A stretch of DNA of 64,000 nucleotides from Candidatus Marinacidobacterales bacterium (GCA_965224085.1 CBDCYI010000004.1:1824001-1888000); one strand, 5' to 3'; positions 1 through 64,000 are shown, counted from the first letter of the stretch. Numbers and translations: made by a program. The notes: a model not told the origin generated them from the sequence alone.

Positions 1-760
1 CGAAGGCCCCGTTGCTCGCGTGACAAGGAAGGTAATCTCCCGAACTCGAGCAAACGGGTCTTGTTCTCGTGGAGCGCAAGCCCGAATCGGGCTAGTCGCT
101 CCTTGAGCGCTCTCATCATCCTGCTGGCATCGGTCCGATGCTGGAAGCCCATGACGAAGTCGTCAGCGTATCGCACGATGGAAATACGGCCTTGTGCTTC
201 GAGCCGGCGCCATCGATGAACCCACAGATCTAGAACGTAGTGCAGAAAGACGTTAGCCAAGAGCGGGCTCACACCTGCCCCTTGCGGTGTCCCTTCAGTT
301 GTCTCGCTCCACTCTCCTTTCTCCAGTACGCCGGCTCGCAACCACTGACGGATGAGTCGAAGGATGCGTTTGTCGGCGACCCGGTGCGAAAGCATCCGCA
401 TCAACCACTCGTGGTCCACCGAGTCGAAGAACTTGCGGATGTCCGCGTCGAGAACCCAGTTCACGCGTTGCGTCATGAGCGCGGTGTGGAGCGCGTGCAA
501 CGCTTGGTGCGGGCTCCGTCCGGGCCGAAACCCGTACGAGAACCCGATGAAATCGACTTCGTAGACGGCGCTCAAAACCTCGGCTACCGCTCCTTGGACA
601 ATCTTGTCTTCCAGTGCGGGGATGCCAAGAGGGCGCTTTCCGCCATCCGACTTAGGAATGTACACGCGCCGCACCGGTAGTGGTCGGTAGCGACCGGCGT
701 GTACCCGCGAGCAAAGATCCTTGATGTTGCTCACGAAGTTCTTCTCGTAATCGGCGAAGT
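1..760 (-). CDS. ltrA: Group II intron reverse transcriptase/maturase (partial: N-terminus cut at ~760, runs off window start)
   Basis: Manual minus-strand translation: VRRVYIPKSDGGKRPLGIPALEDKIVQ, FSYGFRPGRS, VLDADIRKFFD, GTPQGAGVSPLLANVFLH, RYADDFV (YADD at 159-170), KTRLLEFGR. The + strand ORF 240..680 is its antisense shadow. Confidence 0.95.
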
Positions 761-1040
761 TGGATCTCCGTCGCGATCGAAGTCTGGTCTCGACTCTGGC
801 CCTCCACGAGCTTCGCGGAGTCGGACGTCGAAGCTACCGGAACACCCTTGCCCTCTTGCGCGATGTCGCGAACCGGATGGATTTCGAGCGTCTTCCCCTT
901 ATCGTCACTGACGGATTCGATTTCTACGAGAAGGTGGTGCGTCGCATCTTCGGACCGGCGGCTCTCTACGGCCAAGTGCTCAAGACACGAAGAAATGATC
1001 GCATCGTGAAGGTCGAACGACGAGCATTGATGGGCGCCGG
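761..1040 (+). pseudogene. IS1-family transposase internal fragment
   Basis: WISVAIEVWSRLWPST..GRRSYRNTLALLRDVANRMDFERLPLIVTDGFDFYEKVVRRIFGP; clearly homologous to the transposase at 50440-51437. Confidence 0.85.
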
Positions 1041-1044
1041 GACG

Positions 1045-1841
1045 CGCTCTACGAAGCGGGGCGAAGGAAGGACTTCTTTGGGGTGGATATCCCGCGCTGC
1101 TCTCGATTCCCGAAGACGAGGAGCGACGTGCATGGCTTCGTGATTATCGTCGAACCTACTTGGAACGTGACCTTGCTGATCTGGGGCAAGTCGCCGATCT
1201 CGATCGATTCGCCATGGCGCAGGATCTCGTGGCACTTCGTACGGGGCAGCTTCTGTCGTACTCCGATGTCGCTCGAGATTTAGGCGTCGCTCCCAACACG
1301 CTAAAACGATATATTCGTTTTCTCGAAATCTCGTACCAGGTCTATCTACTGCGTTCCGTGGCATCGACACGCCGGGAAGCGCTTGGTCAAAAGTCCGAAA
1401 ATCTATTGGACCGATACCGGGCTAGTGCGTGTCTTGGGCGGTTCGTCAGGCATCGCCCAAGGAGCTTTGTTCGAGACGTTCCTGCTCGGTGAGCTTTTGA
1501 AGTGGCGGTCGTTTCAGCCCGATCCGCCGGAGCTCTATTTCTTTCGCACGGGCGCAGGGGCGGAAGTAGATTTCCTCCTTGTCGGCCGAAAAACTGTCCT
1601 CGCCATTGAGGCGAAGTCATCGAATCGGATCACGCCACATGACGCGCGGCACGTGTCTGATCTGCTCGATGATTCCGATGCGCAGCTTCCACACGCGTCG
1701 GTCCGCGTTGGGTTGGTGGTCTACCCCGGGCGTGAGATCCATGACCTGCGGCCGAACGTTTGGGCCGTTCCGGATTGGATGCTATTTGCCTCATGGGAGC
1801 AGGCTTTCTGGGGCGAGACACGGCGAGGGCGCAAGAAATAG
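1045..1841 (+). pseudogene. AAA+ ATPase / DUF4143-domain protein, C-terminal part, frameshifted near 1375
   Basis: LLWGGYP..YLERDL..GQLLSYSDVARDLGV (ORF 1160) continues in another frame as KRLVKSPKIYWTDTGL..LFET..YFFRTGAGAEVDF..AIEAK (ORF 1383). Confidence 0.85.
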
Positions 1842-1866
1842 TGGCCTCCTTCACCGTGAAGACGAC

Positions 1867-1985
1867 TCAAGGTTGTCCGGAATCCGTTGCTCTGCCTGAA
1901 GCCGTTTCGTCTTCCAGGGCGGAAGCATGGATGGCGTTGAACAACAGCTTGTACGTGTTGAGGGATTGAGCCCTGAACTGGGGCT
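1867..1985 (-). pseudogene. C-terminal tail of a probable M14-type zinc peptidase
   Basis: Minus strand reads EPQFRAQSLNTYKLLFNAIHAS..stop, resembling the conserved C-terminus of bacterial M14 peptidases; truncated by the 150-bp repeat. Confidence 0.5.
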
Positions 1986-2133
1986 CGCCGAGACAGTGGA
2001 TCGCCCATCACCGCGTGCGATGCCGCGGTAAGCTTCGCGGAGCACGATCTTCATGAACGCCGCATGTCTCCGTCTCTTGATGTCAGCGATATTACATCCA
2101 CCTATCGAGTGAAGGCTCACCGCTTCATCCAAG
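1983..2133. repeat. ~150-bp dispersed direct repeat, copy 1
   Basis: gctcgccgagacagtggatcgc...gaaggctcaccgctt.atccaa is nearly identical to 7351-7500. Confidence 0.9.
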
Positions 2134-2458
2134 GATCACTTGCACAACTTTGGATCACTTCCTTGGCTACCCCCATGCCTTCGAGGGCATGGGTGTGTGC
2201 AACCGCACAATAGCGGCAGTCATTTTGCATGGCAATCGTCATGGAGATCATTTGCTTCACGGTAGCAGGAAGCTGTCCCTGCAACAGCAGTCCTTTGAAC
2301 AGCCCCCAGGTAGCTTCCAGAATATCCGGCCGCCCGGATTGAGCGGTAAACAGATTGAGGGGGATGTCTTCGCCCAAACCGTGCTCGACGATTTCCTTAT
2401 AGAGAGATCCCAGTTTGGGGTTATCGGAGGGATCTCTGATTTGGTTGAAACGTGACAT
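2117..2458 (-). pseudogene. AhpD/carboxymuconolactone-decarboxylase-family (peroxidase-related) protein, C-terminally truncated
   Basis: KQMISMTIAMQNDCRYCAVAH motif; RBS aaggggg; the last codons come from the repeat. Confidence 0.8.
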
Positions 2459-2671
2459 CGTTTCCCCCTTTCAATGAGGGTGTCCTTGGTTCATGAGGAG
2501 CAGCGTACGGACCGACAGGAGTTTTCGTACGGAAAGGACAGTAGCACAAACGAGGTTCACGAAGCGAAAGGGGACAGCGCTAGCGGCTGCGCGTCGTCGT
2601 GCGGTCACTCCTCGCGACTCGAATGCCGCATTCAGATACCACCCCGAATCCGGCTTTCGATCCCTCTATTC

Positions 2672-3409
2672 TCAGGAGGCGAAAACTTTCTTGGGCTCGA
2701 CGAGGGAGGCGGACTTGCTCTTGAGCAATTCTGTTAGTCCCAGGAAACGCTCGGCAGCGGCTCTCGAAATGAGGTCGCGGCAGAATACAACGATGACGAT
2801 CATCTCGCCGCCCGAGTATGCGCCTCCCATGCCGAAAACGCTTTTGACCTTGTAGTCGGAAACAAAATCCTGTGCCGCGATGATCTTTCTTCCCTGGTCA
2901 TCGGTTGCTTCCGCGGCGTTGTCCACGAAAAACAAGCCCGCCGTACCGCCGATGGTCTCTACGATGATTTGTGCGTCGTGGCTATCGACCCAGTCCAAGG
3001 GCACCCCAAGCTCTTTGAGCAGGCGCGAGATCATCGGGACCGCGCCGACGAAAGACGAGGACATCAAGGGTATTCCGACGTGGCCTTTGGATTTACGCCG
3101 GTCCGTCCAGTCCTTTTCCTGGCCATGGGTGCCAACAAGCGACAGGACAGGCGTGCTCGCCTTCAGATCGGATCCCGAACCTGCCGATTCCGCCAGTTTT
3201 CGAACGAATTCCTGGTTCGTCGCGGGCAGCTCGCCGAAAGGAACCGTCACAAAGATCCGGGCGATAACAATCGACTCGTCGAGATGCGTATGCAGCGCAG
3301 TGGCCAACTCCTGCGCAGCTTCTTCCAGGTAGCTCGCTTGCTGCGCCCTTGACTCGACGCGCGACCATATTTCGTTAACGGTCGACGAAGTTGCTTGGTC
3401 GATTCTCAT
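2672..3409 (-). CDS. Conserved hypothetical protein, possible GAF-like sensor domain
   Basis: 245 aa, RBS aaggagg; WTDRRKSKGHVGIPL..PMISRLLKELG..AQDFVSDYKVKSVFGMGG. Confidence 0.7.
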   Translation of the reverse strand: MRIDQATSSTVNEIWSRVESRAQQASYLEEAAQELATALHTHLDESIVIARIFVTVPFGELPATNQEFVRKLAESAGSGSDLKASTPVLSLVGTHGQEKDWTDRRKSKGHVGIPLMSSSFVGAVPMISRLLKELGVPLDWVDSHDAQIIVETIGGTAGLFFVDNAAEATDDQGRKIIAAQDFVSDYKVKSVFGMGGAYSGGEMIVIVVFCRDLISRAAAERFLGLTELLKSKSASLVEPKKVFAS

Positions 3410-3476
3410 GCTCGTTCCTCCTTGCATTCGGACAGTGACGAGGGCTTCACCCTACGACGGTCCGTGAACGGAAACA

Positions 3477-4313
3477 TCAGGTAACTCCTGCCTGACGGGC
3501 GAGATCGCCCGCGGCTTCGTTCAAGGAGCCCTGGCGATAACCCTGTAGGTCGACGGTGACATAAACGAAGCCTTCTTCCCGAAAGCGTCGGGTGATCTCG
3601 TTACGCATCTCGGGAGCCGTCAACCGCGATAGCTCCTCGGGAGCGACCTCGACCCGGGCGAGCGTGTCGTGGTAGCGGACGCGGTAGACGCGGAAACCGA
3701 GCTCTCGAAGCACGCGCTCGCAGCGCGCGATCTGAGTAAGACGTTCCGTGGTGATTTGGGTGCCGTACGGAAACCGACTCGACAGACACGCCAAGGCAGG
3801 TTTGTCCCAAACGGGAAGATGAATCGAGCGGGCCGCTTCCCGGATGTCCGCCTTGGTGAACCCCAGCTCGTCGAGAGGGGAGCGCACGCCGAGCTCGCGT
3901 GCGGCTTGGCGGCCGGGACGCCGATCGCCTCGGTCGTCGACATTGAAGCCGTCGAGCACGTGGGGAATTCCTAGACGAGTGGCGCGCTCAACGGCCTTAC
4001 CGTACACCTCTGTCTTGCAGAAGTAGCAGCGGTTGACCGGGTTGGCGGCGTAGCGCGGATCGTCGAGCTCATAAGTTTCGACGAGGAGGTGGCGCGCGCC
4101 CAGTTGGCTGGCCAACCGCTTCGCGTCTGCACCCTCCTCCTGAGCGAGGCTGGGGGAGACAGCCGTCAGCGCCACCGCGTTCCGGCCCAAGACACCGACC
4201 GACTCGGCGAGCAGGAAGCTCGAGTCCACGCCTCCCGAGAAACAGACCACCACCTGCTCCATCTCCCGAAGCAGGTCTCGAAGCTGCCCGACCTTGGTCT
4301 CTAACGAATGCAC
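3477..4313 (-). CDS. larE: ATP-dependent sacrificial sulfur transferase LarE (PP-loop)
   Basis: CFSGGVDSS PP-loop, NRCYFCK, RPGRQAA, ACLSSRFPYG, DLQGYRQGSLN. Confidence 0.92.
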   Translation of the reverse strand: MHSLETKVGQLRDLLREMEQVVVCFSGGVDSSFLLAESVGVLGRNAVALTAVSPSLAQEEGADAKRLASQLGARHLLVETYELDDPRYAANPVNRCYFCKTEVYGKAVERATRLGIPHVLDGFNVDDRGDRRPGRQAARELGVRSPLDELGFTKADIREAARSIHLPVWDKPALACLSSRFPYGTQITTERLTQIARCERVLRELGFRVYRVRYHDTLARVEVAPEELSRLTAPEMRNEITRRFREEGFVYVTVDLQGYRQGSLNEAAGDLARQAGVT

Positions 4314-4441
4314 CGCGCTGAAGTGTAGTCAAGAGATCCCGCCCAGTCAACGGCGCGGATCACCGGGCCAGATTGACGAGATGGGATGGACGGGCGGCCT
4401 CGATGGCGTTTCGGACTATAAAGAATAAATCGAAGCTGCTG

Positions 4442-5839
4442 TTATAGCCCCGCTCGGTACGCGTTCCAGAGTGCGATGAGCTCGGTCTTGACCTCGGGGT
4501 GACGAGCGGACAGCTCCTCCGTCTCTCCAGGATCTTGGACGAGCTGATACAACCGCCAGTCCGGCGGCGCGGCGTCGGGAGAAGCCGGCCGACCGCGCCT
4601 CTCTTTGATGATCTTCCACTCCCATCGAACGAGCGCGGCCTGTCGGTCCGTCGTCATCCACGGGATCGCGTCGAGTTTCCCATGAACGGGCTGCTGGCTG
4701 CCGCGCACACGCTGCCAGAACGATCGGCCGCGGATCGGTAGAACCTTACGGTCGTGAAACTCGGTTCCGGGAAGTCGTGCTCCGGTGATATCGAGAAGCG
4801 TCGGCAAGACGTCCATCATCGTCAAGTAGCTCCGATCGACGCCGCCACGATCGGCCACCGAGCTGTGCGTTAAGAACGCCGCCGCCAAGGTGCCGCCTTC
4901 GTGCAGAGATCCTTTCACGTCGCGATAAGGTGCGGTTGCCGCTTCCGCCCAGCCCCGGCCAATGGCGACGAACGAGCCTTCACGTCCCATGTTCGGCAAG
5001 CTCGAGTCGTAGTCCGTCCTCGGGAGCGTCGTCGGCCGAAAGCTCGCGTCGCTTCCGGAAGAGCCGTTGTCGGAGAAGAAGAGAATCACCGTGTTCTCGT
5101 ATTGCCCGCTTTCTTTCAAGTAGTCGACCACGCGGCCGACGTGGAAGTCCATGTTCTCCACCATGCCGGCGTAGAGCTCCATCGCACGGGAGTAGATTCT
5201 CTTGGACTCCTCGTCCAGCGCGTCCCACGCCTCGGCTTGTCCCCGGAAGCTTTCGAGGTCGAGCGCCTCGGGCAACACGTCGAGCTCCCGAGCGCGCGCG
5301 TGACGCGCTTTTCGAAACAGGTCGTAGCCTTCGTCGTAGCGCCCGGCATGCCGGTCGATCCAGTCTTCCGGTAATTGAAGCGGCCAGTGGGGTGCGGTGA
5401 GCGCCAGGTAGCCGAACCAGGGAGTGCCATCGCCTTCGTTAGCTCGGATGTAGTCGAGAAGCTTGTCGGTGTAGAGCTTAGAGGAGAACCACCCGTTTGG
5501 AAGTCGGTCGACGGGCGTGCCGTTCTCGCGGTAGGCGACGTCCTCATCGGGAAAGATGCTCGCGCCGAGATGGTTGTCGCCGGCGCGCACGAGCGCGAAA
5601 GAAGACTCGAAGCCGCGCGCTCGAGGGCTTTGCGCGTTCTCGTGCCCGAGGTGCCATTTGCCCGCCATGTAAGTGTGATAGCCCGCGTCGCGAAGGAGTT
5701 GCGGGAGCGGCGCGACGTGGTCGGCGAGCGCGCCGCCGCGTCCTCGGACACCGGCTTCCCAGCTCGTCACGCCCGACATCAACATCGCGCGAGACGGGCC
5801 GCAGCTCGGCGCGGCGTGGAAGTTCGTCAAGCGCACACC
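4442..5839 (-). pseudogene. Arylsulfatase, N-terminus removed at the adjacent insertion element
   Basis: SCGPSRAMLMSG (CxPxR), GKWHLG, APHWP, SDNG motifs; reading frame begins at the IS end. Confidence 0.9.
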
Positions 5840-7095
5840 TGTCCCTTCTATTTATTCATCCGCGGGCGTCGTTATTGATTTTCTCGCACGTCGACGTCAG
5901 TATCCCGGCATGATTTGGTCGCTTCTCTGCTCGCTCATCGCGGCTTTCAAAACGCGTCGTTCACTGGGTCTTGAAAATCTCGCTCTGCGCCAGCAGCTCG
6001 TCGTCCTCCTACGGTCGGTGAAACAACCGCGGTTGTCGAATGTGGACCGTGGTTTCTGGGTGCTGTTGCGAAGATTCTGGACCGACTGGACTAGGGTTCT
6101 CGTCATCGTGAAGCCCGAGACCGTTGTCCGGTGGCACCGCTCCGGGTTTAAACGCTACTGGACATGGAAGAGCCGGAGGCGTCGGCCGGGTCGACCCGGC
6201 GTCGCTCCCGAAGTACGCGAGCTGATCCGGGATATGAATCGAGCCAATCCGCTCTGGGGAGCGCCTCGAGTGCACGGCGAGCTCACGAAGCTTGGCATAT
6301 CCATTTCCCAGGCCGCGGTGTCCAAGTACATGATTCGGCATCGAAAACCACCGTCTCAGACGTGGCGGAGCTTTCTCGACAACCATGTCAAGGACTTGGT
6401 ATCGGTCGATTTCTTCACGCTTTTAACCGCCACGTTTCGAGTTCTCTTCGTCTTCATCGTTCTCCGTCACGATCGGCGACGGATCGTTCACTTCAATGTC
6501 ACAGACCACCATTCTGCAGAGTGGACCGCGCAGCAGATCGTCGATGCCTTTCCCTGGGAGAGTGCTCCTCGCTTCATGCTGCGAGACCGAGATGGAGTCT
6601 ATGGTCCGTACTTCAGCCAGCGAGTCGCAGGAATCGGCGTCGACGAGGTTCGGACGGCGCCGCGCTCGCCATGGCAAAATCCATTCGTCGAAAGAGTCAT
6701 TGGTACCATTCGCCGCGACTGTCTCGACCACGTGATCGTTCTAAACGAGCGGCACCTGAGGCGAATCCTACGCGAATATGTCGACTACTATCTTTCCTGC
6801 CGGACTCATTTGTCGCTCCAGAAGGATGCACCCGAGACACGACCTGTGCAGCGGCCCTCGATGGGGCGAGTGATAGTCGTTCCCAAGGTCGGCGGCCTCC
6901 ATCATTATTACAGTCGCTGCGCAGCCTGAGCTCGCTGGTTTTATGACGCGATGCCTTGCGCGAGTACGGCGCGCCGTCTTGCGCTGGCTCCTATCTCGCG
7001 ATACCGCGACGCCGACCCAAACATTCAACGCACGGAACACGCTGTTTGGGTCAAAGGCGGCTCGAGGAGCGCGGATCGAGTTTATGGAAGGCACA
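5840..7095 (+). mobile_element. rve-integrase insertion element (IS481/IS3-like) with imperfect TIRs
   Basis: Left end TGTcccttctatttattcatcc vs reverse complement of right end TGTgccttccataaactcgatcc; TGT...ACA termini; no target duplication. Confidence 0.75.
5910..6929 (+). CDS. Integrase core domain (DDE) transposase
   Basis: NPLWGAPRVHGEL HTH, SVDFFT, LRDRDGVY, PWQNPFVERVIGTIRRDCLD, GGLHHYY. Confidence 0.93.
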   Translation: MIWSLLCSLIAAFKTRRSLGLENLALRQQLVVLLRSVKQPRLSNVDRGFWVLLRRFWTDWTRVLVIVKPETVVRWHRSGFKRYWTWKSRRRRPGRPGVAPEVRELIRDMNRANPLWGAPRVHGELTKLGISISQAAVSKYMIRHRKPPSQTWRSFLDNHVKDLVSVDFFTLLTATFRVLFVFIVLRHDRRRIVHFNVTDHHSAEWTAQQIVDAFPWESAPRFMLRDRDGVYGPYFSQRVAGIGVDEVRTAPRSPWQNPFVERVIGTIRRDCLDHVIVLNERHLRRILREYVDYYLSCRTHLSLQKDAPETRPVQRPSMGRVIVVPKVGGLHHYYSRCAA

Positions 7096-7350
7096 GGCGT
7101 CAACGTGGTGGGTTGACGCCTCAGCGTCAACCCGGACACTGGCTCGGCGCCAGGCGCAAGACGCTCACTCCCGCTCGCCCCTCAAATCATTGCCATCACG
7201 AGCTCACAAGCGCCGCTGCAACGCGCCGGCGGTTATTCGAAAGCCGATAGGATTCGGTTCATGATCTGCAGGTTCGAGAGCTCGTTCTTGTCGCGCTGCA
7301 CTAAGGACACCTACATCGAGTCGGTCGAGGAATAAACGGCATCCCGTTGA

Positions 7351-7500
7351 GCTCGCCGAGACAGTGGATCGCCATCACCGCGTGCGATGCCGCGGTAAGC
7401 TTCGCGGAGCACGATCTTCATGAACGCCGCAACTCTCCGTCACTTGATGTCAGCGATATTACATCCGCCTATCGAGTGAAGGCTCACCGCTTTATCCAAA
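7351..7500. repeat. ~150-bp dispersed direct repeat, copy 2
   Basis: Near-identical to 1983-2133. Confidence 0.9.
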
Positions 7501-7609
7501 GCGGCGCGTTCCCGCGAACTCATTTTCGCCATGCGTCCTCAACACGTTAAAGGAACCGTTCACCGCTACGCAACGGCAAGACCCGCGTCCCCACCGACGG
7601 TTGAACGTG

Positions 7610-9185
7610 TCAGCCGGCGAAACGGCGCGCCGCTTCGCCGCGCTGCAGTTTGCCGCTCGACGTTCTCGGTAGCGAGCCCGGGTCGAGCAGCTGGATCCGA
7701 CAAGGCACGATGCCCGTTTGTGCGGAGAGGATGTCTCTGATCGCCACCCGCGCCCATTCGCTGGAAGTGTCTCTCTATCGGCGTCTCACTTCGGCCAGAA
7801 TACAGAACTCATCACCCTGCTCCGTCACGATGCCGACGGCGGCGACGTTTCCGATGCCTTCCAAACTGGCGACGATCTCTTCGAAGTGCTCTGGCGCATA
7901 GTTCGTTCCGCGCACCACGATCCTGTCGCGGTTGCGGCCCGTCAGAAAAAGCTCGCCGTCCTCGACAAACCCCTCGTCTCCCGTATCGAGCCAGCCGTCT
8001 TTCAATACGCGCCGCGTTGCATCCGGGAGGCCAAGATAGCCGGACATGAGCGATGGGCCGGAAACGAGTATCTTGCCGACGCCACCGCTCGCCCCACCCG
8101 AAATGCGCACACGAAAATCTCCGAGCGGCGGGCCCGCGCTCACGAGCGTGCGCCCCTCAAACGCGCGAGTGCGATAACTACCGCGGATCGAAGAACAGGT
8201 CACCGCGAGTCCCGCTTCAGCGATCCCGTAAGCTGGCGTCAGGGCGTTGTCTCTCAAACCGTAGGGACGAAAACGTTCGAGGAATCGTTCGAGTGTTTTA
8301 GGCGTCACCGACTCAGCGCCGTCGAGCGCCAGAAGCCAGCTGGACAGGTCCACACCTTCGAGCTCGTCGTCACGAACGCGATCCACACAAAGTGCATAGC
8401 CGAAATGAGGTGCAGGGCTGACGCTCGCGCGGTGTTTCGAGATCGTTTGCAGCCATCGCGCGGGGCGAGCCACAAACAGCTCGGGCGTCATCAAAGTGAG
8501 CGGCCCCGGTCGTACGAGCGACGTGAGAAGCGCACCGACGAGTCCCATATCGTGGTAGAGGGGCAGCCATGACACCGCGCTGTGCCTGAAGCCGTTATCT
8601 TCCGGGTAGGCCTTCAAGAGCTCGTCCAGGATCGCGCGAACGTTCGCGAGAACCTGCTCGTGGGTCAGACCGATGGGCTTGGCTACGTCTGTCGTCCCCG
8701 ACGTAAACTGCACGAGGGCGAGGTCCATCGGCGCGACCGGCACCGGCGCGGACCGACGGCGCGGAAGGTCTTGAAGCAAAAAGACACCGAGCTCGCAAGC
8801 CTCTCTCGGAATGGCGCCTTGTGCTCGCTCCGAAGCGATCGCGAGACGCGCCCCGCAGCCATCGATCATAAAAACCGCGGCGCGGGCATAGTCGCTCCTC
8901 CCGCCCAAGCGGCGCGGTTGGGGCAACGCGGCTGGGACCGCACCGGCGAAAAGCGCCCCGAAAAAAGCTTCATAAAAGGCAAAGCTCGCGGGAACGGCAA
9001 TCGCGACCCGGTCCGAAGCTTCGACGCCGAGCATCCGGAGCGCCCCGGCAACTTCGAGCGCGCGCTCGACAATCTCGGCATAGGTGCAATGGGACTCCTC
9101 GCGTCGGCCGACGAACTGCACGCCGAGCCCGACTCGACTCGCGGCGAGCTCCAGGCACGCGGGAAGTGTGTCCGGGCCTCTCACA
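7610..9185 (-). CDS. Fatty acyl-AMP ligase / AMP-binding enzyme (frameshift ~7780, N-terminus cut)
   Basis: LVQFTSGTT, SWLPLYHDMGLVG, PAYGIAEA, WLDTGDEG; C-terminal LPRTSSGKLQR in another frame ending at 7610. Confidence 0.85.
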
Positions 9186-9194
9186 AGGCGGAGA

Positions 9195-9790
9195 GCCTGG
9201 CGAAAAACGACGTGGTCCCAGTTTCTTCGCACCCACTGGGATACCCTCGCCGCAGCTGACTTCTTCACGACCGAAATCTGGACTCCCGTAGGCCTCGTCA
9301 CGTTCTACGTCTTCTTCGTGATTCAGATCAAGTCTCGTCGGGTTCACATCGCGACGCCGACACCGAACCCGGATCGGGTCTTCATGAAACAGGTCGCGCT
9401 CGACGTCACCGCGTTCGACGACAGCTTTCTCCGAGGCTACTCGCACCTCATCATCGACCGAGATTCGAAATACACAACGGGGATTCGAGAAATTCTGGGG
9501 GCGAACGACGTCGACGCCGTCCCGATTCCTCCGAAATCCCCGAGCGGAGCGCTTCGTTCGTTCGATCAAAGAAGAGTGCCTGGACCGGATGATCTTGTTT
9601 GGTCGAAGCGCGCTGGAACGCGCCCTCCGCGAATATCGGCTCCATATCTGCGCGAGAGAAATCACCAGGGTGTCGGAAACAAAATGCTCGGTTCCGAGTC
9701 CACAAGGTCCGCCTGGGCCCAGCATCCAGTGCCGCGAGCGACTCGGTGGGCTGCTTCGTTACTATTATCGTGCGGCGGCCTCAGCAGAAC
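9195..9790 (+). pseudogene. Second rve-integrase transposase, partial and frameshifted
   Basis: TWSQFLRTHW..AADFFTTEIW..LIIDRDSKY..IKEECLDRMILFG..RERLGGLLRYYYR across frames. Confidence 0.85.
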
Positions 9791-10072
9791 GTTGGAATGA
9801 TGCCGTCGTCGAACATCTCAACGCGTGGAGCTTTGTCGGCCAGCTCTGCCGGGTGGCCCAACGCCGAATCCTTCGCACGGCCCGGCGCCGATCGCGTCCT
9901 CCCGTCATGCCCGAACGTCGAGCTCGACGCACCTTCTGCACCGTACGGGGTTTCGGCTCCTGGTCGAGATTTTTCTCGAATTCCTTTCTTCCGCTACGTA
10001 CATCGTCTCAGAAATTTCTCCAAACAAGTTTTTTCGTACAACCTCCAACGTAACGTTTCAGCGGCCGCGAGG

Positions 10073-11159
10073 TGCCTTGGTGCACAACTCCGATAGAGGC
10101 CGAGAGCTCGCTTGGCCCCGACTCCCATCATCCGATCATCTCGCTATCAGGCATCCCGAGCGCCGTCATGGTGTTGAGAATCTTGCACCCGATCCTTGCC
10201 TCGACTCTCTGTGCCGCCAACCCTCTCGCTCGCATCGCTGAGCCCACGATAGCCTTGTAGCGATGGAACGTTGTCTCGACTTTGCTCCGTTTGCTGTAGC
10301 CCGATTCTGTGTGCCACTTTCGTTTGCCGAGCCGAGCTTGTGCTGCAATGTTGCGAATTGCGCTGTCGGCTGCTCGCCGGCCCCATGCGAGCAGGGCGCC
10401 CTTGCGCGGCGGTATCAGCACCCTCGGCGAGCGATGAGCGCTGTGATTCTCGATTGCCTCATAGACGCCGCTGGCGTCGTATGCGGTGTCAGCTCTGGCC
10501 GATGAGATGGGACTGTCGCTCTGTCCGACAAGCGATGCAACCCGCGATGAATCGCGGGCTCTTTTGCTCGTCAGCTCGCCGGCGACGACTTCGCCAGTCT
10601 GCTCGTCGACACACAGATGGAGCTTGCGATAGTCCCTGCTATTTGGTGCTCTGCGCAGCTGGCCGGCGTGGACAGCGAGACCGCTGCTGTCGATCAAGAT
10701 GTGCAACGGCGTCTTCTGCTTGTCTTGGTAGAAGGTGACCTTACCCAGCTTCGCCTTGCGCCTCGAGATCGTGGTGTGATCGGGCACATCATTGTCTAGC
10801 TTCATCAGAGCGAACAACGATCGCAGCAATCCCTCGCTCTGTCTAGATGACAGATGAAACACCATGCCCAGGGTGACAGCCGTCTCGATGGCGTGGTTCG
10901 AGTACTTGCGTTGACGGCCCGGTTTCCTCCTCCTCGGCCGGGGCGCGTCCCAGTTCACAAGCTTGCCGGCGGTGAGCGAGATCCAGACGGTCAGGCTCCC
11001 ACGGTTGCGTAGACCCGCCTCATATTCACGCCAATTCCTCACGCGATAGGCCTTCTTCACATACTTCCGCTGAGTGCGTTTGAAAATGCTCATGGGGAAC
11101 CTCGAATCCGTGAGTAAAGGACAATTGTGGACCGAGATCGCGAGTTGTGCACCAAGGCA
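10073..11159 (-). mobile_element. IS5-family (IS903 group) element, copy A
   Basis: Perfect 18-bp TIRs TGCCTTGGTGCACAACTC (10073-10090 / 11142-11159); near-identical to 31251-32337. Confidence 0.95.
10128..11093 (-). CDS. IS5-family transposase
   Basis: YRVRNWREYEAGLRNRGSLTVW, PDHTTISRR, IDSSGL, RKLHL, ADTAYD, RSKVETTFHRYK. Confidence 0.93.
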   Translation of the reverse strand: MSIFKRTQRKYVKKAYRVRNWREYEAGLRNRGSLTVWISLTAGKLVNWDAPRPRRRKPGRQRKYSNHAIETAVTLGMVFHLSSRQSEGLLRSLFALMKLDNDVPDHTTISRRKAKLGKVTFYQDKQKTPLHILIDSSGLAVHAGQLRRAPNSRDYRKLHLCVDEQTGEVVAGELTSKRARDSSRVASLVGQSDSPISSARADTAYDASGVYEAIENHSAHRSPRVLIPPRKGALLAWGRRAADSAIRNIAAQARLGKRKWHTESGYSKRSKVETTFHRYKAIVGSAMRARGLAAQRVEARIGCKILNTMTALGMPDSEMIG

Positions 11160-11434
11160 TCGCGGAGGCAGGAAGTTGCTACGGATGCCGAAGCTGGACG
11201 TTGGAAACGGTAGCACTTGGCCACAGAGTTCTCTTGATTAGAGACATAAACCATCGGGAGCGGCATTGCATTAGCTCGCGGACACGGGACCGCTTTACGC
11301 GTGCGGCCGACGCCGCGCGCGGTCACGCAGCCGTCGGCTTCACTCTGTCGACACCGGTGCGTTCGTCCTGTTGGGTAGGCAGGACGAGCGTTGCCTCGTT
11401 TCCGGTGTCGCTGCTCAGATAGAGCTTCGACGGG

Positions 11435-11639
11435 CCACCAAAGGCGGGCGTTTTGACCGGAAGGAGATCCAGCAGAATCGTACGGTTCTGCGTCGAGTTG
11501 AGCGACACGAGCTCGCCGCGGCGCTTTTATCCGCAAAGTGATGTAACGCGATGAGGTTCGTCGTCTTGCCGCCTGCCGCCGGGCCGTAATAGAGTATCTT
11601 CGTCCGAATGTAGCGTTCACGACGGTTGATGTCTACCAT
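11435..11639 (-). pseudogene. MglA-like small GTPase, N-terminal fragment (frameshifted, truncated)
   Basis: MVDINRRERYIRTKILYYGPAAGGKTTNL then ELVSLNSTQNRTILLDLLP, matching the MglA P-loop/switch I pattern. Confidence 0.75.
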
Positions 11640-11693
11640 GGCTCCTCTTATCGTATCGGCCGCCGTCCATACTTCGTTAGTCCTTCCGCGAGG

Positions 11694-13118
11694 TCACGAC
11701 AGCCAGATCAAGACGTAGGCTGTGGCGAGGGCGATGTGCACGATCGCGAAAGGCAGGGCGAGGGTTACGAACTTGAGGAAGGAGACCTCGAGTCCGTGCT
11801 TGTGCATGATGGTGACCGCCACGAGGGTCGAGGCCGAGCCGATCGGAGTGAGGTTCCCGCCCAGGTTTGCCCCGAAGATGACCGACCACCAGAGAGGTGA
11901 GTCCGCGGGCGTTTGAAAGCTCCCCGAAGTAAGGATCTTGGCGAGCATCGCCGATAGCGGGATGTTGTCTGTCACGCTGCTGGCCACGGCAGCCACGAGA
12001 AGTAGAAGCCCGCCACCGACCCTTTCCCCCATCCCGATGATGGGCGCAAATCCTCGCCCGATGAGCTCCAGAACGAGCGCCTCTTCCATGACGTAGATGG
12101 TCACAAAGAGAAAGGCGAAAAAGAGAATCAGATCCCAATCGACCGCGCTATAGAAAGTATGCGGTTCAGACTTGTAGCGAAGGAGCATCACCATCGCAAA
12201 GCTCATGGCCACGAAGCCCATGCCCAGTTTCCCAATGGCCCAGCTATCGAAGGAGGCCCCGGCGATGAAGGCGATGAAGAGCACGAGCATGACCGCCCCG
12301 AACCAGAAGAATCCCATGCTCTCGATGCCGTCGTTCTCGTCGAAGGTAGCGACGCGCTCTGCTGCTTCCGCTTTCTCTTCCGAAGCGAGCCGTTCGATCC
12401 CGAATCGCCTGGAGCCGAGCCAGATGGTGATGACGGTGACCACGAGCACGTAGGGGCTGGATTTGACAAAGAAATCAACGAAACCGATGCCGGCCGTCGT
12501 ACCGACGATGATGTTGGGAACGGAAGAGATCAGAGTGAGCAGTCCTCCTACGTTCGTCAGAAGACCCTCGATGAGCAAGAAGCCCAAGAGCTTGTCGTCT
12601 CGCCCGAGCTTCTCCAACGACACGGCGGTGAGAGAGCCGATGATGATCATCGCCGTGACGTTGTTCAGTACTGCGGAGAAGACGGTGGTCATCGCTCCGT
12701 AGAAGACGAGCAGCAGCAGGGGATCCCCTTTGGAAAGCTTGGTCAGCTTGATGGCGATCCAGGTGAAGAGCCCGGACTTGCTGGTGACGTCGACGAAGAT
12801 GCTGGCCCCGAGAATGATGGTAACGACGCCCCAGTCGATGGAAGGAATGAAGACCGGGAGCTTGATGTGATGACCATCGGCGAGCGTCACCTCACCGAAG
12901 GGCAGAAGCTCCATGAACGCGCCGAGCGTGAGACAGACGATGGCGAAAAAGCCGGCAATCACTGATTTTTTTGCGTGTAGTTTCTCTTCCAACGCAAGGC
13001 AAAGAATCAAACCGACGAGAATGGCAGCAAAAAGAAGCGTTACCGAGGGTGGTACTTCTTTTGGATGCGGCGCGGTGACGCCGGATTGGACAGCGGCAAA
13101 TGTAGCTTCGGGCAGCAT
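11694..13118 (-). CDS. ArsB/NhaD/SLC13-family ion transporter permease
   Basis: Highly hydrophobic; SAVLNNVTA, NVGGLLTLISSVPNII, SSVTDNIP, GANLGGNLTPIGSAST; likely start ATG 13118. Confidence 0.88.
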   Translation of the reverse strand: MLPEATFAAVQSGVTAPHPKEVPPSVTLLFAAILVGLILCLALEEKLHAKKSVIAGFFAIVCLTLGAFMELLPFGEVTLADGHHIKLPVFIPSIDWGVVTIILGASIFVDVTSKSGLFTWIAIKLTKLSKGDPLLLLVFYGAMTTVFSAVLNNVTAMIIIGSLTAVSLEKLGRDDKLLGFLLIEGLLTNVGGLLTLISSVPNIIVGTTAGIGFVDFFVKSSPYVLVVTVITIWLGSRRFGIERLASEEKAEAAERVATFDENDGIESMGFFWFGAVMLVLFIAFIAGASFDSWAIGKLGMGFVAMSFAMVMLLRYKSEPHTFYSAVDWDLILFFAFLFVTIYVMEEALVLELIGRGFAPIIGMGERVGGGLLLLVAAVASSVTDNIPLSAMLAKILTSGSFQTPADSPLWWSVIFGANLGGNLTPIGSASTLVAVTIMHKHGLEVSFLKFVTLALPFAIVHIALATAYVLIWLS

Positions 13119-13132
13119 GGTGAAGTGTTGCC

Positions 13133-14000
13133 TCAGATCATGAGCAAAGGAATCTGGCGAAGCTCGACGGCAAGGGGGAAAGCAAGGCCGTGCATCGCGA
13201 GCTGGTCTTCGTCCTTCGTGTTCAGCACCAGAAGCTGGACCGACTGGTCCTCGACGAGCTGCTTGTACTCGGTCAGACGGTGACCGGTTCGAACCTCGGA
13301 ATGAACCCGAAGGTCCAAGCCTTCTCCCTTCAGCTCCCGCGTGCAGCTTTCGATATAGTCGCGAGGCTCTTTGAGCAGTTGTTTGATGATCTGCTCCCGA
13401 GCGTTTTCTGTATCGATAGAAGGAATCTTCGAGATCGCCTCGATGTAGCGTTCGAAGGTAACGTCGTCCTCGATATGCGTGAGAAAGAGATCGCCGCTCT
13501 CCTCGGTGAAGCGGGCCGCGTAGCTGACCAAGCGACTGTCTCCGACAAGATGGTCGGTCACCGCCATGACCACTTCCGTGTGCTGCATCGACGCGTCGAA
13601 GGACGCATCGTCGCGCGGGTGCGGAATGACCATGACGGGGCAGCTCGTCCCTTGAGTGAGGACGTCGAGCCGAGGCCCGAGGCTGTAGGGCCAACGCCAG
13701 GCCGCGCTATGCAAGTTCCGGTACGTCACGAGCAGTTCCGGCTTCTCCTGCTCGACGAGTCCGAGAAGCTGCTCGACCGTCTTCGACTGGCTGCGGTCGA
13801 GCACCATCCACTGGGGGCCGTCTCCGAGAACGTGCAAGAAAGCACGAACCCTCGCGGCGAGCGTCTTGGCCTCTTCCGCGTCGAGGTCGGTAACGACGGC
13901 AATCTTCTCGAAGGACAGCTGTTGACGTTTGAAGCTGAGCTTCGCCGCCGATTTGAAGACGCTTTCGAATTGGTCGACTTTGATCAAAGCGATCTCGATA
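13133..14000 (-). CDS. Hypothetical protein with two universal-stress-protein-like domains (start uncertain)
   Basis: ORF 13133..14119; each half ends in a USP-like strand (CPVMVIP / IPLLMI); 14 bp from the permease start. Confidence 0.6.
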
Positions 14001-14418
14001 CCGACAAGAATCGATGCGATCTTGGCGGGAGACAACTCTACCGCCGGACCGGTCTGACCGCAACCACAGCGAGCCGTTCGATCCGTGACACTACAAGACA
14101 TGCGAGCGTTGAGGCTCATGGGAGTAAGCGGCCACGATCACAAGCTGCACCGGCAATTTCCAATGCCATTGAAAGGACCGTCCCGGCATTGAGAAGAAGT
14201 TGCCCTTTCTCGTTGATGACCGGGCGGGTGAACCCGCAGGCCCGGCTCCGCCTCTTCGATGAGTGGGTTCCCACAATCCTATGACCTAGCAGCCCAGTGC
14301 ATGGACGTGCCCGGCCGCAATTCACTCAAAACCCCAATCGGCTGGCACCAGCCCAAACTTTAGGGTGGCTTTGCGGAACGCCGCAACGAAGAATCAGGAA
14401 ACCGAGGCCAGCAGCTTG

Positions 14419-16110
14419 CTAATGCACGATCTGGCGGTTCACGATGGCGAGTATCTCTTGTTCGAGAGAGATGGCTTTCGTCTCAATCTCCTTGCCTTTT
14501 TTGAGCATGTCATCCACGAACTTCTTGTCCGCGAGTCCCGCCGCGTTGGTCTTGATGTTGAGATACGCTGCCGCCACGGCTGTGCGGGCGCAGAGCGCGC
14601 CGACGCCGGCATCGGAGGCTGAGCTCGGGTTGCCGTTCTCCGCCATCGCCTTGATCACTTCCATAGAATCGTAGGAGCTCTGCATCACCCTGAACGGAAC
14701 GTCCATCGCGTATCTTGTCGCCTCCTGCATGGCGCGTTTTTTTTCGGCCTTCTGCGCTTGCGTGTCTCTCGGCATGGAGAAGACGTCCATAACCTTGTTG
14801 AAGGCTCGGGTGTCTTCGTCCACAAGGGCTAGTAGCTCGTCGTGAAAGCGTTTGCCTTTCTCCGCCCAGCTCGAGAACTCTTCCCATCGATCGTCCCAGC
14901 CCCGCTTGTGAGCTGAGAGGTTCGCCACCATCGTCGCGAGCGCCGCGCCCAAGGCGCCAACCGCGGCGGAGATGGAACCACCTCCTGGAGCGGGCGATTC
15001 ACTGGCCGTCTCGTGGGTGAAGTCTGCGACCGTCAAGTCGATCAATCGCCTTTCTGAGCGATCGGCCATGGCGTATTCGATGATCTTCTCGTCCGGTTTG
15101 AACGGATAGAGATCGCTCAATCCGAGCGACTTGACGGCGATCTTGATGAGCTCCTCGTCCGAGACGCCGGTCGAGCGCTGCTGCTTTCTGAGAAAGAAGC
15201 GGCCCGCATCGAACATCGCCTGCAGTGGGATGAGGCCGACGAGCTCGCTGCCGGTTACCCGGACACCTCTCAGCCGCGCCTTCTCGCAGACTTCGTCGAA
15301 GGCCACGTGAACCGGAGTCACGCCGAGATGGGTGAGGTTCATCGAGATCTGCGCAATTCCGTACTCCTTGATGAACCAGCCGATGGCCTTGACACTTTTC
15401 AGGGACCCTGGATTCCAAACGTCCTCGCCCTTCTCGTCCTTGACGATGGGACCCGTTAGCGGGTTCCCCTCGCGTTTCTTGCGCCCCTTCTCGCGCACGT
15501 CGAAGGCGATGGCGTTGGCGCGCCGGGTGGACGTGGTGTTCAAGTTGACGTTATAGGCAATGAGAAAGGCCCGCGCTCCGACGGCCGTGGCCCCCGACCT
15601 CGGGTTGAATGTTGCGGGACCGAAATCCGGCTTCCAATCCGGACTCGCGAGCCTGTCCTCGAGCCCCTCGTACTCACCTTCACGCACGAGAGCCAGGTTT
15701 CTTCGCTGTTCTGTTCGCGCCGCGTGCTCATAGCAATAGATCGTGAGACCCACTTCCTCTCCCAGCCGTCTAGCGAGCTCGTGGGCCTGCAGCACCGTCT
15801 CTTCCATTGTGATGTTCGCCACCGGGATCAAGGGACAGACGTCGATAGCGCCGAAGCGAGGATGCTCACCGTGATGCAGGCTCATGTCGATGAGCTCGGC
15901 GGCCTTTCTTGCCGCGCGGACCGCTGCTGTGATCACCTCCCGCGGCGCCCCCACGAAGGTGACGACCGTTCTGTTCGTCGCCTTTCCCGGATCGACATCA
16001 AGAAGCTTCACGCCCTCTACGCCCTCAATCTCCGACGTGATTTGTTTGATGACGGACAAGTCGTTCCCTTCGCTGAAATTGGGAACGCATTCGATGAGTG
16101 GTTGTGTCAT
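14419..16110 (-). CDS. ftcD: Glutamate formimidoyltransferase-cyclodeaminase
   Basis: LIECVPNFSEG, TNRTVVT, HGEHPRFGAIDVCP, GSELVGLIP, PAPGGGS, GNPSSASDAGV. Confidence 0.95.
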   Translation of the reverse strand: MTQPLIECVPNFSEGNDLSVIKQITSEIEGVEGVKLLDVDPGKATNRTVVTFVGAPREVITAAVRAARKAAELIDMSLHHGEHPRFGAIDVCPLIPVANITMEETVLQAHELARRLGEEVGLTIYCYEHAARTEQRRNLALVREGEYEGLEDRLASPDWKPDFGPATFNPRSGATAVGARAFLIAYNVNLNTTSTRRANAIAFDVREKGRKKREGNPLTGPIVKDEKGEDVWNPGSLKSVKAIGWFIKEYGIAQISMNLTHLGVTPVHVAFDEVCEKARLRGVRVTGSELVGLIPLQAMFDAGRFFLRKQQRSTGVSDEELIKIAVKSLGLSDLYPFKPDEKIIEYAMADRSERRLIDLTVADFTHETASESPAPGGGSISAAVGALGAALATMVANLSAHKRGWDDRWEEFSSWAEKGKRFHDELLALVDEDTRAFNKVMDVFSMPRDTQAQKAEKKRAMQEATRYAMDVPFRVMQSSYDSMEVIKAMAENGNPSSASDAGVGALCARTAVAAAYLNIKTNAAGLADKKFVDDMLKKGKEIETKAISLEQEILAIVNRQIVH

Positions 16111-16509
16111 TGCGGTCCTATCCTTGCTAGCCTGACAGGAGGTTGAAGACACGAAAGGCGTAGGCCTCGCAGATGCTGATGGATCAGCAGAGCGCCGGCG
16201 ACGTTCCACGAGCGGTTGAATTCGACCGATGCCGTCATACGTTCCTTGAGAAAACGCCGGCCATGGATCCGGTAGGATAGCACGCTAGGTGCTAGTCCCC
16301 TGTATCAGTAGGGCGAGCTCGACAAGGCGGGAAAGCCCTCGAGGAGCTCGAGCGAGAGATGGAAAAGCTTTTACATGCAGCTCCATGTCGGCCGTGCGAT
16401 CACCAATTTCTATCGCGCGGAGCACGATCCGCTGTCGAACGAAATATTGGTGGCGGGGGGCTATGACATCAAAACGGTACCGCCACCCTTCCCCAAGAAC
16501 CCGGCGCGG

Positions 16510-16958
16510 GCATCAGTATCAATGAATCCAAATTTGGCTCGGACGCAACGATTCGCTTCGACGTGAGCGCATAAGCACTTCGCGCCGAAACCGGAAGCGG
16601 GAGCGTCGTTGTCGAGGAAACCGCTGGCGATGTCGAAGTCGAAACAGGTTCCGGCCCCGTCCGCGTGCACGGCATTCGCGGAGCTTTGGAGGTCAGCACC
16701 GGAAGCGGGGGCATCGAAGCCGAGGGCGATCTCGCAGCCGATTGGCGGTTAAACGCTTCCTCCGGCGGCATCCGCGTACGCATCCCTACCGACGCTCAAT
16801 TCGAGCTGCATGCGCGCACGCGCTCCGGTAACATCGACTCCGATCATCCCGTCGAAGTCGTGGGCAAGTTGAGCCGTAAAGAAATGAATGGGACGGTTCG
16901 CGGCGGCGGTCATCGACTCGATTTGAAGACCTCTTCGGGGAGCATCCGCATCCGCTGA
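16510..16958 (+). pseudogene. DUF4097/adhesin-type beta-strand-repeat protein, C-terminal fragment
   Basis: Repeated (T/S)GSGxI motifs: VSTGSGGIEA, NASSGGIRV, TRSGNID, KTSSGSIRIR. Confidence 0.75.
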
Positions 16959-17006
16959 TCGCTGCTTGAAGCACTCGAGGAAAGTGTGCGCTAGAATCGC
17001 TCTGCT

Positions 17007-17960
17007 ATGCCACGAACCTTTCTAGCCATCACGCTAAGCGCCGCTTTCTCGGCCGGGGCTCTCTCTGAGACCCTCTTGATCGCCGACAAATCCTCGGACG
17101 CTCTACTGTATTTCGACACGGCGTCGCTCGAAGTCACGCGCACCGTGCCCGTCGGCGGAAACCCGCACGAAGTTGTCGTCACGCGCGGGGGCCGCTACGC
17201 GATCACTTCCAACTCTCGTAGCAACACCATCTCGATCGTCGACCTCGCAAAAGGTGAGGAGGTTGACCGGCTCGCATCGCCTCGATTCCATTATCCGCAC
17301 GGGATGGCCTTGCATCCAAATGGGCTGTGGCTCTATCTGACCAACGAACAGACTGAGCGTATTTTCACGATCGATTTGGAAGAGCGTCGGATCGTCGACG
17401 AGGTCTCGACCGGGATGGGCGGCTCGCACATGGTCGTTCTCACCGCGGACGGCGCGCGCGCCTACATTGCGAATCGCGAGGCCGGCACCGTGAGTCTGTG
17501 GAAGACGGCGAGCCCAAAATCCATCGTCCACGCCGAGGCCGGAACCGGAGCAGAAGGCATCGCGCTCTCGCACGACGAACGCTGGCTGCTCGTCGCGAAT
17601 CGCAACGATAACGACTTGCATTTATTCGATGCATCGGATCTGAGCCTCCAGGCCAAGATCGCGCTCGGCGAGGGCCCCGTGCGCGTGGCCGTAGCACCCG
17701 ACGATCGGCACGCGTTCGTCACTCATCGCGCTTCGGCCCAGGTTTACGTCATCGACCTCTCCGCTCGCAAAGTGACCGCCAAGATCGCGGTGGGCGAAGG
17801 ACCCGGAGGCATGGCTTTCGACGTCGCCGGCACCCGGCTTTTCGTCGCGAACACGAGCGCGGGGACGGTATCGGTGCTCGACCTCGAGACCTTAAATGTC
17901 CTCTCGACCCACGATGCGGGCAAGGGTCCCGACGGCTTGTGGGTCACCGCCCTTCGCTAA
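17007..17960 (+). CDS. Secreted YVTN/YncE-family beta-propeller protein
   Basis: Signal peptide; repeated VGxxPxxVAV / YxxN..xxTVSVID blades. Confidence 0.88.
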   Translation: MPRTFLAITLSAAFSAGALSETLLIADKSSDALLYFDTASLEVTRTVPVGGNPHEVVVTRGGRYAITSNSRSNTISIVDLAKGEEVDRLASPRFHYPHGMALHPNGLWLYLTNEQTERIFTIDLEERRIVDEVSTGMGGSHMVVLTADGARAYIANREAGTVSLWKTASPKSIVHAEAGTGAEGIALSHDERWLLVANRNDNDLHLFDASDLSLQAKIALGEGPVRVAVAPDDRHAFVTHRASAQVYVIDLSARKVTAKIAVGEGPGGMAFDVAGTRLFVANTSAGTVSVLDLETLNVLSTHDAGKGPDGLWVTALR

Positions 17961-20235
17961 CCAACTTGCCGTCGATATAGACCCATCTCGGCACAACCCG
18001 ATAGTCGAACGGGTGTCCTTCGAAGACGAGGAGATCGGCATCTTTGCCGACGTCGAGGCTCCCGAGACGCGCATCCATGCCCATCATCTCGGCCGCGTTC
18101 AGCGTGAACATCTTCAGCGCTTCCTCCTCGGAGACGCCGTGGCGAAACGCCCAAGCCGCGTTGAGCGCCGGCTCGCCGCCGAGCCGCCCCGTCGGCATCC
18201 CGCGCCGCGAGCCGCTCGGCCCGTAGAAAGAGACGGTAACACCCGCCTGCGAGAGGATAGCGGGAGCCTGGACGTCGTAGCCCTCTCCGCCGCCGCGGAT
18301 GGCTTCGAGCCGCGACGCGGTGTCGCCAAGGATGACGCCCACGCTGGCGCGCGCAAGCTCGGGCGCAAGACGGTGGGCTTGGACGGCCCCGCTGACGATG
18401 AGACGCAATCCGAACTCGTCCGCGAGCCGTATCGCCTTTCGGATCTCGGCTTCCGTGCGGGCGTGAAAGATTGCGGGCACCTCACGCCGTAGAGCGGGCC
18501 CGAGCGCTTCGAGCTTGGCATTGAAATCGCCGCGCGGATCTCCCCGCGATCCTCTTCGACCGAGAAGACGAGGGCACTCGGCTCTTTCCGCACCATCGCG
18601 TCGAGATCCATCCCCGCGTTCTTGATCACCACGCCGCTTCCACCCACGAGGTTCCGGTGTCCGGGTGTTACGTTCTGCGTCGTGATACCGATGTCGCGGA
18701 TGACGTCGAAGGACGGAAACCAAGGGTCCACGGCGAAGCGAGCGTTCATCTCGGGTGTTACCCGATCCGTGATCTCATCGTTTTGAAGCTGCCATTTCAA
18801 GTCGCCAATCCAGTCGTTGGGATAGGCGAGTGCCGAAACGAAGCCCGGCAAGACGACGCGGCCGCCAAGGTCGAACGTCGGATGTTCCTCGAGCGGAGTC
18901 GCCTCGGCGCCGACGGCGATAATCTTGCCGTCTTCGACGACGAGCGTGGCGTTTTTGGCAGCGCCTTTGGTCACCGTAAACAAATGCGCGTTCACGAAGC
19001 TGAAGGACGGGCCGGCCGGGACCGCGCCGCGCATTGTCGAGAGGGGCGAGAACGGGCCGACAGCGGTCATGGAGCGGACGGGGCGGCTCGGTCGTTCGTA
19101 CTCGACGACGCCGTCGACGAGGACTCGCTCGATGCGATCGCCCGTCATGTCGAACGGGTGGCCGTCGAGGAGCACAAGGTCCGCGTCCTTGCCGACCGCA
19201 ATGCTTCCAATCCGATCGTCCAGCATCATCGCTTTCGCCCCGTTCAGCGTGAGCGCTTGGAGCGCGTGCTCTTCGCTCAGGCCGTGACGCACGAGAAAAG
19301 CTCCATATTCGCGGAAATCACCGAGCTGCTCGCGCCCTTGATCGGTTTGCACGCTGGTCACGACACCGGCTTCCGCGAGCTCTTGCACGACGTTATGGCT
19401 GCTCTCGTCGCCGTAATACTGCACGATCATCACGGGGCCGACGACCGCGATGACGCCCCTCTTCGCAAGCAGCGCGGCGATGGGAAAGGCTTTCTTCGAC
19501 GTGCGCGAGCGCCACCCGATCGAGAAAGCCGTAGCGTTCGGCAAGATGGAGCACCATCTGGATCTCGCTCGGATAGTGGCTGTGCGCATGGACCATGACG
19601 TCCCCACGGAGCACGGCAGCGAGAGCGTCGAGCCGCGCGTTCCCCGAGGCGTCACGCTCCAAGTAGTCCTTCGCGCGCCGAAAATAGTCGTCCGCGATCG
19701 CATACCAGCCCATCACCGTCGCGGGTGCGTCGTCTGGTCTCAAGTTGATGAGCGGCCGCACCGCCATCTTGAGGTCCACATAAGGTTTCAGCACCGTCGC
19801 CGCGCCCGAGCGGCCGCGAAGCTTCAGCGCAACACCTTGTCCACTCGAGACGATTCCGCTTCCCGGACGCGTGACGAGCGAGGTCAGGCCGCCGGAGAGC
19901 GCCACTTGGAGCATGGAGTGTTCGAGGTCCACGTGATCCACAGCCCGCCACTCCGCCGTGACCGGCCCAGGTGGGTGCTGCGAGCGATCGAGTGCAACGT
20001 GCGTATGCGCGTCGATGAAGCCGGGCACGACGGCGAGCGCTTCGAGCACGCGTGCCGATTCGGGTTCGGAGACATCGTTCCCGACTGCCCGGATCTTGCC
20101 GTCGCGGACGAGGATCTCCCCGTTTCGAATCACGCCGCCCGAGACGGTGTAAATCGTCCCACCACGGATGACCGTTACCTCCTGGGCGAAGCCCGCGGAG
20201 GCGCCCCATAGCATCAACGCAAGTGCGGATCGCAT
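17944..20235 (-). CDS. Secreted tandem two-domain amidohydrolase (frameshifts ~19495 and ~18560)
   Basis: Domain 1 PGFIDAHTH..GSIAVGKDADLV; domain 2 PGFVSALAY..GSLDVGKDADLL; pieces in ORFs 19393, 18114 and 17944. Confidence 0.8.
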
Positions 20236-20236
20236 G

Positions 20237-21286
20237 TCAGTACAGCCTTTCCGTGTCGAGCACGTTCAAGAGAGGCTCGTCGTTCAGAAAGCGGCGCAGG
20301 TTCTCGCAGAACAAGTCCGTGAGACGCTCGTTCTCCCGGTTGCTCGTGCTCGCCGAATGCGGGCTCACGAGAACATTGGGCATCTCCCATAACGGACTTT
20401 CGGGCGGCAGGGGCTCTTTCTCGAACACATCCAGACAGGCGCCGCCGAGATGGCCGGAGTGCAACACCGCCACTAAGGCGGACTCGTCCACCAGGATGCC
20501 CCGACCCAGATTGATGAGGACAGCGCCTTTCGGCAGGAGCTCGAGCTCAGCGCGCCCGAGCAATCTTTCCGTCTCCGGGGTGTGAGGCGTTGTGAGGACG
20601 AGAAACTCCGACCGTGACAACACGTCGCGGAGATTCGCGAGCGTGTGCAGCTCGTCGAGATGAAGCGAAGCCGGCTCGATGTCTTCGATGTGCCGTTTGA
20701 TGCCGAGAACGTGCATCCGCATGGCGCGCGCCATGCGGCCGATCTCGGCGCCGACGGCACCGACGCCGACAATGCCCAAGGTACGTCCGTCGAGATCGGT
20801 GCCCGCGTGACGCTCCCAATGTTTGCGCTCCTGGTCGCGCTTCAGCCGCACGAGCTTCTTGTTGAACATCAACATCGACAGGAGACAGAACTCGGCGAGA
20901 GGCTGTACATGGACACCTCTTGCCGTCGTGAAGATGACCTCTGGCAAACGTTGGTCATAGCCTCGACGTTTCACGAACTGGCCGATGCCGGAGCTCGTCG
21001 CCTGGATCCATCGAAGCTTGGGCACGAGCTCGGGCAAATCTTCTAGATGCGTCGCGTCGAAGTCGAAGAGAATGTCCGCGCTCTCGAGCAAGCTCTGCCA
21101 GCGTCGCTCTTGCTCTTCGGTGCGCTCGAAAGTCTTTCCTTTGTGATCGGCGGGGTATCGAGGGGGTCGCAGCAAGTCTGGCTCGTAGACAACGCGCTGT
21201 CTCGCATCGACATGCCGGATGCGCTCGACGTGCTCCGGCTCCAAGTAGCTCGCGATGAGAATGGTGTAGCAGTCTCGCACCGTCAT
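20237..21286 (-). CDS. D-2-hydroxyacid dehydrogenase
   Basis: GIVGVGAIG-type Rossmann motif (GIVGVGAVG), LINLGRG, LDVFEKEPL, SPHSAS. Confidence 0.92.
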   Translation of the reverse strand: MTVRDCYTILIASYLEPEHVERIRHVDARQRVVYEPDLLRPPRYPADHKGKTFERTEEQERRWQSLLESADILFDFDATHLEDLPELVPKLRWIQATSSGIGQFVKRRGYDQRLPEVIFTTARGVHVQPLAEFCLLSMLMFNKKLVRLKRDQERKHWERHAGTDLDGRTLGIVGVGAVGAEIGRMARAMRMHVLGIKRHIEDIEPASLHLDELHTLANLRDVLSRSEFLVLTTPHTPETERLLGRAELELLPKGAVLINLGRGILVDESALVAVLHSGHLGGACLDVFEKEPLPPESPLWEMPNVLVSPHSASTSNRENERLTDLFCENLRRFLNDEPLLNVLDTERLY

Positions 21287-21353
21287 AGGAGGGCGAGTGT
21301 ACACTTGTCTAGTGCTTAGTGCTCACCCTGCTTGTGTTTCTCGGGCATCGATC

Positions 21354-21451
21354 TCACGAACGGAGCGCGGTCACCGGATCGATGCGGGCGGCGCGGAAAG
21401 CCGGCAACAGCGTGGCGGCGAAAGCCACGAGCACGAGCACCACGGTCGCCC
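21354..21451 (-). pseudogene. C-terminal tail of an FtsX/MacB (ADOP-like) ABC permease
   Basis: VAFAATLLPAFRAARIDPVTALRS-stop, cut by the IS end. Confidence 0.8.
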
Positions 21452-22538
21452 GGCGTTGTTGCACCGCTCTTGGCTGAGCGCGAAATCTACCTATGGTGGT
21501 GGCCGAGGTAATGTTCGACCATGAAGTATCCCAAGCGCAGCCAGTACAAACACGCGAAGCAGAAGAAGTACCACGTTTCCAACTGGGCGGAATACAACGA
21601 AGGGCTGCGCCGCCGGGGCGATTTGATGGTCTGGTTTGACGAGGAGGCAATCGCGAACTGGAAGGCCGACAAGAGCGGTAAGCCTGGCGGTCAACGGGTC
21701 TATTCAGAGATGGCGATTGAAACGGGCCTGGTTGTCCGGATGGTGTACAAGCTTGCCTACCGCCAAACCGAAGGCTTCTTGCACTCGATCGCCTCGCTTC
21801 TCGGGCTCGGTATCGAGATCCCGGACTACTCGACGTTGTGTCGGCGGTCGAGGCTGCTCCGCAAGAAGCTGCGGATTGGGAAAGCCGCAAGCAATCAACC
21901 AATCCACCTGATGATCGATAGCACGGGCTTGAGGATTCATGTTGGAACCACCCGCAAACCGCCAAAGCAGCGCGCCTGGCGCAAGTTGCACATCGCCGTT
22001 GATCGCAAGACCGGCAACATTGTTGCGTCCGAACTGACGGCGTCACGAGCTCGCGACGCAACGCGAGTCCCCCCTTTGCTAACACAGATTCAAGCACCTA
22101 TAGCGTCGGTGGCGGCGGACAGTGCATACGACAAGGAAGCGGTCTACGAAGCCATCGAAGCGCACAGCCCTGGACGAAGGACGCGCGTGGTGATTCCGCC
22201 GCAACGAAACGCCACGCTCAGTCAGAATTCGAACACCGCCATGCGGGAACGCGACCGCCATATTCGTGCCATCGAAAGACACGGCCGACGTGAATGGTAC
22301 AAGCTCTCAGGCTGCACCGAGCGAAGCATGGTGGAGAACGCGGTCTATCGTTACAAGGCGATCATGAGGCCCGAGATGCGGGCTCGAACGTTGGCGAGGC
22401 AACGAGTTGAACACCGAATTGGGTGCGAGATACTCAACAAGATGACCGCGCTCGGTATGCCCGATACTTACTGCGCCGGGTGACTCTCCGACCGGCACAG
22501 GGAGGTCAGCGATTTGCTCCGGGCCGTGCAACAACGCC
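21452..22538 (+). mobile_element. IS5-family (IS903 group) element, distinct from copies A/B
   Basis: 13-bp perfect TIR GGCGTTGTTGCAC (21452-21464 / 22526-22538). Confidence 0.9.
21521..22483 (+). CDS. IS5-family transposase
   Basis: NWAEYNEGLRRRG, PDYSTLCRR, IDSTGL, WRKLHI, ADSAYD, RSMVENAVYRYK. Confidence 0.93.
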   Translation: MKYPKRSQYKHAKQKKYHVSNWAEYNEGLRRRGDLMVWFDEEAIANWKADKSGKPGGQRVYSEMAIETGLVVRMVYKLAYRQTEGFLHSIASLLGLGIEIPDYSTLCRRSRLLRKKLRIGKAASNQPIHLMIDSTGLRIHVGTTRKPPKQRAWRKLHIAVDRKTGNIVASELTASRARDATRVPPLLTQIQAPIASVAADSAYDKEAVYEAIEAHSPGRRTRVVIPPQRNATLSQNSNTAMRERDRHIRAIERHGRREWYKLSGCTERSMVENAVYRYKAIMRPEMRARTLARQRVEHRIGCEILNKMTALGMPDTYCAG

Positions 22539-22539
22539 C

Positions 22540-23199
22540 CCGGCACGCGCTCTTGCCGATACTTTCGCTCGAAGCCGAAGAGGCCTATTACGACCTCGTA
22601 CGGGTCGAAGCGGTGAGTCATCTGCCCGAAGACGCTTCGGTGTCGCTTCTACGAGATTCTATCCTCCAGCGAACGGAGCGCGCTAGACGGAACGCCCATC
22701 AGATTCTCCGCGCGGCGTTCATGGGCGAGCCCGGAATGCGCCTCATCTTGAGCAATTTGAACCACCCGGATCGCTATGTACGCTCGAGCGCCATCGAGGC
22801 GCTCGAAGTTCGAGTGGATCCGTCCGCGCTCGGGGGCATTCTGCCGCTGTTCGAGCACGAAAACGCCCGCGTCATCGCCGAGCATGGCGGCTCGCAATTC
22901 GAGCTTCCAATGCGCAGCCGGCGTGAAGTGCTCGCCGAGCTGACGCGCCACCGCTCCCCTGGGTACGCGCCTGCGCCATCTATGTCGTGGGACGGGCGGG
23001 AGACACCAATGATTTAGAGCCGCTCGAAGAGCGCCTCGACGATCCGTATCAGCTCGCGCGGCTCAACGCCATCGAGGCTATCGGCCGCCTAGGCAACCAA
23101 GAAAGCCTGCAACGGCTCGAAACCTTGAGATCCGAGAGCGCGGGAACCGTCAAAATCTATGCGGACGCCGCGATGGACGAAATCCGCGCCCGAATCTAG
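22540..23199 (+). pseudogene. HEAT-repeat protein, C-terminal part (frameshift ~22960)
   Basis: HPDRYVRSSAIEAL, DPYQLARLNAIEAIGRLG; begins at the IS end. Confidence 0.75.
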
Positions 23200-23207
23200 A
23201 TCAGCAT

Positions 23208-23960
23208 TCACGGAGTATCCCGAGAAAGTTGCGACGCCACCGCATGCGTGGCCTTCGCAACTTTCTCGGGATCTCCCAGATAGTAATGCTGGACGGGTTT
23301 CAGATCGTCCTCGAGCTCGTAGACGAGTGGGATACCGGTGGGGATGTTCAGGGCGACAATCTCCTCTTCCGATACGTTGTCGAGATATTTCACGAGGGCC
23401 CTCAAGCTATTCCCGTGGGCCGCAATCAGGATTTGCTTCCCCGCCGCGATATCGGGGGCGATCGTGTCGTTCCAATAAGGCAGGAAGCGGTCGACCGTGT
23501 CTTTCAAGCACTCACCTAGCGGTAATGCGCTCTCTGACAGGCCCGCGTAACGGCGATCGTTGCCGGGGAAGCGATCGTCGTCGCGCTTTATGGCTGGCGG
23601 TTTTCTCGCATAGCTGCGGCGCCAAATTCTGACTTGATCCATTCCGTGCTTTTCTGCGGTCTCGGCTTTGTTGAGACCCTGGAGCGCTCCGTAGTGACGC
23701 TCGTTCAACCGCCAGTTGCGTCGCACCGGGATCCACATGAGATCCATCTCGTCGAGCGCGAGCCAGAGCGTTCGAATGGCGCGCTTGAGAACCGACGTAT
23801 AAGCGATGTCGAATCTATAGCCTTCTTGCTTCAGGACACGTCCTGCCTCGATAGCTTCGGCGATACCCTGCTCGGTCAAATCGACGTCCGTCCACCCGGT
23901 GAACCGGTTCTCTTGGTTCCACACGCTCTGGCCGTGACGAAGAAGAACGAGCTTTTTCAT
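23208..23960 (-). CDS. gpmA: 2,3-bisphosphoglycerate-dependent phosphoglycerate mutase
   Basis: [40 protein letters not shown]. Confidence 0.98.
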
Positions 23961-24095
23961 CTAAATCGGCAGCTTTTGGTAACTAGATCGCTCTTGCAAA
24001 ATCGCTACATCGGAGACTGGCACTCATGTGGCCTCCGGTCGAACGTTTGTCGGTCGTCCGGAAAGGCAACCCCATCGCTCTTCTTCGGTGGTCAG

Positions 24096-25700
24096 TCAAG
24101 CTGTGGCAGGGGCCGCGGCGCGGACCTCTTCGGAGACGTCGTCGCGGAAGGTCTCGAAGTTCTTATCGAACATCCCGGCGAGCTTGCGCGCTTGGCGATC
24201 GTAAGCTTGCCCATCCGCCCACGTGCCTCGCGGGTCGAGCACTTCGGATGGAACGTTTGGACAGGAGCGCGGCACATGGACGCCGAAAATCGGATGCTCC
24301 GCCGTCTCGACTTCGTCGAGGGCTCCGCTCAACGCCGCTCGCACCATGGCGCGGGTGTGACTTAGTTTCATCCGCTCGCCTTCGCCGTAAGCCCCGCCGG
24401 TCCAACCCGTGTTGACGAGCCAGACGCTCACGGCGTTCCTCTCGATGTTCTCGCCGAGCATTTTGGCGTAGACCGCCGGCTTGCGCGACATGAACGGCGC
24501 GCCGAAACACGCGCTGAAGGTCGCCTGCGGCTCGGTCACCCCGCGCTCGGTTCCAGCCACTTTGGCCGTGTAGCCCGAGAGGAAGTGATACATCGCCTGC
24601 CCGGGCGTGAGCTTCGCGATCGGCGGCAGGACGCCGAAAGCGTCAGCAGTGAGCATCAAGACTTGTTTGGGCGGTCCGCCCGAGCCAGACCGAGCGGTGT
24701 TCGGGATATGGCTAATCGGGTAGGACGCGCGCGTATTCTCAGTAAAGACGTCGCTGTCGAGGTCGAGCCGCCGGGACGTCGAATCGATGACGACGTTCTC
24801 GAGGATCGTACCGAACATGCGCGTCGTCTCGTAAATCTCGGGCTCGCCTACCTGGGAGAGTCTGATGACCTTCGCATAGCAGCCGCCCTCGAAGTTGAAA
24901 ACGCCCTTATCACTCCATCCATGCTCGTCGTCACCAATCAAGGTCCGTTCCGGATCGGCGGAGAGCGTCGTCTTGCCGGTACCCGAAAGTCCAAAGAAAA
25001 TCGCGAGATCGTTCTCGTCCGCGCCGTAATTCGCCGAGCAGTGCATCGGGAGCACGTTTTTCGGCGGCAGCAGATAGGTCATGACGGTCAGGATAGATTT
25101 CTTGATCTCTCCGGCGTAATCGGTGCCGCCGATGATCACTTCGCGGCTCTTGAAGCTCAAAACGACGAACACTTCCGAGCGCGTCCCGTCTTGCTCGGGA
25201 ACGGCGTGGAAAAGCGGCGCGTCGATCACGGTGAACTCGGGGACGTGATTCGCGAGCTTCGCGGGATGGTGCTCGCGGATGAACATGTTGCGGGCGAAAA
25301 GATTGTGCCACGCACGCGTGTTCACGACGCGGATCGGGATCTGATAGTCCGGGTGGGCGCCGGCGTAGCAATCCTGGACGAAGAGGTCCCGGCCCTGGAG
25401 GTAGGCCGTCAGGCGCGCTTTGAGCCTCTCGAAGTTCTCGGGCTCGAACGGCTTGGCCGCATCCCACCAAATCTCTTTCTCGCTTCCGGGCTCGCGTACG
25501 ATGTATTTGTCGTTGGGCGAGCGGCCCGTGTACTGACCCGTTTGAACCACGAGCGGGCCGCGATGGGCGACGAGACCCTCGCGTCTCTGGACGGCGTGCT
25601 CGTAGAGCGCCGGAGTCGAAAGGTTCCACCAAACTGCATTCGCATTGACGATTCCGTGATTCTCGAGACTATGATGGCTCCGGGATTCTCCGTATTTCAT
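24096..25700 (-). CDS. pckA: Phosphoenolpyruvate carboxykinase (ATP)
   Basis: [45 protein letters not shown]; RBS gggag before ATG 25700. Confidence 0.98.
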
Positions 25701-25898
25701 ATTGGTGATTCTCCCTCGATTTCGATGCTCGTTCGCAGGCACTAGAGGCCAACGAAAACCGCCAGAACGTGACAATCTACACTAGATCCGAGACCAGCAC
25801 CAAGCATATCGGCACAGAGTTCGCCAAGAATAGTGAATCCCTTGTGGCTGACGCCGCAGAGTATCGAGTACGAGCGGGATTCTCCCCGCAGACCGCGC

Positions 25899-27560
25899 TC
25901 AACGCATCGGGAAAGCGAACATCTCCGGGTTCTCGCGTTCGATACCGACGAGCTCGTAACGGGAACCGTTCTTGCGGAGGTAGACGGAAACGGCAGTGTT
26001 CCAGTAAAGATTCTCGTCGTTGAGCGAATGGATCTCGGCGCGGAGAAATTCGCTTCCGCTCTCTGGAAGCTCGAGTCTCGGCTCACGCGATGTGACTGGC
26101 TCGCTCAATCGTTGATGCTCACCGAAACGGTTGTCGAAGCTAGACCACGACATCTGATACCGCGTCTCCGCGTCGACGAAACCATATTGCTCGGACAAGT
26201 TGGTGAAGTCGAGCCAGCCCCCTTCGATGCGGAACTCGGCAATCGGGTTCATCACGTTGATGCCGAAGCGGCCGCATTTTTGCTGGCGCTCGACCAGCAC
26301 ATCCACGAGATAGGGACCATGGTCTGGATTGCTGAACGCTCCCGTTTCGACAATGGCTTCTAGCTCTACGCGGGTGAAGCGCATGAGGATCTTGGCCGCC
26401 CAGAACGCGTCGCGCGCGGTCATGCGCATGAAAGCCGGGTTCGGGTAGTCGTTGCGCCAAGCCACGCAATCGAAGAGCTCGCTCTCGATTCGCCCGATCG
26501 CTTCGTATTCCGGATAGGGGGGCCACTTTGCGCGCCGGTATTCCGGCACGCGGAAGCCGAAGCCGAGCATGTTTCGCTTCGCGTCTCGGAAGTCGAGCGT
26601 GTACGTAAAGGTGAGGGGCGCGCCTTGCATGTCGACCGAGCCGCTTCCCAGCGTCGAGCCAAAATCCAGCATGAAGTGTCGAACGTGGTGTTGGCCATTC
26701 TCTTCGACCCAGGCATCCTGCGTGTTCTGCGCGCGGGTGTCGTCGTGATTGAGCCAGGCAGCGAAGAGCCTCAACCCTCGTAGCTCGCGGCGGTCTTCGT
26801 GCGGGATCACGTCGTTCGGATCGTCGCTGCGTGTCTCGTAATAACGGAACGGCCCGATGGGGATTCCGGGGAGATATTTACTAGCCGTCACGCGCATCGT
26901 GCCGTCCGGAAGCAGCGGCACGAGACGGATGGTACGGCGGAAACGAAAATCCGTGAGCGGCATCTTGTCGCCATAGGTGTCCTCGACCTCGGTGCCGGGC
27001 TCGATCACGAAACGCTCGGGGTGGGCGTGCACGATATAGTTCTCCGGAGCGTGATAGCCGAGCGCGTAGAAGATCTTTGTCGCGATCGTTTCCGCCGCGG
27101 AGGCGATCTCCGGGATCTCGATGGGATCGAGCTTGATCACGTAGCGCTCGTCCTGCTCGTCGTAAATTTGAAAGCCAGGGGTGAGACCCTGACTCTTGCT
27201 CCGGAACACCGTCCACGTTTCTTCCGGATCGGGACCGGACCCGCGATTGGAACCGCGTACGAGCTCTTCGATGCTCATGCGCTCGAACCCGTGCCGGTTC
27301 GTGAACCAGCTGCTATTCGGCACTTCGTCGAGCGTGTTGACGTTCGTCGCCTCGCTTCCGATGGGAGAGGCTCCAAAGTCGTGAAACATGTGGCCGAAGC
27401 GGTCATACATGTCGGACAGGTCGATCTCTTCTGGCTTTTCGGGAACGTCGAGCTTGTCGTTGTCCGCGAAGAGAGGATCGTACGGATAAAACTTCTGCGC
27501 TTTGAGCGACGAGCTCAAGAAACTCATGACCATCAACGAGAACAAGATTCGTCGATGCAT
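25899..27560 (-). CDS. Exported protein with atypical (HipA/CotH/PI3-4K-like) kinase-fold motifs
   Basis: Signal peptide MHRRILFSLMVMSFLSSSLKA; KSQGLTPGF, YVIKLD, AAETIA, WLNHDDTRAQN, LDFGSTLG. Confidence 0.65.
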   Translation of the reverse strand: MHRRILFSLMVMSFLSSSLKAQKFYPYDPLFADNDKLDVPEKPEEIDLSDMYDRFGHMFHDFGASPIGSEATNVNTLDEVPNSSWFTNRHGFERMSIEELVRGSNRGSGPDPEETWTVFRSKSQGLTPGFQIYDEQDERYVIKLDPIEIPEIASAAETIATKIFYALGYHAPENYIVHAHPERFVIEPGTEVEDTYGDKMPLTDFRFRRTIRLVPLLPDGTMRVTASKYLPGIPIGPFRYYETRSDDPNDVIPHEDRRELRGLRLFAAWLNHDDTRAQNTQDAWVEENGQHHVRHFMLDFGSTLGSGSVDMQGAPLTFTYTLDFRDAKRNMLGFGFRVPEYRRAKWPPYPEYEAIGRIESELFDCVAWRNDYPNPAFMRMTARDAFWAAKILMRFTRVELEAIVETGAFSNPDHGPYLVDVLVERQQKCGRFGINVMNPIAEFRIEGGWLDFTNLSEQYGFVDAETRYQMSWSSFDNRFGEHQRLSEPVTSREPRLELPESGSEFLRAEIHSLNDENLYWNTAVSVYLRKNGSRYELVGIERENPEMFAFPMR

Positions 27561-27564
27561 GGGT

Positions 27565-28799
27565 CTAGAACGCGGGTCCAGCACTGATGTGAAACTTGAA
27601 GCCTTCGGTGCTGTTCGCGAAATCCATCCGAAGGGTAATGCCGCCCGGCGCGTGGGTGCGGATACCAAAACCGTAGCCGGTATGCATGCGATCGAAATTG
27701 AAATCGCTCTTATCGGCGAACACTTTCCCCGCATCGAGAAAGACCGTAAAGTCCACAAAAGGCATGACCTCCCACCTATACTCCGCCGCGACATAAAGAT
27801 TGCGCGTATCCCGAAAACGCCATTCACGAAAGCCCCGGACGGTCGTGGCGCCGCCAAGCGTCTCCATCAAGTAGAACGGAACTTCTTTTCCGCTATCGGC
27901 TATGGAGTGCGAAGTGTAGAAGCGCAGCGCCAGGACGCGGCTTCTGGGTCCGAGGGGGATATAGCCTTTGACATCCGCTATGACCCGCGTGAAGTCGTGT
28001 TGGCTCAAATCGGTATCCTCGTAGCGCTCACCGGTGACGCGGGCCACGACGCCCACGGCGGGATCCGACCATTTGTCCCGCAGGTCGAACTCAGCCCATC
28101 CGCCAGTGACAAGGAAATCGGTCCGCGGGTTCATGAAGCCGGGCACTCTCCCCGGATCGAAGACGTCTTCGATGGAACTCTCCGCGTCGCCCGAATCGGT
28201 CCTCGCCGAGAGCCATCCGCCTTGAGCGCCGAGAGAGAGAAGCCCGCGAGGGTTGAGCCAGAAATAACCCATCGCCCTCTGGTCGTTGAGCAGATAAGTC
28301 GAGCGATCTTCGACCCTCGAGTCGTTCCCGAGGCCGTAGAAGCGCAGCGACGTCAAGTCACGATACTCGCCTCGGAATTTAACCTCGACGCGCCGGCCGA
28401 TTTGCGGAGGCGGGAAGACGACTTCCGCGTCCGCGGTCGTGTAGCCGCGGGTCGAGTAACGGCCGTTGGCCTGGAACTGAACGTATTGGGACTCGAGGCC
28501 GTGGATATAGCCGCCGCCGAGCGCGAAGCCCGAGCCCGAGGGCATACCGCCGAAGACTGGACGAAAGCCATGCCAGCCTTTGACGAGCCAATTTTGTGGG
28601 AACTTCGCTTTCTCCCAATTCCGAGCGCGTTTCTCGGCGCCCGAAACTTCATAGGGCTCGAGATTTGCCGCTTTCTCGCGCCTCTGCTTTTCAGGATTTC
28701 CTGACGGCTCACAGGCTGTGGTTCTTGTTCTTCCTCCTCCTGAGCCAACGCGACGATGGACGACGCCGTCAAAAAGAACGTCATCATGACAAGACGCAT
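27565..28799 (-). CDS. Omp85/BamA-TamA family outer-membrane beta-barrel (frameshift ~28695 after signal peptide)
   Basis: LGGATTVRGF..RFRD (VRGF lid motif), AEYRW, VFLDAGKV, GYGFGIR, terminal Phe; no clear POTRA domains. Confidence 0.88.
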
Positions 28800-28864
28800 C
28801 AAGGTTTCTTCCTTTCAACTTCAACAGATATTAGCGCGACGATCCACGCAAAGGAATCGAGACG

Positions 28865-31046
28865 TCAGTGTCTTCGGCGGCGCGTCCCGCTTCGAGCGCC
28901 TCCGCCCGCTCGCCAGTTCTGATAGCCCTGAGCGCGCGCCGCACCGGTCGCGCGTCCTTGGAAGTCGCGGTTCAATTGGTTCATCGTGCTCCTGTCGACG
29001 TTGCGGTTCGCGGGCGCTTGGCGTTGTCGCTCCGCCTGCGACCAGGATCCGTTGTCGTATTTCTGCCAGCCACCTTCCGAGCGGCGATAGACATTGCCGT
29101 CTTTGCCGGCATAGACATTGCCTTGATTGCGAACGATCGCACCGGAGTTTCCCGAGGACGTTTGATAGCCGGCGATACCGCGGCTCGGCGTCGCAGCCCG
29201 CGCCGTTCTCGCCCAGTCGTCGCCCTGGCGTACGGCCGAGCTTCCCCAGCGGGCGTATGGGCTTGCTCCTTGGCGTGTTTGTGCATAGGTCCCGGTGCGG
29301 GGATTGTAGGCCTCGGCGAATCCGCGCGCTTGATAGGGCCCCCAAGCCGAGGCGCCGCGGGCATAACTCCCCGTCCTCGGGTTATAGGCCGCGCTCCGGC
29401 CCATACCGCCATAAGGGCCATAGGCGCGCGCCGCCCGACCATAAGTTCCAGTATACGGGTTGTAGAAGGCGGCGACGCCATAGGTGTGCGGGTACGGATA
29501 GTAAATCGGATAGATACCTCCGCCGTAATAATAAGGTGGGTAGTAAAAGCCGGTCCCGAAAGCGACCGAGCCCCAAGAGTAATAAACGCCGACATACCCC
29601 GCTGTATAGCCGAAGGTTACATGGGTAGAGGTCTGGTCGTAGACACTGACATAGCTCGTGTGATGGACGGGTGAGCTCGGCGGGATCGTTTGGACCTCGT
29701 CGGGGATCTCGTCCGCCACTACCCATCCCCCGGACGGCGAGGTCGAGACGAACCAAACACCTTCGAAACACAAATAGTAACGTTCGTCGATGCGCAGCAC
29801 GTCGCGTCCCGTATTGACCGCATGGGCCATCGTCGTGCTCGTCGTAGTATTGATGGGCTCGAACTGAGGCTCGCCCTGATACGACACGACCGGGGGTGTT
29901 ACCGCGTCTCGCGCCACAATTGCCTTCTGAGGGATCTGGGCGAGCAAGATCGCTTCGTCCGCCTGAGGCGTGCCTGGCACGGAAGGTAGGACACGGGCGC
30001 GGGGGTGGCTTTCGGGAATGTTCTCGAAATCCTCCGGAAGGTCTTCGGAGGCGAACGTCCAAGCGCCACCGTCGAGCGAAGGCGTTCGGAACCAGCGGCC
30101 CGCGACCAAGTAATAGTAGTGCTCGTCGCCCTGATGGAATAGAAGGTCGCTCTCCGTATTCATCACCCAGAGAATCTCTGTCTCGGGCACCAAGCCCATG
30201 TCGGGCTCGCCATCGATGAGGATCAGCTCGGAGGGCTCCTGGCTCACGTAAACGATGGGCACGTCCGCCGATGCGATGACTCGCCCGGGAACGTTCTCGC
30301 GCACGCTTTTCCAGTTGTCGTCATCGGGCAGCTCGCTGAGCGCTTCGGGGAGCGACGCCGCGGGCGACCACGAGCTCTTCAAGCTCGACGCGCCGAGCCA
30401 GCCGTCTTCGTCGAGCAAGTAGTAGCGGCCATCCGTCGGATCGACGAAAAGATCCCAATTCGTGTTGACGACGAAGCGCAAGTCGAGCTCTCGGACGGGC
30501 GCTTCCACCGGCTCGCCGTCGATCATCACGAGGATCGCGGGGCGCCGGCTGACGAAGATCTTGGGCGGCTCCTTCGAAAGCGCCACCGCGGCGAGCTGCA
30601 CCTCGCCGCGATCGAGATTCGCGAGCACGCGGTCGAGCGAGACGATGACCCCGTCGGCTGGAAAGTGCGATTCGACTTCGGTGCGAAGCTCGATGGACGT
30701 CTTCGACGACCCCGGCGGCAAGGACGGGAAGCTCGCTTTCAAAATCTCGAAACGCGTGATGCGCACCTTCCGGTTGTCGAGGTCGACCTCCGTGTCCGCG
30801 GCAAGCTCGAAGGCTCCGAAGACCGGCGGAGCACTCGCAGACGCAGAGTAGGCCAGAGCGAGCCGCGCCCCCACTCGAGTCTGATCGTCCCAGCTCTCGA
30901 TTTGCGGCTGATAGAGAACGATGCTTCGCGCCGTTATCGCCAGGAAATTCCCGAGGCCAGCTGAGCTCCTGAATCGGCTCGGCAATTTGAGTGGGCTGAG
31001 TGGGCTGTACCGCAAGCAGGACGAGAGGGAAAAAAAGGCGTGTCAT
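28865..31046 (-). CDS. Large exported hypothetical protein with Tyr/Gly-rich C-terminal repeats (frameshift ~30925)
   Basis: Signal peptide MTRLFFPLVLLAV..SWPREF joins IVLYQPQIESW; VVNTNWDLF / VMNTESDLL internal repeats; YNPxTGxY three times. Confidence 0.75.
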
Positions 31047-31250
31047 GAGCTTTCCGATCTCAGCTGCGATTCAATTCTTTTACCCATGTTTCACATCTCC
31101 TTTTTTGCGTAATGGGCGTACTGTGCGCTCGTGTCGTCAGAGTGTGAGGAATCGTCACCGACTCGCAGCGTCGAGCTCCGCGATGAGGCGCTCGAGAGAA
31201 GGGTCGCCGGGACGGAGCTTCAGAAGCCGGCGTCCGTAGCGGCTCGCCTC

Positions 31251-32337
31251 TGCCTTGGTGCACAACTCGCGATCTCGGTCCACAATTGTCCTTTACTCAC
31301 GGATTCGAGGTTCCCCATGAGCATTTTCAAACGCACTCAGCGGAAGTATGTGAAGAAGGCCTATCGCGTGAGGAATTGGCGTGAATATGAGGCGGGTCTA
31401 CGCAACCGTGGGAGCCTGACCGTCTGGATCTCGCTCACCGCCGGCAAGCTTGTGAACTGGGACGCGCCCCGGCCGAGGAGGAGGAAACCGGGCCGTCAAC
31501 GCAAGTAGTCGAACCACGCCATCGAGACGGCTGTCACCCTGGGCATGGTGTTTCATCTGTCATCTAGACAGAGCGAGGGATTGCTGCGATCGTTGTTCGC
31601 TCTGATGAAGCTAGACAATGATGTGCCCGATCACACCACGATCTCGAGGCGCAAGGCGAAGCTGGGTAAGGTCCCCTTCTACCAAGACAAGCAGAAGACG
31701 CCGTTGCACATCTTGATCGACAGCAGCGGTCTCGCTGTCCACGCCGGCCAGCTGCGCAGAGCACCAAATAGCAGGGACTATCGCAAGCTCCATCTGTGTG
31801 TCGACGAGCAGACTGGCGAAGTCGTCGCCGGCGAGCTGACGAGCAAAAGAGCCCGCGATTCATCGCGGGTTGCATCGCTTGTCAGACAGAGCGACAGTCC
31901 CATCTCATCGGCCAGAGCTGACACCGCATACGACGCCAGCGGCGTCTATGAGGCAATCGAGAATCACAGCGCTCATCGCTCGCCGAGGGTGCTGATACCG
32001 CCGCGCAAGGGCGCCCTGCTCGCATCGGGGCCGGCGAGCAGCCGACAGCGCAATCGCAACATTGCAGCACAAGCTCGGCTCGGCAAACGAAAGTGGCACA
32101 CAGAATCGGGCTACAGCAAACGGAGCAAAGTCGAGACAACGTTCCATCGCTACAAGGCTATCGTGGGCTCAGCGATGCGAGCGAGAGGGTTGGCGGCACA
32201 GAGAGTCGAGGCAAGGATCGGGTGCAAGATTCTCAACACCATGACGGCGCTCGGGATGCCTGATAGCGAGATGATCGGATGATGGGAGTCGGGGCCAAGC
32301 GAGCTCTCGGCCTCTATCGGAGTTGTGCACCAAGGCA
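31251..32337 (+). mobile_element. IS5-family (IS903 group) element, copy B
   Basis: Same 18-bp TIRs as copy A (31251-31268 / 32320-32337), inverted orientation. Confidence 0.95.
31317..32282 (+). pseudogene. IS5 transposase with premature TAG
   Basis: TAC(Tyr) of copy A is TAG at 31506-31508. Confidence 0.9.
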
Positions 32338-34035
32338 ACGCATCCCCAACCGATCGCCGGCCGGGTCATTGGGACCGAGGACGCAACCCCCCTCGAGTTC
32401 TGGGTGGCCGTATCCGAAGGACAGTTCCTGCAGCTCGACGACGTCGTGGCGCTCGAGCGCGAGCTTCCGAGCGGCGAGACCGTCCATATCTTCGGGATCG
32501 TGACCCAAGTTCGCGCGCGCCACGAAGGCGCGCGGTTCGACTCCGACGTCTTTCTTATACAGGACGGTGTCCTGCCGGCCCAAGTCAGCCAGGCCGCGCA
32601 CATTATCTCGACGCGGTTCGAGCCCGAGATTTTCGTACCGCCTCTACCCGGCCAGGCTGTGCGTCGAGCGGTCGGGGAGGAGCGCGAGCAAGCGCTCTTT
32701 TTCGATGGGATGAAATCTTCAAAGCGTCTCCCGGCGGGAATGACGCGGGATGAAGAGCCCGTCTATGTGAACTTGGAGTTCATCGACGGAACGCGCGGCG
32801 CGCACATCAATATTAGCGGTATCTCGGGTGTGGCGACGAAAACCTCCTACGCGAGCTTCCTTCTCTACAGCCTTTTCAACTCCGGAGTCCTCGGCGACGA
32901 TGTCATCAACACGAAGGCCCTCGTTTACAACGTGAAGGGCGAGGATTTGCTCTTTCTCGACCACGCCAATGCCCGCCTCAAAGACGAAGACCGAACACGT
33001 TACAAAAAGCTCGATCTTCCGGCGGAGGCGTTCTCGAGCGTCGAGCTCTGGGCGCCCCCTCGCCACAGCGATCGCAGCGCGGCCCCGGACGTAGCGACTC
33101 GGCACACCGGGGTTGATTCTTATTTTTGGTCCCTAACGGACTTCTGCCACGGGAATCTTCTTCCGTTCCTGTTCACGGATGCCGAGGACGATCGTCAGCA
33201 ATATACGATCGTCATTCAGAACGTTGCGGCGCGTCTGCGCGATGCAGAGCCGCTCGGTGACGGCGGCGTCAAGATCGAAGGGCGTGAGGTACGCACATTT
33301 CGCGAGCTCGTGAAACTTCTCGCGGAATGCGTCGAGGACGACTTGACGCGGCCTTCTTGGGCGGGCGCGGCCATGGGGCGAGGAACGGTGAACGCCTTCG
33401 TACGAAGAATCTACGGCTCGGTGCCGCATATCGAGCATCTCGTGCGCGGCGATGTAGCGAACGCGTCGCGCCACGCGATCCGCCAGCAAGCCCAGCTCAC
33501 CGTCATCGACCTCCACAACTTGAACGATCGCGCCAAACGTTTCGTCGTCGGGGTGACCTTGCGCCGCGCGTTCGAAGAGAAAGAGCGCTCGGGTCAGCCG
33601 AAACCGCTCTTGTTCGTCGTCCTCGATGAACTCAACAAATACGCTCCCCGCGACGGTAGCAGCCCAATCAAAGAAACGCTTCTCGACGTCGCCGAGCGCG
33701 GACGCTCTCTCGGGATCATTCTCATCGGCGCAGAGCAAACCGCGAGCGAAGTCGAGCGCCGCATCATCGCGAACTCTGCCATCTGCGTCGTCGGCCGCCT
33801 CGACACGGCGGAAGCCAACCGTGACGAGTACGGATTCCTAACTGCCGTTCACCGGCAGCGCGCCACCATCGTGAAACCGGGGACGATGATCCTCTCGCAG
33901 CCCGAGCTTCCCATTCCGCTCGTGACGCGCTTTCCCTTTCCATCCTGGGCGACCCGCCGAAGCGAAGCTGTGTTCCACAGCCCGTCGAAGACACCGACCA
34001 ACGGGGGTGGCGACCCATTCGAGGGGCTGACATAG
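32338..34035 (+). CDS. herA: HerA-family helicase/ATPase (HAS barrel + P-loop); native start removed by IS
   Basis: GRVIGTEDATPLEFWV, GAHINISGISGVATKTSY (bacterial HerA Walker A variant), FVVLDELNKYAP, AERGRSLGIILIGAEQ. Confidence 0.88.
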   Translation, partial: THPQPIAGRVIGTEDATPLEFWVAVSEGQFLQLDDVVALERELPSGETVHIFGIVTQVRARHEGARFDSDVFLIQDGVLPAQVSQAAHIISTRFEPEIFVPPLPGQAVRRAVGEEREQALFFDGMKSSKRLPAGMTRDEEPVYVNLEFIDGTRGAHINISGISGVATKTSYASFLLYSLFNSGVLGDDVINTKALVYNVKGEDLLFLDHANARLKDEDRTRYKKLDLPAEAFSSVELWAPPRHSDRSAAPDVATRHTGVDSYFWSLTDFCHGNLLPFLFTDAEDDRQQYTIVIQNVAARLRDAEPLGDGGVKIEGREVRTFRELVKLLAECVEDDLTRPSWAGAAMGRGTVNAFVRRIYGSVPHIEHLVRGDVANASRHAIRQQAQLTVIDLHNLNDRAKRFVVGVTLRRAFEEKERSGQPKPLLFVVLDELNKYAPRDGSSPIKETLLDVAERGRSLGIILIGAEQTASEVERRIIANSAICVVGRLDTAEANRDEYGFLTAVHRQRATIVKPGTMILSQPELPIPLVTRFPFPSWATRRSEAVFHSPSKTPTNGGGDPFEGLT

Positions 34036-34118
34036 AGTGCTTAGTGCTCGCTCTCTCTTTTCCTTGCATCGAGCAGCAAGGTGCCGATGACTTGCTTGAG
34101 CACCTGACGTAAATCCCG

Positions 34119-35273
34119 ATGCGCTTTCTTCACACGGGTGACTGGCATGTCGGCAAGACGCTTCGAGGACGAAGCCGGGCTGACGAGCATCGCGCCGTGA
34201 TCGAGGAGATGGCCACGATCGCAAAGGAGCGGAAGGTCGACATCGTTCTCGTCGCCGGCGATTTGTTCGACACCGCCTCCCCCACTTCGGAATCCGAAGC
34301 GATCGTCTATCGCGGCCTTTTGGACCTCGCCCATGCGAGCGAGTGGGTCGTCGTCATCAGCGGAAACCACGACAACCCGAGACGCCTCGCGGCCGTCGAA
34401 CCGTTGATGCGGCTCACGAACATCCGCGTGCTCCCTTCGATTGCGCGGCCCGATGAAGGCGGCGTCCTTACACTTCAGACCCAAGTCGGCGGCGCGCGCA
34501 TCGCTCTTCTGCCCTTTCTCTCGCAACGTCTCATCGTCAAAGCCGACGACCTCATGATGACCGACGTGTTCGAGCATGTGGGCTCTTACGCGGAGCGGGC
34601 GCATCGAATCATTCAATCGCTCTGCGCCGACAAAGCACCGCCCAAGACCGTGGACATCTTGCTCGCTCACGCGATGGTGCATGGCGGCGTCATGGGCGGC
34701 GGCGAACGCCAAGCCCATACCGTCTTCGAGTACAGCATCCCCACGACTGCCTTTCCCGCGACGCTTCACTACGCGGCCCTCGGTCATCTTCACCGCGCGC
34801 AAAAGCTCCCGGGAGCTTGCCCAATTTGGTATTCCGGCTCGCCTCTGCAGCTCGACTTTGGAGAGACACGCGACGCGAAGAGCGTCAACATCATCGAAGC
34901 CGATCCGAAAACCCCGGCGACGGTCGAATGCGTGCCGCTTGTCTCGGGCCGGCGCCTACGTTTCGTCAAGACGACGATGGAGCGTCTCATCGAGGTCGTC
35001 TCCGAAGCAAGTGACGACTACCTCCGCGTCGAGATCGACGCACCGCCCACACCCGGCCTTGCGGACGAGGTGCGCGAGATGCTCCCGAACGCCGTCGACG
35101 TTCAGCTCGCTACCCATCATCCCGGCCCGAAGGACGACGTTCCAACACCGCAGCGCATCGGCCGCTCTCCGCGCGAGCTCTTCAGCGAGTATCTCGCCGA
35201 TCGCGGCGAGACGGACCCGCGTCTCACGGCGCTCTTTAACGAGCTGCTCGAGGAAGTCTATGCGCCCGATTAA
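34119..35273 (+). CDS. sbcD: SbcD/Mre11 nuclease subunit
   Basis: HTGDWHVG, AGDLFD, SGNHD, ALGHLH, YSGSP. Confidence 0.95.
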   Translation: MRFLHTGDWHVGKTLRGRSRADEHRAVIEEMATIAKERKVDIVLVAGDLFDTASPTSESEAIVYRGLLDLAHASEWVVVISGNHDNPRRLAAVEPLMRLTNIRVLPSIARPDEGGVLTLQTQVGGARIALLPFLSQRLIVKADDLMMTDVFEHVGSYAERAHRIIQSLCADKAPPKTVDILLAHAMVHGGVMGGGERQAHTVFEYSIPTTAFPATLHYAALGHLHRAQKLPGACPIWYSGSPLQLDFGETRDAKSVNIIEADPKTPATVECVPLVSGRRLRFVKTTMERLIEVVSEASDDYLRVEIDAPPTPGLADEVREMLPNAVDVQLATHHPGPKDDVPTPQRIGRSPRELFSEYLADRGETDPRLTALFNELLEEVYAPD

Positions 35274-36140
35274 GCTGGAGCTCGAAGGCTTCACCGCCTA
35301 TCGCGAGTTCACGGCGGTGGATTTCGCGGGCGCGGACCTCTTCGTTCTCACCGCACCTACAGGCTCGGGCAAGTCGAGCATCATCGACGCGATTAGCTTT
35401 GCGCTCTACGGAAGCGTCCCACGCTATGCCAACCCGAACCTCGTCCATCCCGTAATCAGCCAAGGAAAGGTCGAGGCCAAAGTGCGTTTCGACTTCGCGG
35501 TCGAGGATAGTCTTTACACGGCTGTTCGCGTTGTCCGGAAAACACCTCGAGGCGGCGCAACGACGAAAGAAGCACGGCTCGAATCCAAAGGCCGGCTCCT
35601 CGCTGGTACGGCGGACGAGATGACACGGAAAGTACGTGAGCTTCTCGGTCTCAACTTCGAGCAATTCACGACCTGTGTCGTGTTGCCCCAAGGCGAGTTC
35701 GCGCGTTTTCTTCACGAGACGCCTGCACAGCGGCAAGACCTTTGCCACGGCCATTCTGAAAGAGCTTTCGAGCGGGCAATATTCGTTCGAGTACGACGAC
35801 AAGCTCAACTTCGACGTCGTCGATCACCGCAACGCGGACGCTTTCAGGAGGCGAGACTTTTCTTGCCTCGCTCGCCCTCGCTCTCACGCTCGCGGAGCAG
35901 ACCGCCGAGCTCGCAGCGGAAGGCGCGGCACGCCTCGAGTCGCTCTTTCTCGACGAAGGTTTCGGGACGCTCGACAACGATACGCTCGAGATCGTGGCCA
36001 CGGCCATCGAAGACCTCGGCGCGAAAGGACGCATCGTCGGCCTCGTCACCCATCAACAAAGCCTCGCCGACAAGATCGCGGTGCAGTTTCGCGTTGCCAA
36101 AGGTCCGGTCACGGCTACCATCGAGAAGATCGTCGCCTGA
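35260..36140 (+). pseudogene. sbcC: SbcC/Rad50 SMC ATPase: N- and C-terminal head halves only, coiled coil deleted
   Basis: MRPIKLELEGF..APTGSGKSS..VVLPQGEF, jump at ~35745, then TLSGGETF..LFLDEGFGTLD..GLVTH, TGA 36138-36140. Confidence 0.88.
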
Positions 36141-36278
36141 TGCCGCAGCGCATCGCCATCGAAGCATGGAACCCAGATTTTGGCTCCACACGAGCGAGCT
36201 CGAGCTCCGAGCTCGAGCCGTCGGACGCCCACGTGGATGCCACCGTCGAGCTCGCGCCGGCACGATGGAAGCCGCTCC
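36140..36278 (+). pseudogene. nurA: Probable NurA-like nuclease, N-terminal 46 aa only
   Basis: TGATG coupling to sbcC; MPQRIAIEAWNPDFGS..VDATVELAPARWKPL resembles the start of NurA-type proteins of herA-sbcDC operons. Confidence 0.55.
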
Positions 36279-39200
36279 CGGCCGTCATGAGGATCGGTCG
36301 AAGGCGCTCCTTGCCTCCGAGCTCGATGGCCGTTTCCCGGTCGTATCCCTCCCGCCTCAAGTTATTGATGTGGTCGATGAGTACGATGCCGTTTTTGACG
36401 ACGATGCCCATGAGCACGAGAAGGCCGATCTGCGCCATGAAGTTGAGCGGCGTATTCGTCACGAGCAGAAACCACGTAACCCCCCACAACGCAAACGGGA
36501 TCGAGAAAAGGATCGCGAAAGGATGCACGAGCGACTCGAACTGCGACGCCATCACGATGTAGATGAGCGCTACCGCCAGCAAGTAGTTGACGATCATCTG
36601 TTCGAGCTGGCGGTCCTGCTCCTGGATGCGCTCGCCGAAGGACCAACTGTAACCGACGGGAAAAGCCATCCCGTGCAGGCTCGCTTCGATTTGCTCGCGT
36701 GCACCGTCCCAGTCCTCTCCTTCATAGCTCGAGCGGATCGAGACTTGGGTCTTCCGGTTCTCACGTTCGATCGTTTTCGGCTTATCGACAACTCGGAATT
36801 CCGCCAAGGTACCGAGCGTAACGCCCCGTCCGTCCTCGCCGCTGACAACGAAGCTTTTCAAGTCGTCCAAGGTCGAGACGTCTTGCTGCGACATCATCAG
36901 GAGAAGCTCGACTTCTTTGTCCCCCGCGTTGTATCGCCTCAAACGGCGGCCGCCCAAAGTGAAGGCAAAGGTCTGGGATACAGTCTCCGGGCTCACGCCG
37001 TAATTGGCCGCGAGCTCCTCGTTGAGGGACACCTGGATCTCCTGGCGCGAGCTCCCAACGGAGCTCGTGGCGTCCTCGATGCCCTCGATGGTGGCGAGAC
37101 GCCGCTCGACATCCAACGCGAGCAGAGCGAGCCGATCGATGTGCTCGCCGAAGAGGTTCAACCGAAAGAAAGTGCTGTCACCTCCTGTCTCTGCGTCTTC
37201 ATCGTCGAACGTAAGCTTGGCGCCGGCTATCTTTGGAGCCTCGTTTCGAATCCGCTCCCGGACCGCTTTTGCTTCATCCTCGCTCACGTGGGACGCCGCG
37301 AACGTGAGGGTCGTGGACGCTTCGTTCTCAGCAAAGTGGCTATACACAGAGTCGATCTGGAGCTCATCTTGGTGCTCGAAGAACCAGGCTTCGACTTCAT
37401 TCACCGCTAGCTCTGCCTCTTCCTTGTAATGGAAGTCGGTGAACTCGTAGCCGAGTCGCATCTGTTTCTGGTTGACGCCGGCGAACATAGCCGTCTGGAG
37501 GCCGAGCCAGAACGGCAATGCCGTGCTGGCAAAAATAGCGACGGTAATCCCGAAGGTCGCCCAGCGATGGCGGAACGTCCACCTAAGAAGCCGCGCGTAT
37601 TGCTCGGAGATCCGGACGGTCCAAAGCGGCGGCCCCGCATCTTTCCCGCTCAGAAGCTTCGAGGCCATGAGCGGGATCAAGGTCATCGAAACGACGAGAG
37701 AGCTGAAGATGCACAAGGTTATCGCCCAGCCGAGCTCTTCGAGAAACACGGTGAGCTGGTTGCGCTGCCCCACGATCATTGGAAGGAAAACGATGGCCGT
37801 GGTGACGGTCGAGGCAAACACCGCACCCCACACTTTGCGAGCTCCGGTGATGGCTGCGCGTGAGGCGTCTGCGGGAGCTCTCGCTCCCACGCTATTGTGC
37901 TCCCGGAAGATCGACTCCAGCACTACGATCGCGTCGTCGACGAGAAGCCCTACGCCCAACATGAGTCCCATCATCACAAGGACGTTCAATGACTTGTCGA
38001 GAACGAAGAGCCCGACCGCGGTCGCGATGATCGACATCGGGATAGCGAGGCCTACGATAACCGTCGTATCGAAACGGCGGAGGAAGAAAAAAAGGACCAC
38101 CATCGCGAGGGCGCCGCCGAGAAGACCTTCGGTCATGAGCCCCCAGAGCCCGCTCGTGATCTCGGCGGCCTGGTCGTTGAAGACGAAGAGGTTGATGCCT
38201 TCGAGCGTCGGGTCGGCGGCGATTTCGTTCTCGATGAGCGCCGTCACTTGCCGCGCCGTGTCGACGGTGTTCGCCGTCGCTTCTTTGAAAACGGAGAGCG
38301 CGACGGCGTATCGGCCATTCAAATGACGCCCGATGCGGATGGGTGGCTCGCGATAGGTGATATCAGCCACGTCCATGAGCACCAGCCCCCGGTCGTTCAC
38401 GGGAAACTGTTCGATGTCGCCGAGGTTGTCGAAGGCTCCGAAGCTGCGAACGTGGATGACTTGGCCTTCGGAATCGAGCTTTCCGAGCGACACGTTCCGG
38501 TTGGCCGCCATGAGTCTTGCGGCCAAGTCCCCGAGGTCGACGCCGTGCTCGGCAATCTTCCCGAGCCTCAAGTTGATACGCACTTCGTTGGGCTCGACCC
38601 CGTTCAGCTCGACTTTGGCGACGCCGGGTACGCGGGTGATCGGATTGACCACGCGCTTTTCGAGCAGATCGTAATTCCCCGATAGATCAATACCCGGCGC
38701 CGAGATCCGTGCTTCCACGACCGGGATCTGCGTCGTGCTGAACGTGTTGATGACGGCGGACACGGCGGCCACATTCACGCCGGCGCGCGCGAGGCGGTCT
38801 TCGTGCACGTCGACTTGAATCTCTCGCTCGAGACCACCTTCGACTTTAACCGACGCCACGCCGTCAACGGCATCGAGCTCCTTTTTGAGCTCTTCCTCCG
38901 CGTATTGACGGAGATCGGCGAGATCGTTCGAGCCAGTGACGCCGAGCCGCAGGATGGGATCGCTCGAAGGATCGAACCTCAGGAGCGTCGGCTTGTCCGC
39001 ATCGCCGGGCAGCTGCACGAGGTCGAGTTTCTCCCGGACAGTCGAGCGCAGCGAAATCCATGTTCGTGTCCCAGAGAAACTCGAGAGTCACTTCGGACGT
39101 GCCGGCGCGGGAGAGCGACGTCAAACGCTTGACGCCCGAGATCACGCCTACGGCTTCTTCGATGGGCCGGCTCACGAGACTTTCGACTTCCGCGGGCGCC

Positions 39201-39364
39201 GCGCCTTGATAGCGGGTCTCGACCGTCAGGCTGGGGTAGGAAATGTCCGGAAGTAGATTGAGCGGCAAACGTGTAAACGAGACGATGCCGAAGATGACGA
39301 TCGCCACCGTGAACATCGAGACGCTCACCGGGCGCCGGATGCAGAAATCGACCAGGCGCGTCAT
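36279..39364 (-). pseudogene. RND (AcrB/MdtB-like) permease; frameshift ~39040, apparent splice of two paralogues ~38755, C-terminus cut
   Basis: IRRPVSV, GLLVDDAIVVLESI, GIVVKNGIVLID, RLRPILMTA then junction. Confidence 0.88.
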
Positions 39365-39376
39365 GACTCGAGACGT

Positions 39377-40072
39377 CTACCGGGTCAAAACGTCGACCGT
39401 CTCCCCGTCGTCGAGTGCCGTGTGGCCCGCCACGATGACGCGCTCACCCGCCGAGACACCGCTCACGACCTCGATGGCACCGCCGCGGGTATAGCCGAGC
39501 TCGACGACACGTTTTTCGGCCACGCCGTTCGCCTCGATGAAAAGAAAGTCTTGGCCGCCTTCTTTCACGACGGCGAGCTTCGGAACGAGCACGGCCCCTT
39601 CGCGCCGATCGGTCTCGATTTCAGCACGGACGAAAGCGCCAGGACGGACAGTCGTCGAGCGATCGATGACTTCCACCGTCACTTTGACCGTGCCCGTTTT
39701 TGGGTCGACGACCGGGCTGAGGTCGCGCACGCGGGCGCGGACGCCGACGTCCTCGCTCGAGGCTCCGGCCGCGAGTGCTTCGGGGACGAGTCGGACGGGT
39801 TGTCCGGGCTCGAGCTGAAAGACGTCCTTTTCCGGGAGGAACAGCTTGACGATGAGCGTACTGAAATCGGCGAGGGTGAAAAGAGGGTCGCCCGGCTGGG
39901 TCGCTTGACCGACGACGATCTCCTTCGCCGTAACCCGTCCGCCGAAGGGCGCTTTGACGTCCGTGTAGCGGAGCTGGAGCTCCGCCGTCTCGCGCTCGGT
40001 CCGGGCGAGCTCGCGGTCGAAGACCGCTTTTTCGTAGTCGAACCTCGAGATGAGCTCCTGGTCGAAGGAGAT
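39377..40072 (-). pseudogene. RND periplasmic adaptor (membrane fusion protein), C-terminal part
   Basis: VKAPFGGRV, SPVVDPKTGTVKV, RPGAFV, VLVPKLAV, GVSAGERVIVAG. Confidence 0.88.
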
Positions 40073-40300
40073 CTGATCCCATGCCGCGCTCAGCCAATCG
40101 GCCGCGAGCGCCGCGGGAAGCGTGCCGCCGATGGCCCACGCGAAGAAACGACCGCCCCCGCTCGTCAAGAGCCCGCCTTCGACCCCGCGCGCGAGCTCGT
40201 CGATCACCTGCTCGTCCGGCAAGCTTTCGTCTTGGAGCGCGATGTCGAGCCGGTCCGTGAGCTCTTCTTGAGTCGCGGTCGTTGCGACCGAAGGCATCCT
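40073..40300 (-). pseudogene. PLP-dependent (group II) decarboxylase fragment fused in frame to the adaptor
   Basis: GGRFFAWAIGGTLPAALAADWLSAAWDQ. Confidence 0.75.
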
Positions 40301-40543
40301 CCGAAAATCCTCCAACTGAAACCGAACTGAGAAGGGTCGAGAAACACTCGAACTCCGGGACTATGTCCTCAGTAGAGGGCGTATGTGATTCAGCGCCCGG
40401 AATTTGCGTGACTGAGGAGGGTCTAGAAGGGTTTGGACGGGTTCTCGACCGTCCCCTACGAGATGTTGACAGGGCATAAGGCGCTTCGAGTATCGGTGGC
40501 GTTGAAAAAGGAGGCCAAAGTGGCGGCGGGAAGGTATCCAGGC

Positions 40544-41380
40544 TTACGGTTGCGTGGTGGAACGAGGAGAGTCAGAAGAAGTGTCTTTAGCGTGGGCGGT
40601 ATGAGATCTCCGAGCGCGGAAGGACTTGCCGTTGATTTTGAGGATGATGGCGCCCTCGACGAGTATGTCGAGAAAGGCCATGGCGAGGGGTCCGTCGGCG
40701 AGATAGTCGGCCCACTTTTCGAAGTCGACGTTGGTAACGAGGGCGGTGGAACGGTACTGATGTCGGGCAGCGATGATCTTGTAGAGGAGATGTGCGGCTT
40801 CGGGGCATTCGGAGCGTTCGATTCTGTCGAAGCCGAACTCGTCGATGATGAGCAGGTCTGGGCTTTTATATCGGCGGAGTTTTTGAGGAAGAGTTTTGTC
40901 GGCGAGCGAGGCGGTAAGATCGGCGATGAGATCGGCGGAGGTTCGGTAAAGGGGACGAAAGCCCAGGGCGCAAGCCCTGATGCCGATGGCCTGCATGATG
41001 TGAGATTTACCCACCCCGGATTGACCGACGAAAATCAAGTTAGCGCGTCGGCGAATGAAATCGGCGGAGGCGAGTTGTTCGATCTGTAATTTGTCGAAAG
41101 CCTTTGGATTGAACTTCCAGTCGAAAGTCTCGAGAGTTTTTCGTTCTTGGAATCTGACTTGGCGAATGCGTCGCTCGGTGGAGCGTTCACGGCGTTGGTC
41201 GACCTGGTGTCCGATGAGATTTTCGAGAAAAGCAAGGTGAGAGAGTGCATCGTGGTCAGCTTTTTCGAGGGCTTGGTCGAGCTGAGCTGAGCGCAAGGGG
41301 ATGTTCAAGGTGGCAAAGTGAGCAAGACAACGCTCGCGGAGCTCATCGGGGCTCTTGGATTTATTGTGGTTCGTCGTCAT
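40544..41380 (-). CDS. istB: IS21 helper ATPase IstB
   Basis: KTLETFDW, GQSGVGKSH, LLIIDEFGF, NGKSFR. Confidence 0.93.
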   Translation of the reverse strand: MTTNHNKSKSPDELRERCLAHFATLNIPLRSAQLDQALEKADHDALSHLAFLENLIGHQVDQRRERSTERRIRQVRFQERKTLETFDWKFNPKAFDKLQIEQLASADFIRRRANLIFVGQSGVGKSHIMQAIGIRACALGFRPLYRTSADLIADLTASLADKTLPQKLRRYKSPDLLIIDEFGFDRIERSECPEAAHLLYKIIAARHQYRSTALVTNVDFEKWADYLADGPLAMAFLDILVEGAIILKINGKSFRARRSHTAHAKDTSSDSPRSTTQP

Positions 41381-41862
41381 CGGTTTTAGATCCGTCAAGC
41401 AGTTGTTGGTACTCGGATGCGGGCCGCGGTGACACGGCGGGTTTTCGCAGAAGCTCGTCGAGGCTTTGTCGTGCAGTTTCACTCAAAGACTCGAAAGTGG
41501 TTTTGGGCTGAGCCTGAGCCGCGAGGATGCGCTCGATGGCAGAACGGGAAAAGGCACGGTATCGAGTGGCCCTCTCCAGTGCAGTCTTGAGGTCGTCGAA
41601 GCGATAAAAGGCGTGAAGGGCGAGGATTCGGAGAGCTTCATCTTTGCCGAATCGCCGATTGCGGAGCAGTTCGTCGAAAAAGCGTTCTCCGAGGGCACCG
41701 AACTCGGCAAAGCGTTTTCGGAGTACTTCGATGCGCTGCTTGAGCGAGTGCGGGGATCGATGGCTTTGCTCTGTGGCTTTTTCGTCCGAGACCGACCGAG
41801 CGAAGAGTTTGTGGCGCGCGATCTCCTTGATATTGGGAGCGTAGACGACGAGCTCGTTGAGG
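41361..41862 (-). pseudogene. istA: IS21 transposase IstA C-terminal fragment
   Basis: Manual translation LVVYAPNIKEIARH..ALERATRYRAFSRSAIERIL..RPASEYQQLL-stop, overlapping the istB start. Confidence 0.8.
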
Positions 41863-41961
41863 GAGTGGGTTTACTCCCGACGCTCAAGTCTCGGAGAGGA
41901 AATGCTTGTTCCTCTCCGAGGCGTCTCTATGCTTGCGGACGCCCCGCTACTTTAGCTCACG

Positions 41962-42314
41962 TCAAGTCTGGACGTAACGAAGTTTACGTCCAAGCCTATC
42001 CGGAGCTGGGCGCAAAGACTTTGATCTCTACCGATGGAGGCACAGAGCCCGTCTGGTCGACCGACGGAACGGAGCTTTTCTACCGTAACCGCGACGATGT
42101 GCTGGCCGTTCGCGTGGACTCACCGTCGCCTGGAAAACCCGAGATGTTGTTTCGAAGAGCTTTTCGCGTAGGGAGCGACGATCTCGGTGAACGGCAGTAC
42201 GATGTCTCACCAGACGGCCGCCATTTCGTGATGGTCCAACGAGGGCGCTCGAATCAATTCAACGTCGTCCTCAACTTCCTCGACGAGCTCGAAGAGAAAA
42301 TACAGGCGCGCTAG
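41962..42314 (+). pseudogene. C-terminal PD40/TolB-like propeller tail (typical of Ser/Thr kinase-propeller proteins)
   Basis: SGRNEVYV..STDGGTEPVWSTDGTELFYR..YDVSPDGRHFVMV..VVLNFLDEL. Confidence 0.8.
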
Positions 42315-42364
42315 AGGACTTCAGGGACGACGACCTGCGGCGTGTGTGCCAGGGATCTCCATCT

Positions 42365-42406
42365 TTGACATGCGATTTTGATGAAAGTAGACTATTCGCA
42401 TGTCAA
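42365..42406 (+). promoter_or_regulatory. Sigma70-type promoter and operator of the TA operon, probably leaderless
   Basis: TTGACA (42365-70)-17 bp-TAGACT (42388-93), ATG at 42400; perfect 11-bp inverted repeat TTGACATGCGA / TCGCATGTCAA. Confidence 0.8.
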
Positions 42407-42630
42407 CGATGATCCAGATTCGCAACGTTCCCGAGAAGATTCACCGACAGCTGAAGGCCAGGGCGGCACTCGCCGGGACGACGTTGTCCGAGTACATTCT
42501 GCAGGAACTCAAAAAAGACCTGACGCGACCGACACGAGAAGAGCTCCTGGAGCGCATCGCCAAGCTACCCGGCGTGAGCCTTTCGAAGTCCCCAGCGGAA
42601 ATCCTCCGGGAGGAACGAGACCGCCGTTGA
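42400..42630 (+). CDS. FitA-like ribbon-helix-helix antitoxin
   Basis: MSTMIQIRNVPEKIHRQLKARAALAGTTLSEY; overlaps the toxin start. Confidence 0.9.
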   Translation: MSTMIQIRNVPEKIHRQLKARAALAGTTLSEYILQELKKDLTRPTREELLERIAKLPGVSLSKSPAEILREERDRR

Positions 42631-43022
42631 TCGTTCTCGACGCATCGGCACTCATCGAGCTCCTGTTGAATACGGAACCCGGCCGCCGCCTCGCCACACG
42701 AATCGTCAATCCTCGTGTGATGCTCCACGCGCCACATCTCGTTGACCTCGAGGTCGCGCAAGCGTTGCGGAGGTACGTTCGCCATGGCGAGATTAGTGAC
42801 GCACGTGCACAGATCGCGCTTCAGCACCTCGCTCTTCTCGATTTGAATCGCTACGCTCACTCTGATTTCCTGCCAAGGATTTGGGCGCTCAAGGACAACG
42901 TTTCTGCCTATGACGGCGCCTACGTGAGTCTCGCCGAGGCGATCGGCGCCACTCTGGTAACCGGAGATCGCCGACTGACCAAGGCCGCAGGCACGCGAGC
43001 CGTTATCGAGTTACTCGACTAG
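42627..43022 (+). CDS. vapC: VapC PIN-domain toxin
   Basis: IVLDASALIE, APHLVDLEV, SAYDGAYVSLAE, LVTGDRRL; TTG start overlapping antitoxin TGA. Confidence 0.92.
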   Translation: MIVLDASALIELLLNTEPGRRLATRIVNPRVMLHAPHLVDLEVAQALRRYVRHGEISDARAQIALQHLALLDLNRYAHSDFLPRIWALKDNVSAYDGAYVSLAEAIGATLVTGDRRLTKAAGTRAVIELLD

Positions 43023-43065
43023 CCGTTGCGCTGAACGCCTCATTTCGATCTTGTAGCAAGGACGT

Positions 43066-43425
43066 CTATTCGATGAAGAGCTCGACCTCACCGCCTTCTT
43101 TTAGCGACGCGATCGTTTGGTCGATGCCGGCCTGAATCGCCTGCTGCTTCAAATGTTGCTCGATCCGCGGCTGAACGTCTTCGAAAGACATCAGCTGTCC
43201 TTCGATCTTCTCCGACAGCTTGATGATGTGGTAGCCGAACCGTGTCTCGATGACGGAGCTCAGCCCGCCAGGTTCGAGCGCGAAGGCGGCTTGCTCGAAG
43301 GGCGGCACGGTTTGACCCCGCGTCACGGTGAGCTCGCCGCCGTTTTGTGCCGAGCCTGGATCTTCAGAATGCTCCCGCGCGAGCACCGCGAAATCAGCTC
43401 CGGATTTTACTTCTTCCAAGACGCT
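43066..43425 (-). pseudogene. Parvulin/PpiC peptidyl-prolyl isomerase, C-terminal part
   Basis: GADFAVLAREHSEDPGSAQNGGEL..PFEQAAF..ETRFGYHIIK. Confidence 0.88.
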
Positions 43426-43641
43426 TTCGATAGCCGTGAGCACGGACAGGTAGCCGTTTCTATCCTGAAGGCCAACCGTCGGAGCCAGATTGAGCAAGAT
43501 TTTGGTCTCGAGGTATGCGTTTAGAATTCATCCGGACGGATCGCGAGAGACAAAAAGTTCGACGCGGTGCCTGTAGGTGGGCATCGAAGCCTGTTGACGA
43601 GGTTCAAGACACACAAAGAGCGTGTCCCTAACGGTTAGGCG

Positions 43642-43790
43642 TCAATGGAGGTTGAGCGTCGGGTTGGGAGGAGCTCTTTGTCGCGAGGGGTTGTTGTTCT
43701 GGTGCGCCAGAATGCGACGGATGGAGGCGGGCCCGTGACGAAAGCGACGATTTTCATCTGGGCGCCGCATCGGCAGGTCAAAGGGTCGAC
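43642..43790 (-). pseudogene. IS91-family transposase C-terminal remnant
   Basis: VDPLTCRCGAQMKIVAFVT then IRRILAH..RQRAPP-like tail. Confidence 0.65.
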
Positions 43791-43964
43791 GTTATTTCCT
43801 TATTACTCCTGTGGAAAACTCATCCACAGGATCTTTTATGGGAAGACCATACCAGGAGCTCAAGCGTCTCGTCCCTACCGAACAGTGAAGAAATGTTGGC
43901 CGCACGTTGGCTTTTGGAGAGCCTGCGCCGCTAAACGACTGAAACCAAAGGAGCGGCGTTCAGT

Positions 43965-43990
43965 TGGTGCCGGAGGGGGGATAAGAACTC
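43965..43990 (-). other. Degenerate tRNA 3' end (Leu-like), att-site remnant
   Basis: Minus strand GAGTTCTTATCCCCCCTCCGGCACCA: T-arm/acceptor 3' strand with CCA but damaged T-loop and no 5' half. Confidence 0.6.
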
Positions 43991-44279
43991 GCACACTAGC
44001 GTGCTCAGCAGCGGTCCCGTTGGACTCGAACCCGCGTTACGGCGTCCAAAACCACCCTCCGTCTCCAAATCGTCTCCAAAACTGGGGAGGACTCCAGAGG
44101 ACTCCTCCTTGATTTCGCGCGTGGACGAGTTTTGACGAGGGACAGGTGATCACCACGTGGTGAGCACCAACGTCTTTGCCAGGCAGTTTCTTGAGCTCGG
44201 AAGAGTTCGCTTGACCCTCCGATTACCCTGTCGTCGAGCCGCTGCTCCGGTTCGAGCTGCCCGCCGCCCCTTTTCGTTC

Positions 44280-44585
44280 TCAGCTCCGTCGGTCGCTCGA
44301 ACTCAAACACCGCGCGAGAGCGCTGAGTCGGTGGCCGTGCCGTGTGGACTGGGCTCTTTCAGCCGCCGAGAAAAGTTTTCGAGCCAACTCACCGTTGCCT
44401 GTCGCGAGCTGACGCCGGGCTTCTTGTCTCAGTCGGTAAGCGCGAACCGCGAGGACCATCAACGGTTCCAGGTCGGCGCCACAGCGCGAGCATTGTTTAG
44501 CGGCGCGGAAGCGAGCCTTACATACCGGGCAGCGCGGATGAGCGACGGCTCTTGGGCCCGTCATGTTTCGAGAGGGGGAGCTCAA
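44280..44585 (-). CDS. Small double-CxxC zinc-ribbon + TPR-like helix protein
   Basis: RCPVCKARF..QCSRCGADL then helical AYRLRQEARRQL..ARKLFSAAERAQ; overlaps Hsp70 stop. Confidence 0.8.
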   Translation of the reverse strand: MSSPSRNMTGPRAVAHPRCPVCKARFRAAKQCSRCGADLEPLMVLAVRAYRLRQEARRQLATGNGELARKLFSAAERAQSTRHGHRLSALARCLSSSDRRS

Positions 44586-46426
44586 CTGCCTTCGACGAAG
44601 AAAAGGAGCTCGTTCAATTCGTTGGTCGCTTGGGAAAGTGCCTCGGAGTCGCGCTCGGCCATCGCCCGCTCGATGTCTTCGTTCAGGTCGATGGCTTCTT
44701 CTTTGTCCTCGTCATGCATGCGCTCGAGGAGCTTGCGGGAGCGCTCCACCTGGCGGCGTGCCTCATCGGTGGCTCTGACCCAGGTCTCGTCGACGGACGG
44801 GTCGGCGTCTTCGCTGGGGACCGGCACGCCTGAGGGCGCAAGGCTCGACAACTCCGCTTCGGTCGACTCGCTCACCGTGAACAGGTCTCGAGTTGGGCCG
44901 TCTCCGTTCGCCCAAAATGTCTCTAGACGTTCCCGCGCCGCGTCGATCTCCTCATCACTTCTCGCCTCGAGGGCCTCTGTGATGGTGATGTGTTTTCTTT
45001 TGCCCGTCTCTTTCTCGATGGCGCTGACTTCGAGGATTCCGTCCACGTCCAACCGCATCCGACACAGCACCTCATTAGGCTCTTCGGTCTCCGTCAGCCC
45101 TTCGACGGTGAAATTTCCGACCGGGATGTTGTTCAAGGCGTCGGCGTCGTCGCCCTGATAAACGAATATATCGACCGTGGATTGGTACGGCGCGGACGTG
45201 AAGTAGCTCTCGGTGCGGGTGATGGGAAGGGACGTGTTGCGTCGAATGATCGGACGGTAGCAATGGGGGTAGGGAAATCCATCCTTTTCGCCCAGATGAG
45301 AGGGGCCGAAAGAGTAAGGGGACACGTCCACTAGAACTCGCGCGACATCTTCTCCCGCCAGTCTCGAGGCCAGAACCCCGGCGCCAAGGGCCACACACAG
45401 ATCCGGGTGCACTTCTTGTCTGGGGACGATGCCGGTTCGCTCTTCGAGGATGGTCGAGATCAAGGGAATCCGGGTGGAGCCGCCGACGAGGACGACCGCA
45501 TCCAGATCGGCCGTCGTCTTGTCCGCGTCGCTCATGGCGTTTGCGACGCTCTCGAGCGTGGACTCGACGAGGGGCCGTATCAGCTCCTCGTACTCCTCTC
45601 TCGAAACCTCCCGCTCCAAGTGGACCGGCCTGCCCTTTCGAACCACGAGCGCCTCCTCGCGAATCCTCACATAGGGCTCGAAGCTGAGCTCTTTTTTGGC
45701 TTCCTCGGCCGCGCGCCAGAGACGCGAATGGGCGACCGGCTCACTCTGGCACATGTCGATCCCATGCTCTCGCGAGAACTCCTCGTTCAAGCGATCCACG
45801 AGGAGCTCGTCGAAGTCGTCACCGCCGAGGCGGTTGTTCCCGTGAGTCGCGAGAACTTCGGTCACGTCGCCTTCCATGTGAACGATGGAGACGTCGAAGG
45901 TGCCACCACCCAGATCGTAGAGGAGGATCGTCTGGCTGTCCGAGTCACCGTAGCCATAGGCGAGGCTGGCCGCGGTGGGCTCGTTCAATAAGCGAAGGAC
46001 CTCAAGGCCGGCGAGCGCGCCGGCTTCGCGAGTGGCCTGGCGCTGCGCATCCGAGAAATAGGCGGGCACGGTAATGACCGCCCTTTTAGCAGTCTCGCCA
46101 AGCTCGCGATTCGCGTGCTCCGCGAGGGTTCGCAGAAGGATGGCCGAAACCTCCGGTGGCGTGAGCTCACGGTCTCCGAGCCGTACCTTGGCCTCCGAGC
46201 CTATCTTGCGCTTGATGCTCCGAATGGTCCTGTCGGGATAGAGAAGCTGTTGGTTCCTCGCGGCATTCCCGACGAGAAGCTCGCCCGATGGCCCGAGTCC
46301 GACGCAGGAGGGGAGTATCTTCGCGTCCCCCGTCCCGAGGACTCGAACACCGCCATCCACGAAGGCCGCCACCTCCGAGTTGGTCGTGCCCAGGTCGACT
46401 CCCACCGCCATCGCTTTGTCGTTCAA
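44582..46426 (-). CDS. Hsp70-family chaperone (specialised, not housekeeping DnaK)
   Basis: GVDLGTTNS, VITVPAYF, LNEPTAASLAYG, YDLGGGTFDVS, LVGGSTRIP; divergent linker/SBD VLVDVSPYSFG. Confidence 0.95.
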   Translation of the reverse strand: MNDKAMAVGVDLGTTNSEVAAFVDGGVRVLGTGDAKILPSCVGLGPSGELLVGNAARNQQLLYPDRTIRSIKRKIGSEAKVRLGDRELTPPEVSAILLRTLAEHANRELGETAKRAVITVPAYFSDAQRQATREAGALAGLEVLRLLNEPTAASLAYGYGDSDSQTILLYDLGGGTFDVSIVHMEGDVTEVLATHGNNRLGGDDFDELLVDRLNEEFSREHGIDMCQSEPVAHSRLWRAAEEAKKELSFEPYVRIREEALVVRKGRPVHLEREVSREEYEELIRPLVESTLESVANAMSDADKTTADLDAVVLVGGSTRIPLISTILEERTGIVPRQEVHPDLCVALGAGVLASRLAGEDVARVLVDVSPYSFGPSHLGEKDGFPYPHCYRPIIRRNTSLPITRTESYFTSAPYQSTVDIFVYQGDDADALNNIPVGNFTVEGLTETEEPNEVLCRMRLDVDGILEVSAIEKETGKRKHITITEALEARSDEEIDAARERLETFWANGDGPTRDLFTVSESTEAELSSLAPSGVPVPSEDADPSVDETWVRATDEARRQVERSRKLLERMHDEDKEEAIDLNEDIERAMAERDSEALSQATNELNELLFFVEGS

Positions 46427-46428
46427 TG

Positions 46429-47214
46429 CTAGTCATTCCTTTCAGCGTCTGGCCTTTCAGCGTTTGGCTGTCGGGCAACCTTGACTTCGGCGGGACGAAA
46501 CACGCGTCCCTTCCATTCGTATCCGGAGCGGTAAACCTCGAGCACGGCGCCTTCCGGGGACCGGAACGTCTCTTCGATGTCCACGGCGTTCATTCGATTG
46601 GCATCGAAGGTATGTCCCTCACATGGAATCTCACTCACTTCCAGACGCTCGAGGGCTTCGTCGATGCGCTCGACGCTCAAAGCAGTGCCTCTAGCGAGCG
46701 CTTTCGCTCCTTCGATCGAATCGGCGGCCGCGCGGCGCTGACGCTTCACGAGCTTCTTCCACTTGCGCCGTTTGGGGAGTCCATTCGCGGATTTCTTGGC
46801 CAGTCTAGTCTGCGCGCGCTCGGTGTACATGTGCGACGAGGCCAATCCTCGTTGCAGCCGGTCCCGCAAGTCGATCAAGATCTCGACGGTATCTTTGTCG
46901 GCGCGTGAGTCGGGATCGCGCGCTACGGTCCGGACCACGTCTTCGAGTTGTTTGAAGGTGCGCCCCTGAAGCTTGACTTCCTGAGCCAGAGTGGTCATCG
47001 CCGCCCATAGGGAGTAGAGATCGACGGGACGACTCTCGGAATCGGCTTCGATCTCAGCCAGGATCTCCTCGGGAACCCCGGCTGGAAAGGCTTCGTCCAA
47101 CAAGGTCTCGTCCAGCCAAGACTCGAACCGGCGAAGCATGCGGGCGCGGGTCGTTGTGGAATGCACCGCAGTCGATTCCCCGGCGTCTGCGGGATTCTTC
47201 GAATCGCTGGTCAT
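46429..47214 (-). CDS. grpE: GrpE-family nucleotide exchange factor with N-terminal extension
   Basis: GHTFDANRMNAV..VLEVYRSGYEWKGRVFRPAEVKVA. Confidence 0.88.
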   Translation of the reverse strand: MTSDSKNPADAGESTAVHSTTTRARMLRRFESWLDETLLDEAFPAGVPEEILAEIEADSESRPVDLYSLWAAMTTLAQEVKLQGRTFKQLEDVVRTVARDPDSRADKDTVEILIDLRDRLQRGLASSHMYTERAQTRLAKKSANGLPKRRKWKKLVKRQRRAAADSIEGAKALARGTALSVERIDEALERLEVSEIPCEGHTFDANRMNAVDIEETFRSPEGAVLEVYRSGYEWKGRVFRPAEVKVARQPNAERPDAERND

Positions 47215-47540
47215 GGCCTTTCGGGGTCTTCTCCCTGCTTGTTCGGCCCGGGCTTCGTTTGGCGGAGCGCCTCCATCCAGAGCTCGGGGCCCACGAAGTT
47301 TCGAGCCGTCTGGCCCTTGAGTAAGCCAAGAAGGGGCTCCGACGGATCCTCAGAAGTGAACAAAAGCTCCCGTTTGTGTTTCGGATCGCTCAGTGCCTCG
47401 TAGGCATCGCGCACCACCTCGAACATCGTTGGGTCACGATCGGGCGGATGCTCAGCGACCTTTCTGAGATAAGCGGCCCGGATCTCTTCGGGGCCAGCCT
47501 GAATCGAAACACCGAGGACCACATGGGGGGCTTCGGTCAC
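47211..47540 (-). CDS. Small J-domain co-chaperone (HPPD variant)
   Basis: PHVVLGV..EEIRAAYLRKVAEHPPDRDP..FEVVRDAYEALSDP; GTG start likely at 47540. Confidence 0.85.
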   Translation of the reverse strand: MTEAPHVVLGVSIQAGPEEIRAAYLRKVAEHPPDRDPTMFEVVRDAYEALSDPKHKRELLFTSEDPSEPLLGLLKGQTARNFVGPELWMEALRQTKPGPNKQGEDPERP

Positions 47541-47550
47541 GGTCGGATTC

Positions 47551-50331
47551 TCATCGTTTGGAGCGTTTCTTCGGCTTTCTTCGGCGTCTTTTCTTTCGAC
47601 GATTGGTGCCGCGAGCGGGTGGCCTCTCGTCGTCTTCAAAACGGCGTGAGGCACGTTGGAGGCGGTCGAACAGTGCTGGATCCTGCTCCGCAATCAGGTC
47701 GAGCGGAGGCAGGCTCCCGTCCTCCGTGGCGTATTTGAAAACGAGCTCGGCCATGGGTTCCACCATGGCAGGAGGAAAGTCCGGGAACTCGGTCGGGTCG
47801 ATCCCCTTCCAGGGCGCCAGGGACTCCTCGTCGTCCCAGAACGGCTCGTCGAAAATGGGCTCGTCGTCGAAGACGTCTATCGCTCTTTGATCCTGCCTGC
47901 AGGCAGGGCACAGGCAGGGCTCGGCGTCGAGCGGCTCGACGCGCCGGAAACGGGGGTAGCTGAGGGCCCGTCGCTCCGTTTCGAGCACCTCTTCTATCTC
48001 ACCGTTGCTCATGGAGTCGTCGGGCTCGACGACGTTCACCCAGGGGGCGATGCCCTGCCGGCCGAGGTGGACGGCTTCCTTCACGAGATCCATGTTCCGC
48101 TCGCGGCGGGCGAGCTCCGCGGAAGCGGTGAGGCACTGCTCGAATCGCTCGGGCTCCCACCTGGGCAGGCTCCGAGCCCGAAGGAGCAAGAATCTGGCGA
48201 TGTAGGCGTCGGGATGGATCAGGCCGAGTCCGGAGACCGCGTAGCCGAGCTTCTGATTTCCCCGGCGCAACGAAGCTTCCGCGAGCGTGCGCAGCTCCTT
48301 GGGCTCGAGCAAGGCCGCTTGTTCGGGGAGCTCCCGCAGGAGTCGCTTTTCCCAACCCGCCGGAATCTCGATTGCGAAGCCGACGTCTTCACCCAGAACG
48401 CAAGCGCGGGCCACCGCCCTGGCGAGCCGTCCCACCTCGAGGAGCGCGGGCTTCTTCCAACTCATGAGGCTCCGGCTGTCGAGCCCGCAGGCTCGCGCGA
48501 GCGCATCCATGACGATGAAAGCGGTCGGATCGTCCAGCTGGGCGATAACCTGATCGCGGTACCGTGAAGCTTCTGGATCGCCGCCAAGCGAGCTCGAGAG
48601 CGCGCGCAGCGAGGTCACGATGGCGGGCCGGTCACCGGTGCGAGTCTCCGGGAGCTCCCAAAGAGCATCGATGTCCTTGGCAGCCAGTCGAAGCTTCCGA
48701 CTCTTCAAGTGGCGGATAGCGGTGGCGATGAGGAGGCGCAGCCGCCCTCGTTTCACGTCTGGATTGAGCTTGTCTCGGAGCTCTGCCTTTTCCAGATAAC
48801 CGAGCGCCTTCTTGAGAGCGTTTCTTTTTTCGCTCGCCTCCGAGAGGTGGAGCAGAGGCGCGCTGTCCTCTGGAAGCTCCCGATGCCATGCGAAAGCGGC
48901 TTTCTCCGCGGTTTTGAAACCCGGTTGCCCTTTCGCCCAGTCGAGCCAGGCACGGAAGGTCTCCCGATACGGATCGCAACCGGCGGCGCGCTCGAAGAGG
49001 AGAGCGGGGCTGACGAAATAAGGGTCGGGACGTCCGGGCGGCGGAGCAGCCGCGCGTACCTCTTGCGGCTGGTTCACGTAGAAGTCGGCGAAGCCCGTAT
49101 AGCCCTTTGGGAAATGCGCCGCGGCTTGCTCCAGGGTCTGATCGTCCACGCGCTGTAGAAGCTCGAGCATTCTGAGATAGATGGCGGCCTCCTCGGGGCC
49201 TTCACCCTGAATCCATCCCTGCGCGATCGCGTTTCTCCGAAACTCTTCCCAAAGGCAGCCGGCCATGACCCAGTCGGCCTCCTCCTCCATCGCCCGTGCC
49301 ATCATGCGCCAAAACGCGGCGTCGTGGAGCGCCGGTCCGCCGACGGCCGCACTCACGCGGTCCGGCCGTATCTCGTTCAAGAAGCACCGCGCCCATATCC
49401 GCTGCTTCAGCTTCTCGGTGACATCCGGCCGGCTGCGATTGCACCGGCGGAGGGCTTGTCTCACCGCCGTCAGGATTCGGGCTTCGCGCCCCTGAACGAA
49501 AGCGTCGTCCAATTTGACCAGCGCCGCGCGCAACGGCGCGGTGTTCCCACTGATTCGCGAGACGAGCTCGTCGTCGTTGCCCGCCGCCGGAAGCTTTCCG
49601 GAAACGAGATCGTGCAACGTGGGCGCGAGTCGGGCGGGGACGGAAGTCGGGTCGATCGACTGCAGGAGTGTCTCGCACTGGTCGTCCTCGCGTCGATAAA
49701 AATGTGCGATGGCCCTTATGAGTAGCTTCCAATCCGCGAGCGGGCTCCGGCGTGAGAGCTCGGGAAGGGCGAGCGTACCATCCTCCACCGGTCCGCGGGT
49801 GACGGCGGCAAAGGCCTTCGACAACGCCGCGGCGGCGACTCGCAGAGAATGCTCGCTGGGAAGTACGGGACATTCGGCGAGGGCCTCGAGATCGGTGACT
49901 TCCTGCTTCACCGCGTCGTCGATGCGACGCTGGATCGAGGGTGGGATACCCGGGTCCTCGAGCGGGCGGAGAAGGGCCGCGAAGTCGCCGTGGCGCGCGG
50001 CGACGAAGGGTTGGAGCGCCTCGAGCGCGGTGCTGGCAAAGGGGTAGCGCCGGGTCGCCGAATCCATGAGGGCCTTCGCTTCCGCCCCCATTCCGGGAGC
50101 AAAATACCAAAGTCGAGCCGCGTAGGCCGCGGTAATGAGCTCTTCCGATTCCGCTGACGGGGATTGCTGGTGGAGCACCTTCGCCGTCGAGATGGCTTGC
50201 TTGTGCTGTCCCTGCTTGACGAGACGCTGGATCGCGAGAGGCGTCGGCGCCGACGGGGTCTTCCTCTGAGATCGAGCGGCAGGTTCACCGCGGCGATTCT
50301 TCTTGGCTTTCCGGGCCACTCTCAGTGCCAC
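47551..50331 (-). CDS. 926-aa helical/TPR-like hypothetical protein
   Basis: Long uninterrupted Ala/Leu/Arg-rich ORF with TPR-like stretches (ALKKALGYLEKAELRDKLNP), CLCPAC, acidic region, basic termini. Confidence 0.8.
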   Translation of the reverse strand: MALRVARKAKKNRRGEPAARSQRKTPSAPTPLAIQRLVKQGQHKQAISTAKVLHQQSPSAESEELITAAYAARLWYFAPGMGAEAKALMDSATRRYPFASTALEALQPFVAARHGDFAALLRPLEDPGIPPSIQRRIDDAVKQEVTDLEALAECPVLPSEHSLRVAAAALSKAFAAVTRGPVEDGTLALPELSRRSPLADWKLLIRAIAHFYRREDDQCETLLQSIDPTSVPARLAPTLHDLVSGKLPAAGNDDELVSRISGNTAPLRAALVKLDDAFVQGREARILTAVRQALRRCNRSRPDVTEKLKQRIWARCFLNEIRPDRVSAAVGGPALHDAAFWRMMARAMEEEADWVMAGCLWEEFRRNAIAQGWIQGEGPEEAAIYLRMLELLQRVDDQTLEQAAAHFPKGYTGFADFYVNQPQEVRAAAPPPGRPDPYFVSPALLFERAAGCDPYRETFRAWLDWAKGQPGFKTAEKAAFAWHRELPEDSAPLLHLSEASEKRNALKKALGYLEKAELRDKLNPDVKRGRLRLLIATAIRHLKSRKLRLAAKDIDALWELPETRTGDRPAIVTSLRALSSSLGGDPEASRYRDQVIAQLDDPTAFIVMDALARACGLDSRSLMSWKKPALLEVGRLARAVARACVLGEDVGFAIEIPAGWEKRLLRELPEQAALLEPKELRTLAEASLRRGNQKLGYAVSGLGLIHPDAYIARFLLLRARSLPRWEPERFEQCLTASAELARRERNMDLVKEAVHLGRQGIAPWVNVVEPDDSMSNGEIEEVLETERRALSYPRFRRVEPLDAEPCLCPACRQDQRAIDVFDDEPIFDEPFWDDEESLAPWKGIDPTEFPDFPPAMVEPMAELVFKYATEDGSLPPLDLIAEQDPALFDRLQRASRRFEDDERPPARGTNRRKKRRRRKPKKRSKR

Positions 50332-50439
50332 ATGCGGGGTTGGTTGCCCCTCACCTTCCCACGAAAACTACATCCGGAAAATGGAGCACACCTGCTCAGT
50401 TCGTCCGGATAATAGAAGATCCCCAGGAATCCGTCCAGG

Positions 50440-51547
50440 ACAAAAGTCAGCCTTCCGCGCGCACACAAAGATCTCCCTGAGCGTCACGCGCCGGGTGGCG
50501 AGTCCGGCCTGCATCGCCGGAGTCCGGATCTCGCGTCCGAACTTCAGAGCGCCGTGGGGCCTGGCGAACTTGTAGTAACAGCGGACCAGTTCCAGTTGCT
50601 CTTCGAGCTTTTCCTTCGACCGAGCGTGCGAAAGCGTTCGTCGCGCCAGATACGCCAAGCTTTGCCGGATGGTCAGATTCAGGCGCTCGATAAACGAGGT
50701 GTTCAATGTCGACGAATCTTCCGAGTTTTTGAGCGCTTCTTCGAAGCGCCACCTGGCTCCCAGCAGCTCTCTACGTTCGACCTTCACGATACGATCGTTG
50801 CTTCGGGTCTTCAGGACCTGCGCATAGAGCACGGCCGGCCCGAAAACGCGGCGGACTCCGTGACGCTCTTGTCGTAGAAATCGAATCCGTCGGTGACGAT
50901 CAGTGGAAGACCCTGGAAATCCATCCGGTCGGCGACGTCGCGCACAAGGGCGAGTGTATTCCGGTAGCTTCGTCGCCCGACGATTGTCGACGGCCAGAGA
51001 CGAGACCCAACTTCGATCGCCGCGAAAATCCACGTTATCCGGTCCTTGCTGCCGGCGAAGGAGCGAATCTCGTCGGCTTGGAACTCCTCGACGCCGAATC
51101 CACTGATTCGTGCACTGTTGAAACGGCGGCAAGCGTCCGCCGCCTTCTCGAGCCAGCGCGCGACGGTGTTCCAGGCAATCCCCTCGACCCGAGCAACCGC
51201 GGAAATACTGACACCCTCGACTCTGAGAGCGACGACCGTGTCGAAAGTAGCTCTTCGATGCTGGAGACGGTAGTAGGGCGTGCCCTTGGTCGAAGAGAAC
51301 GTCTTTGCGCAACGGACGCACCGGTATCGACGCCGTTTTCCGGATCTCGTTGTGTAGAAACCGTGGCGGACGATGTTCCCGGAACCGACTTTTCCGTGGA
51401 ATGTACATGCGGGATTGAGACATCTGCGATTCTTCAATTCGGCTTGGCCCTTGTCAGACGAAAGATCTGCGACTCTCGAAATCGGGCTAAAACTCTAGCA
51501 CGCGAGCGGCTAGGAGCAGACGGCCAACACTTGATTGCGGAAGCACC
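50440..51547 (-). mobile_element. IS1-family element, transposase frameshifted ~50865
   Basis: CLNPAC..RYRCVRC zinc finger, HTH, FQADEIRSF, IVTDGF, NTSFIERLNLTIRQ, TPAMQAGL; putative left end GGTGCTTCCGCAATCAAGTGTTG at 51547. Confidence 0.85.
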
Positions 51548-51549
51548 GG

Positions 51550-51750
51550 AAAAGGGTGCCGTCGCCTCCAGCGACAATGTTCTCGATGCGGCCGTTCGCA
51601 AGGCGCCAATCCTGCATCGGGTTGGCCCAGTATTCTGGCCCGATCCAAACGCGCTCGGCTTCATCCGTCCACCCGCTCTCAAACCCCGAATCCGTTTCCC
51701 GTGAACAGGCGGCCGCCCACAGGAGGAGCGACAAGCGAATCCATCTTGGA
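51550..51750 (-). pseudogene. N-terminal fragment of a secreted PhoD-like protein
   Basis: Lipoprotein-like leader then RVWIGPEYWANPMQDWRLANGRIE; cut at the IS end. Confidence 0.5.
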
Positions 51751-51951
51751 GGGCCGACTTGCTTCCAATAATTATTCACGCAGGCGTTCTCACGAAGCGC
51801 CGAGAGTCTATTCCGCATCGCGCCGGTTTACCAGCTGCGTTTCCGATGTGGTCGATCGGGAGTAAATTAGGGAACCGTGCCGAATGACGGCCGGTGCAAC
51901 TTCACTGATTTTAGTAGCTCTCGTTACTCACATCATGATAGGCTCACTCTC

Positions 51952-52473
51952 GTGAGCGCTCAACCGAAGCGGGATCTCCTCGCGGAGCTTTCGCTCTCGT
52001 CCGCGCGCTGGACCCGCATCTGGGGCGTACCGGAGCTCGAGCACCGCAGCTCCATCGAGTGGAGCCCGCGGATGACCCGCAGTCTTGGCGTTTGCTATCC
52101 GCGTAGAGGTAGGGTCCGTCTCGCCGCATATCTCCAGACGGCGGAGCGGCGGCTCGTCGAAGAAGTGCTATGCCACGAGATGGCGCACCTCGCCGCGCGC
52201 GAGCTACACGGAGACAGAATCCGTCCTCACGGCCGCGAGTGGAAACGCTTGATGGAAGCCGTCGGCTACGTCCCCCGAACGCGACTTGCTGTGCCGGCCG
52301 GTCTGCGGCCAACCCCCAAGCAAAGGAAACGGCGCAGCTTTGGGCTCTACATCCATCTCTGTCCGGTGTGTCAGCGCATACGCGTCACGCGCCAACCGAT
52401 AAAGCGGTGGCGCTGCTGCGCCTGCGTCCATGCCGGCCGCGACGGCGTTCTCACGCTTACTCGAAGACTATGA
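51952..52473 (+). CDS. SprT-family zinc metalloprotease
   Basis: RMTRSLG, VLCHEMAH (HExxH), PHGREWKRLM, C-terminal CPVC..CCAC. Confidence 0.9.
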   Translation: MSAQPKRDLLAELSLSSARWTRIWGVPELEHRSSIEWSPRMTRSLGVCYPRRGRVRLAAYLQTAERRLVEEVLCHEMAHLAARELHGDRIRPHGREWKRLMEAVGYVPRTRLAVPAGLRPTPKQRKRRSFGLYIHLCPVCQRIRVTRQPIKRWRCCACVHAGRDGVLTLTRRL

Positions 52474-52495
52474 GCAGCGGCCAGCTTTAGGCCCT

Positions 52496-53200
52496 TTAGC
52501 CCGAGAGCGCGCTCAGGCTGGACTCGTAAACGGCCGCGCAACCAAGAGCGACGGTCGCGAGACCCACGACCCACTGAAGCCCATCCCTAAATCGCGTCAG
52601 GCCCTCGGCGGAGAAACGAAAGGGAATCGCGATGACCGCGGATAGGAGCGTCATCCCGAGAATCGAGCCGAGGCCGAACAGCAGCATGTAGATCATACCG
52701 ACCGCGACGGAAGGCGTGCGCTCCAAAGTAAGGAGAATCAAAGCAGCGGAGCCTGCCATCCCGTGCACGAGGCCAATCACAAGAGCCCGAAGGCCGTTGA
52801 CCCTTACGTGAGTATGCTCGTGAGCATCATGTGTCGGCTCGCCCGCATGGGCGTGTAGATGCAGGTGGTGTGTTCCATCGCCGTGCTCGTGCTGATGAAA
52901 ATGAACCTGGTCGCGGCGCACTCGTCGGATGACGTCGAGACCGAGAATCACGAGCATGACGCCGACAGCGAGCTCGAGCCCGGCGGCAAGCCGGCTGGGC
53001 ATCACGCTGTCGACGAGAAGCACGACCGTCCCAAAAAGCGAGAGCGCGATCGTGTGGCCGACGCCCCACAACGCCCCGTGGCGGATGCACTCCGCCGGCG
53101 TTTTGGCGCCCGTCGCGAGCGTCGCGACCGCAGCGATATGGTCCGCCTCGAGCGCGTGGCGCATCCCGATGAGAAAGCCCAGAACCAGAAGTCCGACCAT
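52496..53200 (-). CDS. NiCoT/UreH-type nickel-cobalt permease
   Basis: GMRHALEADH, WGVGHT, His-rich loop, GLVHGMAGSA. Confidence 0.9.
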   Translation of the reverse strand: MVGLLVLGFLIGMRHALEADHIAAVATLATGAKTPAECIRHGALWGVGHTIALSLFGTVVLLVDSVMPSRLAAGLELAVGVMLVILGLDVIRRVRRDQVHFHQHEHGDGTHHLHLHAHAGEPTHDAHEHTHVRVNGLRALVIGLVHGMAGSAALILLTLERTPSVAVGMIYMLLFGLGSILGMTLLSAVIAIPFRFSAEGLTRFRDGLQWVVGLATVALGCAAVYESSLSALSG

Positions 53201-53209
53201 CCAAGAATT

Positions 53210-54139
53210 CTACAGCGCCCGATGGCGCTCGAAGGACTGCTGGTTCGTACCGGAAAGCAACAGGTGCGACGGAAGACGTCGCCCGAGAAAGCCTTCGATG
53301 AGACGCGCGGCTTCCATGACACGATCGATATCGATGCCCGTTTCGAGATCCATCTCGTCGCACATGTTCACGAGATCCTCGGTGGGGATATTTCCCGTGG
53401 CCGCGGGCGTCACGGGGCATCCGCCCAACCCTCCAATCGAGGAATCGTAGGTATCGATCCCCGCCTGAAGGCCCGCAAGCACGTTGGCGAAGCCGAGACC
53501 TCGCGTGTTGTGAATGTGGAGCGACAGCTCTACGTCCTCATCGAGCTCTTCCTGCAGACGCAGCATGAGACGTGTGACTTCTGTCGGATTGGCCATTCCC
53601 ACGGTATCCGCAATCGAGATCTCACGAATGCCCATGGCTACGAACGCATGCGAAAGCTCCGAGACGCGGTCCGGGGGCGTCGGCCCTTCGAAGGGGCAGG
53701 CGAAGGAGACGCCGATGGCGACTTCCACCGGGACGTCGCGCTTCGATGCGATCCCGACGATCTCCTCACAGTCGCGAACGGACTCGGCGACCGACATCCG
53801 CACATTTCGCTGGTTGAAGGTCTCGCTGGCGCAGACGACGAGGCGGAGGGCGTCGATATCTTCCTCGACCGCGAGCTCCGCCCCCCGGGTATTGGGAACC
53901 AAAACAGTGTAGCGCACGCCCGGCGCGCGTCGGATGCCCCGCATGACTTGACGCGCATCCGCCATCTGCGGCACCGCCTTGGGGCTGACGAACGACGTCG
54001 TCTCGATCTTGCGAACGCCGGAGCAAGAGATGGCGTCGATGACTTGGATTTTCAAGTCCGTGGGAATGAACGCCTGCTCCGTCTGGAAGCCGTCGCGCGG
54101 CCCCACGTCCACGATGTCGACCTTGTCCGGCAAGCTCAT
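53210..54139 (-). CDS. Hydroxymethylglutaryl-CoA lyase
   Basis: VGPRDGFQ, SFVSPKAVPQMAD, HIHNTRG, GGLGGCP, GNIPTEDL. Confidence 0.93.
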   Translation of the reverse strand: MSLPDKVDIVDVGPRDGFQTEQAFIPTDLKIQVIDAISCSGVRKIETTSFVSPKAVPQMADARQVMRGIRRAPGVRYTVLVPNTRGAELAVEEDIDALRLVVCASETFNQRNVRMSVAESVRDCEEIVGIASKRDVPVEVAIGVSFACPFEGPTPPDRVSELSHAFVAMGIREISIADTVGMANPTEVTRLMLRLQEELDEDVELSLHIHNTRGLGFANVLAGLQAGIDTYDSSIGGLGGCPVTPAATGNIPTEDLVNMCDEMDLETGIDIDRVMEAARLIEGFLGRRLPSHLLLSGTNQQSFERHRAL

Positions 54140-54258
54140 TCGTCTGGATGTTAGCACGTACCTCGACGGAATAAATTTTCCGCCGGGAAGTAGGAACTTT
54201 AGACGGTTTCGGGTGTCTAAAACGGATAGATGGACACCTCGCCGCCGGGGAGGAAATC

Positions 54259-55218
54259 ATGCATTCCATCTCTGCGCTCGTGGCGTTTTCGATTCTCACT
54301 CCGATCCCACAGGTCGAAGAGCCCATTACCCACGGAAAACTTACCGTTTACGTGGTCCGCGCCTCGCAAACGGACCCGCGCTCGTACATCACGCTCGACG
54401 AAGGCCTCGAATCCGGAGCCGTCGAGGTGCGCGAGCGGGGTAGCGGTGACGTCAATAGCCTCGAAGTGGAGAACGGCTCCGACAGACACCTATTCTTGCA
54501 TGTCGGAGACATCATTCGCGGGGGCAAGCAGGACCGCACGATTGCGACCGACGTTTTGATCCCACCGCGGTCGGCCCCCATCGCGGTCGATGCGTTTTGC
54601 GTCGAGCACGGCCGGTGGGCCGCCGATGCGCGCGCGGGCTCCGCCTTTTCCTCCAATGACGCCCTCGCGAGCGGTGCCAAGCTCAAGAGAAGCATCCAGC
54701 GCGCCCAAAGCCAGCAAGAGGTCTGGGACGCCGTCTCGGTTGCAGAAACGGTTGTCGCGGTATACGCAGCCGCTCCATCCAACCGTCTATCTTCGTCGGG
54801 CACTTATAGCGCGATCGTTGAGAACGAGCCACTGCGGGCGGAACGCGAAGACTACGTCGAAGCTGTGTTGCCTCGAGTGCTCGCCCACGAGGACGCGGTT
54901 GGCGTGGTCGTCGCCATCGATGGCGAGATTGTCGGTGCAGACCTCTATCGTTCTCACGAGCTCTTCGGGAAACTCGCCCGCAAAGTGCTCGACGCCTACG
55001 CGCAAGAGGCAATTCTCAGCGGAGACGCGCCGGCTGCAGCGCCTCCGACTATAGGCGCGGTGTCGCGATTCCTGGACGATGGAGCGAACGTGACGACCGA
55101 ATCCTTATCGACCACGATGGAACGAAGCTCGTCGGAGAATGCCGACGCCGACATATTCGAGTACCGCTTTCGCGAGGACGCGAAACCCTTGCACTCGAGC
55201 TACGTCAAAAAGAGATAG
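54259..55218 (+). CDS. Exported ARPP-1/DUF6569-like domain protein
   Basis: Signal-like N-terminus; VNSLEVEN..GDIIRGGKQDR..FCVEHGRW..QQEVW..VGVVVAIDG..ADLY. Confidence 0.75.
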   Translation: MHSISALVAFSILTPIPQVEEPITHGKLTVYVVRASQTDPRSYITLDEGLESGAVEVRERGSGDVNSLEVENGSDRHLFLHVGDIIRGGKQDRTIATDVLIPPRSAPIAVDAFCVEHGRWAADARAGSAFSSNDALASGAKLKRSIQRAQSQQEVWDAVSVAETVVAVYAAAPSNRLSSSGTYSAIVENEPLRAEREDYVEAVLPRVLAHEDAVGVVVAIDGEIVGADLYRSHELFGKLARKVLDAYAQEAILSGDAPAAAPPTIGAVSRFLDDGANVTTESLSTTMERSSSENADADIFEYRFREDAKPLHSSYVKKR

Positions 55219-55227
55219 TGGCTGTTC

Positions 55228-55665
55228 TCAACCGCCGATGCCGTCGGCGGTGAAGAATGCTTCGAGAGATCCGATCTCGTCCGAGAGCCTCTCGATGGTC
55301 TGCTTCATCAAAGGCTTCGTCGTGGCGAGGCCGACGACTTTCTCAGCGTCGTCGACGATCGGAATGTGATTGAAGGGTCGGCCCGCCATGACCTTCATCG
55401 CTTCCGGGAGCTCCATGTCCTGAGACATGACCTCTACCGGTGCCGTCATGACCGACGCGATGCTCGTCGAGCCAGGAGGCAGTCCCTTCAGCACGACGCG
55501 CTCGATCGCGTCACGGCGCGTGAAGATGCCGGCCGCTTTTTCGTCCTCGAGCACGACAACCGCGCCAATCTTCTCCGCGGTCATCACCTCGAGTGCTTGG
55601 TGGACGGACGCGTCCGAGGGAACGGAAATGGCGGGTTTGCGACACACACGCGAAACACTCATCAC
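55228..55665 (-). CDS. CBS-domain pair protein
   Basis: IGAVVVL..GIFTRRD..VMTAP..HIPIVD; ends YFTAD-like FFTADGIGG. Confidence 0.9.
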   Translation of the reverse strand: MMSVSRVCRKPAISVPSDASVHQALEVMTAEKIGAVVVLEDEKAAGIFTRRDAIERVVLKGLPPGSTSIASVMTAPVEVMSQDMELPEAMKVMAGRPFNHIPIVDDAEKVVGLATTKPLMKQTIERLSDEIGSLEAFFTADGIGG

Positions 55666-55674
55666 TCAACTCCC

Positions 55675-55789
55675 TCAGGAGTCATCCGCTCTTTCGAAAA
55701 TATCGACTTCCGTTCCTTCCAGTTGGAACTCCTTCGGAATTCGGACCGCCTGGCTGTTGCCGCTTGATCTTCGCTATCTTGATGGCCAT
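55675..55789 (-). pseudogene. vapB: AbrB-fold VapB/VagC antitoxin fragment (frameshifted, toxin absent)
   Basis: MAIKIAKI then SGNSQAVRIPKEFQLEGTEVDIF; RBS taggag. Confidence 0.8.
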
Positions 55790-55798
55790 CTGCTCTCC

Positions 55799-55828
55799 TA
55801 AATGTATATACGAACGTATATACATTTA
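55799..55828. promoter_or_regulatory. VapBC-type operator palindrome
   Basis: Perfect 14-bp arms TAAATGTATATACG-aa-CGTATATACATTTA directly upstream of the vapB RBS. Confidence 0.8.
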
Positions 55829-55966
55829 CAACGGTATCAAGTGAGAAGCGCGCCGCCGGCGTCTGCGTCGTTGGAACTTCTGTCACCGCGTGGCCATGAA
55901 GCATGGTAGCGCTCCCACCTCGCTCGAACCCATCTCGAGCTCCTGCATGTCGCTCTTTGATTTTCC

Positions 55967-57703
55967 CTACCGGGGTAAGAGAGATTGGCGGAGCTCCAAA
56001 ATTTCTGAGCTCTCGAGGATAGCGCCACCGAAACGTGCGCGGTAATAGCCTTCGATGACACGTGCGCCAGCTTCTCGAACGGAGACCGGCATATCCTCCA
56101 ATGGAAGGCTCGTCCAGTGCTCGAGAGGCGCTCGACTTTTCGGGCGCGGCCACCCGAGCTTCTCGACGGTCGCGTCGAGCTCGCGCAGCAATCGCTCGAG
56201 CTCGGGACGCTCCTCGCTCTCGAGCGACGACGCCCATCTCCCAGGAAACCGAAACTTCACCCTTCGCGCCACCGCCCACCCGACGATGGCTAAAACGAGA
56301 AGCCACATGCCGGGCTTCACCCAACGCGACCCATCGAAATGGCGAAGCGACGCGTAGAGGCTCGCACAAAAAGCTCGTAGCCACTCACCGACTTTGGAAA
56401 GAAAGCCGTCATCGAGCGCAGCATGGAGCGCCTCGTACTCCGCCGCGGGTGTCGGGTCGTACTCGAGCCATCCCTTCCCCTCGATAAAGGCTTCGATCCA
56501 AGCGTGGCGATCCCACTCCCGGACGACGTAGTGGTCGCCCTTTTTCTGGCTCCCAATCACGTTGAACCCACGCACGTAGCGCGTGGGGATCCCCTGCGTG
56601 CGGAGCAACACCGCCGCTGAGCCCGCGAAGTACTCACACCAGCCTTCACGCTTGCGAAAAAGAAAGTCGGCGATTGGATCCTGGCGGTCCATCGCCCCTA
56701 CATCCAACGAGTAACGGTAGTTTTCGCGGAGATGCGCGACCACCCTCTCGACCACGGTCTCGTCTTCAGAAGCGCCTTCCGCCAAACGCGCGGCGAGATC
56801 GCGGACGCGAGGATCGAGCGCTTCGGGAAGCTCGAGGCTTGCTTCGAGCGTCGCCGCATCGGGCGCGGCCTCTTGAACGCGCTGATGGTTCACGTCGTGA
56901 AGAACACCCCAGACGTGTACCCGCGCGCGAGGTGGCAGGAGCACGACCGCGGCCGGATCGATCTGAACCTTGTCGGCAGGAGCACGCACCAGATAGGAGC
57001 CACCCGGCGTCGCCAGCCCGCCCCCGTCCACCCGCACCACCCTCGTCCGGATCAAGCGCTGGCGATGCAAGCTTTCCGGTAGCGGCACGAAATCGGCGCC
57101 GGGCAGCTCGGCTACAAAAGCCTGCGCAGCGGTATCGAGAGCCACCGTGCCCACGACCGGCGCGAGCTCGCGGAGGCCAGCCGCATCGCGTGACCAACCC
57201 GTGCCATCGAAGTGGACCAACACGCGACTTCGGAGCCGCTGCGGCCGCTCGCTCCAGACGCGCATCACAACCTTCCTCGAAAGCTTCAGCCGCTGCAGCT
57301 CGCCGAGCTGAGCTCGATGCTGCGCCGCATTGCCGTCTCTGGATGGCGTGTAGATCGTCATCATCGTTTCTTCGACGCGGCTTTGCGTCCACGGCAGCAC
57401 GACCAAGATCGCCGCTCCGAGCGCCAAAGCCATCACGGCCACGCCGCCGAGAAGTGCCATCCGTCGCCACCTTCGGTCATCATCCGAAGGCAAGCTGTCG
57501 ATCGCAAGATAGATGAAGCCCGTAACCCCGGCGAGCAGGAGATAAGCATGGACCTCGGCTTCATTCCGGAAGCTCGCCACGACGAGGAGCGCTGCGGCTG
57601 CCGGTATCGTAGTTGACCACACGGACATCGTGGAGCGGCACACTACGAACACGCTTCCGAGACTCCCGAGCGTGTAGCCGAGCGCAAGCGACCAAAACTT
57701 CAT
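55967..57703 (-). CDS. Transglutaminase-like membrane protein (TgpA-type); N-terminus possibly shortened
   Basis: GWCEYFA (catalytic Cys), HAWIE, YDPTP; N-terminal TM helices. Confidence 0.9.
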   Translation of the reverse strand: MKFWSLALGYTLGSLGSVFVVCRSTMSVWSTTIPAAAALLVVASFRNEAEVHAYLLLAGVTGFIYLAIDSLPSDDDRRWRRMALLGGVAVMALALGAAILVVLPWTQSRVEETMMTIYTPSRDGNAAQHRAQLGELQRLKLSRKVVMRVWSERPQRLRSRVLVHFDGTGWSRDAAGLRELAPVVGTVALDTAAQAFVAELPGADFVPLPESLHRQRLIRTRVVRVDGGGLATPGGSYLVRAPADKVQIDPAAVVLLPPRARVHVWGVLHDVNHQRVQEAAPDAATLEASLELPEALDPRVRDLAARLAEGASEDETVVERVVAHLRENYRYSLDVGAMDRQDPIADFLFRKREGWCEYFAGSAAVLLRTQGIPTRYVRGFNVIGSQKKGDHYVVREWDRHAWIEAFIEGKGWLEYDPTPAAEYEALHAALDDGFLSKVGEWLRAFCASLYASLRHFDGSRWVKPGMWLLVLAIVGWAVARRVKFRFPGRWASSLESEERPELERLLRELDATVEKLGWPRPKSRAPLEHWTSLPLEDMPVSVREAGARVIEGYYRARFGGAILESSEILELRQSLLPR

Positions 57704-58814
57704 GTTGTCCCATCGCCTTCACCCGGCGAAGAAACTCGGCCCGTGGTCGGTCCCAGTCCTGAACGACGGCCACGACGCTCGTGATTTGACCGAGCTTTTC
57801 GAAAAGCGCAGGCCCCACGACGTCGAAAGCCGGCTCGGGGCAGGGCTCGAGACACGCCAGCACATCGAGAATGTTCTCGAGATAAGCGAGGCTCCGACCG
57901 GCGCTGACTTCATAGATATCTGGCCCCGCGGCAAAGATGTCGACGACGTGATCGCTCCGGCTGAAGAAATCCGCCACCGACGCAACGACGGAGATCGCGG
58001 CTTCGAAAGCCTGCACGTCCTCGGCGCGCGCTCTTTTAGGAACGAACGTATCCAAAATCAGCGCGATCCTCGAAAAGTACTCTTCTTGAAACTCCATCAC
58101 GACCGGCTTCCCGACGCGCGCCCAGGACCGCCAGTGAATGTGCCGTATGGGATCGCCTCGCTGGTACTCCCGCGTCCCGAGAAACTCCAGGCTGTCGCCT
58201 GTGTGCGAGGCGAGTGGAATGCCTCCGGGTTGATAGCGCCGGCCGAGCGGAAGATGAAAGGACTCCATCGCGTAGAAACGCGGATAGACGAGCAGCACTT
58301 CTTCGGCGAGTGTTTGTGCACTTCCCGCGACGAGGCCGAGCGGGTCCGTCGCTCGCACGGTGGGTGCTGGGATCACATAGCGGCCCCGCCTCTCGATGCA
58401 CACCGAAACGCTCGAGCGCACATGGTCGGCATCCCCCGAAACCACGACCGACTGGCGCGGCTCGACGGAAACGTTGCTGCCCCACCTTCGAGGACGCGGG
58501 AACGAAACGAGAAGTGGACGGAGCAGGCCCTTGGAGGTCACGCGCATCGGGATCTCGAGGGTCTGTCCCGCGGACATGCGCAGCGGCAGGCTGCAAGAGA
58601 GCTCGACCCGAGGAGGACGCGCGAGCGCGAACAACGCCGCGACCACGAGGATCGCTGCGGAGACGGCAAAGACTTTGAACACCTGGCTCCCGCGGGTGTC
58701 CAAACCCATCATCGCGAGCGCCGCCGTCAGCCACAGTAGATACCGCCCCCGGGGCGTTAGCCGCTCGCGATATTGGTCGAAGACCGAGCGGATGAAAGGG
58801 AAGGGCCGCCGCAC
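57561..58814 (-). CDS. DUF58 (vWA-like) protein; native C-terminus probably lost near 57705
   Basis: DPLGL, EFLGTREYQRGDPIRHIHWRSWAR, FEAAISVVAS. Confidence 0.9.
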   Translation of the reverse strand: MRRPFPFIRSVFDQYRERLTPRGRYLLWLTAALAMMGLDTRGSQVFKVFAVSAAILVVAALFALARPPRVELSCSLPLRMSAGQTLEIPMRVTSKGLLRPLLVSFPRPRRWGSNVSVEPRQSVVVSGDADHVRSSVSVCIERRGRYVIPAPTVRATDPLGLVAGSAQTLAEEVLLVYPRFYAMESFHLPLGRRYQPGGIPLASHTGDSLEFLGTREYQRGDPIRHIHWRSWARVGKPVVMEFQEEYFSRIALILDTFVPKRARAEDVQAFEAAISVVASVADFFSRSDHVVDIFAAGPDIYEVSAGRSLAYLENILDVLACLEPCPEPAFDVVGPALFEKLGQITSVVAVVQDWDRPRAEFLRRVKAMGQHEVLVACARLHARESRKRVRSVPLHDVRVVNYDTGSRSAPRRGELPE

Positions 58815-58817
58815 GGA

Positions 58818-59762
58818 TCACACTCCGACGGGCGTCGCGTCCAAAATCTCGCGGACGACGTCTTCTTTCTGGGTACCCGAATATTTGGCCTTGGTGTCGA
58901 GCGCGAGACGATGCGCGAGCACGGGAACCGCTATCGCCTTCACGTCTTCCGGGATCACGAAATCACGGCCGAGAACGAAAGCTCGCGCTTGCGAGGCCCG
59001 GAAAAGCGCCAACGTTCCGCGAGGCGAGCAACCGGTCTTGAGCGACGGATGCTGCCGCGTCGCCTCTGCGAGCTCGACGAGATACTGCCCTATCTTGCGA
59101 TCGAGCCGGGTTGCGAACACCGTCTCCTGAACCGCCACGACGTCCCGTGCGTCGAGCACGGACTCCACATCCTCTAAAGGATGATGATGAAACTGGCTAT
59201 AGAGCATCTCGACCTCTTGCTCTTTGGGCGGATAGCCGAGCCCGACTTTCATCCCGAACCGATCGAGCTGAGCTTCCGGAAGCGGATAGGTACCGTGAAA
59301 CTCAATTGGGTTCTGCGTGGCGATGACGAGAAAAGGCGATGGAAGCGGCCGCGTCTCACCTTCGGTCGAGGCCTGTCGCTCGCTCATCGCCTCGAGAAGG
59401 CTCGACTGCGTGCGAGGAGAGGCTCGATTGATCTCGTCCGCGAGCAGAATATTCGCGAAGATAGGTCCTTTCTTGAACCGAAAGCTCCCGTCCGTGGGGT
59501 TGTAAATCGAGCTCCCGAGAACGTCTGCAGGAAGCAGATCGGGCGTGAACTGGATGCGGCTGAACTCGCCTGAAATCGAGCGCGAAAGCGCTTTGGCGAG
59601 CGTGGTCTTCCCCACCCCGGGAACGTCTTCCATGAGGATGTGGCTCCCGCTAAAGAGTGCTATGAGCATGTTGTCGAGCACTTCTGGCTTTCCCAAGATG
59701 ACTCGAGCTAGCTGCTCTTCGAGCCGATCGACTTGGGCAGGTCTCGTTTCTTGTTTGAGCAT
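58818..59762 (-). CDS. moxR: MoxR-family AAA+ ATPase
   Basis: EDVPGVGKT, RIQFTPDLLP, LADEINRA, ATQNP, LPEAQLDRF. Confidence 0.96.
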   Translation of the reverse strand: MLKQETRPAQVDRLEEQLARVILGKPEVLDNMLIALFSGSHILMEDVPGVGKTTLAKALSRSISGEFSRIQFTPDLLPADVLGSSIYNPTDGSFRFKKGPIFANILLADEINRASPRTQSSLLEAMSERQASTEGETRPLPSPFLVIATQNPIEFHGTYPLPEAQLDRFGMKVGLGYPPKEQEVEMLYSQFHHHPLEDVESVLDARDVVAVQETVFATRLDRKIGQYLVELAEATRQHPSLKTGCSPRGTLALFRASQARAFVLGRDFVIPEDVKAIAVPVLAHRLALDTKAKYSGTQKEDVVREILDATPVGV

Positions 59763-60101
59763 AGAGTACCCTTCGAACAGAGCGTCACGCGCACTTTTTT
59801 TGGACCGCGCGGCAGGTTTCCTTCGAGTATGTGGACCGGTTTCCGGCGTGTCAATTAAGAGCGCGCATCGCCGCGGCGGGCGGGAGAAGCTCACGAGCGC
59901 GTGGCTCTTCGGCGACAAAAACGATGCCGCGTGCCACCTTGATGGCGGTGAGGCTAGGGCGGTCGGCCCTCATGACACGGCCCACTTTAGCATCGACCCG
60001 CCCGGGTGACGACGCGGGGAGTCGATGGACTTCCGGGGCGAGAACCTCATACACTTGCGCCCGAGCTCGCTCCGGCGAGCAAATAAATCAGGGGTGGAAT
60101 C

Positions 60102-61331
60102 ATGAAGAAAAAGAACGTTCTCATCGGCTCAGGGCTTCTCTTGGCCCTCGTCGCGCTCGGCATAGGGCAGCTCCAGCTCGAGCGCGTCTCGGCCTCCCAG
60201 ACGGAGGCCGCCGAAGCGCCGATGTTCGAAGTCGATCCCTTTTGGCCGAAGCCCTTGCCCAATCATTGGGTCATCGGCTCCGCGATTGGGATCACGATCG
60301 ATTCAAGAGACCACGTTTTCATCATCCATCGTCAAGGCACGCTCAACCCTTCGACCGAGGTGAGCGCGGCGGCCGACCCGCCGACGGCCACAGAGTGCTG
60401 CGTGCCCGCGCCTAACGTCCTCGAGTTCGATCCCGATGGCAACCTCGTCGGCCACTGGGGCGGCCCGGCCGACGGCTATGATTGGCCCCAGTCGAATCAC
60501 GGGATTACGATCGATCCGATGGACAACATCTGGATTGGCGGCAACGGAGCGAGCGACGCCCACGTGTTGAAGTTCACCCGTGAAGGCAAGTTCCTGAAAC
60601 AGTTCGGCAAACCCAACGCACGGCGCAAGCCGGGCTCGTCCGACGCGGAGCCGACCTTCGTGGGTAATAGCCACGACAAGGAAAACTTCGGCAGGGTCGC
60701 CAAGATTGGCTTCGATGCGAGCGGCACAGAGGCGTTCGTCGCCGACGGCTACCTGAACAAACGCGTCGCGGTCCTCGACTCGGAAACGGGCGCCATGAAG
60801 AGGTATTGGGGCGCTTACGGCAACAAGCCCGACGACGCCGACGCTGGCCGCTACAACCCGAGCGCTCCGCCCGCACAGCAGTTTCGCAATCCCGTGCACT
60901 GCGCCGACCCCTCCGTCGATGGGCTCCTCTACGTATGCGACCGCGTGAACAACCGTGTTCAGGTGTTTCGCAAAGACGGGGAGTACGTGGACGAAGTGTT
61001 CGTGGAAAAAGAGAGCCTCGGAAGCGGCGCTGCTTGGGATGTTTCCTTCTCGAACGATTCGGAGCAGCGCTACATGTACGTTGCCGACGGCAAGAACGAG
61101 CGAGTCCACATCGTCGAGCGGAAAACGCTCACGGTGCTGACGAACTTCGGGGACGGCGGCCGGCAGCCCGGACAGTTCTTCGGCGTGCACAGCATCGCCA
61201 CCGATTCGAAGGGCAACATTTACACGACCGAGACCTACGAGGGGAAGCGCATCCAGAAGTTCGTCTACAAGGGGATGGGCCCCGTGCGCAAGAAGAACCA
61301 GGGTACGATCTGGCCGACATCTTCGAATTGA
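60102..61331 (+). CDS. Exported NHL-repeat beta-propeller (peptidyl-alpha-hydroxyglycine lyase-like)
   Basis: VDPFWPKPLP, HGITID, FVADGYLNKRV, YVCDRVNNRVQVF, HSIATDSKGNIY. Confidence 0.85.
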   Translation: MKKKNVLIGSGLLLALVALGIGQLQLERVSASQTEAAEAPMFEVDPFWPKPLPNHWVIGSAIGITIDSRDHVFIIHRQGTLNPSTEVSAAADPPTATECCVPAPNVLEFDPDGNLVGHWGGPADGYDWPQSNHGITIDPMDNIWIGGNGASDAHVLKFTREGKFLKQFGKPNARRKPGSSDAEPTFVGNSHDKENFGRVAKIGFDASGTEAFVADGYLNKRVAVLDSETGAMKRYWGAYGNKPDDADAGRYNPSAPPAQQFRNPVHCADPSVDGLLYVCDRVNNRVQVFRKDGEYVDEVFVEKESLGSGAAWDVSFSNDSEQRYMYVADGKNERVHIVERKTLTVLTNFGDGGRQPGQFFGVHSIATDSKGNIYTTETYEGKRIQKFVYKGMGPVRKKNQGTIWPTSSN

Positions 61332-61353
61332 TCACCCGGGACAATAACCGCGC

Positions 61354-61782
61354 ATGGCGAAGCGGCTGGCGCTTGGGTTTCTGACCGTAGCGCCCTTCGC
61401 CATTCTCTTGATTTTCTTTTTCACACCGGGGGCTCTGTCGTGGCTCTTCGCCGTGGTCGTGATGAGCTTTCCGATAGCTCTCGTAGCGCTCGCCGTCAGC
61501 CGCGACGGGCGGGTGGGACCGCGCCTACGCCTCCCTCTCCTGGCGCTGTTCGCATTGCTCCAGGTGGGTGTTACCGGTGTGCTCGCCTTCAGCGCGTCGA
61601 GCGTGAACGGCTTCTACGGATTCCCCCTGTCGCTACATTTTCTGTTGCTGCTGATTTGGCTCGGCCCTCTCTGTGTTACGACCCTGACCTACGCCGTCAC
61701 GTTCCCGGAGCTCGGCATAGACGACGAGCTCCTGGAGCGACTCGACCAGCTCAAAACGATGCGCCGCGACCGCGAATCCTAG
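61354..61782 (+). CDS. Small membrane protein coupled to the symporter
   Basis: Four hydrophobic segments; stop abuts the symporter ATG. Confidence 0.7.
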   Translation: MAKRLALGFLTVAPFAILLIFFFTPGALSWLFAVVVMSFPIALVALAVSRDGRVGPRLRLPLLALFALLQVGVTGVLAFSASSVNGFYGFPLSLHFLLLLIWLGPLCVTTLTYAVTFPELGIDDELLERLDQLKTMRRDRES

Positions 61783-63288
61783 ATGACGGGACTCGACAGG
61801 CCGCTCATCATCGCAGCCGCGAGCATTTACCTGCTCCTCGTTCTGGCGGTCGGGCTCTGGTCCGCACGGCGGACGCGCACCGCAAAGGACTTCTGGATTG
61901 CGGGTCAAAACATCGGCCTGTGGACGACCGGACTCGCGACAACATCCGCCGCTTTCAGCGGTTTCGTTTTCCTCGGAGGCCCCGGACTCACCTACCGACT
62001 CGGCACGGGTTCACTTTTCATCGTGGTCGCCGGCGGTTTCACCGCCAGCGTGATGTGCTGGGTCCTGGCGAAGCGACTTCGCCTCCTGGCAACGGTGCGT
62101 GAGATCTACACGATCCCCGACGCCATCCTCTGTCGTTACCGAAGCCGCTCCGCCTCAGGAATCGCCGCCATTGCCGTGATCGTGGGGACGCTGGCCTATT
62201 TGGGCGCGCAGTTTCTCGCACTGGGGCGGCTCGTCGAAGCGGTGTTCGGCACGCGTGAGCTCTTCGGCCCGCAAAGCCTCGCGATCGCCGTCACGGCGGG
62301 CGTCGTGGTCGTCGTGTTGTACGCGTGCCTCGGCGGGATGATCGCCGGGGTCTATACCGATCTGCTTCAGGGGTCGTTGATGACGCTCGTGGCCGGTGTC
62401 GTATTCGTCCACGCGATCGCGGAAGGCGGAGGCCTCGAGCGCATCGCGACGAGCATCACGGCGTCCGAAGCCTTCGGACGCTCATTCCTCGAGCCGCTCG
62501 GACGCGTACCGATTTGGACCGCCGTCGGTTTCTACTTCGTCTTCGGAATCGGCGTCCTGGGACAGCCGCACATGCTTCATAAGTTTTACATGATAAAGGA
62601 CCCCCGTGACTTGAAGTGGATCCCGCTCGTTGTCGGCTTCACGCAAACGCTGTGCGTTCTCATATGGTTGGGCCTCGGCCTCGTCGTCCCAGCCCTCGTA
62701 GCGCAAGGGCGACTCGCCCCTCTCGCGCAGCCCGACCATGCCGCACCGATCTACTTGCTGGAGTTCGCACCCACACTTCTAGCAGGGTTGGTCTTCGCCG
62801 GCATCCTCGCTGCCATCATGTCGACGGCAGATTCTTTCGTGAACATCGGCTCCGCCGCCCTCGTTCGCGATCTGCCCAAAGCACTAGGTCGCGAGCTGAA
62901 GCGCGAGCTTTTGTGGGGACGCGTGGCGGTCGTCGGCTTTGCCGTGGGCGCGGGTGCGCTCGCGACTCTTTACGGAGACTTGATTGCGATACTCGGCACC
63001 TTCGCCTTTGGAACGTTTGGTGCAGCGCTTGCGCCAGCGCTTGCGATAGGGCTGAACTGGCACCGCGTCACTGCTAAAGCCGCCGCGGCCTCGATGCTTA
63101 CGGGCATCACTCTGAATCTCGGGCTAGAGCTTTTCGCCCGAAATGGTGTGGTACTCCTGAAGCCGGGGATACTTCCCACCGCCGTCTCCCTGGCTGCATC
63201 CTTCTCGGTGCTATTTCTCGTGAGCTGGCTATCGGATCCCGACAACAACAAGATCGACGAAGACGTCGCCTACGTGATGGAGCACTGA
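61783..63288 (+). CDS. Sodium:solute symporter (SSS family)
   Basis: SAAFSGFVFLGGPG, GGMIAGVYTDLLQG, GQPH, AAIMSTADS. Confidence 0.93.
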   Translation: MTGLDRPLIIAAASIYLLLVLAVGLWSARRTRTAKDFWIAGQNIGLWTTGLATTSAAFSGFVFLGGPGLTYRLGTGSLFIVVAGGFTASVMCWVLAKRLRLLATVREIYTIPDAILCRYRSRSASGIAAIAVIVGTLAYLGAQFLALGRLVEAVFGTRELFGPQSLAIAVTAGVVVVVLYACLGGMIAGVYTDLLQGSLMTLVAGVVFVHAIAEGGGLERIATSITASEAFGRSFLEPLGRVPIWTAVGFYFVFGIGVLGQPHMLHKFYMIKDPRDLKWIPLVVGFTQTLCVLIWLGLGLVVPALVAQGRLAPLAQPDHAAPIYLLEFAPTLLAGLVFAGILAAIMSTADSFVNIGSAALVRDLPKALGRELKRELLWGRVAVVGFAVGAGALATLYGDLIAILGTFAFGTFGAALAPALAIGLNWHRVTAKAAAASMLTGITLNLGLELFARNGVVLLKPGILPTAVSLAASFSVLFLVSWLSDPDNNKIDEDVAYVMEH

Positions 63289-63479
63289 GTGCCGTCCACG
63301 CCCAGGCCATGATTTCAAAGGGCCCGCGAGCCCTATACGCCGGGGCCATTCGTGTTGAGCGCAGTGGCAGAGCTTCCATTCTTGAGCGATTCTTCCGAGG
63401 CCTTGTCGGTGGCTTTCTGGCGCGTGCAAGACAGGCACCCGTCGGAGGCGAACGAACCTTTCTCAAAGAACTCCGGCCC

Positions 63480-64000
63480 CTAGCTGGCTGCTTTCACCGT
63501 CAAGAGTCCAGGGTTGGTGACGCGCTCTTCTTCGAACATGTTCCGAACGCAGAGCGCGAAGCGCTGCTGTCCTTCGATCTTCGACGTCACGATGAGGGGG
63601 ATGCGGAGCTCGTCACGGCCCTCGAAATCCATGGTGAACTGCTTGACCTTGCCGCCGCCTTGAATCCAGGACATGCTCGCCGGCAAGCTGACATGCGCCA
63701 AGTCGCCGACGTGGTAGCCGTCGAGAAGAGTGACGACGAGCTCGGCCTTGTCGCCCATACGGAAGTGGGTTGCCTTTTTGGCGTTCGTATCCCGGAACCC
63801 CACGCGCACCGGAAACCCTACGTCGTAGTTGTTCCAGTCCTCTTCGTGAACGCGCGTGACCTCAACCGCGGCGACACCTTCCAGAACCTCGACGGATTCA
63901 ATTTGGTCGCTCAGGGACGTCGCGTCGAGCGCCGTCATTTCCTTGCCATTCACGCGGAGTCGCCCCTCGCCGCTGACGAGCCCCGACGAGCGCAGCTGGA
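63480..64000 (-). CDS. C-terminus of a large hypothetical protein (partial)
   Basis: Open frame running off the window end; beta-rich C-terminal domain. Confidence 0.6.
   Translation of the reverse strand, partial: QLRSSGLVSGEGRLRVNGKEMTALDATSLSDQIESVEVLEGVAAVEVTRVHEEDWNNYDVGFPVRVGFRDTNAKKATHFRMGDKAELVVTLLDGYHVGDLAHVSLPASMSWIQGGGKVKQFTMDFEGRDELRIPLIVTSKIEGQQRFALCVRNMFEEERVTNPGLLTVKAAS

Follow-up and report, generated by a model that had tools for sequence, protein, structure and literature searches.

Introduction

Reviews distinguish three types of prokaryotic Hsp70, which are DnaK, HscA and HscC (in part of PMC8215388), and a section of a 2026 review refers to the remaining DnaK derivatives as unexplored 'dark matter' (PMC13580251). 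In the passages that the first of these gives to the specialised types, HscA does not depend on GrpE, and HscC lacks the GrpE signature and is GrpE-independent; HscC is also tied there to Cd2+ and UV tolerance and is said to prefer positively charged peptides (PMC8215388). Hsp70-like proteins are also found in predicted conflict systems. The relevant sections of three studies describe GAP1-N2 GTPase systems with Hsp70, GrpE and DnaJ fusions (PMC7159879), CnuD, the Hsp70-like part of CoCoNuT systems (PMC11090510), and DnaK-like fusions to EACC1-protease modules (PMC12642450).

Here we describe a five-gene operon from a Candidatus Marinacidobacterales bacterium. The window, meaning the whole stretch of DNA that was analysed, is 64,000 nucleotides long (GCA_965224085.1, CBDCYI010000004.1:1824001-1888000). 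A first-pass annotation, made from the sequence alone, had picked out the operon as a self-contained Hsp70 module and knew of no functional description for it, and the literature that we searched likewise contained none. The reading that we favour, with about an even chance of being right, is that the genes specify a single dedicated Hsp70 machine that is horizontally mobile and organised around a scaffold, and that would be an accessory, niche-specific chaperone-adaptor and not a classical immune system.

Results and Discussion

Layout of the operon

The operon lies at positions 44280-50331 and consists of five co-oriented minus-strand ORFs with no internal stops, intact and tightly packed as first annotated. 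Gene A (47551-50331, minus strand) is an ORF of 926 aa with no Pfam, NCBIfam or PADLOC match. Gene J (47211-47540, minus strand) matches Pfam DnaJ and encodes 109 aa from a probable GTG start; its ORF is open from 47693, and the in-frame GTG at 47540, 10 nt past the stop codon of A, is the most likely start. The GrpE gene (46429-47214, minus strand) encodes 261 aa, with the GrpE domain (PF01025) at residues 115-247. The Hsp70 gene (44582-46426, minus strand; PF00012) encodes 614 aa from a TTG, with an ATG at 46411. Gene Z (44280-44585, minus strand) encodes 101 aa with a weak match to Pfam Zn_ribbon_6. Given the first start codons, J and GrpE overlap by 4 nt, as do Hsp70 and Z. The GrpE-Hsp70 spacing is 2-17 nt.

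Only one promoter-like site was found on the minus strand between 43800 and 50800. It is a sigma-70-like match at 50409-50437, about 78 nt upstream of gene A, and with one site seen against 0.7 expected the match is at chance level, its position alone being suggestive.

The Hsp70 forms a clade of its own

The operon Hsp70 is a complete member of its family (PF00012, 441 bits against a cut-off of 20.6), with the nucleotide-binding domain (NBD), linker, beta substrate-binding domain (SBD-beta) and lid all present. Two canonical DnaK genes lie elsewhere in the genome and score 876 and 750 bits, compared with 431 for the operon Hsp70; the other host genomes likewise retain a canonical DnaK. A tree of 71 rows places all 58 operon Hsp70s in a single clade (SH-aLRT 100, stem 2.01), separate from the canonical DnaKs of six genomes, and E. 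coli HscA falls outside this clade on the DnaK side. The sister of this clade is E. coli HscC (support 99); it is the only HscC in the tree and has an end branch of 4.25, so this grouping may be due to long-branch attraction. The phylogenetic comparison with DnaK, HscA and HscC that had been proposed thus sets the operon Hsp70 apart from the first two. The window protein shares 52-66% identity with other operon Hsp70s and 35-40% with DnaK, HscA and HscC (36% for HscC). It does not reach the DnaK equivalog cut-offs (466.4 against 648 bits for NF001413, 457.8 against 822.55 for TIGR02350) or those of HscA (365.1 against 708.55 for TIGR01991, 368.3 against 620 for NF003520).

The ATPase residues D8, K70, E171, D194, T199 and D201 (DnaK numbering) are present in 58/58 operon Hsp70s, and so are the J-contact residues R167, N170 and T173. 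With these residues kept, and the substrate-binding domain and lid in place, a normal Hsp70 bind-and-release cycle is likely. Other positions differ from DnaK, the linker VLLLD being RVLVD, Q378 being replaced by L or M and R467 by E or D. The proteins are typically 600-650 aa long and end in a nearly invariant ELLFFVEG motif.

A close known relative in kind is HscC, which is also a specialised and sporadic Hsp70 with private J proteins (DjlB and DjlC in E. coli). E. coli HscC and all ten operon Hsp70s that were aligned share a 24-residue gap at DnaK 76-101 in lobe I of the NBD, and loop L1,2 of SBD-beta carries an 8-residue insertion at the same site as a shorter one in HscC. The 76-101 deletion alone is not diagnostic of HscC, since a passage of the review also records it in many non-proteobacterial DnaKs (PMC8215388). 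The E. coli hscC locus includes Sel1-repeat (TPR-like, by annotation) and DUF1266 genes. The differences are considerable. The operon Hsp70 has its own GrpE and retains at full length the segment aligned to the GrpE signature (DnaK 285-295); HscC is 550-580 aa long compared with 614 here and has a nine-residue deletion in helix B where the operon proteins have a variable acidic lid insertion of 30-60 aa. The C-terminal motif also differs, the HscC branch is very long, and the operon adds the giant protein A and the zinc-ribbon protein Z.

The HscA-HscB pair resembles the operon in joining a dedicated Hsp70 to a dedicated J protein, and is encoded beside its client pathway. There are no isc genes near the operon.

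A J protein without the HPD histidine, and a private GrpE

A J domain (PF00226) was found in 44/44 members of the J family at E<=0.01 (best 4e-12), the window J scoring about 34-35.4 bits for DnaJ against a cut-off of 27.8. The proteins are 95-120 aa long across the family. In canonical J/Hsp70 systems the histidine of the HPD triad is essential for ATPase stimulation. The J family lacks the His-Pro-Asp triad that is expected of J-domain proteins: among 47 sequences, which include one duplicate pair, the histidine position is Pro in 46 and Gly in one, the second position is always Pro (47/47) and the third is Asp (34) or Glu (13). The residue before the triad, which is Tyr in DnaJ, is His in 16, Tyr in 14, Phe in 11, Asn in five and Trp in one. 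The 'HPPD' noted in the first-pass annotation is present in the window J as a string, in which Pro-Pro-Asp takes the place of the triad; it does not represent an HPD that has gained a proline. As the histidine is absent, J may tether its partners without stimulating the ATPase. The C-terminal tail of J has a conserved motif of the FVGPxPW type. The N-terminal J domains of DjlB and DjlC resemble the operon J; their triad is HPE, compared with PPD/E here, and the operon J lacks the long C-terminal part of DjlC.

The GrpE protein scores 67.1 bits with Pfam against a cut-off of 25.8. Its scores for all 22 NCBIfam GrpE equivalogs are far below their cut-offs, so we regard it as a divergent GrpE. 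The genome contains two further GrpE genes, and all 53 complete loci carry a GrpE gene within the operon.

Protein A is a predicted scaffold that may hold J

Protein A is modelled as all-alpha, with 51 helices and an AlphaFold2 (AF2) pLDDT of 87.9. Foldseek gave 37 matches at E<=1e-3, and these are TPR superhelix scaffolds only, such as Ctr9 and Ski3 (best E 5e-6, TM scores 0.11-0.2). The Atlas neighbours of A are TPR families at 0.92-0.94. Pfam identified no family, TPR included, in any of 13 members of the A family, and Pfam, NCBIfam and Foldseek revealed no enzymatic or known effector domain in A. We therefore predict that A is a TPR-like solenoid scaffold, a prediction with low TM scores and no Pfam TPR match. 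Both termini are basic and disordered, with an acidic stretch before the C-terminal Lys/Arg tail, and 49 of 71 A homologs have at least eight Lys/Arg in their last 30 residues.

The basic tails raise the question of whether A might attach the machine to RNA, DNA or ribosomes, so that it would act on nascent or nucleic-acid-bound proteins. A functional parallel would be the eukaryotic Zuotin-Ssz-Ssb complex. The frequency of the Lys/Arg-rich tail among the homologs and the basic N-terminus of the window A are consistent with this, and the top Foldseek matches come from RNA-linked complexes (Ctr9 in Paf1C, and Ski3), although they agree in generic fold only. We consider it very unlikely: A has no nucleic-acid-binding domain, the flanks give no connection to translation genes, and the tails could equally be Hsp70 binding sites, HscC being credited with a preference for positive peptides in the review passages cited above (PMC8215388).

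Structural modelling of pairs was one of the suggested checks, and A and J were modelled as a complex. Models of A (residues 25-905) with J gave ipSAE values of 0.70, 0.72 and 0.70, compared with 0.06 for the best control. The mark used is attained by 58/80 solved complexes and 2/110 mismatched pairs; ipSAE is the model's own confidence, and this calibration is only approximate for the alignments used here. At least 72% of contacts are common to the runs, with partner pLDDT of at least 69. The J contacts fall in residues 53-97 and include the invariant G84 and W88. The interface residues of A have a conservation of 0.68 compared with 0.62 for the region, a value matched by 135 of 10,000 random subsets. 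The models thus predict that the conserved J tail docks on a conserved patch of A, and that A is physically coupled to the machine via J. The 926-aa protein had been proposed as the client or sensor of the module; the predicted coupling via J agrees with this.

Z is a zinc-ribbon protein with TPR-like helices

The description of the last gene as a Zn-binding protein with a double CxxC and TPR-like helices was accurate. The alignment invariants and the AF2 model (pLDDT 84.2) show a zinc ribbon of four Cys (CPVC...CSRCGADL) and, after it, three TPR-like helices. Hep1/Zim17 proteins are Hsp70 escort proteins with a DNL zinc finger, and none of 44 Z members matched the zf-DNL profile; at most 14 of the 44 have weak matches to generic zinc-ribbon Pfam families. 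The best VIA match of the helices is the TPR unit of Sti1 (Z 10.9, rmsd 0.9 over 58 residues), followed by Hop (10.0), Sgt2 (9.6), PP5 (9.0) and CHIP (8.9), all values below the level that the tool regards as safe for helical repeats.

Eukaryotic TPR co-chaperones clamp the C-terminal EEVD peptide of Hsp70 and Hsp90. By analogy with Hop/Sti1, CHIP, Sgt2 and PP5, in which an invariant Hsp70 C-terminal peptide is likewise paired with TPR-like partners, we infer that Z may act on the Hsp70 side. The analogy is one without sequence similarity, the ELLFFVEG motif is hydrophobic, unlike EEVD, and the contact between Z and Hsp70 is putative.

The five-gene order is conserved across phyla

The order A-J-GrpE-Hsp70-Z on one strand is found in 53/55 loci that extend 4.2 kb or further downstream of A, and 20 shorter contigs agree with it over their available length. 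The sole permuted locus keeps Hsp70-Z as a pair and A-J-GrpE as a block. These loci span at least six phyla, the flanking genes are unrelated and almost all flanking ORFs are singletons; no sixth gene recurs among them. A search for fused forms of the operon proteins (a Rosetta-stone link) found none, which carries little weight. The A family has 634 representatives at E<=1e-30. A neighbourhood search of this kind had been advised, and with the order repeated in 53/55 loci the arrangement is far beyond chance.

It might be thought that there is no system here, just a duplicated housekeeping dnaK-grpE-dnaJ cluster beside two unrelated genes. The three core genes do come from the classic KJE families, with presumably the same ATP-driven cycle and with catalytic and J-contact residues kept. 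We give this reading almost no chance, as it is already refuted by the conservation data: the order persists across phyla between unrelated flanks, the Hsp70 is a clade of its own below the DnaK equivalog cut-offs, and A and J are predicted to bind. The operon Hsp70 is also rare and mobile. Neither hrcA nor a zinc-finger class-A DnaJ is found in the operon, as had been observed. The separate Hsp70 clade and the conserved order support the view that the module is self-contained and distinct from a housekeeping dnaK locus.

The operon is mobile

The operon moves horizontally. Its Hsp70 is only 66% identical to the copy in a genome of the same genus for which DnaK is 96% identical, which points to horizontal movement, and 70% identical to a copy from another genus (DnaK 82%). 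Carriers are rare and patchy, being 3/61 relatives, one strong and two weak among 301 in a phylum sample and 2/151 in another family. Searches of plasmid, phage and viral collections did not recover the operon.

In the window the operon is part of a variable insertion of about 11 kb (40300-51550) that is bounded by IS-type sequence. The flanks, up to 40291 and from 51549, 51956 or 52496, are conserved at 79-93% in the same-genus genomes G001-G004, and the interior has no synteny in same-genus genomes. Besides the operon and an IS, the insertion contains an IS21 IstB gene, one unknown ORF, one ORF with a PIN domain and repeat fragments. At the same site G003 has reverse-transcriptase elements, a PD40 protein and a TPR protein.

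The sequence at 50454-51548, at the gene-A edge of the insertion, is an IS-type element: it has 35 matches in its own genome, and same-genus genomes contain many copies at about 82% identity. Its assignment to IS1 is weak, the ORF at 50368-51423 matching an IS1 transposase with an E-value of 8.6e-4, under the cut-off, and rve_3 weakly. On the Z side, 43000-44290 contains fragments that are repeated elsewhere in the genome. The first-pass annotation had placed a mobile module at an island-like boundary, between IS1 and tRNA-end remnants. The mobile module and its boundary are borne out and an IS-type repeat is present, if doubtfully an IS1, but the tRNA remnants have to be dropped, as ARAGORN found no tRNA in the window and Rfam nothing at E<=1 in 42900-52000.

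Defence and stress tolerance as alternative roles

A mobile accessory module could be an anti-phage or anti-mobile-element system, in which A would be a fast-evolving sensor or effector gated by the private Hsp70 cycle. The polybasic tail of A might then act on nucleic acid or a membrane, or the machine might unfold or sequester phage proteins. The patchy distribution, the horizontal transfer and the IS-bounded insertion with its adjoining PIN gene would suit such a role, as would the faster divergence of A (35-46% identity) than of Hsp70 (52-66%) and the Hsp70-like parts that appear in the cited sections on predicted conflict systems (PMC7159879, PMC11090510, PMC12642450).

The searches give an anti-phage role with an Hsp70-gated effector no positive evidence. 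At E<=0.01 the five proteins matched none of the families of PADLOC-DB 2.0 (library dated 2023), and searches for nuclease, protease, TIR, SIR2, pore and other effector domains in them found none. The survey covered 150 of the 176 flanking ORFs that lie no more than two genes from the operon; each PADLOC family matched one ORF only, and the Pfam families are mostly of ordinary metabolic genes, with PIN in 4/150. By raw counts there is no clear enrichment of defence genes among these 150 ORFs, although this is weak evidence. The corresponding site in G003 holds mobile DNA with no recognisable defence genes. With neither a PADLOC match nor an effector domain nor a clear enrichment, the anti-phage reading is unsupported; a defence role is possible but is not the best-supported reading, and we hold it to be unlikely.

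The predicted conflict systems also differ in composition. In the relevant section of the study, GAP1-N2 systems resemble the operon in combining Hsp70, GrpE, a J domain and TPR-type partners in a predicted accessory operon, and are defined by GTPase and FNIII-repeat proteins, mainly in Actinobacteria and Firmicutes (Kaur et al. 2020, PMC7159879). Pfam and NCBIfam detected no GTPase or P-loop domain in the five operon proteins. CnuD, of CoCoNuT type III, resembles the operon in pairing an Hsp70-like unit with helical repeats in a mobile accessory locus; it is described as having an Hsp70-like NBD and SBD with HEAT-like repeats, degenerate ATPase motifs and ties to McrBC-type GTPases and HEPN RNases (section of Bell et al. 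2024, PMC11090510). In the operon the Hsp70 ATPase residues are intact and J and GrpE are present, and no McrB, McrC or HEPN domain was found in the five proteins or in the flank Pfam results.

The operon might instead be a general booster of stress proteostasis against metals, UV, acidity or desiccation, with A as a broad co-chaperone that recruits substrates. The carriers are soil, peat and sediment MAGs according to their record titles and the flanking genes are ordinary. The HscC-like lobe-I deletion and L1,2 insertion, the position as sister to E. coli HscC and the likeness of J to DjlB and DjlC fit this, given the Cd2+ and UV tolerance that the review passages connect with HscC (PMC8215388). 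A booster, however, could do without a dedicated scaffold of 926 aa, an exchange factor of its own and a zinc-ribbon protein, all in fixed order; the flank tallies (top 25 families) show no heat-shock regulatory elements, ClpB or small Hsps, and the grouping with HscC is open to the long-branch artefact described above. We find this role doubtful.

A model for the operon and its significance

In the dedicated machine that we favour, A would be a TPR-like solenoid of about 750 residues that serves as the scaffold. The J tail would be anchored on the N-terminal third of A, at a patch of residues ~146-387, and the J domain would stay available to bring in the private HscC-like Hsp70, in its ATP state. 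The private GrpE would then reset the bind-and-release cycle, and Z would work on the Hsp70 side, possibly clamping ELLFFVEG in the way that TPR co-chaperones clamp EEVD. The cycle may work on A itself, at the basic tails and the disordered acidic/basic region near its C-terminus, or on a cargo in the groove of A, and the outcome may be remodelling, assembly or disassembly of the A complex. Gene content, conservation, the Hsp70 clade, the residues and the mobility come directly from the computational analysis, the folds and the A-J docking are predicted, and the role of Z, the client and the biological purpose are inferred.

It can be asked, speculatively and with limited expectation, whether the operon represents a fourth bacterial type of Hsp70 beside DnaK, HscA and HscC, with a eukaryote-like logic in a mobile cassette that acts as a conditional switch. 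Its parts would be an invariant docking peptide, Z and A as TPR co-chaperones, a permanently tethered J without the histidine and a private GrpE. An example of such a switch would be an immune or stress sensor whose ATP cycle gates the assembly or release of a polybasic scaffold.

The operon is a concrete and tractable example of Hsp70 'dark matter', with its 634 representatives in at least six phyla, and experiments are feasible because there are cultured carriers such as Edaphobacter aggregans DSM 19364. Its J protein is a natural variant without a supposedly essential histidine, while the Hsp70 contact residues stay, and a private GrpE accompanies an Hsp70 lineage that may be related to HscC, which is GrpE-independent. 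Were the operon shown to act as a switch in defence or stress, those fields would gain a mechanism driven by a chaperone. It could show how scaffolding hard-wires Hsp70 specificity, tell whether a co-evolved pair can do without HPD, and indicate whether bacteria gave rise to TPR-clamp co-chaperone logic.

Organisation of the operon

The operon consists of five minus-strand open reading frames (ORFs) at window 44280-50331. None contains an internal stop, in agreement with the first-pass annotation, which had described five co-oriented genes free of frameshifts. Gene A (47551-50331) encodes a 926-aa protein that belongs to no Pfam family. It is followed by the J ORF (47211-47693; Pfam DnaJ, 34 bits), GrpE (46429-47214, 261 aa; Pfam GrpE, 67 bits), Hsp70 (44582-46426, 614 aa; Pfam HSP70, 441 bits) and Z (44280-44585, 101 aa), whose match to a Pfam zinc ribbon is below threshold. 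Overlap between the J ORF and A arises only because the J frame stays open further upstream; an in-frame GTG at 47540, 10 nt past the A stop codon, gives a 109-aa protein of the same length as its homologs. The genes are tightly packed, with 4 nt of overlap or 2-17 nt of spacing at the remaining junctions. A promoter and terminator scan of the locus gave counts no higher than the shuffled expectation. Elsewhere the genome encodes two canonical DnaK proteins (876 and 750 bits, versus 431 for the operon Hsp70) and two further GrpE proteins.

Conservation of the five-gene cassette

A profile of A identified 75 loci, one per species genome, labelled as Acidobacteriota, Desulfobacterales and other 'Deltaproteobacteria', Planctomycetota, Myxococcota, Hydrogenedentota, Sumerlaeota and Cloacimonadota. 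One locus in the set, L001, is identical in DNA to locus L078 of the same-genus genome G001. Gene content was determined at each locus by tblastn with the five window proteins. At least 4.2 kb of sequence lies downstream of A at 55 of the 75 loci, and in 53 of these the complete order A-J-GrpE-Hsp70-Z is found on one strand; the gene order seen in the window thus recurs elsewhere as a fixed cassette. At locus L054 all five genes are present but permuted, with Hsp70-Z preceding A-J-GrpE, and locus L067 is a deletion remnant that retains Z, a shortened A and part of Hsp70. On the other 20 contigs, which are shorter, the sequence agrees with the usual order up to the contig end.

Nearly all flanking ORFs, as called by a crude ORF caller, are singletons, and sharing is confined to near-identical genomes. 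The unit is therefore exactly five genes, and a conserved sixth gene or a conserved insertion site can be ruled out. A gene of about 888 aa, mostly accompanied by another of about 118 aa, lies near the operon at several acidobacterial loci (L018, L020, L026, L067, L025, L043 and L075). This pair was judged incidental because its positions and orientations vary.

At E<=1e-30, a profile search of 1.84 billion representative sequences found 634 relatives of A; thresholds of E<=1e-10 and E<=1e-3 raised the number to 1301 and 2099, respectively. All of the top 150 are similar in length. The source databases name these relatives as nothing beyond 'hypothetical' or 'TPR repeat protein'.

The operon Hsp70

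The operon Hsp70 scores under the NCBIfam equivalog cut-offs for both DnaK and HscA. We built a tree of 71 sequences, comprising 58 operon Hsp70s, 10 paralogues of the DnaK family drawn from five genomes, and Escherichia coli DnaK, HscA and HscC. We excluded matches with an aligned length below 450 residues, the five duplicates L093-L097 and the matches at L032 and L061, which were split. The operon Hsp70s fill one side of a branch of length 2.01 with SH-aLRT support of 100, and DnaK and HscA lie on the opposite side, which bears out the proposal of a specialised Hsp70. E. coli HscC is placed as sister of the operon clade with support of 99, a placement that is unsure because the HscC end branch has a length of 4.25. 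Members of the clade are 52-66% identical to the window Hsp70; for DnaK, HscA and HscC the range is 35-40%.

All 58 operon Hsp70s retain the ATPase residues (D8, K70, E171, D194, T199 and D201) and those that contact J (R167, N170 and T173). Judged by its sequence, this Hsp70 is distinct, has an intact catalytic apparatus and is encoded with its own GrpE. Compared with DnaK, the linker VLLLD is changed to RVLVD, Q378 to Leu or Met and R467 to Glu or Asp, and the protein ends in a nearly invariant ELLFFVEG. The acidic residue at position 467 occurs in 52/58 sequences, and position 540, which is Asp in DnaK, is Arg or Lys in 27/58. Positions 467 and 540 of DnaK may form a lid-latch pair, in which case these changes could be a charge swap.

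The operon Hsp70 was also compared with HscC using HscC-defining features as set out in part of the Mayer 2021 review (PMC8215388). In both proteins DnaK residues 76-101 are deleted and loop L1,2 carries an insertion. Of the two, only the operon Hsp70 keeps the GrpE-signature segment at full length, and in the lid the operon Hsp70 has a variable acidic insert of 30-60 aa, whereas HscC has a deletion there.

The J protein

All 44 members of the J family tested match Pfam DnaJ. Across 47 J sequences, Pro takes the place of the HPD histidine in 46 and Gly in the other; the next position is Pro in all 47, and the last is Asp in 34 and Glu in 13. The family thus has a J domain without its histidine. 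The position preceding the triad (His in 16, Tyr in 14, Phe in 11, Asn in five and Trp in one) aligns with the Tyr that precedes HPD in E. coli DnaJ and DjlC. The letters HPPD picked out in the first reading are present in the window protein; they therefore represent a Tyr-to-His and a His-to-Pro substitution and not an insertion. In the N-terminal J domains of DjlB and DjlC, which the operon J domain resembles, the triad is HPE; about 1% of J proteins carry this variant, according to the part of the source consulted (PMC10410713). In the tail beyond the J domain, G84 and W88 (window numbering) are invariant.

Structure of A and Z, and a predicted A-J complex

The AlphaFold2 (AF2) model of A is an all-helical solenoid of 51 helices (pLDDT 87.9), with disordered residues at 1-24, 819-838 and 903-926. 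Foldseek returned TPR superhelix scaffolds only, at low TM, and no domain resembling an enzyme was seen. The A profile gave a single, chance-level match (E 0.95) among the sequences of solved structures. The best conserved blocks are residues 161-240, 481-580 and 681-760. The last 120 residues are variable, mostly with a terminal Lys/Arg tail.

Z comprises a four-Cys ribbon, the motif of which is almost invariant, followed by three helices. The helices are nearest to TPR units of Hsp70/Hsp90 co-chaperones, with a VIA-align Z of 9-10.9 that is under the safe level for helical repeats, and a Foldseek search of Z against PDB gave nothing at E<=1e-3. Z has no zf-DNL match, and its likeness to Hep1/Zim17-type escort proteins is no more than an analogy. 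No fused or longer forms of A or Z were found, a result that the search tool itself grades as weak evidence.

Residues 25-905 of A were modelled in complex with J. The ipSAE values were 0.70, 0.72 and 0.70, against 0.06 for the best control. This mark is reached by 58/80 solved complexes and 2/110 mismatched pairs, counts that are rough because our own alignments were used. At least 72% of contacts agree between runs, with a partner pLDDT of at least 69. In the model the contact is made by J residues 53-97, which form the tail and not the J domain, with A residues 146-387. The contact residues of A are conserved above their surroundings, their mean being equalled in 135 of 10,000 random subsets. 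The tail of J is thus predicted to bind the scaffold A.

Horizontal spread and flanking sequence

A is present in 3/61 relatives, the window genome included, and in 2/151 genomes of the family of the cultured carrier, Edaphobacter aggregans DSM 19364 (locus L047). A sample of 301 genomes from the phylum gave one strong and two weak partial matches; one of the weak ones is in genome G112, on which no claim leans. Canonical DnaK of the window genome is 96% identical to that of G001 (same genus) and 82% identical to that of G012 (other genus). The corresponding values are 66% and 70% for the operon Hsp70 and 44% and 53% for A, which means that the copies are not orthologues of vertical descent. 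The flanks conserved in same-genus genomes end on the left at window 40291 and begin on the right at 51549-52496. The operon lies in the roughly 11 kb between them, which is not conserved in those genomes and contains an IS21 IstB gene, a PIN-domain ORF, repeat fragments, the operon and an insertion sequence (IS). The cassette has thus spread horizontally, as the suggestion of a mobile module had it. Neither A nor the operon had a match in plasmids, phages or IMG/VR viral contigs, collections that are poor in relatives of the carrier phyla.

The flanks themselves differ from the first description, in which tRNA-end remnants lay on one side and IS1 on the other. No tRNA remnant was detected by ARAGORN or by Rfam at E<=1. 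An IS-type repeat does adjoin gene A, at 50454-51548, but its matches to IS1 and rve_3 profiles are weak and the IS1 Pfam match falls below cut-off. It has 35 matches in its own genome, mostly fragments of 73-88% identity, and many copies of about 82% in same-genus genomes; it was seen in G002-G004 and G012. The element appears to belong to an old IS family in decay. Repeat fragments lie on the other side of the operon. The PIN-domain ORF (42378-43022, plus strand) is 1.3 kb from the operon, and no cognate antitoxin was identified for it.

At the syntenic site of the same-genus genome G003 (L105, G003:C1:1645000-1658000), two inverted copies of a 441-aa reverse-transcriptase gene, each with a 77-aa ORF, enclose unknown ORFs together with genes for a TPR protein and a PD40 beta-propeller protein. 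This arrangement resembles a composite element.

Window 36115-40315 (minus strand) contains an AcrB-family and an HlyD-family gene. G001 and G003 match both sides of the junction 38753/38754, with the two sides about 2.9 and 4.5 kb apart, and the window genome therefore seems to have undergone a deletion within this efflux-pump region. To the right of the operon, window 52859-55218 (plus strand) encodes a 431-aa ORF without a Pfam family and then an ARPP-1 domain protein (2.2e-60), with a transglutaminase/DUF58/MoxR cluster (minus strand, 55967-59918) downstream. Synteny with the same-genus genomes holds in this part of the window.

The question of a defence function

An anti-phage role had also been raised. 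PADLOC models gave no match to the five operon proteins. At 65 non-redundant loci, 176 ORFs lie no more than two genes from the operon, and 150 of them were scanned. Each PADLOC family detected (AbiEi/AbiEii, TnpB/Cas12f-like, PDC candidates and a few others) falls on one flank ORF only. Pfam families in the flanks are chiefly metabolic and transport families, and PIN is the commonest single family (4/150); MacB_PCD/FtsX permease families occur on 3/150. These are raw counts with no background rate for comparison, and they do not show enrichment of defence genes beside the operon. Together these results leave the anti-phage reading without support.

Weak LmuB-like and HerA-like matches lie in the window 8-12 kb from the operon, past the efflux-pump genes. 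They fall on an AAA_23/SMC-like ATPase (34576-36100, plus strand; Pfam 9.7e-21), which has weak PADLOC matches to LmuB (1.3e-10), mad3 and PtuA, and on the ORF upstream of it (32323-34035, plus strand), with weak HerA/mad8 matches (2e-9). The two may form a defence pair. The end of the ATPase is putative, since its long reading frame (34576-37410) continues into the AcrB gene on the opposite strand.

Hsp70 is also found in published conflict systems, namely the GAP1-N2 GTPase systems (Kaur 2020), CoCoNuT CnuD (Bell 2024) and EACC1-protease fusions. In the parts of these sources consulted, the defining components of each differ from those of the operon.

Proposed function and relation to known Hsp70 systems

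We propose that the tethered J domain would bring Hsp70 to A. The substrate of the Hsp70 cycle would then be either the charged, disordered regions of A or cargo in the groove of A, and GrpE would reset the cycle. Z may assist Hsp70, whose conserved C-terminal peptide it perhaps holds; Z still adjoins Hsp70 in the permuted operon at L054. HscC is reported, in the part of the review consulted, to prefer positively charged peptides (PMC8215388). On that basis, the polybasic tails of A are candidate sites for Hsp70 binding.

Three prokaryotic Hsp70 types are distinguished in the parts of reviews consulted (PMC8215388), and the remaining Hsp70s are called 'dark matter' in a passage of one review (PMC13580251). 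No description of the cassette was found in the literature searched, and supplements to published papers may list the architecture. This agrees with the initial view that no functional description was known, and suggests that within this literature the cassette has not been previously described. It is not placed in HscC: two of the HscC-defining features were looked for and not found. We class it as a dedicated Hsp70 system nearest to HscC/DjlC, and as its purpose we consider a niche chaperone-adaptor function likelier than defence.
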